Source: Octopus bimaculoides (taxonomy: Eukaryota). Taken from it: 64,000 bases of DNA. The notes under the pieces were generated by a model. That model saw only the letters and a list, made by a program, of their open reading frames with translations, searched no databases and had not been told where the DNA came from. Where the stretch lies: positions 2,265,457 through 2,329,456 of the forward strand of contig NC_068997.1 in assembly GCF_001194135.2 (NCBI RefSeq). The letters run 5' to 3'. This document shows, piece after piece, positions 1 through 64,000 of this stretch. Both the position numbers and the translations under genes were made by a program. Numbering within the stretch: the stretch's first letter is position 1; each line of letters opens with the position of its first letter.

Positions 1-75
1 TCTTAAACATTGTCTTTCTCTGTCAGCCACATTCCTCTCTTTCTCTTTCTCTCTCTGTATATATATATATATATA

Positions 76-327
76 CTAGGCACCTGGGTCCTGTGCAGGC
101 GGCACGTAAAAAACACCATTTTGAGCGTGGGTGTTGCCAGTACCGCCTGACTGGCACGTAAAAGCACTTACTACACTCTCAGAGTGGTTGGCGTTAGGAA
201 GGGCATCCAGCTGTAGAAACTCTGCCAGATCAGATTGGAGCCTGGTGCAGCCATCCGGTTTCACCAGTCCTCAGTCAAATCGTCCAACCCATGTTAGCAT
301 GGAAAGCGGACGTTAAACGATGATGAT
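76..327 (+). mobile_element. 5'-truncated RTE LINE 3' UTR copy; others at 1131-1310(-), 22381-22570(-), 24610-24777(+), 24850-25290(+), 37021-37322(+), 28430-28640(-), 62110-62290(-)
   Basis: Shared GTGGTTGGCGTTAGGAAGGGCATCCAGCTGTAGAAAC...GGACGTTAAACGATGATGAT. Confidence 0.8.
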
Positions 328-1387
328 ATATATATAGATATATATATATATATACATATATGTATATGTATATATATGTGTGTGTGTGTGTGTGTATATA
401 TATGTATATATCTACGCACACGAGGGGTTGCTGAAAGATTCCTGGCTTTGGGTAAAAGGAAATACAGGAGGATCAGTTAATTATGATTTTATCCTACATA
501 TTCCCCTTGCAGATTCACAATTATTGCAGCAGTCCTTCAGTTTTTGTTCAGTTCTGCAAAAGAACTTGGAAGGTTGGGCCTCCAAACAGGCTTTTCACAG
601 CACCCCTTGTGTTTGTGTATATATATATGTTTCACTTGTATCAGTCATTAGACTGGGGCACTGCCTTCAATTTTTAGTCGCATGAATCGCCCTCAGTACT
701 TACTTTTTAAGTTTGGTACTCGTTCTATCGTTCTCTTTTCCTGAACCCGTAAGTTATGGCGACGTAAACACACCAACAACAGTTGTCAAGTGGCAATGGA
801 GGGACAAATACTGTCACAAACACATCAATATATATATATATATATATATACACAATGAGCTTCTTTCAGTTTCCATCTACCAAATCCATTCACAAGGCTT
901 TGGTCAGGCCCAAGGCCATAATAGAAGACATTTTCCCAAAGTGCCACACAGTGGAAATGAACCCAGAACCACGTGGTTGGGAAGAAAGCTTCTTACCACA
1001 CAACCACTCCTGCACCTTATGCATATTTTTATTAATATTTAATGAAAGTATACATATAATCATATGTATATATACAGTTCTAATTTTCCTGTTTGCACCA
1101 ACATACCTGTGTATGCATATATATATATATCATCATCATCGTTTAACGTCCGCTTTCCATGCTAGCATGGGTTGGACGATTTGACTGAGGACTGGTGAAA
1201 CCGGATGGCAACACCAGGCTCCAATCTGATCTGGCAGAGTTTCTACAGCTGGATGCCCTTCCTAACGCCAACCACTCAGCGAGTGTAGTGGGTGCTTTTA
1301 CGTGTCACCAAGAAAAAAGCAAAAGAGAGAGAATGCTTTTTTCTTGGTGACTTCTTCTTTGTGACATAATGCTTGGGAAAGAATATA

Positions 1388-1492
1388 TTTGCGGCTGAAG
1401 ATAGCTTTATACCATCCTGTCCATCAATTATATACCCATATAATGATGCAACGACTGTTTGGGTATAAAGCTTGAAAGACATCTACCGCGGA
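1388..1492 (+). ncRNA. Type I hammerhead ribozyme motif with a 72-nt extended stem II
   Basis: Stem I TTTGCGG/CCGCGGA; core CTGAAGA 1395-1401; stem II AGCTTTATACC/GGTATAAAGCT (11 bp) with an inner hairpin; GAA 1474-1476; stem III AGA-CA-TCT; predicted cleavage after A1485. Confidence 0.75.
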
Positions 1493-1536
1493 ATCCTTTG
1501 TGTTCTGTTTTAATTTTACGTTTTGAATTTATGTAT

Positions 1537-1567
<31 letters not shown>

Positions 1568-1789
1568 TACACTCTCTGAGTAACAGTTTGTGAAAATTTT
1601 TTGGGCGTTGATAAAAAGCATATTAATCTACCTTCGATATTCAAGTACTATTTTTGTGTGTGTGTATGTGCGTGTGTCTACATGTGTTTGTATGTGTATA
1701 TGTGTATATATGTGTGTGTGTATGTGTGTATATATATACATACACACATGTGCTGCTGCTGGTTTCTCTTCCATCTTTGGAGTTTTCCC

Positions 1790-2095
1790 TTTCCCCTTTC
1801 CAATGAAGAGCTGTGCTCGAAATGTCAGACTCTCTCTCTCTTTTTACTGAGTGTCAAGCTAATAATACATTCCTTGTGCATATCCTCTTGTTGTCCGTTA
1901 ATTTTATTCGTTTATTTCAATTGACTGTAACCTCGTGTATATCGGTGGTGATTTTTTTCTTCCTCTGTTTTCCCTTCTTTGGGCTTTCCTGTATTTTCAA
2001 CAAAGATCTCCGCTTGAAACGTCAAATTCTTTTTCTTTCCTATCCTGAGCGTCCAGTAACACAATATCTGTATCACGTGCTTGCGTTGTTGTTTA
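1790..2095 (+). mobile_element. Two diverged tandem ~197-bp monomers, each with a degenerate minimal hammerhead (Penelope-like terminal repeat or retrozyme-like)
   Basis: CCAATGA-A-GAGC[TGT]GCTC-GAAATGTC at 1800-1826 and the related GATC-TCC-GCTT-GAAACGTC ending at 2023. The downstream flanks (ctgag(t/c)gtc...gttg) are homologous. Confidence 0.4.
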
Positions 2096-2779
2096 TTGTT
2101 GTTTTTTTTGTTGTTTTTCTTTTTTGAACTCACTATATATATATATTTATATATATATATATATGAATATGGTTCAAATGATATAGAAGGCAAAGACAAG
2201 TAAGGGAACAACATCAGGATATATTAATATTTGACACTCAGCAGAAATGGAAGAGTCTTTGACGTTTATACTCTTCTACAGAAAGGAACGAGGGGAGAAA
2301 ACAGATGGAGAAAGNNNNNNNNNNNNNNNNNNNNNNNNNNNNNNNNNNNNNNNNNNNNNNNNNNNNNNNNNNNNNNNNNNNNNNNNNNNNNNNNNNNNNN
2401 NNNNNNNNNNNNNNNNNNNNNNNNNNNNNNNNNNNNNNNNNNNNNNNNNNNNNNNNNNNNNNNNNNNNNNNNNNNNNNNNNNNNNNNNNNNNNNNNNNNN
2501 NNNNNNNNNNNNNNNNNNNNNNNNNNNNNNNNNNNNNNNNNNNNNNNNNNNNNNNNNNNNNNNNNNNNNNNNNNNNNNNNNNNNNNNNNNNNNNNNNNNN
2601 NNNNNNNNNNNNNNNNNNNNNNNNNNNNNNNNNNNNNNNNNNNNNNNNNNNNNNNNNNNNNNNNNNNNNNNNNNNNNNNNNNNNNNNNNNNNNNNNNNNN
2701 NNNNNNNNNNNNNNNATATATATGGATATGTGTGAGTGTGTATATGTCTATCAGTCTATCTATATGTATATCCGTACAT

Positions 2780-2824
<45 letters not shown>

Positions 2825-2924
2825 TACTATGTGTGTGTATCTGTGTATGTGTATGTGTGTGTACAGATACGGTCACTCTTTATTTAGTCAAAATCAATAA
2901 CAAAAAAAAACTATAAATTCTTAC

Positions 2925-2988
2925 AATTTGTTATGACCCCACCAATTGGGTCACCTTTGAAATCAAATTCTATGTCCATATATTTCCC
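2925..2988 (-). CDS. MYO1B: Myosin I exon (GKYMDIEFDFKGDPIGGVITN)
   Basis: 64 nt; acceptor tttatttttcag, donor gtaaga; phase 0 in, phase 1 out. Confidence 0.95.
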
Positions 2989-3618
2989 CTGAAAAATAAA
3001 AGCAACAATATTAACACCAACAACATTTACAGAAGCACAGAAGACAGCCACATGTTGATGGAATATAATAAAGGTGACATGTTATTGTCAATGGAGTAAA
3101 TAGCTTCTCAAATATAATTCACTGTTTAACATGATTTTTTTTGCTTGGGTAGCAACTGTTATTTCCTATTTGCTTACCCTTAGAAAATAAGAAAAATGGC
3201 TAATATTTCCTTCAAACTTTGCTTTTGTTACATTTATTCAAACCCCAAAGAATCCCTTTCAGCACATGGCTACGATACTCCCCCCCCCCACTACTCCTGC
3301 TCATGATCAGAGATGCACATATTGTCAGCCACTAAGGGACATGCTCAAGTGGTTAACGTCAAGCAAATCTGTGGCATTGAGCAGAATATTTGCTATAATG
3401 ATATTTCTGCTTCAGCAACTCAATACTGAATCTTTCTGAAATGTAATGGAAAATAGATCAGTTTTAAAACATTGATGTCCAGCCACAAAAGCAAAGTTTG
3501 AAGGGAATAGTAGTGATTTCCTTTGATTTCTTGACGGAAGCAAATAGGAAATAATACTTACTGGCCAAAGAGAAAAAACAATAAAAATTTTGTTACAGTG
3601 TTATAGTTACTTTTAATG

Positions 3619-3923
3619 TAGGGGCTCTCAACCGTTTTATTTTATCTGTGGACCCCATTAGTTACTCTTTTATTCTGGTGGACCACTAAAGCCATTTGAT
3701 ATTTAAAAACTAGTTTTATAGAAACTTCTTTCAAAATCCCTATTTTGCTTTTTACACATTAACTTGTGTAGGTTGAACTATGTAAAATGTTAGAGAAAGA
3801 AACCCAGCTGTTTCTTGCAATACATAACAATACATACATCTAAAACAAAACTGTTTCAGGGGCCCTTAAAATACTGTTGTGAATCCCCCCAAATCTCATA
3901 TGGACCCTGGTTGAGAACCACAG
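3619..3923. mobile_element. hAT-like MITE, copy 1
   Basis: Termini TAGGGGCTCTCAACC ... GGTTGAGAACCACAG resemble CAGTGGTTCTCAACC-type hAT TIRs; homologous to 4045-4730. Confidence 0.6.
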
Positions 3924-4291
3924 GGTTAGTGTAAAGGACATAAGTAGTTGCAGAGAGTGGTTCCAGCAAGAACTTTAAAGTCTCTGTTAATATCATATTT
4001 TCCAGTATACAAGTCGACACAGCATACAGTGTAATCATGCACCACAGTGGTCCTCAACAATTTTTTTTTATCTATGAACTCCCTTGACTATTTTATTCTG
4101 GACGATTCTCATAGCCACTTGATGTTTAAAATCTAATTTTATTGGAAGTAACCAAACAAAGTTTGTTCTTTTTTAGAAGCGTTGAGATGTATTGTAAGAA
4201 CAGAAATAAATTTATTTCTCAAACGCATGATAATGCTATAAATAGCGTGATCAGGATAAATTATCCATTTATTGCAGAAAAATACGCTACT

Positions 4292-4363
4292 GGCCAGCTA
4301 TGAGACTCGAACTCACATCTCTGTGATTACGCGTCAAGTGTTTTACCATTAAACTAAACTGCC
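4292..4363 (-). pseudogene. tRNA-like sequence (anticodon position CGT), mirror copy
   Basis: Same cloverleaf on the minus strand; T-loop TTCGAGT, acceptor stem 6 of 7 paired, downstream TTTTT. Confidence 0.6.
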
Positions 4364-4381
4364 CAGAAGAATTCGTTGCTG

Positions 4382-4453
4382 GGCAGTTGAGTTTAATGGT
4401 AAAACACTTGACGCATAATCACAGAGATGTGAGTTCAAGTCTCATGGTTGGCC
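4382..4453 (+). pseudogene. tRNA-like sequence (anticodon position CAT), likely a pseudo-tRNA or SINE head
   Basis: D-arm GTTT/AAAC, T-arm GTGAG-TTCAAGT-CTCAT, acceptor stem mostly paired. The anticodon stem is only 3 bp with G at position 33. TTTTT lies about 9 nt downstream. Confidence 0.6.
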
Positions 4454-5640
4454 AGTAGCGTATTTTTCTGCAATAAATGGAAAATTTTATTGATATTTTT
4501 TTCAAAATTCCTATTTATTAGCCCCTCATTTACTTGTATAGGTTGATCTGTGTAAAATGTTAGAGAAAGAAACCTAGCTGTCTCTTGCAATACATTCATT
4601 TAAATCAAAACATTTCATGGACCCTTAGAAATAGTACTGTGGATCCTTTATTTACTATTTAGCTAAAGTCAGCCTCCAAAAAGCTTGTATGGACCCACCA
4701 TTGGTTCATATGACTGATTAAGAACCACCGATATAGTGTTAGCATTCAGACATCAGTATTTTACCAAATCCTGCTGCATTTCACATGGAACTTTTGGTCC
4801 TCTGAGATCATCTTGTTGCGTAAGTCAACCTACCATTTTGGCTGTAAGTTTCACTCTGAAAAATTTGACTTGGATACTAGAAAATACAGGTACAATAGAG
4901 TGTTTTTGTTCATGATTTGAAAGGTGGTATATTTGGAAGCTGACAGTATATGCCAATTTGTGCATTAAAGGTCTCTCAAATGCTCAAGTTTGGAACATGC
5001 ATATATACATCCACATGTACATGACAGTATATCTCTCTCTTCTGCATTCAAGAAATTAGAGATTTAGATAATTTTGAAACAAAAAGTTTGTCTCAGAGAA
5101 CCCAGAACAGTCTCAGACAGGTTGTTATCGAAAAAGTTAAGCAGCCAGCTTGTCCACAGGTCATCTGAGGTCAAACGTATTCAATAACTGATTCAGGTCA
5201 CTGCAAACTGTATCCATGAAATTTGATTGACAACCAATGCAAACCTGAGAAAAACATGTAAAAATAAATGAAGATTGCTGGAAGGACCATTCCTGTTTTT
5301 CAGTGGTAGATTTAATCTTTTAACACTACCACATGACCAACCCTGGGTGCCACTAACAGGGTTCACTCAGTTGTAAACACGTATGCCATGTCTCCACCCC
5401 CACCCAGTCGTGGAGGTCTGTGAACAAAAGTCAAGGACTTATCACTTCCTCATTCAATGCCATAAAAACAAAATATATTTGGCTCTTTAGTTTCTAGTCT
5501 ATGTCAAATAAAAATGTCAAACGAACTGTTGATAATTAGTTATCTCAGTACCATTTGTTAGGCCCAGGTATAGCTAAACTATGTTTTATGGGGCCTGTGG
5601 GGCCCTTTGTGACTTTCTGTACAACACTGTCAAGGTTATA

Positions 5641-6509
5641 CAGGGTGTCCCAAAAGTCACTGATGGGTTTCAGTTTTGAATAACTTCTTTAATTTCACGA
5701 GATTTTGATACAATATAAAGGACGTTATGGAAATCAATTATTTAACCTTTTCCTTCCCTTTTCAGATATTATGTGCTTTCATTTGAAAGGATTCATCAAC
5801 AAACAAAAATGCCATTTTGGGGGTTCTGAGAGCCCAAGAACAGAGCACCAATGAGAACTGCAGCCCCCTGTAAGGTGCATGGTATGGTGTGGATTGATAG
5901 AAGATGAAATTATCGACCTTATTTCTTTGAGGATGATGACAGAAATGCTGTCACAAGACTGGAGAATGTTACAGAACCAGGATTGAGATCTTTTTGCACC
6001 CACCCATTCAAAGTAGGCCTCCCACATGGTTCCAGCAAGTTGAAGCAACTACTCATACCACAAGAGAAACAATGCAGTTGCTATGGCAGAGCTTTGGAGA
6101 GAGAATAATCTCTAGCTATGGCAATGCTAACTGGCCTTCATGTTCCCCGGACTCGACTAGTTATCTTGTGGGGATAACTGAAAGAGAGGGTTTACATCAA
6201 CAAACCAGAGACCCTGGTGCAACTGAAGGAGAACATCAATAGAGAAATCAGAGTAAGTAGTAGGGTCTGAAACTCTTGAGGGTATTATGGTGCAAGTCTT
6301 GAAAAGAGCACGGGCATGCAGAGCCGAAAATGGCTGTCATTTAAGCGATGTCATTTATCATATGTGATGTTGTGGTGTTGCAAAACTTTACTTGTGCATA
6401 TTAATTTTCATTATGTCTTTTATATTGTAACAAAATTTCATGCATTTATTTGAAAAATTAAGGAAGTTATTAAAAACTGAAACACATCAGGGACTTTTGG
6501 GACAGCCAG
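5641..6509 (+). mobile_element. Decayed, internally deleted Tc1/mariner-superfamily transposon
   Basis: TA flanks; TIRs CAGGGTGTCCCAAAAGTC / GACTTTTGGGACAGCCAG; transposase remnant WFQQVEATTHTTRETMQLLWQSFGERIISSYGNANWPSCSPD. Confidence 0.85.
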
Positions 6510-7514
6510 TATAAACATAAAACCATTTTCCTAAAGTGTAAGGACCACAACCATTATCTGGCAAGCTCGGGATATGATGCGGCCCAGGTTTCTCAATTGT
6601 CCATTATTTCTGGAGACAGTCTAAATACATACTTAAAAATTAAAATAAACTACGGTAAGTAAAGAGCTAAATTGTATTTAACAAATTCAGTTTAATACAC
6701 TTCTAAAGCAGGATCTGTTTGACATTTCTTAAAACGTATCATATTCCACAATTTATACAATATAATGTTTATAGGATGAGAAGTAAATGAAGAATAGTAA
6801 AGAACATGATTTTATTTAACAGTTTCAGGTACAAATTAATACAGTTCTAAAACAGTATGCTTAATCTTTATCAATCCACTTAAAAAAATAAAGAACAAAA
6901 CTATTTTTAACACCCTGTATGCAAATTAACCAACTTCAGAAACAGGAATCGTTTACTTAATACAAGGTACAGTATATTGCATGATATTGCATAGTATTCT
7001 TGGATTTCTTGAGGCCAGATAAAAGGTCCTATGTATATTTATTGATTCCTTATATGTCCATACTTCATGCCTACATGAGTTAGATGAATATGTTACTTGG
7101 AGCATTGTTTTACCAGATACCATGTCTATTCCTAATGTTTACTTACTTTTCCAATAAGGGGTTTTATGTTCCACACTGCATATATGTGTGTATGTGTGTA
7201 AGTGTTTTTACTCTGTACTACATAAATACTGTCATATCACTTTATCTATGTAGCTGTGTGTTGTGTTGCATGCAATGCCATGCTTTTGAATGACTGTTCT
7301 CTTGTGAGGAGCTGTTAATGTTGAACAATATTATTATATATCCTTCAGACAGATAAAAAGTTAAAAGTAGCCCGTGCCACATAACAACAGCTATTGTCAC
7401 CAGCACCAGCACCATCACCAACACAACTGTTAATAAAATATATAAAATTTGATTTAAGAAACAAAGAGAGCAAAAAAAAATTAAATATCTATATGTATAT
7501 ATAATCCAACTTAC

Positions 7515-7561
7515 AAATCTGGAAGAATTATCATTCCTGGCTGTCTTAGCATTACCAAAAG
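7515..7561 (-). CDS. MYO1B: Myosin I exon, switch I (AFGNAKTARNDNSSRF)
   Basis: 47 nt; acceptor ctcttgcag, donor gtaagt; phase 1 in, phase 0 out. Confidence 0.95.
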
Positions 7562-7764
7562 CTGCAAGAGATAAAAAGGAAGGACTTGAAACAAAACCAG
7601 AAATATTTGGCACAGAAATATGTGAAAGAATATGTAAACCGTATCGCTTGATTACACCCAGCTCCTTTCTTGCCCATTCCACTGACAGAGTAACAGCTCT
7701 AATAATATATACACAAACATGTTACATACATAATAATACATTAAGTATATGCACAGACATTATA

Positions 7765-8654
7765 TACATACATTAAAAAGTTCCTGGACTAGCTATGCTT
7801 AATGAAAATTAACTTATTTACCTCAGTTTTAACATGGGTCTCCTTCAAAACAGACACCTTGCACAGCAACACACCGGCCCCAGGATTCCTGCCACTTTTG
7901 GAATCTGGCCTGGAAGTCATTTCCTGTAAGCGAGTCGAGGACCACCTGTGACCTTTGAGCTGCATTTTTATTTTGGGGAAGAGATGGAACTCTGCAGGTG
8001 CTAATCTGGCAAATAGGGTGGGTGTGGAAGTGATACCATGTTGATTTTGGTAAAAAACTCATGAGTGAGGAGAGTTCAGTGACAGGGTTCATTGTCACTA
8101 TGAAGAATCCAATTCTTTGTGCTCCACAGATCCTGTCACTTCCACCGAATGCCCTCCCTCGAGTGCTTCAAAACTTTGCAGCAGAACACTTGATTGATGA
8201 TCTGGCCCTGGGAGATGAATTCTCAATGCAGAATACTGCAGATGTTGAAAAAAATGAAGAACATGCTTGATTGAGCAGCAGCTCTGTTGTGCCTTCTTCA
8301 GTAGTGGAGATGAAGGCCCTTTCCATTGTGACAACTGCTGCTTCATCTCATGGCTGTAACCCATAGACCCAACTCATCGCAGGTGGTGATCCTTGACATG
8401 AAGGATGGGTCATCAGTGGCATGCTGATAAAAATCTCGACAGACTTCGATGTGATGTCCATGACAAAACTGCAGACTACAACATACATGTGATCACAAAA
8501 ACACAAATTTTACAACTTGTGAAGTAAGCACAGCAATGTTACTTGGCACACTGCCTCATGAAGACGACTGCTAGCTTTCACTGCACACTCAACCATGTGC
8601 TGCCATCTGTTGGTGTGCTACAGAACTAGTCTGGAACTTTTTGCTACCACCTCA
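7765..8654 (-). mobile_element. Decayed mariner (DD34D-type) transposon
   Basis: TIR-like AAAAAGTTCCTGGACTAG / CTAGTCTGGAACTTTTT; C-terminal remnant NDFQARFQKWQESWGRCVAVQGVCFEGD; many stops. Confidence 0.8.
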
Positions 8655-8672
8655 TAAAACACATACATATTA

Positions 8673-9764
8673 CAGTGGCTCCTGCTTTATAAATCCACTG
8701 ATGATAAATCCACCTGCTTAATGTATCCAAAATGGATTGGGACAGAATTTTTATACATAAAATCTCTTGCCTAATACATCCAGACCATCGCTTAATAAAT
8801 CTAATTGTAGCTACTCCTTGCTAAAATTTCAACAAGCGACAGTGAATAAATGAAGTGCTTTTTTTTTTCACTTTTAAATACTGAGGGGTAGACTCCAGCA
8901 GTGCAAAATAGATCAATAAATATGTAGCAACTGGCAGTGGCTGCAGGAGTCTACTGCACAACCCTGTCATTCAAGCAAAAAAAGTAGGCTTCGAGATACC
9001 TCTTGTCAAAATTACATTCCCTTCTCATTCATTGGATGATGGTGTGTACCATGTGACTGTTGGTTGGTTGTGGCTGCTAGAGCTTACCTGTCAGTATTTA
9101 AGGGCAAATGGAAGCTTGGAAGAAGGTCTCTAGTCAGGCAATCAAACACTGTTGGACCAAAGCAAGTTTTGTTTCGGCTGAAGAATCAAATGAAGCCATA
9201 GATGTTAACAAAGATTTGATCCTGGCTTCACTGCCAACTGGATCGACTAAAAAGAAATTCAAGAACTGGTTGTCCATAGATGATGGTGCTGTTGTTGCCC
9301 CAGAGATCATCACTGAAGAAAACAAACTAGACGTGATCATTCATGACATTCGGTAATCTGAGAAGGAATCCAAAGGAGATGAAGCTGGTGATTCCGATGT
9401 TGATGTTGATGAAAGAGTTCCAGAGTCTGCAACACCAGCTGAAATGAGACACTCTCTAATTTGGTTAGAAAGTGGCCTTGAAAGTTTTGATTTCAGTGAC
9501 AGGAATCTTTTTAGAACTCTAAAGGAAAAAATCAATGCAGAGTTGCGAACAAAGTGTCCAGCAGAGCAAACAACACTCGACAAATTTTTCATTCAGTGAC
9601 ATTGTTTACAATGTTTTTATTCATGTATTTGCGTAGGTTTGTATTTTAATAAATACACATGTTTAATCAATTGACGAATTTTGTTCCTTCTGTTAAAAAA
9701 ATCCCTCATTTAATAAATCCAAAATAGGCAGTCCCAAGATGGATTTATAAAGTGGGGTCTATTG
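8673..9764 (+). mobile_element. Decayed pogo/Tigger-like DNA transposon
   Basis: TIRs CAGTGGCTCCTGCTTTATAAATCC / GGATTTATAAAGTGGGGTCTATTG; remnant AWKKVSSQAIKHCWTKASF followed by an acidic tail, typical of Tigger/CENP-B transposases. Confidence 0.75.
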
Positions 9765-11129
9765 TGTATACCTTTTATCGTTTCCTTGTTTCAGACATTA
9801 GACTGCAGCCATGCTGGGGCACAGCCTTGAAGAATTGACCCTAGTACTTACCATTTTAAGTCCAGTACTTATTCTGTATGTCCCTTTTGCCAAACTGCTA
9901 AGATGAGGGGATGTAAACACAAACACACACACACACATGATGGTCGTCTTATATTTTCCATCTACCAAGTCTACTCACAAGGCTTTGGTCAACCTGAGAC
10001 TATTGTAGAAGATACATGCCTAAGGTGCGATGCAGTGGGACTGAACCTAGAACCATGTGGTTGAGAAGCAAACTTCTTACCACACAGCCACGCCTGCACA
10101 GCTATGCCTGCGCTTATGCAATAATACAGTTTGTAGCAAGTTGGTAGAAGAGAGAATCTGTAAATTGATGCAGAACAAATATCTCAAGGGACCACATTTG
10201 CAAATGATTACAGTTACAGTTTGCAAACCAATATCCATTGATATACAAAACCAGAAGCACACATGAATTACATCCACACACATTCCAAAATGTAAGATAA
10301 ACAAACAAGCTTGTATTTTCAGTAAACTCATGTGTGTGTGAGTGTGTTTGTGTGTGTGTGTGTGTTTATGTATATACGTTTGTGTGTGTATCTTTTATCT
10401 TTTACTTGTTTCATTCGTTGGAGAGTGGCCATGCTGGGGCATTGCCTTGAAGGATAAATTCAAACAAATTGACCCCATCGTTTTGCTGAACCGTTAAGCT
10501 ATGTTGACATAAACAAACCAGTTGTCAAGTGGGGGTGGGGGACAAACACATATACAAAGACATCAGACACACACATACACACACACTACTAAGTTACAAT
10601 GAAATAAATAAACCAACACTGGTTGTCAAGCAGTGATGGGATGGGATAAATGCAGAAAGACACATAGATGTATATAGGTATCTATATGAGCTTCTTTCAG
10701 TTTCCACATACCAAATCCACTCACAAGCCTTTAGAAAGTGCCATGCAGTAGGACTGAACCTGGAACCATGTGATAAGGAAGCAAACTTCTTACCACACAG
10801 CCACGCCTGCACCTATAATACCAATTACATACTAGGGGTTTGTATAATAAAGAACCATTGAAATATTGGGGTTGATATAGTCAATTAGCTTCCCCCACCC
10901 CAAATTCCTGGTCTCTGCTCAGATTAAAATCTTTAGATTGAAGTGAAAGTATTCATTATTTCCACTCTTAATATTTAAAGAAAGAAAATTTTCAGGATAC
11001 ACTAAATTCCATTACAACTGGCATCAGATCAACCAGCCTCTTTAGAAGGAACCTGGGGTTATTATCTCCGGCAATAATGTTAACACATTACCAATCTTCT
11101 AAATTCTTCAACTGTCCACTCCATTAACC

Positions 11130-11400
11130 TTTATCGAAAGCAACAGAACCTGTTTAAAGAGAAACATGTTGTACATCGACAATCATCTCATAAATTCTTT
11201 GAACATTTCCCCGCAAGAGAAGCAGAACAACTTTAGCAAAACTACCAGGGAACTAACACTGCATGTGTAAATATGTGCTGTTGCCAACTGGAAATCTCTG
11301 AAGATTTTGAATCCAGAATGGAACGAGAAAGTTATTCCATTCTACTAGCACGACGACCATCAAAGGAATAGTATTTGTATCTGAGTTCAATTAAACTATA
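11130..11400 (+). mobile_element. Possible decayed coding fragment, tentatively the GIY-YIG C-terminus of a Penelope-like element
   Basis: A near-open frame, ...KEKHVVHRQSSHKFFEHF...EDFESRMERESYSILLARRPS, weakly resembles PLE endonuclease ends. Judged by eye only. Confidence 0.25.
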
Positions 11401-12222
11401 ATTACCACAAGCAACAGAGCTCTTCCAATATTTTCACAAGTTTTAACGTTCAAATTGGTATTTGGATGATTGTTGACAGAGAGAACAGACGAAAAAACAA
11501 TAATAATAATAATGATAATAATAATAATAATAAAAATAATAATCATAATAATAGTCGCAGGAGTGGCTGTGTACTAATTAGCTTGCATGCCAACCACATG
11601 GTTCCAGGTTCGGTCCCACTGCATGGCACCTTGAGCAAGTGCCTTCTACTATAGCCTCAGGCTGACCAAAGCCTTGTGAGTGGATTGGTAGAAGGAAACT
11701 GAAAGAAGCCTGTCNNNNNNNNNNNNNNNNNNNNNNNNNNNNNNNNNNNNNNNNNNNNNNNNNNNNNNNNNNNNNNNNNNNNNNNNNNNNNNNNNNNNNN
11801 NNNNNNNNNNNNNNNNNNNNNNNNNNNNNNNNNNNNNNNNNNNNNNNNNNNNNNNNNNNNNNNNNNNNNNNNNNNNNNNNNNNNNNNNNNNNNNNNNNNN
11901 NNNNNNNNNNNNNNNNNNNNNNNNNNNNNNNNNNNNNNNNNNNNNNNNNNNNNNNNNNNNNNNNNNNNNNNNNNNNNNNNNNNNNNNNNNNNNNNNNNNN
12001 NNNNNNNNNNNNNNNNNNNNNNNNNNNNNNNNNNNNNNNNNNNNNNNNNNNNNNNNNNNNNNNNNNNNNNNNNNNNNNNNNNNNNNNNNNNNNNNNNNNN
12101 NNNNNNNNNNNNNNNNNNNNNNNNNNNNNNNNNNNNNNNNNNNNNNNNNNATGGAATTATCCATACAATTTCAAAATAAGGTGATTAAAATCAAAATAAG
12201 CAACAAGGATATCCAAAGTTAA

Positions 12223-12310
12223 TGTAGTACGATCGTTTCATGTGACTCCATTTAATTAAGCAATGTGAACATTACATCAAATATAAAATGTAGAGCAATC
12301 TTCAGCTGCA
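12223..12310 (-). ncRNA. Type I hammerhead ribozyme motif with long stem II and palindromic stem III
   Basis: Minus strand reads TGCAG-CTGAAGA-(59 nt, partly paired, inner hairpin GTAATGT/ACATTGC)-GAA-ACGATCGT-A-CTACA. Stem I pairs 4 of 5. Confidence 0.7.
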
Positions 12311-12719
12311 CAAAGATATAGAAATTTAATGACATTACATTTCAACAGAAGGACATATTTTTATAACTACATTTAAACACTCCAAGTAGGAAGGAAGAAT
12401 ACAAAAAACCATTTTGACTTAGCCAGACCATACAGACTAGTAAATAATTCTAAGCAGATTTTTAACTGTCACTGATTGTATTTGTTTCTGGATCATCTTA
12501 TCAGACCTATTGATTCAAAGCTTAAGAGGGCATTACTTTTAAGGGGTAAACAGTATGGACAGTAAACATGGATGATATAGTTATAACATTTCTTTGGGTT
12601 TGGTGACAAACGACTATAGGTGAGGGGTTTCTATACTAGCAGACCAGTTTATAACGGAGAGGGGGAAGTATTAACATAAGGCACCTAGGTCAAAAGTATA
12701 TAAAATAAAGTTATATACT

Positions 12720-12995
12720 TCCTGGACCAGGCTGGGTGTTGTGCTCTTGAGCAAGACACTTTATTTCATGTTGCTTCAATTCACTCAGCTGCAGAACTGA
12801 GTTGCAACATCACTGGTTCCAATCTGTATTAGCTCTTGCCTTTCCTTTGGACAACATTGGTGGTGTGGAAAGGGGAGGCTGATATGTATGCGTGACTGCT
12901 GGTCTTCTATAAACAACCTTGACCCAATTTGTGCCTTGGAGGGTAACTTTCTAGGAGCAATCCAATGGTCATTCGTGACTGAATGGGGTCTTTAT
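12720..12995 (+). mobile_element. SINE family E, headless copy; homologous copy at 47405-47660
   Basis: CTTGAGCAAGACACTTTATTTC..CACTCAGCTGCAGAA..GACTGCTGGTCTT..GTCATTC(G/A)TGACTGA. Confidence 0.6.
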
Positions 12996-14294
12996 GTTTA
13001 AAAACATGTATATGTGTGTGTACCCTGACCATGCTGGAGCACCATAGACATTGTCTGTTGTTGTCCAACTAAATTACACTTCCTTTCACACCAAAATATT
13101 TATTCATGTTGAGAATATTAAAAGACTCAGATGATATAACAGGGTGGGAGCAGAGTGAGAGCAGGGTGGGTCCAGACACAAATACCAAAGAAATCAAAGA
13201 AACACAATCCACATAATGTTATTAATATTAGTAGAAATTCTATCAAAATGGTAACAAAAGAGGGAAACTATTCTCCTGCCTCTTGTATCAAAGCAGAAAT
13301 ATGTTTGATCGTATGGTGTCGGTGATAAGACAGAATATGACCCTATCATTATAGTAGAGGTCAGCAAACAGTTCCTGCTATTCTGCTATGTGTACAAGTA
13401 CACACAATCTTTCTGTGTGTCTGTCCATCTTTGTGACTCTGTTTCTCTCTCTAATTTCTTATTTTGGTGTCTAGTGGACACAAAAATATTTAAATATACA
13501 TTACCAATTTTATGTGTACAATTCATAAGATATCTATGTATACATACACACATACATAAGTTACACACAAACTTTCAGCTTTCATCTCACATTTCTATAT
13601 CAAGCGATGAAGTAGTTTTTGAATGAGAGGTCAACTAGAATTTCAGCCACAACATCTACAATTATTGTGACAAAGCAGCCTGCCTCGTAGAAGTTTCTAT
13701 TGCTAATTTTCAAAGGGTATAAATCTAACATGGGTGTATGAAGATTGTAGGGAGACCAGATACCAAAATCCCATCTCGGCCTCACACATGGGGCTCAACA
13801 GATCACATCAGTAGGTTCAGCACTATTTTGGTAAAGAGAGTTGCCAAAATAGCATAGAATCAAGCACCAGACTGTATTAGAAACTGCAGTATGGATGTAC
13901 TATAAAGTTAAGTCCTGGACATTTGTCTTGTGGAGCAGTGAAGCTGTGGAGAGTTGTAACTTTGGACAGAGGCCTGTTGCAGATATTGTGATCTGGAGCC
14001 AGCTGAACATGAACCATATATTTATTCTTTTACTTATTTCAGTTAGGACTATTTCTTTTAGAAATCAAGTTCTTATTTCCTCATTTGTTTTACCACTAAC
14101 AACAACAACAATAATTCTTTTTACTATAAGCACAAGGCACAACGACCCCAGTGCTCCACTGGTACTTATTTTATCGACTCCAAAATGATGAAAGGAGAAG
14201 TCGACTCAGCGGTTTTGAACTCAGAATGTAAAGACAGACAAAACGCCATTAAGCATTTTGCCTGGCCTGCTAACAATTCTGCCACCTTATTACC

Positions 14295-14336
<42 letters not shown>

Positions 14337-15242
14337 GATAATAATAATAATAATAAAGAATTTCAAGTTTTGGCACAGGGCCAGCAAATTCTGTGGAGGA
14401 GATAAGCTGATTACATAGACCCCAATGTTCATTTTATCGCCCCCGAAAGGATGAAAGGCAAGGCAAAGTTGACCCTGGTGGAATTTGAGCTCAGAACCTA
14501 AAAGACAGATGAAATACCGCATGTTACAATTCTGCCAGCTCAATAATGATAATAATAATAATAATGGAATCATTGCATACAGTGCTCAGCTACCCTACAA
14601 CCTAAGTTACAGAGCACAAAGGAAAAACAATCAGCACTAGTTGTTAAGCATTGGTTGTAAACATGAACACACATATACATGACAGGCTTTCGTACAATTA
14701 CCATCTACCAAATTCCACTTACAGGATGTAGGTCAACCCAAAGCTATACTAAGAAACATTTGCCCTAGACACCAAGCAGGGAGATTGAATTTGAAACTAT
14801 GAGGTTTAGAGACCAATATCTTAATCACATAACCATTCCTGCACCTATTACACACGCACACAGACGCACATTGCAATGTAAGAGCTGTAAGGTAGGTTGA
14901 TTTCAAATTTTGGCACAAGGCCAGCAATTTCGAGGAAAGGTGTATGTTAATTATGTCAACCTCAGCACTCACCTAGTACTTATTTTATCAGCCCTGAAAG
15001 AATGAAAGGCAAAGCTATCTTTGGTGGAGTTTGAACTCAGAATGTGAAGATGGACAAAATGCTGATAAGCATTTCACCCAACATGCTAACAATTCTGCCA
15101 GCTCACTGCCCCACAGTTGTAAAGTATATTGTTGTATATTTTACACAATACAAACATTATTTCATGTAGAACTCAGTACATTGATTAGGACGTATAGATG
15201 TATTTATGATATGAAAAGTTGGTTGTCCATTCTGATTTTTGC

Positions 15243-15451
15243 TTAATCCTTGAGCATTCAGATTAATTTATCAAATGTAATGCTTATTCATCCACATTTT
15301 TAAAAATTAATCATGTATTATCTTGTAGCTTTGAGATTTCAAAGATGTGATTGTTTGTTTTAAAAATATTATTGTAGGGTAGGTGTGAGAGGTTGGATCT
15401 GATCTCTTTGAACATAAAATAAGTAGAACAATTGGACCAGAAAAGGGTTAA
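15243..15451. mobile_element. piggyBac-like MITE, copy 1
   Basis: TTAA at both ends; TTAATCCTTGAGCATT ... AAAAGGGTTAA; homologous to 15656-15880. Confidence 0.6.
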
Positions 15452-15655
15452 GGCTTAGCTGTTCATATAAAACAGTTGAGATTTTTAATGTAAACAATTT
15501 TTATTATAAATGAGTCAGAGTTCATAATTAACATTTAGAGAAAGAAAAAGAACAGGGCTTCACATTTAAGGTACTTTAAACCATGTAAACGTTACTTACT
15601 GAGAAATAATGTTAGTTAACGAAAGAGCTATCTCTCTGTTACCAGTTCCTACCTG

Positions 15656-15880
15656 TTAATCCTTTAGCACTTGGATTACACTGCTGCATATAATGTTTAT
15701 TTATTCACATTGTTTTGAATTAATGATGCATTATCTCATATCTTCAAGAGGTCAATGATATTGACTGTTTTTAGAATGACATTGTAGGATAGGAGTAAGA
15801 GACTGGATCTGGCTACTTTGAATTTAAAACAGCAAGAATATTTGGGTGTGACATGGTTGGATTCAATGCTAAAAGGTTAA
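15656..15880. mobile_element. piggyBac-like MITE, copy 2
   Basis: TTAA-TCCTTTAGCA ... TGCTAAAAGG-TTAA. Confidence 0.65.
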
Positions 15881-17047
15881 ATGATTATCTGCTATTTAAT
15901 TCACAGATCATTCTCCACAGGTATGTTTCAAAGGTAATTCCTCTGGTCTCTTAGTGCTAACAGGCTAGGTGATGATGTTAATGTAAAATAATGTAGCTAA
16001 TTATGTCATTATCATTTGATATTTATCAATAATAATGAAGTCAAAAGATATAAGCTATATATAAATTAACAGTAAAGTTTATTTAATATTTTATAACGAG
16101 AAAATTGAGACAGATATTGGGCGATGCAGAGGGTGGGAAGTGTCTCCTGAATTGAGCTTATTTTTCTGTCTCTGCTTATAATACACACACATTCACACAC
16201 TGACAATGTACACTCACATGCTATGTGTGTATGTAGAAAGACTCTCCAACACGAATATGCCTCTGCATGAACATGTGCTCATAGAAAGGAAACTGTTACC
16301 ATATGTAAGTATATATGTCTATTGAGAGAGATGAGGATGTACCAACACACACACACACACACATATATAATCCATACAAAGATGTGTAAAGCCAATGCAT
16401 ATACTGCAACAACAACAACTGCACAGGTTGATGATAAAAGGAAGCCAGTAAAAGCAAGGACAACGTTCTGATGAAACGACAACAACAACTATGAAGAGGT
16501 GTTTATATTGATTAAAGTAAACAAACCTGGAGCAGATTGTCATCGCATTATGCAAACTATACGGATGACATGTAAATATAAACATCACTGCAACTGGTTC
16601 TGCAGATTGTATGCACATGTGCATCTCTCTATATACATATGTAGGCGTGTGTGTGTGTTTAGACATGTATTTCTTCAAGAAATACAAATATCGAAGAAAG
16701 GAAAAGTCAGTAATGCTGGCAGAGAGCTTCTTCAAATGCAGTCTCTGAATGCAAGACTTCCACTCCCATGTGGGCTTGTGCACCGACAGCAGACACTGCA
16801 CCGCCATCAACAGCTGACACAAAATTCTCCAGGCACAGATCCATGGTCTTTCGAGACCGACAGACGCCTACCTATCTATATGTATATACGTGTATGTGTG
16901 TGTGTGTGTGTGTGAGAGTATATACATTCATGTGTCTATACTTGCATGTTTGTGCTTGTACATACACACACACACATGTCTGGTGATGTGTGAGCACCTG
17001 GTGCACATCAGCATGAACATATATATGTGTGCGTGCAAATGCAGGTG

Positions 17048-17078
<31 letters not shown>

Positions 17079-18024
17079 ATATATATACATATACATAAAA
17101 ATATATATATATATACACCTGCATTTGCACACACACATATATATTATAGTCTATAAAGCTCAATTTAATTTTAATTTTTTATAAATTGATTTTAATTGAG
17201 ATTTTACCTGTAATTTTGAATTTTGTCCCTAATATTATTATACATATACATATATATATACATATACATATATATACATATACATATACACTTGTGCATA
17301 CATGGGTATATTCATGTGTGGGTGCACACATGCATATGGCAAGTGAACAGGTTGATGACCAATGTACCAGTCGGGTCATGGGATGGTACTGTTGGCTCCT
17401 AAAACGCTTTATTGTACCATTTTATATTGCCTGCTGCTATCTCTATGCTCTCCCTCCCCTCCTTAGACGGTCAAGTAAAACCAGCCATAATTCCCTTACT
17501 GACACCTGTCCAACCTGCAATTATGCTGGTTAGCTAACCTACCAACTTACCTCCTCCACCCCACCCCCCTCTGACATGTGCATCCAGTGTGCATGGATTT
17601 ATTTGCTACTTGTCTCTTGTTTATCAATTGTCTGATATGTTTGCTCCTACAGGTTGCATCTGTAATGTGACGAAATGCATTGCTGAATACTGAAACATAT
17701 GTAACAACTGGAATAAGTGATTACCAAGTTATACCCATGTGTTTTCCTTTCATATCTATATAGGTTTCATCTTTTATCTTTTACTTGTTACAGTCATTAG
17801 ACTGTGGCCACGCTGGGGCACTACCTTGGAGAATTTTAGTCGAATGAATCCACCCCAGTACTAATTTTTTTTTAAGTACTGGTTCTTATTCTATCAGTCC
17901 CTTTTTCCAAACCACTATGTTATAGGGATGTAAGCACACCATCATCGGTTGTCAAGTGATGGTAGGGGACAAGCACAAAGACACACACACATACACAAGC
18001 ACACGGCAAGCTTCTTTCAATTTC

Positions 18025-18255
18025 TTATTTCTTTACTGCCTACAAGGGGCTACACACAGAGGGGACACACAAGGACAGACAAAGGGATTAAGTCGATTAT
18101 ATCGACCCCAGTGTGTAACTGGTACTTATTTAATCGACCCCGAAAGGATGAAAGGCAAAGTCGACCTTGGCGGAATTTGAACTCAGAACGTAGCGGCAGA
18201 CGAAATATCGCTAAGCATTTCGCCCGACGTGCTAACCACTCTGCCAGCTCACGGC
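18025..18255 (-). mobile_element. tRNA-derived SINE family C (tail type 1) nested in a family B SINE
   Basis: A-box TGGCAGAGTGGTTAGC, B-box GAGTTCAAATTCC; 14-bp TSD CTTCTTTCAATTTC at 18011-18024 and 18256-18269. Confidence 0.85.
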
Positions 18256-19736
18256 CTTCTTTCAATTTCTTTCAATTTCTGTCTACTAAATCCACTCACA
18301 AGGCTTTGGTTGGCCCAAGGCTATAGAAGACACTTGCCCAAGGTGTCATTCAGTGGGACTGAACCTGGGACCATGAGGTTGGGAAGCAAGTATGAGAGTA
18401 AAGAAATGGGTTGGAAAATCCATAAGAATTCAAAGGGCCAGAAGGCTATATCTTCCTTCAATGATTCATATTTTAGCATTGTTTCTATGGCTGAATGCCT
18501 TTCCTAATACCAAGCACTTTGCCGAATGTACTGGGGGCATTTTTCATGGCACCAGCACTATAGCATTTACTTTGCCATCAGCACAGCTAAAGAGTCCACT
18601 GTCTACTGTAGTTGTGCACAGGCATTATTGGAATCATTTGCCAACCATTTGCAAAGTGTTAAAAACAAACAAAAAACAAATGTATCACAGGTCGTTCTCA
18701 AGCCATACAAAGGCAGAATTATGTGGTGTATATATTCCCCGCTCCCACCGGACAGGGACAGTTTTTGTAGAACCAGCACTTCCAGTGTCACTTGGTCGTT
18801 TGCAGAATGAAGGAGAGCACCTGTGATGGATGGGACAGACTAACTCTGAGAGGATCTTAATGGAGAAAATAACAGAAGGAGTAGTGTTGGGGTGGGAATA
18901 ATGAAGACAGATGGGGGGAGGGGGTGGAAGAGTAAATGCCAGGGAATTGTGTGAAGAAGAGGGGGGAAGAGACAGGGTGATAAAGGCAATGACTCAGGTT
19001 GAGTAGGTGGGTCCAATGTTGGGTGGGATCAGTCTTTCTGATGTGCCAGCATGGGTAGGTTGGACTGTTATTATTGAAGCTAAACAGGTTTATTGCTGAG
19101 AAAGGGTAGGGGCACTGCTAGTGAAGGGGGGTAACAGGAGAGAAATTGAGCATCAGAGAGTTAGTGAGAGAGAATTAGAGAGAGAGAGAGAGCAAGATTA
19201 AAATTTAAAATACACTCTGGAATTGTCAAAAACAAGCGTTAAAATAAATAAAATAATGATGAATAATACACACATACATGATGAACAGCATGAATAATAA
19301 TTACAATAATATCAAATGTTTTGGTACATAACTTTTGGCCCATGCTGTATATACATACATACACACACACATACACATATAATGCACCAACTGCACACAT
19401 GCACACGGACGAAGGTAGTAACCTGTAAATATACACACCCACTGGTGCAACAATCTCTGTATACACACACAGGCACACATATAGCTTAGCATATTCATAC
19501 CCAATCAGCTACATAAATTCTGTATGCACATTCACACTGATGCACTTGGCTATGCATTTATACATACATCAATGCACCAAGTTCTGTACATACTCAGTGC
19601 ACCAAACACAGTATACATACCAGGTTGAGGAAAAAGTTTGTGTGCTGGGTTAACATAATGATCTTCTATGCAAGAATTTATTCAAAAACAACAACAACTA
19701 TTCTTCAAAACACAGCACGCACATACATATATATGT

Positions 19737-19771
<35 letters not shown>

Positions 19772-20019
19772 CACATATATATACGTAAATATATATGCGT
19801 GAATATACACTAAAATTAGTGCAGCTAGCGCTAAATATGCACATACTACAATCAATGCACCTAACTCACACAACTCTTTCTCTCCCCCCTGTGAGTAATA
19901 TATAGANNNNNNNNNNNNNNNNNNNNNNNNNNNNNNNNNNNNNNNNNNNNNNNNNNNNNNNNNNNNNNNNNNNNNNNNNNNNNNNNNNNNNNNNNNNNNN
20001 NNNNNNNNNNNNNNNNNNN

Positions 20020-20050
<31 letters not shown>

Positions 20051-21102
20051 TGTTTGTATATGTATATATATATATAGATATATATATATATATGTTTGTA
20101 TATGTATATGTATATGTATACACACATACACAGACAATATCTATTGCTTTCTATATACGTACATATACACAAACACCCATGAACTCCCTGCCCCTTCTCT
20201 CAATATGCATGTGTGTGTACATATATATGTAAACATATATATATATATATATATATAAATGTGCATATGTAGAATTCATGCAGAGTGCATCTAATTGCAC
20301 ATAAACACAATTAGATATATCAATAAGCATTGTGCTGCACACATGCATTAGTGCAGCTAGCTCTGAATATAAACATATAGATATGAAAGAGCTCCAAGTG
20401 GTGTGTGTAAACACACACATACACACATATATATGCAATAGTAAATCTCATTCTTAAAATATGCATATACAAACACATACCAGGCACAATTTAAAAGGCA
20501 GCTGCACACATGCAAACGCACACAGATGTGCCACTAGGCAATTTATGTGCAAACATACTGACGTGAAACTAGACATCTGCACACAAAATTGGAAATTTCT
20601 GAAGATAAAAAGAAAATTGTAAGAGTTCACAGCAATGCACCTTGCAGTAAATGTGCAAACAGGTACATAAATGCACACAACGCCACTGCACCTGTGGCTG
20701 CCTCTACTGCACAGACACACACACACAGAAGCAAACATACATATACAGACACATGCACACGCACAAATATATTAACTTGGCTGCACATTTGTGCACTTAG
20801 CTGTGTATATACACACCTTTAAGCACACAGCAATATACACATGCAATTACATGGGCATAGAAATCTACATACATAATAGACCCTAGAAATTATGTGTGCG
20901 TATGTGTGTGTGTGTGTGTGTGCAGGAGAGACCGTCGCAGGTGCAGTGGCACACACACACGTATATATGTATGTATGTATGCATGTATATATGTGTATAT
21001 ACATACAGGTGGAGTGGTATATATATATATGTATATGTGTGCATATATTTTAGATATGTATGTATATGTGTGCATGTATATATATATATGTATGTGCATA
21101 TA

Positions 21103-21185
<83 letters not shown>

Positions 21186-21575
21186 TCCGAGCTCTGAATA
21201 TAAACACATACATGAGTGCTTCAAGTGGTGTGTATAAACGCACATACAAACATATGTGTGAATGTACGTGTGTGTGTATGTTGTGTGTGCGTGCGTGTGT
21301 GTGTGTGTGTGTGTGCATGCTGGGGTCTATTTGTTCAGCTAAACCTTTCAAGGCAGTGCTCCAGCATGGCTGTAGTCCAAGTAAAAGATAAAAGACCTAT
21401 GTATGTGCCGTCATCATTATCCCTTAATAGTCAGTTTCCAGGTTTGCATGCACCCCACCTCCCCACTATACATATATATATATGCCATTGCCTAGAAAGA
21501 AGCGTGACGTGCCTTTGATCCTTCTCACCCATGCTGGTGTCACAAGAAAATAGTAAAGCCTGCACAGAGTCCATC

Positions 21576-21607
<32 letters not shown>

Positions 21608-21921
21608 AACAAAGGGTTCATCTAGAGAGTAGGAACGTAGCTTTCAGTTTAGTCTTGTGAATAGCACAACTATTCTAGCCATCAAACCATCATAAAACAC
21701 TCTCTCAGTAATCTCATTAGTGGGGTTGGTGTGAGGAAGGACATCCAGCCATAGAAGCTGTATCAAAACAGAACACATGAGATGTAGTCTTCCAAGCAAC
21801 ATAGGAAAGTTGCTACTCTGAGTGGGTGTGTCCTACTTCTAGCTAGCAGTAAAAGCAGATCTAAAACGATATTGATGGTGGCTTGCATAGGAATAAGAGT
21901 GAGTTCGTGTGTGTGTGTGTG

Positions 21922-22139
21922 TAGGGTGGCCCAAAAGTAGGTTTACAGTTATTCAACTATCTCTTTCGCATTCATATATTAACAGTTTAGATCTTAATTA
22001 TATTAAAAAAAAAATACGAAACCATTATTCTATGCTAATTTAGATGATTGTAAGATAGAAATTTAAATGTAATAAAATGTTTTAGCGGAAATTTAAAGTG
22101 CCTACGTGATAACTGTAAACCTACTTTTGGGCCACCCTG
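21922..22139. mobile_element. Tc1/mariner-type MITE (218 bp)
   Basis: Perfect 30-bp TIR AGGGTGGCCCAAAAGTAGGTTTACAGTTAT; TA at the right flank; AT-rich non-coding core. Confidence 0.85.
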
Positions 22140-22578
22140 TATATATATACATACATATATATATGTATATATATATATATTCATACATACACACATATAC
22201 ATATNNNNNNNNNNNNNNNNNNNNNNNNNNNNNNNNNNNNNNNNNNNNNNNNNNNNNNNNNNNNNNNNNNNNNNNNNNNNNNNNNNNNNNNNNNNNNNNN
22301 NNNNNNNNNNNNNNNNNNNNNNNNNNNNNNNNNNNNNNNNNNNNNNNNNNNNNNNNNNNNNNNNNNNNNNNNNNNNNNNNTCATCATCATCATCATCATC
22401 GTTTAACGTCCGCTTTCCATGCTAGCATGGGTTGGACGATTTGACTGAGGACTGGTGAACCAGATGGCTACACCAGGCTCCAATCTGATTTGGCAGAGTT
22501 TCTACAGCTGGATGCCCTTCCTAACACCAACCACTCCGAGAGCTTAGTGGGTGCTTTTATGTGCCACCAGCACATACG

Positions 22579-22616
<38 letters not shown>

Positions 22617-25600
22617 CATATATATACATATATATATATATATTCTTTTATTCTTTTAGTTGTTTGAGTCATTTGACTGTGGCCATGCTGGAACACCACC
22701 TTTTAGTTGAGAAAACCGACCCCGGGACTTATTCTTTGTAAGCCTAGTACTTATTCTATCAGTATCTTTTTGCCGAACTGCTAAGTTACAGAGAAGTAAA
22801 TGCACCAGCATTGCATGTCAAGCGATGTTGAGGGGAAAAACACAGACACACACACATATATATATATACGACAGGCTTCTTTCAGTTTCCGTCTACCAAA
22901 TCCACTCACAAGGCTTTGTTGGCCTGAGGCTATAGTAGAAGATACTTATATGTGTGTGCGTGTGTGTGTGTGCGTGTCCGTGTATATTTATATATCTTTT
23001 ATCGTCTACTTGTTTCAGTCATGAGTCTGTGGCCATGCTGGGGCATTGTTTTGAAGGAATTTTAGCTAAATGTATTGGCCCCAGGACTGGTTTTTCCTTT
23101 CTTTTGTAAGCCTGGTACTTATTCTATTATTCTATTTTGCTGAACCACAAGGTTATGAGCACATAAACACACTGACACTGGTTTTCAAGTGGTGGTGGTG
23201 GTGGTGGTGGTGGTCGGTAAAAACATAGATGCAAAGACACATAAACACAAATATATATATATATATATAATGATAATAATAGTAATCCTTTTTACTATAA
23301 GCACTAGGCCTGAAATTTCTTTTGGTGAGGTGGGGGTACAGTTGATTAGACCGACCCCGGTATGAAACTAGTACTTAATTTATTGACCCCGAAAAGACGA
23401 AAGCAAAGTCGACCTCAACGGAATGTGAACTCAGAATGCAAAGACGAACAAAATGCCGCTAAGCATTTCAGCCAGCTTGCCGTCATGGTGATAATAATAA
23501 TAATGATAATAATAATAATAATGATAATAATATTAATAATGATAATAATAGATAAAGGAAAAGGAAAATAGATTTAGCACCAGTGCTAAATCTATTTTCT
23601 GTTTCCTTTATCAATTATTGTCTCAACTAACACTGCAGAATTCCTGATGTAGACCCAGCAGAAATATATCCCAACCTCGGTTGACACCAAGTAACCCAAA
23701 CTGTGAACATGTTTTACTCAACATACCAATTGACATATCCCCATTAATCATTCAAAATCACACATATATATATATATACTCTTCTACTCTAAGCAAAATT
23801 TTTGGGGAGGAGGCCAGTCAATTAGACCAACCCCAGTACACAACTGGTTCTTAATTTATCGACTCCGAAAAGATGAAAGATAAAGATCACCTCGGCAGAA
23901 TTTGAACTCAGAACATCAAGAAAGAGACAAAATACTGCTAAGCATTTCATCTGGCTTGCTAACGTTTCTGCCAGCTTGTCCCCTTTATATAAATATATAT
24001 ATGTATGTATTTATAGATCTATACCAAAATTTGGAAAAAAATATTGTATCTGTTATCAACGTAGCAAAATTCTCACATGTGAGTTTTTGTATGTATATCA
24101 ATTTAAATAAGAGCTAAAAGATGATCCATTGTAAAGACTTTCATCTTTTAGCTCTTATTTAAATTGATATATATATNNNNNNNNNNNNNNNNNNNNNNNN
24201 NNNNNNNNNNNNNNNNNNNNNNNNNNNNNNNNNNNNNNNNNNNNNNNNNNNNNNNNNNNNNNNNNNNNNNNNNNNNNNNNNNNNNNNNNNNNNNNNNNNN
24301 NNNNNNNNNNNNNNNNNNNNNNNNNNNNNNNNNNNNNNNNNNNNNNNNNNNNNNNNNNNNNNNNNNNNNNNNNNNNNNNNNNNNNNNNNNNNNNNNNNNN
24401 NNNNNNNNNNNNNNNNNNNNNNNNNNNNNNNNNNNNNNNNNNNNNNNNNNNNNNNNNNNNNNNNNNNNNNNNNNNNNNNNNNNNNNNNNNNNNNNNNNNN
24501 NNNNNNNNNNNNNNNNNNNNNNNNNNNNNNNNNNNNNNNNNNNNNNNNNNNNNNNNNNNNNNNNNNNNNNNNNNNNNNNNNNNNNNNNNNNNNNNNNTAT
24601 ATATATCATCATCACTCTCGGAGTGGTTGGCATTAGGAAGGGCATCCAGCTGTAGAAACTCTGCCAAATCAGACTGGAGCCTGGTGTTGCCATCCGGTTT
24701 CACCAGTCCTCAGTCAAATCGTCCAACCCATGCTAGCATGGAAAGCGGACGTTAAACGATGATGATGATGATGATGATCATCATCATCATCATCGTTTAA
24801 CATCCGCTTTCCATGCTAGCATGGGTGGATGATTTGATTGAGGACTGTTGAGGCAAGTAAAATCAAAATCGAATCAAATTCGATGACTGACACCAGTGCC
24901 AGTAGAGTGCTAAGAGCACCGTCCAAGCATGATCGTTGCCAGACCAGCTGACTGGCTTCCGTGCCGGTGGCCCTTAAGAAGCACCATTCGAGCAAGGTCG
25001 TTATAAGTGTCACCTTACTGGCACTTATACTGGTGGCACATGAAAAAAACATTCGAGCGAGGTCGTTGCCAGTGCCGATGGACAGGCTCCTGTGCAGGTA
25101 GCACGTAAAATACACCATTTTGAGCATGGCTGTTGCCAGTACTGCCTGACTGGCCCTCATGCCAGTGGCACGTAAAAGCACCCACTACACTCTCAGAGTG
25201 GTTGGCATTAGGAAGGGCATCCAGCTGTAGAAACTCTGCCAAATCAGATTGGAGCCTGGTGTAGCCATCTGGTTCGCCAGTCCTCAGCTGTAGAAAATCT
25301 GCCTCAATAAACTACAGCTGATCCATGTAAGCATGGAACAGTAATTAAAATAATAATGATGATGAGAATGATGATATATAATAGAGAGTAGTTGCCATAT
25401 TTCATTCCAGATCAGCTATCTCTGATGATCACAAGGTGACATAATTATATTGTTACCGAACATCCCGTTTAATCCCGAGCACAAAACAGATTGGTAAGGT
25501 TGGCCATAATGGATATTGTACACTTTCAATAATATACCCACTCTATTGACAGATATACGAGCGCATTTTTTTCCTGACTTATGGACTTTTAGACCACACA

Positions 25601-26377
25601 CACACACATATATTCATAAATATATACACACACCTGCTATATATTAAGTGATCCACACCAAGCAGTGAGACACTGTGCTAAAACAGAGCCTTCCAACCAT
25701 GCCATTATGGAGAGCAAACATGACAGAATTAGTGGTGATGATGATGATGATGAAAATGACAATGGTGATGGTGATGATGATGATGATGATGATAAACAAT
25801 AAACTACTTTTGATTCTTCCCCGCCCCTTTTATTAAATTTTTGTAGTAGTTTTTATTGATTCTTTTTTCATAAACTTTACTTTGCGGTTGTTGATTTTCT
25901 AGTCAGTGTTGTTGTTATTGTTATTGCTGTTATTGTTTTCACTGGTGGTGTTGTTGTTGTTGTTGTTGTTACCTTGACATTCTGCTGCTGTTACGTTGTA
26001 GAAAGGTGAGACTATGGCATATAGCATTGATCGGCAACACACAGGAGGCTGTAGTATCTATGCGTGTGATGCACGTGTGTTTGTGATCATATGTATACAC
26101 AAGTGTGTGTATATATGTTTGTGCAATCGTGTCATTGTGTATGTGAGTAAGTATATGTGTTAGTGTGTATTTGTGCGAGGGAGACTGTAATGTGTGTGAT
26201 TGTGTATGTGCCTTCACGTCATTGTATAGATGTTACGTTTGAGTCAATGAATAAGTGTGTGTGTGCGTGTGATTACCAATTTGCCAGTTTCTGTGTTCAA
26301 CACTGGAATAAAGTTCTCCAATATACCTGCTGACACCATGGTGATGATGATGATGAGGAAACTGCGAGTACCATCAC

Positions 26378-26421
<44 letters not shown>

Positions 26422-29320
26422 CCATCCCTACAGCACTCCTTCACCACCCCATCACATAAATCCATATTCCATAGATGGTAATGTCTTAAAGAAATACTTG
26501 ATCGGCGATAAACATTTTCAGAGAGAGAGAGAGGGGGAGGGAAGGGACAGAAGAACGAGGAAGAGGTAAATGAACAGAAGTGGGGTGAGGGTGAGAGAAA
26601 GAGGGAGAGAGTGAGCGATTATATTAATTAAAAGGAAATAATCCATTGTTACAGAGAAACATTGTAGAATTTGGAATATTGTTGGGTCCTAACATTTGAA
26701 AGCCTCGGCATTGCATTGGTGTTTAAGCAACACCTCGCCCCACCCTCGCCAACCCACTTCATCTTCCCACATTGGAGTGGGTGGGGGTGGGGACCCTCAC
26801 CCTTCACTGTCCACCCTCACACTTCCACCATCCCAAAACCACACTTGCCCATCCCACACTTATGACTACACCACTCCCCCTCTTCTGCTCTTACCTCCCT
26901 CTTTGTCATCCATCCTCAAGTTCCAACCATCTCTGCCACTCCCCCTACCTCCTCCAACTCACACTCTGCTCACCCAAACGGTAGCAGTTGCCCTCGACAA
27001 CCCCCGCCCCACCCCTAGTAACTGCTGTAATAATCACTCCATCAAGTGGAAGTCGTTAATATGTCAAATTCACACAAATCTTTCCATAATTGATTTCACA
27101 TCATTTAAAACAATGTTCCTCCATATTTGTCCCGCATCTCCGGCAGTCAATGATTTACGGGGAACTGCAGTGTGTATGTGTGTGCATATGTGCTCACATG
27201 TGTGTGTGTATTATATCATGTATGTGCATAATATTTATGTGTGTATGATAATGCATAACTATCTTTCTCTATACACACATATATATATACACATATATAC
27301 ACATAGATATATACATATACATACATATATACATACATACAAACATATACATACATATATACATACATACAAACATATATACATATACATACATATATAC
27401 ATACATACAAGCATATATACATATACATACATATATACATACATATGTGCAGACATATATATACATACACATNNNNNNNNNNNNNNNNNNNNNNNNNNNN
27501 NNNNNNNNNNNNNNNNNNNNNNNNNNNNNNNNNNNNNNNNNNNNNNNNNNNNNNNNNNNNNNNNNNNNNNNNNNNNNNNNNNNNNNNNNNNNNNTTATTC
27601 ATTGGCACCTTTAAGAACACTTTGATGCGGCTGTTCTCCAGTTCAAGTTCTGGGTTCTCTGTATTCGTTGTTTATACAGAAAACACCATTCCATACAGAG
27701 GTGGCCTTGGTCATTCTTGTTGATAGATCTGGTCCCTAATGCACAAAAAGATTCCTATAGGTAGCATTCCCTTTTGGAACCCCATTTTTTGTGATTTCCT
27801 TGGGTGGGGATACAGATCAGTTAATGAGAGAGAGAGAGAGAGGGGGGGGAGGTGTAGTGAAGCATGACCTGGGGCATGGAAAGATATGATGTCATCAGGA
27901 GGTTCCATCTTAAAGCCTACCTGTAATTGGATTTTGTAGAATATGTGGAATACACTGTTTGCTGCATCCCATGAAGCCAGCATAAGGACGTCATCTATAG
28001 ATGCAGGGGCTGTGGAGTGAAGAAACTTGCTTCTCAACCAAATGTTTTCAGGTTCTATCCCACTGTGTGGCAACTTTGGCAAGTGTCTTCTGCTATAGTG
28101 CTGGGCTGGTCAAAGCCTTGAGGGTGGATTTGGTAGGCAGAAACTGAAAGAAGCCTGCTGTGTGTGCGTGTGTGAGTTTATATATTGGTTTCAATTTTTG
28201 GCACAGGCCCAGAAACTTCAAGAGAGTGATTAAGTTGATTACATCAACCCCAATTTCTAACTGGTACTTATTTTACCAACCCTGAAAGGATGAATGGCAA
28301 AGGTGACCTTGGCAGAATTTGAGCTCAGAAAGTAAATACTGACAAAATGTTGTTCAGCATTTCGTTCGCTGAAGTAATGAATCTGCTGGTTCACTGCCTT
28401 TGTGTGTTTATACAGTAGAATAGTAACAAGGCCATCATCATCATCATCATCATCATTGCTTAATGTCTGTTCTTCATGCTGGCATAGATTGGATGATTCT
28501 ACAGAAACTGCCAAGTCAGAAGACTGCACTAATCTCTGCTGTCTGCTTTGTCATGGTTGTTTCTATGGCTGGATGCCCTTCCTAAAGCCAACCACTTTAC
28601 AGAGTGTACTAGGTGCTTTTCTTCACATGGCACCAGCAGCAGTAAGGTTTCTGAATAACTTGCAAGACAAGCCTCCCGCAAATGAAAAGGGTGTGTAGTG
28701 CTGAGAGACAGCAAAAAAAAAAAAGGAGTCTTGGAATTAGAGGAGAAAACATGGCTACCACTGGTGAAGACAGGGTATGGAAAGAGGAGAGGGAGAGGGA
28801 GAGGAGAGAAAAAGGAGGGAGAGATGGTGAAGCTGTGACAGGGACTGGAGAGGGTGACTGGGGTGGGTGAGTTTACTGGATTGCGAAAGCAGAGTGGTGG
28901 ATGGTGGGGGAATCTAATGATTAGGCAATACTTCTGTATATCTGCAATCTCTTCCTCAACAACAGAGAAGAGATGTATAGAGTGCTTAATTAGCTAACAT
29001 AATGCTACTGTATATGATAACACCTGAAGCTGACATATATGGATGCATCACAGCTAATCATGATCTCCAGTTATAATGTTAGTAGAAGTATTTTTGAAGG
29101 CCTAAAATAATGAAATATTTAATGTTGAAGTATAAATGGTTATATTTTGTTTACACTGTGAGTGTGAATTCTCACTCACACACATACATACATACATACA
29201 TATATACATACATACATGTATATATGTATATATCTATGCACACACAAATTTATCTATGTATGTTTTTAATTTAGAAACAAAGATATATTTTGAGCAATTT
29301 GAACACATCCTCCTCTTCCT

Positions 29321-29358
<38 letters not shown>

Positions 29359-29778
29359 ATTGTGAGAGAGAGAGGGAGAGGAGAGAGAGAGAGGGAGAGG
29401 GGGGAGAGAGAGGGAGATGTATGTGTGTATTCATATATATGTGTGTGCATGCATGTATGTATATATGTTATTTATACATACATACACTTATCTGTATACC
29501 TGTGTATATAGAGAACATACAAGATTTCATCATGTATATGTTGTGTGTGTGTGTGTGTGTGTGTGTTATACATATACTCACATATTTGCATGCGTAAGTG
29601 TATGGAAAATTTGTTGTTGGTTTTTTGGTTTTGCTTTTTTTTTATATTTTCAAAAAACTGAAAATCTATAAGTTTTAGTATATTTTTTTCAGTAAAGAAA
29701 GTCAGTTATCGATCTGGAATTATCTGTGACAGAATCTCACCTGTAAACCTGTAAAAGGTAAAACTGAGTATTGGTGTG

Positions 29779-29846
<68 letters not shown>

Positions 29847-29929
29847 TGCATAGGTGGGGGTGGGGAAGTGTCTGGAAGTAGTGAATGAGTAAACATTTTG
29901 TTCTGGCACTGGACCAATACTGTATCTAC

Positions 29930-30545
29930 TACAAGCATCATTACCACCACCACCACCATGACCACTACCACCACCACCACTACTTCCATCACCATTGCCT
30001 ACCATACATCAACTGTCACCACCACTGCCACTATTCCTTCGAATACTACCACTGTTGCTACCTGTATCACCAACACTTACAACAGTTACTACAAGTACGA
30101 CATCAAATACTACCACTACAACTATTACTTCTACTGCCACCAACACTAGCATCCTACCATCATCGTTATACCCCTATTACACCTACTACACCCACCCCTA
30201 TTGCAGCTCCCACCATCCACCCCTATTACCAACACAGTCAGCACCACTACCACCGCCCATGTCAATACTGCCATGACTACCACCACCACTATCACTACTG
30301 GCATAACAACTACTACAACCGCTACCACAACAACCACTACCACCACATCTACTACTCCTACCACTACTACTACAACAACAAACACTACCACGAATACCTC
30401 AATCACTATCACTACCACTACATCTATTACTACTACTACCACCACCACCACAACTACTACTACTCCCACCTCCACCACCACCACTACTGTTACCAACCCT
30501 GCCACCACATATACTCCACACACCCCACTACTCACCGTCACCTAT
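29930..30545. repeat. Cryptic (ACC/ACT/ACA)n trinucleotide low-complexity tract
   Basis: Gives Thr-, His- and Val-rich pseudo-ORFs in all frames; similar tracts at 46750-47000, 61915-62110 and 62420-62560. Confidence 0.85.
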
Positions 30546-30862
30546 CATTAATAAATGTAAAGACTATGCAAAAATGAACCTGAGACTGCAAAGTCAGATT
30601 TCAGTGAAACCAGAAGCCAGTTCTTCCCGAGTCTGCTGAATTGGTGAAAGCAGCATCAATGGAAGTCTGGCACTGAGAACTTTATTAAAAGCCATCTTGA
30701 AGAAAATCTAGGAATTCTAAACAAGTGACATGGCAGTTTACCATTTCAATGATAACACAGAAAATGTATTTAATATTATTAACTGGAAGACTGCCAGACA
30801 CATACATTCATAATCACACATGTGTACATGCATACACACACACACACACACACACACATACA

Positions 30863-30905
<43 letters not shown>

Positions 30906-31344
30906 CTGAAGGATTACAATTAATCAAAGGATATACTAAGTATATCTACCAGCTGGAAATAACAGTCAAAACTCTTATTTAAATTGCCAAAATACACTGA
31001 TAATAACTACAGAAATCAACTGTCTGAAGGCATATGGGTCAAGACAATCTCTTGGCATACATTCAAGTAATTGGACTCACGTGGACCGGTTTCTGGACTG
31101 ACATTACAGCCTCACCCTCCTCAGCATGCATTACCATGATGGAGAGCCCCATCCCATCACGCTGAAGTCTGTGTTGCAACTGATTCATTTTGCACCAAAT
31201 CATGGCAGTCACATGGTTGAATGCCCTTCCAAATCCCACCCTTATTCCACCCTTATTGGTAGCACCAACATTAAAGGGGTAGACATATCCTCAACATAAC
31301 CCTAGATTCCTCTAGGCACTTTCTTGTCTCCGTTCTTTCAGCAA

Positions 31345-31710
31345 CTGCTACACAGGGTCTACTGGGTGTAAACATTTGTGGCACCAAAACTAAAGGGTAG
31401 TACATAACCTTGACATGACCAAAATGTCCTCTACACCCTACAAGGTATACTGGGGTGTGTATATCTGTTGCAACAGCACCAAAGAGGTACACATAACCAT
31501 GACATGACCAAAAATATCTTCTATACCCTACAGGGTCCACTGGGTGTGTATATTCGTAACACCAGCATCAAATGGGTGCAGATAACTTTGACATGACCAA
31601 AGAATCCCCTGAACCCTACACTGATACCATTCATTCAACAACAACTACACAGAGCTTACTGGGTGTGTATATTTGTGGCACCAGCATTAAAGAAGGTGCC
31701 TTACCTATAG
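31345..31710. repeat. Diverged ~90-bp tandem repeat, about 3.5 copies
   Basis: ACTGGGTGT..GCACCA..ATAAC(C/T)(A/T)TGACATGACCAAA..CCCTACA recurs at 31361, 31449, 31539 and (partly) 31658. Confidence 0.8.
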
Positions 31711-34700
31711 CAAAACCGAAGAGTCCTCTCTATGCTGTCTCAATTCAAGAAGACACTGATGATGATGATGCTTCTATGCACATTAAACCAGACACATATG
31801 TTTGTGGAATACTCTGCCACCTACTCAAATGAATAGGTGTTTCCATTAACGAAATAGCTACAAAAGTGATGCATCAATGACTAGGGTTATTGTTTAGCCT
31901 CAGTTCAATTGTGATTGAGCATTGTCCAATCAATACTGATCCAGTAGAGACCATGTCCATCTTTTATTCAGACATAGTTTGTATCTAAACTTATCTAAAG
32001 TGTCCCTTATGTTCAAAACCAGTAGGATGACATTTGAGTGGTTACTTTTTCTAGCAGAACAATCAACCTATATTAAGGCTCTGATTCCTATACATATTCT
32101 GTTTGGTCATTATATTGACAGATTTCTATAGCTGGCGCCAGTTTAGTAGCCAGAATTTGACAAAAAAGCTAGTAAAACCCACCACATTGTCTTTAAAATT
32201 AATTTCTAAAGAAGAATACAAGAAGATATTGGACTGGAGAAATAAAGGAATCGGTAAAGATAAGCTATTAATATATTTTCTATAGACAAATGGTTAAGAT
32301 AGAATCAATAAGGAGCGGAGAGGAGTGGGGAGATGGTGAAGATCTCTTGTTAGATTTAAGGAGACAGACAGTCTTATGGAACAATTGTGGCACCAATTTT
32401 GGGTCATCCATGCAGCTCAATAACAGAATTACAGAATAACGGAATGAGTGTGTGTGTGTGAGTGCCTGTGGTGGAATATAGGCGTGTGTGTGAGTAAGGG
32501 ATTACAGATTTGTGTTTATGTTTAAGTAAGGATTACAGAAGATATGCGGCTAAAGGAAAAACAAATGAGTGTTTGTGTGTGAGTTTGTGTCATTCAATGT
32601 AAGTGTGTATGAGTAGATGATTACGGATACATGAAGATGATATATTATATATATGTTTGTAGATGATTATGGATACATGAAAATGATATATTATGATATA
32701 TGTGTGTGTACACATGTATAACCACATGCATACACACACACAATGATGATAAATATATTCAAATATATTTTTTCTATATTAGCACAGATGTGGTTGTGTG
32801 GTAAGAGGCTGGCTTCCCAACCACTTAGTCCCAAGTCCAGTCCCACTGCATGGTATCTAGGGTTAGTATTTTTCACTATAGCTTTGAGCCAACCAAAGAT
32901 TTGGGAGACGGAAACTGAAAGAAGCCCATCATATAATATATGTGTGTGTGTGTTTGTGTTTGTACCCCCACTACTGCTTGAAAATTGGTGTTGGTTTGTT
33001 TACATTCGCATGATTTAGTAGGTTGGCAAAAAAAGTGAGACCAAGCTTTAAAAAAATAAGTGCTTGGACGGGGGTCAATTTGTTTGCCTAAAAAACCCTT
33101 CAGGATGGTGCTCCAGCATGACCACAGTCCAGTGACTGAAACAAATAAAAGAAAATTTCAAATTTTGGCACAAGGCCAGCAAGTTTGGATGAAGGGTTTA
33201 GTCACTTACATTGATACCAGTGGTTAACTGGTACTTACTTTATCAGCCCTGAAAGGGTGAAAAGCAAAGTCGACATCACTGGAATTTCAACTCAGAATGC
33301 AAAGACAGACGAAATACTGCTAGGCGTTTTGCCTGGCATTCTAACAATTCTCCCAGGTTGCCACCCTTGAAAAAAATGAAAGATAAACGACCATCAACAT
33401 TATTGGCACCATACATTTTTACCAATTCTTGAAATGGTTTGGAAGGATCCTCTCCCACATGCTATCTAACTTTCATCCTCTCCTTCATCAGATCAACTTT
33501 CGTTATTTCTTCTTAGGGTTTCCTCACCATGTACCTTCTCCACAAATTCCTTTCTCTTGGATCATATAGCACTTCTTTACCCAAGTGTCTTTCTCAATAG
33601 CACGTCTACCAGACCCACTGCATGGCACCATGGGCAAATGTGTTCTACTATAGCCATGGGTTGAACAAAATCTTGTGAGTGGATTTAATAAATGGAAACT
33701 ATGAGTTTGTTTGTGCTTGTCCCACCACCACCATCACTTGATGCTGTTGGTTTGTTTATGTCCCCATAACATACCAGTTCAGTAAAAGACTAAGTATCAG
33801 GCACTTAAAAAGAAAACTAAACTAAAGATACTTCAAGGCAGTTCCCCAGCATGGTTGTAGTCCAATGACTGAAACAAGTTCAAGATAAATACGGTATTTA
33901 CTCCACCTATTTGAGTTCTGGGTTCAAACCTCACAGTGGCCAACAAATAATATGGAAGGCATTAGTGTCCTACAGTGTACACCTCCCCCCCCCCATAGTA
34001 AGGAGGAATCATTTAGTTTCACAAGAGACATAATTGCTGCTAGTGTTGGTGCCAGTGTGCAATATACCCCCCACCCCCCATCATCATCATTTTAATGTCC
34101 ATTTCTCCAGACTTTCATGGGTTTGACAGAATATAGCGAATTAGGTTTTCTATGTCCAGATGCCATTCTTGTAGCCAAGCCTCATCTGTTTTGAAGCTAG
34201 GTAATATTTCCCCCATGGTCAGACATGTTATTTCAGAATATTAGAAATGAATGACACTGCCTGTATGACGGTGACACTCATTTACAACTATCATGAGATG
34301 TCAAAACAAGGAGACATAAACAAACACATACACATATATTATACAATGGGCTTATATCAGTTTTGGTCTATCAGATCCACATGGCCTGGTGCTATAGCAG
34401 AAGACACTTGCCCAAGGTCCAACAGAATGGGACTGAACCCAGAACCATGTGGTTTGGTTGGGAAGCAAACTTCTTACTTAATAGCCATCACTCTGGAAAA
34501 CGGTTACTGTTCAGAGAGGCATCCAGCTGTAGAAACCATGTTAAAACATGTAAAATGTAAGGGATGAGCAACACTTGGTCTCTGACCTCGCAAAGACATT
34601 AGGAACTTTGAGTAAGAACTGTATCAAACTGTGATAATACAACCAGGCCAGGCCAGCACGGAAGAGATAAATGAAATGATGATGAGTGTGGGTGCATTTT

Positions 34701-35039
34701 TCTTCCTTTTGGCCAGGATCTAACCCAGGCCACAGCAACAAAGTCCACCTGCCATACTTTTCGGCTCCTCATCACTGCTTCGAGGTTCTGGAAACATTCC
34801 AGGCCAGTGTCTGCGATTAAATCGTCAATGTAAGTGGGGCAACGTTTTCCTCTTCTTACATCACCATTCACTGGGTTTCACAGGACTAGTTTTGATGCTT
34901 CCAGTTCAGGGTGATGTACGCAGTGACTAGACAGAAGCAGCCATGTTTGCCTGATCTTCTCACCAGCTTTCAGCAGGTCTCCACGAAAGCATTTATAAGA
35001 ATTGGATGAGATATGGCGGCTCGGCCAACTCTCCCCAGT

Positions 35040-35380
35040 TCTTATATTAATCATTAAAATCCAGAAATACAACAACACGAGGGAAAACGGTAACAACAGA
35101 TCAATAATTTATTCTAGGTTGGTGTAGAGCCGTTTCGTTCCTGGGTGAACAGGCATGCCGCTAGAATACCAAGGAAGCTTCAAACATGTCAGTATCGAGT
35201 TGAGAGAGCACTGGAAGATACGTGTTGTCACGACCGCTGCTAGATAGAGAAGAGGACAAACGCTATTGCTCTCTCTCCACCTGTTGCATTGCGCATGCGT
35301 GCCCAGGTACTTCCGCTGACGGCAAGTCCCTTGCACATGCGCAATGGCACTTCCCAAGATGACCGCCAATGGTGGCCACA
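35040..35380 (-). mobile_element. Candidate solo LTR inserted in the LINE
   Basis: TGTGG...TATAAGA termini (TG..CA with one change); 4-bp near-TSD CATT/CAGT on the plus strand; AATAAA at 35108-35113 followed by a GT-rich tract; GC/CpG-richer than the flanks. Confidence 0.55.
35289..35367. promoter_or_regulatory. Cluster of NRF1-like, ETS-like and YY1-like motifs
   Basis: TGCGCATGCGT 35290-35300, ACTTCCG 35309-35315, TGCACATGCGCA 35332-35343, CAAGATGACCGCC 35355-35367. Confidence 0.4.
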
Positions 35381-36693
35381 CATTTGTAGCATCCTTGTAT
35401 AGCAGCCATCAATCATGTTTAATAATTACTTTGCCAGTGTCTATATTTCACTCCCATATAATAACACTGGTTCGACAGTTGTGTGTTTAAATTTGCACTT
35501 CTGCAATGAACACTAGGTACAAGTGGTGGTGATGATGATGTCATTTCTCAATAAATTATTGCTTTTGGTTTTGTTACTCTGAAGATGTGTCGAACAAGAA
35601 ATCCCTTCCTTGGAAAAACAGGTAAAGAGTTAAAGATGGGCAGAGTGTCTGTTTGTAAAACTATACCTCCATAATATAAGCAGTCTCCATTATATAGGCA
35701 TGGAGAAAGAGGGGACAGTAAATGACGTGTATATTCTCAACATGCAAATCAGTGAGTCCTATACATACTGTACTTGAAACATTAACTAAATGACATACAT
35801 AAACATATAAATATTCCATTTACAGAAATATCACCTTTGAATATTGAATATAGGAGTGAGTATGGGGAGAGAATGAGGTAGAAAGAGAGAAAAAAACAAA
35901 AAGATATGAAAACTGTGTGCATATATATGCACATTCACATACATATATACACACATACATACATACATATGTACACACAAATAATATATACAAGGATATA
36001 TATATCCATATATACACACACATACACATATATGTGCATATATACAAATATATACATGTATACATATAGATATATATATATACACACACACATATGTGCA
36101 TATATATAAATATATACATGTATACATATAAATATATATATACATACATATATACACAGATATACATATATATATAAATATATGTGTGTATATATACACG
36201 TATGTATGTATGTATTATGTATAATGGAATATCATGAAGATTCTGCTATCAAGCTAAGATATGTCGAGAGCTTAAAAACTGAAAGTGCAACAGAATTCCA
36301 GATATCAGCACATTTATAAGATTTCTCCGGAATTTCGATTTAATATTCTCATTTTAATATCTTGCATTGCTCATATTGACTTTAACAAAGAACAAAAACC
36401 ACACAGTTGCATTCACACATGCTCACACTTCCCCCTGAAACACACATACACAAAGATACATGTGTGTGTGTGTCTAATAATGTGTATAGACAGATATATA
36501 CATACATACATGCGTACATAGAGGGAGAGAGAGAGAGAGTCAAATGTAGCAACACATGAACACACACAACAAAATCATTTACTTTTCTTATTTTCTAACT
36601 GAAGAGATGCACAGATTTTATTTCACATTTAACTAATTTATCTTTTATCTATACGCACATATTAACTTACTTACACACACACACACACACATA

Positions 36694-36764
<71 letters not shown>

Positions 36765-36986
36765 CTATATATATATATATATACATACACACATGCACAT
36801 GCAATCAACATATGCACACACATGTTTACCCATTACATGCATATGCACACACGTAAATACAGTTATAGTCACAAGTATGGCTACGCGATTAACACATTTC
36901 CTTCTCAACCATGTCCTTGTGAGTACATTTGCAGACAGTAACACAAATGAAGCCCATTGTGTGTGTGTATATATATACATACATAC

Positions 36987-37019
<33 letters not shown>

Positions 37020-37559
37020 TGAGCGTGGCCGTTGCCAGTACCGCCTGACTGGCCTTCGTGCGGGTGACACGTAAAAGCACTCACTACACTCTCAGAGTGG
37101 TTGGCGTTAGGAAGGGCATCCAGCTGTAGAAACTCTGCCAAANNNNNNNNNNAAAAGCACTCACTACACTCTCAGAGTGGTTGGCGTTAGGAAGGGCATC
37201 CAGCTGTAGAAACTCTGCCAAACCAGATTGGAGGCTGGTGTTGCCATCCGGTTTCACCAGTCCTCAGTCAATTCGTCCAACCCATGCTAGCATGGAAAGC
37301 GGACGTTAAACGATGATGATGATATATAGGACTAGGGATGAATACCAAGTGAACTGGTTCTGGACAGTGGGGGAAGATAATTGATGTCAAGGAAAAGCTG
37401 CAGTTAGAGAGAAGGGAGGTGAAGTGTGGGAGGGGAGTCATGAGCAGGGAATTGAGCAAAGGGCCTAGATGTCCTTATATATATATATATATATAAACAC
37501 ATACAGTGCTTTCGGAACTTAGTTCTACAGAGTTGAGCATATTGCTGGTCNNNNNNNNN

Positions 37560-37950
37560 NGTCATCTGTTCTACAAGGTTCAAAGTCTTGATATCAGCCT
37601 TCACCATTTCACAGTAGGTCTTCCTTGTTCACCTTATTCTACATGCTCCATCCACATTAAGTGGTCAGCTCTTCTTTATACAGCTGTCGTCATCCCTGTG
37701 CATCACACATTCATACTAGAGTAGTCTACTCTCTTGCAAGTTACCTCTGAGTCTTCTTTTGCTCAGTTTTTCTCTCAAACAACACATTTATACAATATCA
37801 TTCATTGCACATTCAATGAAATATGCTTACTCCATTTCTGCCTAGCTTCCTCAAGTCCTCTGCATTCAAGGCCCATCTCTTACTACAAGACAATATCATA
37901 GTTCTCACACAAGCGTCATACAATCTGTCATTTATTCAGAGAGAAAAGAC
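37560..37950 (-). mobile_element. Decayed RTE-type LINE fragment
   Basis: Nucleotide similarity to 44050-44400 and 53000-53450. Confidence 0.55.
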
Positions 37951-37970
37951 TTTTATTGCCAGCAATACTC

Positions 37971-38377
37971 TCTTTTACTCTTTTACTCTTTTACTTGTTT
38001 CAGTCATTTGACTGCAGCCATGCTGGAGCACTGCCTTTAGTCAAGCAAATCGACCCCAGGACTTATTCTTTGTAAGCCTAGTACGTATTCTATTGGTCTC
38101 TTTTGCTGAACTGCTAAGTTACAGGGATGTAAACACACCAGCATCGGTTGTCAAGCGATGTTAGGGGGACAATCACAGACATACAAACACACATATATAT
38201 ATATACATATACATATATATGACAGGCTTCTTTCAGTTTCCGTCTACCAAATCCACTCACAAGGCTTTGGTTGGCCCGAGGCTATAGTAGAAGACACTTG
38301 CCCAAGGTGCCACGCAGTGGGACTGAACCCGGAACCATGTGGTTGGTAAGCAAGCTACTTACCACGCAGCCACTCCT
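37971..38377 (-). mobile_element. tRNA-derived SINE family B, full-length copy; at least 15 further copies (e.g. 540-1015, 9775-10100, 10390-10810, 17760-18390, 22650-22950, 32785-33150, 45640-46060, 47890-48495, 50650-51000)
   Basis: A-box GGCTGCGTGGTAAG, B-box GGTTCAGTCCC, body CCTTGGGCAAGTGTCTTCTACTATAGCC, internal CA/TA microsatellite, (AGTAAAAG)n tail. Confidence 0.85.
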
Positions 38378-38739
38378 CAGAAGCTTCCTGACCATTTTAT
38401 CATCCTATTCTTACCTTAGCTACCGTATTTCAGAATTACCACCATCCCTGCTAATTAGGTCGCATAGGTAACAAAAGCTATCAACAACCTCGGAGGCACT
38501 TAAGAGAATCTCTCTCTCGTGTTCCAGTGCATGTCTTATATATGAAACTTACTTTCTTTGTTAATCCACCTATAGTTCCAATATACCTTTGCTGTATCCA
38601 TAACTTACACAACCAAATGCTGGACAGATTTTACCGACTCACCACTTCCTTAAAATTTCAGACCAACTGACTAAATTTGATATCATTACCATTACTATTA
38701 TTACTATTGTTATTGTAGAAGTAGTAGTAGAAGTAGAAT

Positions 38740-38771
<32 letters not shown>

Positions 38772-39091
38772 CAAATGGTAAAATACAGCACTAATTTCTT
38801 TTGTAGCATATAGGTTGGAAAGTATATTACACACACACACACACAAATGGGAAAAAACTGTTATATATATCATGATATATATATATATATGTGTGTGTGT
38901 TGTGCATGTGTATAAAATAATGGAGATTGTTACATATATATCTGGAGATTGCACAGGAAAAAAAGTATAACAAAACATGAAAAACAATAAACATATAAAA
39001 TGAAAATGAATTCAGAAAAAAAAAAAATGGTCAAAAATAAAAAAAATCACTTTCTCTCTAAATGAATTTGTAAGAAAATTGATTGAATTAC

Positions 39092-39196
39092 CTTCTAGAA
39101 CTGGGTTAGACAAGAGTAACTGTTCCTTGACATGGTCAATGTCAACCCCTTTACCTGACACCTGTGCTACATATTGCATTATTACTTTGCTGGCCT
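39092..39196 (-). CDS. MYO1B: Myosin I exon (EASKVIMQYVAQVSGKGVDIDHVKEQLLLSNPVLE)
   Basis: 105 nt; acceptor ttgttttcag, donor gtaatt; phase 1 at both ends, matching its neighbours. Confidence 0.95.
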
Positions 39197-39206
39197 CTGA
39201 AAACAA

Positions 39207-39247
<41 letters not shown>

Positions 39248-40049
39248 TCATAATGACAACAACAACAATAATAATAATAATAATAATCTTTTTCTACTAG
39301 AAACCTGAAATTTGGAGGAGAGCATTAGTTAATTACATAAACCCCAGTGTTCAAATGAATGAAAGCAAAGTCGATCTCAGCGGCATTTGAACTCAGAATG
39401 AAAAGACAGACAAGATGCTGTTGAGAATTTTGCCGAGCACACTAAAGATTCTGCCAGCTCACTGCCTTGAACTTGATGATGATGATGAACAAATTCACTG
39501 AATAAATCTCTTCTTCTCTTCACCACATCACTATCTATTAGATTGGGGTGGTGGTGGTGTCTTTACAACAACAACGATTACTGTTGTTTCTTACAGCAGA
39601 TGTCGTCTGTGGGTAATTGTCTTCAGTCATTACCACTGTTAAAATGGCAGATCTTGCAATGCAAATGTGATGGAGGTGAAGGTGGGTGTTTCACACAGGG
39701 TAGTTTGGAAGCAGTTAAAGGAATGCTGCCATTAACTGGCCACAAATATATAGGCAGTAATAGCAAACACACACATAGATATGTACACACACATAGATAC
39801 ATATACATGTGTACATACATAAAAATATAAGAGATGCTTGTCATATACTCATATAGGGGCAGGCATAGCTGGGCAGTAAAAAGTTTACTTCTAATTACAT
39901 GGTTTGGGAGTTCAGTCTCACTGCATGGCAGGCGTCTTCTTCTATAGCCCTTGGCTGACCAAAATCTTATAAGTGAATTTGGTAGGTAGAAAATGAAAGA
40001 AGTCTCTTGCATACATGTGTGTGTGTATATGTATATATACATATATATG

Positions 40050-40368
40050 AAGGTATGTGGCTTAGTGGTTAAGGCATTTGGCTCATGAACATAAGGTCGT
40101 GAGTTCAATTCCCAGTAACACGTTGCATCCTTCAGCAAGGCACTTTAATTCACATTGCTCCAGTCCACTCAGCTGGCAAAAATGAATAGTACCTGTATTT
40201 CAAAGGACCAGCTTTGTCACACTGTATCATGCTGAATCTGCCTGAGAACAATTTTAAGGGCCACACATGTCTGTGGAGTGCTCAGCCACTTGCACGTTAA
40301 TTTCACAAGCAAGCTGTTCCATTGATCAGATCAGTTGGGACCATCATTGTCATAACCAACAGAGTGCT
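40050..40368 (+). mobile_element. Mosaic tRNA-derived SINE (family E-type core, family D 3' half)
   Basis: Head TGGCTTAGTGGTTAAGG..GAGTTCAATTCC; core AGCAAGGCACTTT..CACTCAGCTG shared with 12720-12995 and 47405-47660; 40195-40368 aligns to 50420-50596. Confidence 0.7.
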
Positions 40369-40369
40369 C

Positions 40370-40407
<38 letters not shown>

Positions 40408-40439
40408 AACACACACACATATATACATACATACACATA

Positions 40440-41763
40440 CAAGGGGAAGTGACAAATCATCTGCACTTTTGCAAAAGCTTACTTTAGGTTGGCTGTACTG
40501 CCTTCAGCATTCGTACGTTATAAGGTTGTACTCTTGTGATTATATAACCAAGGTATGACTTTGATTGTTCCAGTTTTTTTTTTTTTTTTCTTGTGTTACC
40601 GAGTAAACATAGCAGCTCCACTGGCAGTGTGGACCAAAAAAGAACAGAGATCAGTGATTTCTTTGGTCTGAAAGCATTTCAAAAGCTGAAATTTGTTGCA
40701 GACTCTCAGTACATTACAGGGACAGCATTCTACTGCGTAGAAGCATGTATGAGTGGATCGGGAATTTTTGAAATGACTGGACATGCATGAATGACAAGGA
40801 GGGAGCGGGACACCGGTCAACTCCCATTAGTGACATGAAGGTTCAACAAGCTCAAGAGATGGTTCTGATGAGTCCATGGGTGACCATCGATGAAGTAGCA
40901 TGTTCTTTGCAAATTAGTCATTATTCTGCATACAAAATCATCTGCGACAGACTTTGCTAGCAGAAAGTCTGTGCGAGATGAGTGTCAAGAGAGCACACTG
41001 AAGCACATAGATGCAATAGTGTTGAGATCTGTCAATACTTACTCAGTAATGATAAAGGCAAAGCATTTTTTTAATAGAGAGAATAGTTACAGGAAATATA
41101 CATGAGATGAGAGCTGGATCCATCACTCTGAGCTAGAATCAAAAGGCAGTGTAGGGAACGGAAACATCTGGAAATGTCAGCAAAAATGTAATTCAAGACT
41201 CAACCTTCTGCAGAAAAAGTGATACTAATCATTTTTTAGGTTGCAGAAAGACTTATTTTGGAACATTATTGGGAAAAGGGGTCTATAGTCACCAATGCAG
41301 ACTGCAGTGAAATGCTGGCCAACAGACTGAAACCATCGATTTACACCAAACAGTGAAGTCTATTATCAATGCAAATGTTATTGCTCCATGACAATGCATG
41401 CCCACATACAGCTGACTGCACCATTAAAACCATAAAAAAAAAATTGAATTTTTAGATGCTGGAACATCCTGCAAACAGTTCAGATTTCACTGTTTGACTA
41501 TCACATCTTTGACTTCTCAAATGTCCTTTCTGAGTTCATTGATTTGCTACAGATGAAGAAATGCAGGAAGCAGTGCATAAATAGCTGCACAACCAGTGAA
41601 AACTTTTCTTTTCTGATGGAAAAGCAAGCTTGTGATCTGTTGCAAGAAGTGCATTGAAAAGCAAGGAGACTATGTCAAAAAAGTGTATAATTATTTAACC
41701 CCTGCTTCTTTGGCTTTAATAACTTACTGAAACATAAGTGTGCATAAGTTTTGACTTACCTCT
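40440..41763 (+). mobile_element. Decayed near-full-length mariner transposon
   Basis: Remnants KVCAR*V, ESWIHH, KTQPSAEKV and LLHDNACPHTA; degenerate termini CAAGGGGAAGT / TTTTGACTTACCTCT; many stops and frameshifts. Confidence 0.8.
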
Positions 41764-41909
41764 TTTATACACACACACATAAACATACATACACACATAT
41801 ATATATATGTGCATGTATGTATAAAATATATATGGAAATATATATATGTGTATACACATATATGTGTATATAAATGTTTACACCTGTATGTGTGTGTGTG
41901 AGAATATAC

Positions 41910-41958
<49 letters not shown>

Positions 41959-42072
41959 NNNNNNNNNNNNNNNNNNNNNNNNNNNNNNNNNNNNNNNNNN
42001 NNNNNNNNNNNNNNNNNNNNNNNNNNNNNNNNNNNNNNNNNNNNNNNNNNNNNNNNNNNNNNNNNNNNNNNN

Positions 42073-42123
<51 letters not shown>

Positions 42124-43669
42124 TGTGTGTCTTTGTCTACCCTCACCTACCACTTGACAACTAATACTGGTTTGTTTACGTCCCTGAATCCCTGAAACTT
42201 AGCAGTTTGGTAAAAGAGACTGATAAAATAAATGCCAGACTTTAAAAACTAAGCCCTGGGGTTAATTTGTAAGACGAAAAGCCCTTCAAACATGGTACCC
42301 CAGCATGGCCGCAGTTCAATGACTGACACAAGTAAAAGGCCCATAGCCTGAATCCACCTATCATGTACACATATTACTGCATAACCTATCATACCTTTTA
42401 TCTACCCACCCTGAACCTGTTTAATTTACCTGTCTACCATCTCCTCATGTGACTGTATAACATATCCCACCCTTAATTCACCCAGCATCTCGCCATTATT
42501 CCTAATCTCATCCATAGTGTCAAGTATCTTTGAATATTTTATCATTTCTCTAAAACATTTTACTTCCTTTTCTTCTCACAAAATGGTAAACTGTTTTGGA
42601 ACAATGCAATGTGTGTGTGTGTGTGTGTTTATGTATGTATGTATGTATGTATGTATGTATGCGTCTATATTGTTTATATGTGAGTGTGTAGTCATTTATT
42701 GTGTCTGTAGCCATGTATATGTGTGTGTGCATAGGTTCATATGTGATTCGATATATTTACATATACATTGAATATTGATATTGATGCACATAAGTATGAG
42801 TGTATACAAAAGTATGAATCAGTGTGTATATTTAATATATGTAAATGTGAATAGATGAGTATATGAATGTGTATATGTAATAAGTGTGATTAAATATATT
42901 TAGAGACACATTAAATATTTATGTATGTATATAAGAAATATGTTTATATGTATGTACATAAGTAAATATGTACATATGTATGTGTGCGTGTATATACATA
43001 AGAGTGAATGCATGTATATGTATATGTGTGTGTGTGTGTGTGTATGCGTGCGCACGTGCTTATGTGTTTAACTACTGATATGTCATTCATTAATACAATT
43101 ATCAAATATTCAGATAATGAAGATTTCAGCAAACAAACACATAAAATAAAACTAACAAAACTATAAAATATAATATCTATACATACATACATACATTCAT
43201 ATACACATATGTACAAATATGTGTATATATATATATATGTATATACACACACACACACACACACATACAAATCCAAATGACTCACCACCACCATCATTAG
43301 TTTATCATCTCTACTAATCACCTACACCATCACCGTTACATTACCACTATCTCTACACCAACCACACCAACTCCCCCACCCTGACCCTCAGGCCATTTCT
43401 ATAAATACACATAAATCTCCATTCGAACAATAATCTATCTCCCGGCCAACACAGCAAGCTTCTATCACCTTAATTACTGCAACTATTTACCAAGACATTA
43501 CATCAGTCTCCAATATTCTGAGATAACTATTCAAAGACTAACTAATGTAGCTCCAGACTGAGCACATTTCCCATCTGGTGGGGGTAAGTAGTGGGAAAGT
43601 GTCAGCTAGAGCAGTGTTATATAGAGTATATGATGAAGGGCATCCTGTTATTTAGCTATTATCATCATC

Positions 43670-44400
43670 ATCATCATCATCCTCATCATTCTTTATCGTC
43701 TGTTTTCCATGCTGGCATGGGTTGGATGGTCTGACTGGAGCAGGCAAGCCAGAGAGCTGCAACCAGGTTCCGCTCTGATTCGGTATGGTTTCTATGGCTA
43801 GATGCCCTTTCTAATGCCAGCCACCTTACAGTGTGTACTGGGTGCTTTTAATGTGGCCCCAGCATGAGCACTTTTACATGTCACCAGTACGGGTGCTTTT
43901 TGTGTGGCACTGGCAAAAGTGCTTCTAATATGGCACCAGTACAGGACTCTTGCAGGCTAATCCTCTTTGCCAGGGGATGTGGTTGTAACACTGCTGCTGT
44001 GAAGTATGGGTCTTCTGGAGTACACAAGGTGACAATTATCTCAGTCCTTTGTCATTGCGTCCAAAAGGTTTAGCATTCTGAGGTCATCTATCAAGACTTT
44101 GTCCTATGTCTTCTTACATCTCCCCCTTCCATGAATTTCATCCACTTTGAGTGAACAGCACTTTACAGAGCTGTCAGCATCCATCTGCATCACATAACCA
44201 ATCCAGTGGAGTCTTCTCTCTTGCACATTGCATCTAATTTCTCTTATGCCAACTTTTCTCTGAATACACTAACACTCTGTGACACAAGTACACTTACATT
44301 ACACATCCAGCAGAGTATACTAGCTTCATTCCTCTCTAGTCTTTACATGTCCTCTGCATTCCGGGCCCATGTCTCACTACCATGTAGAATTGCTGTTGGA
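43670..44400 (-). mobile_element. RTE-type LINE 3' end: ORF2 C-terminus contiguous with a modular 3' UTR and (GAT)n tail
   Basis: LHGSETWAR..RLERNEAS..VQERRL runs into the GCACC modules, GGAAGGGCATCC-like motif and GAT tail. Confidence 0.8.
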
Positions 44401-44434
44401 TTTATATTATATTATATTATATTATATTATATTT

Positions 44435-44475
<41 letters not shown>

Positions 44476-44547
44476 AAGAGATTTGTTATGTAAGGCTGGA
44501 ACAAGGGATGAAAAAGGTTACTCAGATTTGAGCAACAACTTTTCCAA

Positions 44548-44587
44548 ATGTCCTGAAGAAGGGGTTATAACCCTGAAATATAGAAAT
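44548..44587 (+). ncRNA. Minimal type I hammerhead ribozyme motif
   Basis: ATGTC-CTGAAGA-AGGG[GTTATAA]CCCT-GAA-ATAT-A-GAAAT. Stem I pairs 4 of 5; stem III is a palindromic ATAT. Confidence 0.55.
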
Positions 44588-44699
44588 ACAGCGTAAAACC
44601 ACAACTTTGTTTTGTTTTCTTTCCTTTTCCTTTTGTAGTTTACCTTGTACCTTCTTGCATTGTTCTGGCCTTACACAACAAATCTCTTCAGAATAATAA

Positions 44700-44920
44700 T
44701 ACCTCACAATAAAATCCTCTTTGTGGTGTTTGTGGACTTTTCCAAGGCATTTGGCACTGGTCTGAGAAAGTATTTCGAAAGTGCTAGAGCCTTATGGATG
44801 CCCTGAGATGCTCGTCAATATCATCAAGCAGTTCCACACAGTCATGAAAGGACTAGTCTCAGTTGGCAGAGAATTTAGTGAAACGTTTGCAGTCAACCAT
44901 GGTGTGAAGCAGGAGTGTGT
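44700..44920 (+). mobile_element. RTE-type reverse transcriptase fragment
   Basis: LFVVFVDFSKAF...F..NHGVKQECV motifs. Confidence 0.65.
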
Positions 44921-47108
44921 GTGCTTGTCCCAAGGTGCCATGCACTGGGACTGAACCCAGAACCATGTAGTTGGGAAACAAACTCCTTACCACACAACTA
45001 CACCTACACACACACACACACACACATATATATCATCTTCATTATTACCGTCATTGTCATTTTAACATCAACTATTCCATGATTCCATAGGACAGTTGAA
45101 ATCTGTTAAAAGCAATTTCTCTACTGTCAGATGCTCTCCACAAACCCAAATCACAATATTCTGTCTTAACAAACAACATATTAGATAAAGTAGATCATGT
45201 AGTCTCAGGTGGGATAGTTATTGTTGGAAAGTCTTTAATCAGGGACCTGCTCAATCCTCACTCACTCGATCGTAACTCACCTAACAATCATTCTGAACTC
45301 TAACAAAACTTGAAAAGAAACAATTCATTCAGATGAGTTTTTACTTAACTTTCACTCACAGCATTATCACAATTTCAGTCTGTGGAGACTGTTTTTATTC
45401 TTCTAACTCTCATCAAGGTGCAGATCTGGCAGAAATGTGAGCATGCCAGGTGAAATGCTTAGTGGTATTTCGTCTGTCTTTATGTTCTGAGTTTCAATTC
45501 CACCAAGGTCGACTTTGCCTTTCATTCTTTCGGGGTCGATAAATTAAGTACCAGTTGCATACTGGAGGATCTAATCGACCAGCCCCCTTCCCCCAAATTT
45601 CCGGGCCTTGTGCCTAGAGCAGAAAAAATTCTTTTAACTCTTAACTTTCACTTAGTTTCATTCATTTGACTTTGACCATGCTGGAGCACTGCTTTGAAGG
45701 GTTTTAGTTGAGCAAATCGATCCCAAGGACTTTTTTTTTTACAAACCTAGTACTTATTCTATCAGTTTCTTTTGTTGAACCACTAAGTTGCAGGGGCATA
45801 AACACACCAACACCAGTTGTCAAGCGGTGGGGGGTGGACAAACACAGACACTAAGACACATACGCATAGATACATACACACAGACACATAGGTACACACA
45901 CACACACACAATGGGTTTCTTCCAATTTCCATCTACCAAATCCATTAACAAGGCTTTGGTTGGCCTGGGGTTATAGTAGAAGACACTTGTCCAAGGTGCC
46001 ATGCAATAGGACTGAACCTGGAACCACATACCTGGGAAGCAAGCTTCTTACCACGCATCCACAACTATGCCCATTTTAATTAATTAAGTCAACACACACA
46101 CAGACACGTGCGTGCATGCAAGCACATTACCTCCATCAAACCACCCACACACGACTCACAAACATACACATGAGTGGACAAAATTAAATGAATCTCAACA
46201 CCCACACACACAGAACACTTACATAGACCCACACATTGAACCCACAAACAGACACAGAGACAATTCTTCAAAAATCTATTAAAAGTTATAATTTCCAAAA
46301 TTTAAAGTCATAATAACTATTATAATTTTTAAAAAAAGAAACAACATACATTCATAACACGTACACACACACACACACACAGGTATACACCCATATGCAA
46401 TACCTACACACATACACACACAAGCACATGCATGTGCACACACACTTGCTAAGGCACACACATACACGTACAGGCATAGATGTATGCACACATACAGGCA
46501 CAAGCACACACTCACATGCACGCAGATATATTCACACATATGTAATCACATATGCAGAGCCACACACGTTTGCAAATGCATTTACACAGAACCATATATA
46601 CTCACACACACACACATATATACGTATCTACGTACACATGCATTGAGGCAGAGATTTTTTGATGAAATCTGTGAAATTAGAAATGAGAAAAACAATCGCA
46701 TTAAAAAAACAAATGAGTTTATGAGAAAAATGCTAAACTACTATGTCATCTAAAATAGCAATCGCCACTACCACTACAACCATCACCAAGACTACAATTC
46801 TAACTAGAAGACCAACTACAATTACCCCTCACTATTGTAGCACTAACCACACCTGTCTACCTCAAAGTAACGCTACAACATCAACTACATCCAGCTACCA
46901 CCGATACTACCACATCAGATACATCTCCTACCACCACCACAGCCAACACGCCCACCACTACTACCACCACTGTCATCACCATCACCACAACTGCAATATC
47001 AGTGATAAAAGAAATTATAGAACAATGCTTTGGTTTTGTTGAATGGTAGAATAAAATGTGTGGAGATGGCAGTGGTGGCGGTAGCAGTGGTGGCGATTAT
47101 GTAATCTC

Positions 47109-47318
47109 AGACCACCACCAGCTGTACTGTCTATATTTAACATAGACCATCACCAGCTGTACTGTCTATATTTAACATAGACCATCACCAGCTGTACTGT
47201 CTATATTTAACATAGACCATCACCAGCTATATTGTCTATATTTAACATAGATCACCACCAGCTATATTGTCTATATTTAACATAGACCACCACCAGCTGT
47301 ATTGTTTATATTTAAGAT
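47109..47318. repeat. 35-bp minisatellite, 6 copies
   Basis: Unit AGACCA(T/C)CACCAGCT(G/A)TA(C/T)TGTCTATATTTAACAT starts at 47109, 47144, 47179, 47214, 47249 and 47284. Confidence 0.95.
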
Positions 47319-47732
47319 ACAGCATCTTTAGTAACTGTGTTGAGTATGTATTTAGAGAAATTGAGGTTGTATTACACTGATGCAAGAGATAGAGAGAGAG
47401 AAAGAGCTTCATCTGATTTGTGTGCAACACAGTTTATTTCACATTGCTCCAGTTCGCTCTACTGCAGAAATGAGTTGCAGGGTCACTGGTACCAAGTTGT
47501 ATCGGCCTTTGCCTTCCCCTCTGACTATATCTGTGGCATGGAGAGGAGACAGTGGTATGCATGGCTGACTGCTGGTCTTCCACAAAAACACTTTTCCTCA
47601 GAGAAGAACTTTCTAGGTTCAATCCCATGATCATTCATGACTGACGGAGGTCTTAACTTACTATATATTGGTGTAGGCATGGCTGTGTTGCTGGATTTAG
47701 TCACACTGCACAGCACCTTGTGTAAGTGTCTT

Positions 47733-47770
47733 CTGTCTGAAGAACGGGAACGTGAAACTCCGAGTAACAG
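47733..47770 (+). ncRNA. Minimal type I hammerhead ribozyme motif
   Basis: CTGT-CTGAAGA-ACG[GGAA]CGT-GAA-ACT[CCG]AGT-A-ACAG. All core positions match and all three stems pair. Confidence 0.75.
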
Positions 47771-48254
47771 TCTTTTATTATATTTCTGCTGCTTTTAAAT
47801 AAAGCATATTACTCTACCTCTGGTATTTGAGTACTCGTTTTTTCCACCTTGATGCACATTTATGTGCTTACTCGGTATATATATATATATATCCTTTACT
47901 TATTTTGGTCATTAGACTGCGGCCATGCTGGAATACCACCTTGAAGAAATTTTAGTCGAATGCATCAATCCCAGGACTTAGGGATTGTTAAGCATTGTAC
48001 TAATTGTAGCAGTCTTTTTGCAAAACTGCTAAGTTATAGGAACACAAGTACAACTAATACCAGTTGTCAAGCAGTGGTGGGGGACAAACACAGTCACAAA
48101 GACACACACACACACATGACAGACTTTGTAGAGTTTCCACTTACCAAATTCACTTAGAAGGGTTTTGCTGGCCTGAGGCTATTGTAGAAGACACTTGCCC
48201 AAGGTGCCACACAGTGGGACTGAACCCAGAACCTTGTGGTTGGGAAACAAGCTT

Positions 48255-48460
48255 ACTATAGGCACAGGGCCCAAAAGTTTTGGGGAGGGGGCCAGTCACT
48301 TACATCAACCCCAGTACGCTATTGGTATTTAATTTATCGACCCTGAAAAGATGAAAGGTAAAGCTGACCTCGGCAGAATTTGAACTCAGAATGTAAAGAC
48401 AGACGAAACACGGTTAAGCATTTCGCCCGGCGTCCTGACGTTTCTGCCAGTTTGCTGCCT
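48255..48460 (-). mobile_element. SINE family C (tail type 2) nested in a family B SINE; related copies at 14150-14290, 14350-14540, 14900-15110, 23280-23480, 23780-23980, 33160-33370, 39290-39470, 45420-45630
   Basis: TSD TGGGAAA(C/A)AAGCTT at 48241-48254 and 48461-48474; tail GGCCCCCT..CCAAAA..GGCC(C)TGTGCCTATAGT. Confidence 0.8.
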
Positions 48461-48548
48461 TGGGAAAAAAGCTTCTTACCACACAGCCATGCCTGTATGT
48501 ATACATACTTGCTTTACTTGTGTGTTTTTATGGCAGTATCTGCAATGG

Positions 48549-48582
<34 letters not shown>

Positions 48583-49029
48583 ATGAGTGTGCAATGTTTA
48601 GTAATGACTACCCATTAGAGATAACATCCCCCCCACACCGTACATACATATACACACAACAATAACCAACAACTCCCACCACTCCGCCCAGACCCATCCA
48701 TAAGAAAGAAATGTTCAAGACTTAGTAACCACTAGTATCTGTTCCTGTTGTTGTTGTTGCTGTGTCTGTTTTTGTTCCATCTCTGACCAATTTACCATTC
48801 TATGAACAATAAACTTTACAGTTGACATTGCCAGAATTCACCTTCAATAGATATTTGAAAAAAACCGCAAAGTTATTCCGGTGGTTGTCAAATTGTCAGA
48901 TGTGCTCCAGCTATGTTTTTAAACTTGCTCTTTGTCAGAGGTCAACTGACATGTGGGCTGTGGTGGAAGAGCTTTCTCATGTGTGTGTGTGTCTAATACA
49001 TACATACATACGTATATATATATAAATAA

Positions 49030-49060
<31 letters not shown>

Positions 49061-49110
49061 CACACATGCACATACATGTATGTAGATATATAAGTATGTA
49101 CATATACATC

Positions 49111-49145
<35 letters not shown>

Positions 49146-49200
49146 TACATACTCTCCCACCCATGCTAGTATGGAAAGCTGGAGTGAAATGATAATGATG

Positions 49201-49231
<31 letters not shown>

Positions 49232-49305
49232 CATATATGCATATATATATATGCATATATATATGCATGTGCATGTATATGTGTGTATATGTGTATGTGT
49301 GTGTG

Positions 49306-49347
<42 letters not shown>

Positions 49348-50225
49348 TATATATGGAGAGAAAGATACAAACATACATATTTATATATATACATACATAT
49401 ATATATATATATACATACATATATATANNNNNNNNNNNNNNNNNNNNNNNNNNNNNNNNNNNNNNNNNNNNNNNNNNNNNATATATATATATATATATTA
49501 GATAGATAGATAGATACCTATGTATGCCTCTCTATATATATTCCTTCGCAGCTGCTTATTGATTCTATTGATTCCCCAGTCACTCTCCCTTCACTGCATC
49601 TATTCAGGCTGACAAAAACATAAATTTGTGTTTTTGTCATCTGAGTGAATGCACACAGGCAAGAATATTTCCTCAACCAATAAACTCTACAAAACGAATT
49701 GAGTACTTTTTCTCTTGCTCTTACACCCGAAGATTGTGTCTGTGTATGCTTGTGTGTGTGTGTGTGTGTGTGTGTGTGTCAGTGCTTGTGTTTGCGAGTG
49801 CATGTATCTGCTAAGATGGCTTGTGGTTGGTGAATAAAGGTTCATGAAGAATCAATCTGCTGCTGTCAATCGCCACCTCACTGATGACTGAGGAGACCAA
49901 CACTGGACAGAGATAGACTTCCATTGCACAAGAGATTCTCTCTTCGGTTCCGTGGTGCAGTCATTTTGCAGTCTTTGAAATTGCAACGCGTTTGCAGACG
50001 CATGTGTGTGTTGGTGAGAAAGACTCCACGACAATATAACCACCAGTAACTTTTAGGAGAGGGGTTGAATAGGTCATTACAATATTAAAGCCTTCCTGAA
50101 AAGCACTGATTGTAGAAGTGAAATAGTACTGACTAGAGATTGAATCTAGACTGCTGGTTCCACATTCTGGCAGTTTGCCTCACTGTCTCACCTTTCCACA
50201 TCACATCTCTCTCCATATTGAAGTG

Positions 50226-50596
50226 GAGGCGCAATGGCCCAGTGGTTAGGGCAGCGGACTCATGGTCATAGGATCGCAGTTTCGATTCCCAGACCGGGCG
50301 TTGTGTTTATTGAGCGAAAACACCTAAAGCTCCATGAGGCTCCGGCAGGGGATGATGGTGAACCCTGCTGTACTCCTTCACCACAACTTTCTCTCTCTTA
50401 CTTCCTGTTTCTGTTGTGCCTGTAATTCAAAGGGTCAGCTTTGTCACACTGTGTCACGCTGAATATCCCCGAGAACTACGTTAAGGGTACACGTGTCTGT
50501 GGAGTGCTCAGCCACTTGTACATTAATTTCACGAGCAGGCTGTTCCGTTGATCGGATCAACTGGAACCCTCGACGTTGTAAGCAATGGAGTGCCAA
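50226..50596 (+). mobile_element. Full-length tRNA-derived SINE family D
   Basis: A-box TGGCCCAGTGGTTAGGG, B-box GTTTCGATTCC; 13-bp TSD CCATATTGAA(G/A)TG at 50213-50225 and 50597-50609. Confidence 0.85.
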
Positions 50597-51017
50597 CCAT
50601 ATTGAAATGTTACATTTTGAATAATTATAGTCAGGTTTATCTTACTTTTTTATTAACTTTTTTCAGTCATTTGACATCAGTCATGCTGGAGCACTACCTT
50701 GATAGTTTTATTTAGTCAAATAAATCAACCCCAGGACCTTGTTTCTTAAGCTTATACATATTTTATCAATTCTTTTTGCCAAACTGCTAAGTTATGGGCA
50801 CGAAAACACACAAACACCAGTTGTCAAGCAATGGCAGTTGGACAAACACAGACACAAAGACACACACACACACACACATATATTTGATGGGCTACTTTCA
50901 GTTTCCATGTACCAGATGTACTCACGAGTCTTCAATAAGCCTAAGGTTTTAGTAGAAAACAGTTGTCCAATGTGCTATGCAATGGGGCTGAACCCAGAAC
51001 GATGATGATGATGATGA

Positions 51018-51061
<44 letters not shown>

Positions 51062-51131
51062 CCAAGGTTTCAAATTTGTACATTTAAAAAGAGAGAAATT
51101 CAACACCGTCGATTTTTTTCATTTATTTAAT

Positions 51132-51213
51132 ATCCGATGTCAACATTTCTGTGCTTGACTCTATCCAACCATCGATCTGTTGAATATTTAACGTCTCGCA
51201 TGTCATCAGGAAT
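51132..51213 (-). ncRNA. Type I hammerhead ribozyme motif with long stem II
   Basis: Minus strand reads ATTC-CTGATGA-(53 nt: TGC..GAC/GTC..GCA plus inner TATTCAAC/GTTGGATA)-GAA-ATG[TTGA]CAT-C-GGAT. The base of stem II is mismatched. Confidence 0.6.
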
Positions 51214-51217
51214 GGTT

Positions 51218-51280
<63 letters not shown>

Positions 51281-52989
51281 ATTGGATTCTTCAGTAATAG
51301 TGGAAGTAGCAATTGTGTTGGTGATGATTATGGTGGAGATTGATATTAATGACAAGGTAGAGTGGTGGTGGTGGTGGTGGTGATGCGCCACAAAGTGCCA
51401 TGGGCAAATTTATGCCAAAGCTGTGCTGGAATTATTAGAAAACAAATTGTGTGAGTGACACTGTGTGTGCGTGTGTGTGAGAGAGAGAGAGAGGAGAGGG
51501 AAGAGACAGGAGACGATGAGAAAAGTGAAAAGGATCGACAGAGAGAGAGTGATAAAGAGAGAAAAGTCATGTTATATGAGAGGAGAGAGACAGAAGACGA
51601 AGAGAGGGGGGAAAAACCAACAGAGAGAGAAAGGGAGAAAGAGAAATGTTGAGGAGAGGGAGGAGGAAGAGAAAAGTGAAAGTGATCTGGAGAGAGAAAG
51701 TGAGGGAGAGAGAGAGAGAAGGAGAAAGTGAAAAATGATCAACAGAGAGAAAGAGAGACAGAAATGTATAGGAGAGGAAAGAGAAAAAAGAAGAGAATAG
51801 AAAAGTGAAAGAAATTAAAAGATCGAAGGAGAGGGAGAGAGAGGGAGGAAAGAGAGGAGAGATGATATAGAATTATAAAATAACCATAACTGCAATAACA
51901 ACAACAGCTTTGATATTAAGACTTAAAATGAAGACAGGAATATAAAAGCAAGGTGTATAAAATACATCATAGCGACACGTTGTTGTTGCTGTTGTTGTTG
52001 GTGGTGGTTTGATAGAGTTGAGAAGGTTTAACGAAGACGTGTGTCTGTGTGTGTGCGCATAAAGCCTCGTCAGTTTTAATGACGGTTTAACTACATGAAT
52101 CATTATCATTATCATAACTACCATCGTATGTGAGACCATCATCATCATCATCATTATCATCATCGTCGTCATCATCATCATCATCATCATCAATGCTGAT
52201 AAAAAAAAATATCGTTATCATCAATGAAGTATCATCACCGTCATCATTACTCTGCTTTAACCCTCATTGTTACGAGTGTCATCATTAATAAACGAGTGAA
52301 ACAACAGTGTCATAAAACCGTCATCATCATCATTGTCATCATCATTCCTAGGACCACCACCACCTCCTGTAATAACCAATCTTCTACTTGATATTTTAAA
52401 ACTAACTTCAACCTCCCCCACTAACTGTATTTTCATTAACTTTGATTCTATAAATTACAGACCCCAAAATAATGAATAGGGGCTGCCTTCTGGCTGGTTT
52501 TAGAACCTTGCTGTCTGGATAGAAGCATACTATTTAGTTACGGGGGGGGGGGGTCAACTCCCGCCCACCCGTACAGTGATAGAGGGGGTTCCATTTGTTG
52601 TTTGTGAACATTGACAGCAGGTGAGATGAGAGATGGTGGGGGTATGAGTGATAAGGTGGACTTATTGGAATGGGGAGATCGCTGGAGTGCGGGGGTGGGG
52701 AGACAGAGGGCACATGTAGAGTAATGAGGCTGGGAGGGGGCAAGAATAATGGTGATGGTAAGGGGGGAGGTGTATGGAGAGGTATGAGTAATAGAGAGAT
52801 AACTGAAATGAACATGGAAGAGGAATGTGGGCCAGGTGATCATCAGGTATATTAAGAGGAATGTGAGGAGAGGCAGCAAATATAGGCTGGGAAGGACAAA
52901 CACACACACACGCACACACACATGCCTCAAATTTTATCACAACTCTCGTTTCAACATGCTGCACTGACGGTGGCCAGGTTTTCTGCAGC

Positions 52990-53450
52990 ACTGTGTATCA
53001 TCAATAAAGATGATCCTTTGACTCCTCTGTGAAAAGATGCTGCATCTCACAGATGCAACATCATCAGGTTAGCCCTCACCACCTTGTCCAAAGTTTTTCT
53101 TGATCTTCTTTGTCTACAGCAGACAGCACTTCCATATGCAGCAATCAACTTCCATATGCATCACAAGTCCATACCAAAACAGTGTTCTCTCTTGCATCTG
53201 ATTCTCTTTATAACCAAAATTTCTCTAAGCTTATTTGTACTCTGATGTTCATGTACACAAACATTGTGCATCCACTGAAGCATGTCTGCTGCATTTCTTT
53301 GTAGTTTTCAAAACTTCTGTACATTCATTCAAAACCCTTGTCTCACTACCATGCAACTTGGCTTTTCTAACACAAGCATCATACAACCTGCTCTTATCTC
53401 TGGAAGACAAGACATTTTTTTGCCAACAGAAGTAACAGTTCCCTGAACTT
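52990..53450 (-). mobile_element. RTE-type LINE ORF2 3' fragment
   Basis: RLYDACVRKAKLHGSET motif. Confidence 0.7.
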
Positions 53451-53469
53451 TTTACTGCATGTCTCCTCC

Positions 53470-53888
53470 ATTGGACACAAACCTCGGCTTGTGAAGACAT
53501 GTTGGGGCAAGCGAAAGTGAAATCGTGATGGCACCTGTGCCCAGCATCGCTTTCCTGGCACTCGTACCAGTGGCACGTGTAAAGACATTCGAGTGAGATC
53601 GTTGCCAGTACCGCTGGACTGGCTCCAGTGCAGGTGGCACATAAAATACACCATTTTGAGCGTGGCCATTGCCAGTACCACCTGACTGGCCTTCGTGCTG
53701 GTGACACGTAAAAGCACCTACTACACTCTCTGAGTGGTTGGCATTAGGAAGAGCATCCAGCTGTAGAAACTCTGCCAAATCAGATTGGAGCCTGGTGTAG
53801 CCATCTGGTTTCACCAGTCCTCAGTCAAATCGTCCAACCCATGCTAGCATGGAAAGCAGACGTTAAACGCTGATGATGATGATGACGA
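53470..53888 (+). mobile_element. RTE-type LINE 3' UTR copy with modules and (GAT)n tail
   Basis: GGCACGTAAAAGCACC modules, GGAAGAGCATCCAGCTGTAGAAAC, and GACGTTAAACG(C)TGATGAT. Confidence 0.75.
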
Positions 53889-56800
53889 TGTTCTTACTTT
53901 GGCTACTATACTTTCAGAGCTACACCATCCCCCTACTAATTTTGTTTCCTTGGTTACAAAAGTGAGCTATCCAGTCATTTAAGAGAAACAATTTCTGGTA
54001 TGCTGTTAATGCTTATTGCTCAAGAGCATCTACTCTGAGGTAGAATATTTTGACCTGGTACAACTAGTTTCAATGCTAAAGTGTATAAACGATCCTCACA
54101 AGACATATGTCTACACCTAATTTTCTTAGTAACTACCAAATTACTAAGAGTGGCCTTCTGTTAAAGATTTCTAAGTCACTGAATCTTAGATACAGTGGCT
54201 GACTCTTAGCTAAGTACATACTTTGCCTGCAGTTGTTCTATTAGGAAGATGTCATCTGTGGTATCTCTGCCAGGTACTAAGTTAGATGAACTGCATCCCA
54301 TGAAGGCTAATTTAGTCCCTAATCGTTTGTGCTTTGAATCATTCTTTGATCATCATAGCCTGGTTTAGTAATTTGATTCTTCTTTAGTGCCGTGTAGCAC
54401 CTTATAGAGATACTCCTATATCAGTCATTAATTATGACACTTTCCTAAATTATGTAATTAACTATTTGGATGATTAGCATGTGCCCTACGTTGCCAGATA
54501 TCCTGAGTATCTCATTAACTATTCTTGATGGACCAACAGTTTTTCAATACTTCTATATCTTTAATTTCTCTATCTGCTCTACCATACAAACATAAAACTA
54601 AGTGCCATACGGCAGTATTGAACTTGAAACTATAAGATCACATAATGAACATATTACCTACCCAGCTACAAAAGATATATTATCAAGTATGGCAAAGTTG
54701 ATCATTTTGATCCAATAAGTGGAATCGTTAAATAATATAAGATTCTTCCTTTTTTTTTACCCCATTTAATATACTACTTTTTTAAAGAATTTTTCTGATC
54801 TTTTATTTACCAATTCTCCACTAAAATATCTTCTGTGAACTTTCATTATTTTTTCTTTCTTCTTCAAAATATTACTTTCCTCCTTTGATTTCTGCTGTAG
54901 CTCACAGAAAATTGATCAGTCAAAAAAAAAAACATAGTAAGTTATTAAGCTATTTTCGAACTAATTATTTTCAAAATTAAACACAGATGTCTTCCCAGCT
55001 GCACCACACCCTATCATCACCGATTCCTTTTACTTTTGAAATTCAGACCTATTTTCGCTCCATTCCATTCCATCACCACCCACTACAAGGAACTTTTTGG
55101 CAAAAACAAAAGTTTCATACAACATACAATACAAATATATAATTATATAAACCCGCATATATACAGATGTGTGTGTGTGTGTGTGTGTTTGTGAGTGTAA
55201 GATAGATACACATACAAGTGTGTGTATACATGTACATATATGTATGTGTGTATGTACGTATACTCCGGTATGTGCAAGCATGTGTATATGTGTGTACACA
55301 AAACACACCTATACATTACTTGGTACAAAAATTCTATGTAAATATATACACCCATAAACATGTATACATTGTGTATGTGTGTACATAAAATATAGACTTA
55401 ATAATAAATACTTAAAAAAACAGTAACTCTATTACAGCAACAAAGAATTTTCAATGAATCATTTCAAAATGGAATAATGGATGTCATAAAAAAAGGTAAG
55501 CATTTCTTTTACCAACAAAGAATTTTTTTGTTTTTCAGGAATAATTTGCAGAAAAAAAAAATGAAAACTAAATAAATATTGATATATATACTCTTTAAAT
55601 TTAGTTTTGAGCTCATTAAGGTAGTATATAGTATAGTGCCACATTATGTTTTACCATTATTGGTGGTGGTAGAGGGGGAGAGTGGCACAGTAGTGTGGTG
55701 GAGTGATGTTACATGATGTGTTACCATTAATTACGCCACTAGAATGGTGGAAGAGTAGTAAAGCATCAGCAGGTGTCCAAAATTCTCTATGTCCTGTGCT
55801 CAAATTCTGTCAAGACAACTATGCTTTCAGTCCATTGTGGAGGAGCAGTGCCATTTTAAAGAATCAGATGAGACGTTTCGGTGTATCTGTTGTGGCTCTC
55901 TGTCTTCTGGCAGTAACATCTATGACAACACTGGCACTAAGATGTACCAGTGCTTACTAGTCTTTTAGACAGCAACAACAATGTGGAGAAGGGACACTAT
56001 TGTTTTTTTATAAATACCTTTATTTAAGTTAGCACTTGTGACAAGAACAGTCCAGAGTAGATCTATTGTGATAGGACACATTCTGGGTTCAAATCTCAGT
56101 AAATCCCATAGGAACAGCCTAGAGTAGATCTATGACTATTACAAGACATACAGAGGTATAGGAGGATAAAGGGCAGCAGCTTGTCAGAGTCATTAGTGGG
56201 ATAGACAATATACTGGGATAAGACAGATTCTGGGTTCAAATCTCAGTAAATCCCATTTCTAAACTTCTCCCATACTGAGGTTGATAAAAGAAGAGCCAAT
56301 CTTCTACAAGTGTTGATTAAATAACACTATTTCTTCTGCTCATATTAGATGTCAGAAATATTGAGGGAAGTGAATGGAAGCAGCAGTTAAAATGCCATGT
56401 GGTACTGCATTGCATTTATCACCACCCTCTTCTTTCTCTTCCAACTGGGATAACCCTATATCTCCTCTGCAGAAACTCACCTATTCCTGACCCTCTATGA
56501 TACTCTATGGTCAGCGCAGAGGTGGCAGAATTGTTAACATACTGGGCAAAATGCTTAGCGCTATTTCATCCACCTTTATGTCCACTAACACCATCCCCTT
56601 AAACATTTTCTGCCTGAATAACAAACCATTCTTCTTCTAATTCTACTTCTTCTCCTCCTCCTCCTCCTCCTTCTTATTATTATTGCTATCATTATTGTTG
56701 TTGTTGTTGTTGTCCTTGCTATTGTTGCTGCTGCTGCAATATTGCCTTTTGCCCTTTTTTTTTCCTGTTTACTCATTCTAAGATTTATAATTAGTAAGTA

Positions 56801-57043
56801 ACGAGAAAACAACAGATAATTAACAAATGGAATTGATAGGGAAGATGGAAGAAGCAAAAACATGAGAAAAAAATAAAGACTTAGTAAACACACACACACA
56901 CACACATACACACAATCATATGCAGATGTATATACATACACACAGTTATATTAGAGACAAATATATACACGCACAACTATATAAATATATATTCACACAC
57001 ACATACAATTATATATAGACATACACACACACAATTATATAGA

Positions 57044-57085
<42 letters not shown>

Positions 57086-57488
57086 CAATTACATATAGAA
57101 GTGTATACACATACACAATTATATAACAACATGTATACACACATGCAATCATTTATAGACACAAAAGAAAAAATGGGATGAGATGATATTTAATTATGAT
57201 GAGATGTAAAAAACAATTTAAAGTCTTTATGAGAGAAGAAAAGAGTCTTTTAATGGAATGGCAAATGTAAAAAAAGAACAGCATGGAAATGATGAGGAGA
57301 CAAATAAATGGATGTACATCTAGGTAGACGTATGTAACTCTACCTGCCTATCTCTAAATGTATGTATGTGTGTTTGTGCGTACTTATATGTGTGTGTATG
57401 TGTGCGTGTGTGTAGGCATGAACGCATGTATATATTGATAGATAAAGAGATAGATTATCTTTACTTGCTGGTCTGTAGACAAGTGAAT

Positions 57489-57574
<86 letters not shown>

Positions 57575-58045
57575 GAGAGAAAGAGAGAGAGAATCACAGA
57601 TTCCTGTCTACACGATGGAAATAAAAAGATTTGAGTTCAAATGCAACCCACAAATACCACATCATTTTTACTTTCATTTTTCTATGTTGGTATTAGTTAG
57701 ACAGGTTACAATGAACAAAAACTATTCTCGACCACTTGTTGCAGGCCTTCTGTAATGCTCAACATCCTAAAACAGTGCCCCACAACCTTTTTGTTTCACT
57801 TGTGATACACTTATATTCTTTTCAAAATATAACTAAAAGTATAGGGAAGGAAACTGTATTCAGGTTACACTGCGGCACACTAAGCCTCATCGCATGGCAC
57901 ACTAGTGTGCTGTGGCATACCAATTGTGGTGCATTGTCTTAAAACTATGTGACTTTAAATTCTGGATTCAACTTTGTTTTCTTCCATTTTATCACTACCA
58001 TCATCATCATCTTTATTATTACAAGATCAATCCTCCCCACTTCCA

Positions 58046-58102
<57 letters not shown>

Positions 58103-58572
58103 NNNNNNNNNNNNNNNNNNNNNNNNNNNNNNNNNNNNNNNNNNNNNNNNNNNNNNNNNNNNNNNNNNNNNNNNNNNNNNNNNNNNNNNNNNNNNNNNNN
58201 NNNNNNNNNNNNNNNNNNNNNNNNNNNNNNNNNNNNNNNNNNNNNNNNNNNNNNNNNNNNNNNNNNNNNNNNNNNNNNNNNNNNNNNNNNNNNNNNNNNN
58301 NNNNNNNNNNNNNNNNNNNNNNNNNNNNNNNNNNNNNNNNNNNNNNNNNNNNNNNNNNNNNNNNNNNNNNNNNNNNNNNNNNNNNNNNNNNNNNNNNNNN
58401 NNNNNNNNNNNNNNNNNNNNNNNNNNNNNNNNNNNNNNNNNNNNNNNNNNNNNNNNNNNNNNNNNNNNNNNNNNNNNNNNNNNNNNNNNNNNNNNNNNNN
58501 NNNNNNNNNNNNNNNNNNNNNNNNNNNNNNNNNNNNNNNNNNNNNNNNNNNNNNNNNNNNNNNNNNNNNNNN

Positions 58573-58614
<42 letters not shown>

Positions 58615-58615
<1 letters not shown>

Positions 58616-58870
58616 CATCTTGAGAGAAAAGTTATGCATAAGAGGAATCAGTTGTAGTGTGCAAGAGAGACGATTGCGCTGGTATGGTCATGTGATGTGC
58701 ATGAACAAGGACAGCTGTGTAAAGATGTGCCAATCTCTAACTGTGGAGGGAACCTGTGGTAGAGACAGACCCAGGAAGATGTGAGACTCGGTTCTGAAGC
58801 ATGATCTTCAAACTTTGAGCCTCACCGAGGCAATGACTGGTGACCAAGATCTTTGGCGACACACCAGCAT
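58615..58870 (+). mobile_element. RTE-type LINE ORF2 C-terminal fragment
   Basis: LREKLCIRGISCSVQERRLRWYGHVMCM..VEGTCGRDRPRK. Confidence 0.8.
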
Positions 58871-59126
58871 CTTAAAAAACACATACAAAAGATTGCAGAC
58901 TTTGCTATGTAAAAAGACAGGATGGGCATGGGTGGAATATCTTTGATTGCAAGTTTGTTCAAGTCAGGCTGACCTGGAGTTGAACAGCAATAAACAGCCA
59001 CAGACACACATGGCATCCCCACAGTCAACACATAGCTGTAGCAACGGTAGTGGTGGTGGTGGTGATGGTAGTGGTAGTAGTAGTAGTAGTAGTAGTAGTA
59101 GAAGAAAAAGAATGTGAACTGCTTAC

Positions 59127-59221
59127 CCGTTTTGCCAGCTCCACTTTCGCCTGAGATGATGATACATTGATCCAAGTTACGATCTCTCATTGATCGGTAG
59201 GCATAGTCTGTTATTGCATAT
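59127..59221 (-). CDS. MYO1B: Myosin I exon containing the P-loop ([31 protein letters not shown])
   Basis: 95 nt; acceptor ctttcacag, donor gtaagc. The last G joins AG of the next exon to encode Glu. Confidence 0.95.
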
Positions 59222-59435
59222 CTGTGAAAGAGATATAGAGACAGTTAGATAGATATGTATATGTATATATATATGTATGTCTGTGCACACACGTGTATGT
59301 GTGTGTCTGTTATTGCATGTGGGATATATATATATGGAGAGAGTGAGAGAGAAATATATAGAAAGGTAGGTGTATATGTATATATGTTCATATATATATA
59401 CAATATAATCTGTTATTATATATCTGTCGGATATA

Positions 59436-60696
59436 TAGGGGGTGGACAAAATAACAGAAATACCTTAAAATTTCAAACAAATTAATTTTAATATGGAGTA
59501 GGACCACCTTTGGCAGTAATTACAGCCTGAATTCTATGAGGTATGGTCTCGTACAAAGTTTGAATTGTTTCCAAAGGAATTTTTGTCAATTCTTCAGCTA
59601 AAACAGTCTCCAGTTCTTGTAGTAATGATAGCAGGAGATATTGACTCCTTACTTGTTTTTCTAAAATGCACCATAAATGTTCAGTAATATTGAGATCTGG
59701 GGACTGTGGTGGCCAGATAAAATGTTCAACTTCACTAGAATGTTCCTTGTGCCATTCAGTAACAATTTTAACTGTGTGAATTGATGCATTATCATCCTGA
59801 AAGATTGCGCTTCCCTCCAGAAACAGTTCCACAACCATAGGATGAATTTGATCAGATAAAATGCTTAAATAGTCTTGACTATTAATTCTGCCATGAAGGG
59901 AAACCATTGGGCTGGTGGATTTCCAAGATATAGCCCTCCAAGATCATCATAGATCGATCCTCCTCCATGTTTAACAGTTGGAAGAAGGCAGTCTGGGTCA
60001 AATGCTTCTTTTGGCTGTCTCCACACGTATACTCAGCCGGTGGTCGGAAATAAGATGAAGGATAACTCGTCTGAGAAAATAACATTCTTCCACTGCTCTA
60101 GGGACCAATTCTGTAGGTTTTTTACTCCACTCTAAATGCTTTGCAACGTTTGTTTTAAAAGTAGTGGTTTCCTGATTGCAGCCCTCCTGTGAAATCCGGC
60201 TTTGTGCAGCTCCTGGTAAACAGTTTTTGGGAAACTGGGTCCTTGAGGAGGTCATTAAACTCTGCAGTAATTTTGGGAGGTATACTTTTGTGATCCTTTC
60301 TAACAATTCGCATAAGAATCCAACGGTCCCTATCTGAAAGTTTTGGTTTTCTTCTGGAGTTTTATTTCGACGAGGAGGTTTTTCCCTCTTTCTCAAAAGC
60401 TGTCATTACTTTCGAGACAGTACTTCCTGATACACCAAACATTTCGGCTGTTTTCGTAATAGTAGCACCTGCTAAATGAGCACCAACAATTTGATCACTT
60501 AGAAAGTGTGATAGGTCTGTCACTTTAATGAATTTTAATTACCTTTTTCTGACAATATCTGAAAAGAAACAGCAATTTTAGCAACACTATCAATAAATCA
60601 AAAAACATAAAAATAAACAAGCTTTTGATGGTTTTATAGATATTTCAAAATTATGATGCTATGATGCGAGGTGTTTTCATTATTTTGTCCAACCCC

Positions 60697-60698
<2 letters not shown>
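59436..60698 (-). mobile_element. Tc1-family transposon with DD36E catalytic spacing, frameshifted
   Basis: TIRs CAGGGGTTGGACAAAATAA / TTATTTTGTCCACCCCCTA; motifs VIFSDE and TVKHGGGS; FQDDNASIH...WPPQSPDLNITEHLW with 36 residues between D and E. Confidence 0.88.
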
Positions 60699-60738
<40 letters not shown>

Positions 60739-60828
60739 CAGAGAGGAGAGTAGAGAAAGAGAGAGAGAGAAAAATGCAAATAAACTCACTTGGGTTTGCT
60801 ATATACAATATACTTATATGCATATACA

Positions 60829-60867
<39 letters not shown>

Positions 60868-63622
60868 GGAGAGAGAGAGAGAAAAACTAAAAAACTGAAA
60901 ATATTCAGGTGAAAACTCGTGTATAAACATAGATATTTAGATATTTACAAAACAAATTTACATGGCATACAAAAACTAAAGAAAACTAAGGGGAGAGGGC
61001 ATGGTATTTCAGGTCTGACAGCTGTTGCTAGGGGCTCAGAATTATGTAATAGTTGTAATGTTGGCAGATGGAGTGTGCAAAAAGTCGAGGATATGCAACC
61101 AGTATTGGATGCATCTAAACACTACTGTAAAGCTGGCCTCCATCTTCAGGGCAGAAAGATTGGCATTTAGCAGTTCAAATCATAATGCAAGAGAATTTAA
61201 GGATAGAATAAGGGTTAGGGTTAAGGCAAATAGAAGTAGGTGGAAGGAGGATGACAGCGGTTTGGGGGTGGAGGGATTGATCAAGGGATTGAGAGAAGTG
61301 AAAGTAGAAGATAGAAGAATTGTTACTGTGCAAGAGAAAATGCTTGTTAGTGTTTCTTCCGGATGTATGTTCTGACCTCAGATTCCATGAAGGTCGGCTT
61401 TGCCTTTCTTTCTTTTAGGGCCCATAAAATAAGTACCAGTTGAGAACTGGGGGTCACTGTAATTGACTTACCGCTACCATTGTCACAGGCTCTGAATCAA
61501 AAGACCTGTGATCTATAATGTAATAGCCTACAATCATCCAGCCTTTCCCCCAGTCCATGGTGCACCAAGAACTACATTATACAATGTGACTTTCTTTTCT
61601 GTGGACATATGATGGGGCAACCAAAATTTACCTGTGGTTTCAACAATTTTTACTGTTGGTTATTATGATGATGACGATGAGGATAGCCCTCCTCTTCCTC
61701 CTCATCCTCCTCCTCCTCATCATCATCATCATCCTGATATTTAATCTGCGGTGACGGTTGTGCGTATTTTCCTCTTCAATGTTGATTATTTTAAATGAGT
61801 TGACTGTAAATTACAATCATGTGACTAATTACTCAGGAGGAATTATTGTACACTTAATTTATTATCCTGATTAACTTTTGTTGTTGTTGTTGTTTTTGTA
61901 ATTAGTACTATTTATGATGTTGTAATTTTCACCACCCACATCATCACTGTTGTAGTGACCACCACTACCACCATCATCAGCATTATCATTGTCACTAACA
62001 TCACCATCATCAACATCATCATTGCCAACATCCTCTCCACCATCACTACTATCTCTATCAACCAGACAGCCACCACCACCACCAGTACTATCTTAATCCT
62101 CCTCCTCCTCATCATCATTAACTTGTGTCTTCCATGCTGGCATAGGTTGGGTGGTTCAATGGGATCCAGCAAGCTGGAGCACAGCATCAAGCTCCAATGT
62201 CTGCTTTAGCATGGATTCCACAGCTGGATGCCCTAGAGTGGATTGGCTGCTTTTATTTATTTATTCTTTTTGCCACCAGCACTGGTGAATTTGCCATCTG
62301 ACTCACAAAACAAAGGAAAGGAAAAGAACCCTCAGTGACTGGGTGGGGCTGTAGTTAAAGAAAGAGGAAGCCCTATGCCAGATGGCAAGAGGCTAAAGTA
62401 TAATAGAGTGACACACACAAGGGGAACATCACCAGGACCATCACCATGAGAACCACCTCCACCACTACCATGACAACCGCCTTCACCACCATGACAACCA
62501 CCTCTGCCACCACCACCTCCACAACTTCCACCTTCACCACCTTCACCACCACCACCACCATCAATTTATAACTCATCTATATTCTAAATTTGTTGTAACA
62601 ATATTTATCAATTTACTGTCTTTACTGACAATAACTATTTATTGGATGTCTTCCACTGGTCCAGTGGTCAGTCTGTTATCCACACCATTTTCAAAGAGGG
62701 TTCAGTATGTTATGGTTGATGCACTGGACAATCTACTGTAGTTGACAATGTCCAGAGATACACAGAGGCTGCAACACCTGAAGATATTCTTGGTCAGTGA
62801 CCAGATGCAGTAACCAGCATTGCATGGTGGAGTTACATCAAGCAGCTTTTATTTCATGCTGCTAGTTAAACTAATTGTGAAGATCACTTTATCACTTTTG
62901 TTTGGCCAGGTTGGATAGGCAGTATGATGATTGTAGCAAAGAAGTTGTATGGGGAACAAGATTGAATAAACTGACGACAAACAGTTTTACTTCAGGGAAG
63001 CCCTAGTCAATTTTTTTAGCTTAACCTGAAAAAGTGTGTGTGTGTGTGTATGTGCATGCGTCAAGGGATGTGCTGCCCTCCAGTAACTTTAATGAAAGAC
63101 GGACCAGTATGTCCAGGTGAATCTCTTTGCTCTCAGCTTGTATGTGTAGATCAGAAACGCAGTTAGGACAAGGTGCAGCCCACAAATCTAGGATAACTCC
63201 TCAGGGTAATCCTTGATCTATGAGACTCTTTGATTAACTCTTGGTGCCTGCCTCTCCTCATTAAGGCATCACATTTCATTCCTTTTGTGTACTCAGGTTT
63301 TATGTGATTGATTAATACAGATGGTGAAGCCTGGTGCTGTCTTCTGGCTTGCCAACTCCTATGAAACCATCATCTGCATGATTCTCTCTCTCTCTCAATG
63401 CTTTTATAATTTTGTCCTTCAAACATATTCCTCATCCATTGTAGATGCTTGTGGGAAAATAGGCAATTTATAATTTAAACTGCTGTTGTCACATGTAGGT
63501 TAAATCTACCTACCAGCTGAGTCTATCTAGAGGATTGCCCCCACCAACCACCTTTAACAAGGCAGAGCGGGCAATGTTCCTCTGTCCAGTGGCTATGGCA
63601 AAAGAAGTTGAGTGGTAGATGA

Positions 63623-63856
63623 GGTGGCGAGCTGGCAGAACCGTTAGCACACCGGGTGAAATGCTTAGCGGTATTTCGTCTGCCGCTACGTTCTGAGTTC
63701 AAATTCCGCCAAGGTCGACTTTGCCTTTCATCCTTTCGGGGTCGATAAATTAAGTACCAGTTACGCACTGGGGGTCGATGTAATCGACTTAATCCCTTTG
63801 TCTGTCCTTGTTTGTCCCTTCTCTATTTGGCCCCTTGTGGGCAATAAAGAAATAAG
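63623..63856 (+). mobile_element. SINE family C (tail type 1), full-length
   Basis: Highly similar to 18025-18255; ends in AAAGAAATAAGA. Confidence 0.85.
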
Positions 63857-64000
63857 ATGAGGCTGAATGGATTGAGGAAAGACACTTCCTCTTCAGTGAA
63901 GCCCTCACTGGCTTTATAAGTTTCAGTTGGAAAGGAAAGTAAGTGTGGGGAGAGAAGTACCCTCTCCTGATGAGTTTGTGAAAAGATGGGTGTCTGTGGA

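What the first reader, a model, noticed from the sequence alone, without database searches (positions are those of the whole stretch)
12223..12310. Minus-strand hammerhead, sense to the myosin pre-mRNA, with an 8-bp palindromic stem III
Seen in sequence: TGCAG-CTGAAGA-59 nt-GAA-ACGATCGT-A-CTACA. The ACGATCGT palindrome suits a double-hammerhead dimer. It lies in the 31.5-kb intron on the transcribed strand, so cleavage would cut nascent myosin RNA (inference). Stem II is partly decayed, so this copy may be inactive.
Basis: partly seen in the sequence, partly recalled or inferred. Interest (0 to 1): 0.72.

Follow-up and report, generated by a model that had tools for sequence, protein, structure and literature searches.

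The report
Lone hammerhead-like motif in myosin intron
A short stretch in a huge intron of a mollusc myosin-I gene has nearly all the hallmarks of a self-cutting "hammerhead" RNA and is probably a stray, inactive copy left by a mobile element, which is a known and fairly ordinary kind of thing in invertebrate genomes.

Summary
The letters are exactly as described (minus strand, 12310-12223). They lie on the sense strand of a 31,530-nt intron of a class-I myosin gene.

**What fits a hammerhead**
- The core is perfect: CUGAAGA...GAA.
- Helix III is an 8-nt palindrome closed by A15.1-U16.1, that is 2 bp plus a GAUC tetraloop, giving a GUA cleavage triplet.
- Helix I pairs at 5 of 6 positions.
- Helix II is weak but not absent. 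It starts flush with the core (U.U, U-A, G-C), then has a 3-nt bulge and a long imperfect hairpin. Active natural hammerheads with a U.U base or a 2-bp stem II are documented.
- Chance predicts about 0.001-0.01 such motifs per 64-kb window. The window holds two more hammerhead-like motifs (31.1 kb, 44.5 kb), so 3 are observed against 0.13 expected.

I therefore think it is a genuine hammerhead-type motif rather than chance (about 0.6 against 0.27).

**What does not fit**
- Rfam gives no hit.
- The window holds no second copy, tandem repeat, retroelement ORF or matching-palindrome partner.
- The hammerhead fold lies 9 kcal/mol above the MFE.
- No family could be retrieved with these tools.

Best reading: a solitary hammerhead relic, probably retroelement-derived, that is inert or feeble. 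An effect on myosin mRNA is unlikely. This is a known kind of element and of modest interest.

The parts
12306..12310 (-). Helix I, 5' strand (UGCAG; positions 2.5-2.1). The pairing register continues upstream to 12314.
   Evidence: It pairs with 12227-12223 as G-C, A-U, C x A, G-C, U-A, then G.U. That is 5 of 6 positions, or 7 of 9 if extended.
12299..12305 (-). Hammerhead core box C3-A9 (CUGAAGA, N7 = A)
   Evidence: It is an exact match to CUGANGA. There are 47 such boxes in the window on both strands.
12240..12298 (-). The 59-nt 'helix II' segment. Flush with the core it forms U10.1.U11.1, U-A and G-C, then a 3-nt bulge, a 5-bp helix and a distal imperfect hairpin.
   Evidence: The MFE hairpin is -9.9 kcal/mol with z = -1.34 and is offset 2 x 5 nt from the core. 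The core-flush conformer is -6.6 kcal/mol.
12237..12239 (-). Core G12 A13 A14 (GAA)
12229..12236 (-). Helix III, the palindrome ACGAUCGU. As a monomer it forms A15.1-U16.1 and C-G closing a GAUC tetraloop. Between two copies it forms an 8-bp duplex. It holds 2 of the 4 CpGs in 12151-12750.
   Evidence: Cofolding two copies forms the intermolecular 8-bp helix.
12228..12228 (-). H17 (A). The cleavage triplet is GUA and the predicted scissile bond is 12228/12227.
12223..12227 (-). Helix I, 3' strand (CUACA; positions 1.1-1.5)
7562..39091 (-). Host intron of the class-I myosin gene, 31,530 nt. It lies between the exon ...SNPVLE and the exon AFGNAKTARNDNSSRF.
   Evidence: The Elysia marginata ortholog has the same exon structure with a 1.2-kb intron.
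11715..12150 (.). Assembly gap (436 N) 73 nt downstream of the motif on the transcribed strand. A SINE copy (11590-11714, + strand) runs into its other side. Sequence hidden here cannot be assessed.

Best explanation
This is a solitary sequence with the architecture of a type I hammerhead ribozyme of the invertebrate and amphibian style. It has a perfect core, a short helix III with a palindromic tetraloop, an open helix I and a weak helix II. It most likely arrived with a hammerhead-carrying retroelement, either a Penelope-like element or a retrozyme-type repeat. It now sits as a passenger, in sense orientation, in the 31.5-kb intron of a myosin-I gene.

As it stands it is inert or at most feebly self-cleaving:
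- Helix II begins with a U.U mismatch and only two pairs before a bulge.
- The hammerhead fold competes poorly with other folds.
- No second copy is present to build the double hammerhead.
- Even at the rate of comparable natural monomers, it would cut under about 2% of transcripts before the downstream splice site is made.

Shown: the sequence features, the context, and the statistical excess. Inferred: the retroelement origin and the inactivity.
For: **Architecture.** Every invariant position is present.
- The U.U at the base of helix II matches the axolotl HHR_Amex2 family (PMC7229834).
- Natural active hammerheads with 2-bp stem II and U10.1-U11.1 are documented (PMC3088659).

**Statistics for the loose descriptor** (GAA, A-palindrome, H, helix I at 4 of 5 or better).
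- The window gives 3 hits against 0.126 expected from 539 permuted-core decoys (P = 3e-4).
- It gives 3 of 24 GAA-preceded sites against 1 of 1066 slid control sites.
- None of 1500 Markov-3 windows reach 3 hits.

**Statistics with a literature-based helix II rule.**
- The candidate and the 44.5-kb motif both pass, so 2 are observed against 0.007-0.016 expected.

**Control for the descriptor.** In 86 kb of other invertebrate contigs it finds two motifs with excellent helix II (L003 z = -3.0, L004 z = -4.9).

**Solo copies are normal.** Most min-hammerheads are single, scattered and highly variable (PMC4209133). About 44% of Xenopus retrozymes are intronic (10.64898/2026.07.22.740005).

**Inactivity.**
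- Hammerhead topology is -3.6 kcal/mol against an MFE of -12.8. The constrained fold is -7.4 against -14.4.
- There is no partner or tandem copy.
- The HHR_Amex2 monomer cleaves only 22% in one hour (PMC7229834).
Against: - No Rfam hammerhead model matches, even at E <= 10 on 151 nt. Rfam also misses the well-formed control motif in L003, so this weighs little.
- No retroelement context. There is no RT or GIY-YIG signal in the three sense frames for about 4 kb on either side. There is no tandem repeat and no other copy of the flanks in 64 kb.
- No 'halo' of decayed relatives. Cores with exactly one mismatch give 1 hit against 2.6 expected by chance.
- The 59-nt helix II segment folds no better than shuffles (z = -1.34). 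Its core-flush pairing costs 3.3 kcal/mol.
- I chose the descriptors post hoc.
- The family test, a genome-wide search, could not be run.
Confidence: 0.6

Rival explanations
1. Chance look-alike. This is ordinary AT-rich intron sequence in which a CUGAAGA box, a GAAA and an 8-nt palindrome happen to lie in hammerhead order. No ribozyme ancestry is involved.
For: - At about 0.01 per 64 kb, a 2-3 Gb genome would hold several hundred such patterns by chance, and still some tens with the helix II rule.
- Helix II is not significant on its own.
- There is no Rfam hit, no family, no halo, no retroelement context and no tandem copy.
- The 47.7-kb motif shows how divergence inside a SINE can create a tidy hammerhead-like string by accident.
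Against: - Three motifs of this architecture in one window against 0.13 expected.
- Two of them have palindromes of 6 nt or more, against 0.022 expected (P = 2e-4).
- Helix I pairs at 4, 4, 4 and 3 of 5 positions at the four palindrome-bearing sites, against a background chance of 0.085 for 4 of 5 or better.
- The 44.5-kb motif passes a complete descriptor at a decoy rate of 0.004, so this genome very probably carries hammerheads.
Confidence: 0.27
2. Working intronic ribozyme. The motif self-cleaves, either as a monomer through its 2-bp helix III or as a dimer between two transcripts. That would cut nascent myosin-I pre-mRNA and lower or time its expression.
For: - The core is perfect and the GUA triplet is cleavable.
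- It is in sense orientation in the intron.
- U.U-based and 2-bp stem II hammerheads can be active (PMC3088659, PMC7229834).
- The CpG-containing palindrome is intact in a CpG-depleted region (o/e 0.32), and the lack of one-mismatch relatives would fit constraint.
- Conserved sense-strand intronic hammerheads exist in amniotes (PMC6155905).
Against: - The hammerhead fold is 9 kcal/mol above the MFE.
- There is no cis partner for the dimer.
- There are no recognisable loop-loop contacts and no Rfam hit.
- The orthologous intron of Elysia marginata (1.2 kb) has no such motif.
- With the 22%-per-hour rate of the closest natural monomer (PMC7229834) and about 1-2.5 min of transcription to the 3' splice site, under 2% of transcripts would be cut. 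This is an inference; the polymerase speed is from general knowledge.
- Cleavage inside an intron need not block splicing. That point is exon tethering (Dye, Gromak and Proudfoot 2006), cited from memory.
Confidence: 0.06
3. Edge of a tandem hammerhead repeat (retrozyme or satellite) whose other units are hidden in the 436-N assembly gap 73 nt downstream. A cis dimer partner would then exist.
For: - Assembly gaps often mark repeats.
- Metazoan type I hammerheads typically sit in 150-450-bp tandem repeats (PMC7229834).
- The gap starts 73 nt after the motif.
Against: - Nothing in 12151-13200 is repeated on the far side of the gap or upstream.
- The far side of the gap is a SINE copy running into it. 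SINE tails and the very abundant TA microsatellites explain the other gaps in the window.
Confidence: 0.05

Closest known systems
Type I hammerheads of metazoan non-LTR retrozymes and satellite DNA, especially axolotl HHR_Amex2 (PMC7229834) and the newt satellite 2 double hammerhead (Forster et al. 1988, cited in PMC4209133)
   Same: - Type I topology.
- Helix III of 2 bp capped by a tetraloop with a palindromic sequence.
- U.U mismatch at the base of helix II.
- Weak as a monomer and much better as a dimer through an extended helix III.
   Different: - Those lie in 330-350-bp tandem repeats in tens of thousands of copies.
- They have a short helix II and loop 1-loop 2 contacts.
- Here there is a single copy, no tandem repeat, a 59-nt bulged helix II and no recognisable tertiary contacts.
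Minimal hammerheads (min-HHR) of Penelope-like elements (PMC4209133)
   Same: - Perfect core, short helix I (4-5 bp) and a palindromic helix III region.
- Presumed dimeric action with low in vitro activity.
- Extreme sequence variability.
- Most copies are solitary and scattered through invertebrate genomes.
   Different: - min-HHRs have a strong helix II (6-8 bp), a highly conserved G10.1-C11.1 pair and one unpaired nucleotide after A9.
- The candidate has U.U, then 2 bp, then a bulge.
- No RT or GIY-YIG remnant lies within about 4 kb.
Conserved intronic hammerheads of amniotes (HH9/HH10 in RECK, CTCL, DTNB; PMC6155905)
   Same: A type I hammerhead on the sense strand of an intron of a host gene. 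It would cut the pre-mRNA if active.
   Different: - Those are ultraconserved, canonical and recognised by Rfam models.
- Here there is no Rfam match and no evidence of conservation.
'HHR_core' and 'HHR_half_core' strings in Naiad Penelope-like elements (PMC8557442)
   Same: CUGANGA and GAAA halves are present but do not fit stem/loop descriptors. In some cases they are separated by 35-50 nt.
   Different: - Those lie in the 3' UTR directly after the Naiad RT ORF, and no function is claimed for them.
- No such ORF is present here.
- The candidate additionally has helix I and a palindromic helix III.

Membership tests
Hammerhead ribozyme, type I | Core strand C3-A9 = CUGANGA | tested here: met
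   CUGAAGA at 12305-12299
Hammerhead ribozyme, type I | Core G12 A13 A14, followed by an A15.1-U16.1 pair and H17 (not G) at the cleavage site | tested here: met
   GAA at 12239-12237, A15.1 at 12236, U16.1 at 12229 and A17 at 12228. The triplet is GUA.
Hammerhead ribozyme, type I | Helix I formed by the 5' and 3' flanks (4-6 bp) | tested here: met
   G-C, A-U, C x A, G-C, U-A, G.U, which is 5 of 6 positions. The background chance of 4 of 5 or better is 0.085.
Hammerhead ribozyme, type I | Helix II stacked directly on the core, with a 10.1-11.1 pair (usually G-C) | tested here: inconclusive
   - The pairing is U.U, U-A, G-C, then a 3-nt bulge and 5 bp.
- U.U bases and 2-bp stems occur in active natural hammerheads (PMC3088659, PMC7229834).
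- However, the flush conformer is 3.3 kcal/mol less stable than the offset hairpin.
- The segment folds no better than shuffles (z = -1.34).
Hammerhead ribozyme, type I | The hammerhead secondary structure is the favoured fold | tested here: not met
   Hammerhead topology is -3.6 kcal/mol against an MFE of -12.8. The constrained fold is -7.4 against -14.4, and the whole-region z-score is +0.28. Nearest-neighbour energies ignore stabilisation from the core's tertiary structure.
Hammerhead ribozyme, type I | Match to the curated covariance models (Rfam Hammerhead_1/3/II, HH9, HH10) | tested here: not met
   No hammerhead hit at gathering score, nor at E <= 10 on 1.3 kb and on 151 nt. The same search also misses the well-formed motifs at 44.5 kb and in L003, so sensitivity for this style is poor.
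Hammerhead ribozyme, type I | Self-cleavage giving 2',3'-cyclic phosphate and 5'-OH ends | not testable with these tools
   This needs in vitro transcription or RNA-end mapping.
Metazoan dimeric type I hammerhead (retrozyme / satellite) | Short helix III (1-2 bp) with a 2-4-nt palindromic loop | tested here: met
   A-U and C-G closing GAUC, so the whole 8-mer is a palindrome. Cofolding two copies forms the 8-bp duplex.
Metazoan dimeric type I hammerhead (retrozyme / satellite) | Lies in tandem repeats of 150-450 bp, so a second copy is on the same RNA | tested here: not met
   No tandem or direct repeat in 10800-13600. No second GAAACGATCGTA at 2 mismatches or fewer in the 64 kb. The 436-N gap is untestable.
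Penelope-like-element min-HHR | Located in a pseudo-LTR next to an RT/GIY-YIG ORF, or belongs to a consensus family of many copies | tested here: not met
   Pfam finds no RT or EN in the sense frames of 12151-15970 and 7750-11714. There are no other copies in the window. Genome-wide family membership could not be tested.
Conserved intronic hammerhead (HH9/HH10-like) | Conserved in the orthologous intron of other species | tested here: inconclusive
   The only ortholog reached is Elysia marginata (L001). It has a 1.2-kb intron without the motif. It is too distant to align intron sequence.

The most novel reading that the evidence does not exclude
The motif belongs to an undescribed mollusc lineage of hammerheads with a long, bulged helix II. 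The 57-nt bipartite helix II motif found in contig L004 is a comparison point. On this reading the motif is catalytically competent, as a dimer or with host factors, and is retained in sense orientation because cutting the 31.5-kb intron tunes myosin-I transcript output, for example through premature termination.
Probability: 0.05. Interest if true: 0.65.

Novelty: new member of a known kind. Interest (0 to 1): 0.3.

Why it matters
If the main reading is right, it adds one more solitary hammerhead-type relic to the many already known in invertebrate genomes. It also hints that this mollusc genome carries hammerhead motifs at roughly one or more per 64 kb, and that Rfam models do not see them. 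That matters mostly for annotation: descriptor-based searches, not covariance models, are needed for this style.

It would matter biologically only if the copy cleaves. It would then be a non-amniote example of a sense-strand intronic hammerhead acting on a host pre-mRNA. The evidence here speaks against that.

Tried and rejected
1. **First working view: pure chance.** This rested on no Rfam hit, z = +0.28 and 'no helix II'. I revised it after three things. The decoy, slid-control and Markov statistics showed an excess. The literature showed that U.U-based and 2-bp stem II hammerheads are natural and active (PMC3088659, PMC7229834). Rfam also failed on a well-formed control motif.
2. **One repeat family for all four motifs.** Rejected, because the hammerhead-like sites share no flank similarity.
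3. **The 47.7-kb motif as the best-formed hammerhead (stems 4/3/3).** Rejected, because it lies in a diverged copy of an abundant SINE whose consensus lacks CUGANGA and GAAA.
4. **Retroelement context.** Pfam scans of the sense frames about 4 kb either side found nothing.
5. **Retrozyme-like tandem array.** There is none at 12 kb. The 89-nt array near the 31.1-kb motif does not contain the motif.
6. **Reaching more of the same genome.**
   - An exact look-up of a window ORF found nothing.
   - Contigs fetched through transposase homologs lack the window's SINE and flanks, so they come from other organisms.
   - Metagenome scans for a 24-mer of the candidate and a 32-mer of the SINE returned nothing.
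   - A literature search for the SINE sequence returned nothing.
7. **Organism.** I guessed octopus from my recollection of the SINE. The best hits to the myosin exons are gastropod proteins. I report only 'mollusc'.

Full report
**Observation**

- TGCAG, 12310-12306
- CTGAAGA, 12305-12299
- 59 nt, 12298-12240
- GAA, 12239-12237
- ACGATCGT, 12236-12229
- A, 12228
- CTACA, 12227-12223

The predicted scissile bond is 12228/12227.

The stated context also holds. Four exons of a class-I myosin lie on the minus strand:
- the P-loop exon, ending at about 59128
- EASK...SNPVLE, 39196-39092
- AFGNAKTARNDNSSRF, 7561-7514
- GKYMDIEF..., near 2988

The intron runs from donor GT 39091-39090 to acceptor AG 7563-7562, which is 31,530 nt. 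The best protein matches to the joined exons are gastropod myosin-I fragments: Elysia marginata 91% and Biomphalaria 92%. The organism is therefore a mollusc. The window is a draft assembly with eleven N runs. One of them (11715-12150) starts 73 nt downstream of the motif.

**Anatomy in hammerhead numbering**

- C3-A9 is CUGAAGA and G12-A14 is GAA.
- A15.1-U16.1 and C15.2-G16.2 close a GAUC tetraloop. The whole 8-mer is therefore a palindrome.
- H17 is A, so the triplet is GUA.
- Helix I is G-C, A-U, C x A, G-C, U-A, G.U.
- Helix II is the weak part. Read flush with the core it gives U10.1.U11.1, U-A and G-C, then a 3-nt bulge on the 3' strand, a 5-bp helix (C-G, U-A, C-G, U.G, A-U) and a distal imperfect hairpin.

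RNAfold prefers a register offset from the core by 2 x 5 unpaired nucleotides: -9.9 kcal/mol against -6.6 for the flush register. The 59-mer folds only slightly better than shuffles (z = -1.34). The full hammerhead topology scores -3.6 kcal/mol against an MFE of -12.8. A constrained fold of the 99-mer gives -7.4 against -14.4. The region as a whole has z = +0.28. Two copies cofold through the 8-bp palindrome, as any such palindrome would.

**Is it more than chance?**

I first thought not, and changed my mind on the numbers.

*The loose descriptor.* It requires CUGANGA, then 6-80 nt, then GAA followed by an A-started palindrome, then H, with helix I at 4 of 5 or better.
- The real core gives 3 hits in the window: 12.2 kb (8-nt palindrome), 31.1 kb (minus strand, ACCGGT) and 44.5 kb (plus strand, AUAU).
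- 539 decoy cores (permutations of the boxes, searched in the real sequence) give 0.0057 hits per box pair. That is 0.126 expected for the 22 real box pairs (P = 3e-4).
- For palindromes of 6 nt or more: 2 observed against 0.022.
- For palindromes of 8 nt or more: 1 observed against 0.009.

*Controls.*
- A control that keeps the local sequence uses A-positions in the same neighbourhoods that are not preceded by GAA. It gives 1 hit in 1066 sites, against 3 in 24.
- 1500 third-order Markov windows give means of 0.13 (any palindrome) and 0.012 (8 nt or more). None has three hits.

*With a helix II rule taken from the literature.* The rule accepts 3 or more flush pairs, or U.U plus 2 or more pairs, or one unpaired nucleotide plus 3 or more pairs.
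- The candidate and the 44.5-kb motif both pass.
- The expectation is 0.007-0.016 for any palindrome and 0.0007 for 8 nt or more.

*A test of the descriptor elsewhere.* In 86 kb of unrelated invertebrate contigs it finds two motifs with convincing helix II:
- L003, 6672-6709: 5-bp helix II with the typical unpaired U, z = -3.0, and a 12-nt palindrome.
- L004, 7087-7170: 57-nt bipartite helix II, z = -4.9, and a 10-nt palindrome.

*Caveats.* I framed the descriptors after seeing the candidate. The numbers are small. At about 0.01 per window, a genome of 2-3 Gb would still hold hundreds of chance instances of the loose pattern.

**What the literature says about the weak points**

- Metazoan type I hammerheads usually have helix III of 1-2 bp with a 2-4-nt palindromic loop and act as dimers when two copies are on one RNA (PMC4209133, PMC6155905).
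- Invertebrate ones typically have 2 bp plus a tetraloop.
- The axolotl HHR_Amex2 family (about 60,000 copies) combines that helix III with a U.U mismatch at the base of helix II. It cleaves 22% in one hour as a monomer and much better as a dimer (PMC7229834).
- Perreault et al. report natural active hammerheads whose stem II has only two pairs or starts with U10.1-U11.1. The U.U mismatch is the best tolerated of all mispairs at that position (PMC3088659).

Helix II therefore cannot be scored as failed, only as marginal.

**What speaks against a working or family-borne ribozyme**

- No Rfam hammerhead model matches at the gathering score, nor at E <= 10 on 1.3 kb or on 151 nt. Rfam equally misses the 44.5-kb motif and the L003 motif, so this is weak evidence.
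- The 600 nt around the motif have no other copy in the window. Neither half of the motif recurs with up to 3 mismatches.
- There is no tandem or direct repeat.
- No second site carries the same palindrome, so a cis double hammerhead is impossible unless a copy hides in an assembly gap.
- The hammerhead-like sites share no flank similarity.
- Pfam finds no reverse transcriptase or GIY-YIG endonuclease in the sense frames about 4 kb to either side.
- Cores with exactly one mismatch show no excess: 1 hit against 2.6 expected. There is thus no visible halo of decayed relatives.
- The orthologous intron in Elysia marginata is 1.2 kb and lacks the motif.
- The window is strongly CpG-depleted (o/e 0.32), and the palindrome carries 2 of the 4 CpGs in 600 nt. 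That argues against an old, neutrally decayed copy. It fits a young insertion, constraint, or chance.

**Weighing**

Two other motifs, independent of the candidate, are very unlikely to be chance:
- 44.5 kb passes a complete descriptor at a decoy rate of 0.004.
- 31.1 kb has a 6-nt palindrome and a 7-bp bulged helix II, flush on its 3' side.

This genome therefore probably carries hammerhead-type motifs at about one or more per window. Against a chance rate of 0.001-0.01 for the candidate's own pattern, ancestry from a hammerhead-bearing element is the more likely origin. My estimates are about 0.6 for that origin plus 0.05 for a gap-hidden tandem array, and 0.27 for chance.

Activity is a separate question. 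The arguments against it are the unfavourable fold, the missing partner and the absence of tertiary-contact features. Kinetics add to this. At the HHR_Amex2 monomer rate of about 0.004 per minute, and with 1-2.5 minutes for polymerase to cover the remaining 4.66 kb (my inference), under 2% of transcripts would be cut before the 3' splice site exists. In addition, intronic cleavage does not necessarily prevent splicing. That last point is from memory: Dye, Gromak and Proudfoot 2006. I put a functional role at about 0.06.

**Comparison and novelty**

The closest known things are:
- retrozyme and satellite type I hammerheads (HHR_Amex2 style)
- the minimal hammerheads of Penelope-like elements
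- the conserved intronic hammerheads of amniotes
- the unclassifiable 'HHR_core / half_core' strings of Naiad elements (PMC8557442)

The candidate works like the first two on paper. It fails their context criteria (tandem repeat, pseudo-LTR, consensus family) within the sequence available. If real, it is a new member of a known kind. Solitary hammerhead motifs in invertebrate genomes and in introns are already well documented (PMC4209133; 10.64898/2026.07.22.740005).

Noticed in passing
window 44548-44587 (+): This is the best complete hammerhead-like motif in the window: caaatgtc CUGAAGA a GGGGU-uaua-ACCCU GAA AUAU A gaaataca.
- Helix II has 5 bp after one unpaired nucleotide.
- Helix III is the minimal AUAU palindrome.
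- Helix I pairs at 4 of 5 positions.
- The decoy rate is 0.004 per window.
- It lies about 80 nt after a (TA)n tract and between 35-nt inverted repeats (44478-44512 / 44652-44686).
- It is antisense to the myosin gene.
- Rfam does not see it.
   Followed up: partly
window 31132-31076 (-): A third hammerhead-like motif, sense to the myosin gene and in the same intron: gcaug CUGAGGA ggg [UG-a-GGCUG uaaugu CAGUC-CA] GAA ACCGGU C cacgu.
- It has a 6-nt palindrome.
- Helix I pairs at 4 of 5 positions.
- Helix II has 7 bp with a bulge, is flush on its 3' side, and has 3 unpaired nucleotides after A9.
- Its palindrome cannot pair with the candidate's.
   Followed up: partly
window 47729-47774 (+): A tidy hammerhead-like string with stems of 4, 3 and 3 bp. 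It lies inside a diverged copy of the abundant SINE, and the SINE consensus has no CUGANGA or GAAA there. It is therefore an accident of divergence.
   Followed up: yes
L003 6664-6717 (+) and L004 7079-7178 (+), contigs of ENA assembly ERZ21867824: Two well-formed type I hammerhead motifs with long palindromic helix III (12 and 10 nt).
- L003 sits about 60 nt after a (TA)n/poly-T tract.
- L004 has a 57-nt bipartite helix II (z = -4.9).
- Neither is detected by Rfam.
- I used them only as a control for the descriptor.
   Followed up: partly
window 11590-11714 (+), 18275-18405 (-), 34350-34460 (-), 38240-38370 (-), 45930-46060 (-), 48140-48270 (-): An abundant SINE family with consensus ...GGTTCCGGGTTCAGTCCCACTGCATGGCACCTTGGGCAAGTGTCTTCTACTATAGCCTCAGGCCAACCAAAGCCTTGTGAGTGGATTTGGTAGACGG. 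From memory it resembles a very abundant Octopus SINE, but I did not test that. It was not found in the metagenome collection or in papers.
   Followed up: partly
window 12748-12992 and 47421-47654 (+): A second interspersed repeat family, about 72% identical between the two copies. One copy lies 440 nt from the candidate but does not include it.
   Followed up: partly
window 31240-31700: A tandem array with an 89-nt unit, 2.5 clear copies at 78% identity, and weaker copies around it. It lies just upstream of the 31.1-kb motif on the minus strand. Its units contain no hammerhead core.
   Followed up: partly
window 12306-12330 (-): The sequence directly before the core, uuucuauaucuuugugcag|CUGAAGA, looks like a strong 3' splice site on the myosin sense strand. 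Read in the phase of the preceding exon it would give a stop after 10 codons. In Drosophila virilis Penelope an intron ends at the 5' end of hammerhead helix I (PMC4209133), which is a loose parallel.
   Followed up: no
window-wide, e.g. 17019-17144, 24709-24841, 49199-49355: Hundreds of sub-threshold Rfam microRNA matches (mir-297, mir-466, mir-3149, MIR4374...) fall on TA and CA microsatellites on both strands. They are low-complexity artefacts.
   Followed up: yes
window 4292-4363 (-): A tRNA-like sequence scores 40.5 bits with the Rfam tRNA model, but ARAGORN does not call it. It may be a tRNA pseudogene or a SINE head.
   Followed up: partly
window 59488-59907 (-) and about 7800-9000 (-): Two transposase remnants lie in the myosin introns.
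- A Tc1-like DDE_3 ORF of 139 aa has relatives at 82% identity or less in ENA and JGI assemblies.
- A frame-shifted mariner-like remnant (...FHLFPKIKMQLKGHRW...) appears in the translation.
   Followed up: partly
L001 9971-10279 and 14237-18821: In Elysia marginata two myosin-I paralog segments lie side by side. One has the four exons fused with no introns. The other has the same exon structure as the window, but with introns of 1-2 kb instead of 20-31 kb.
   Followed up: no
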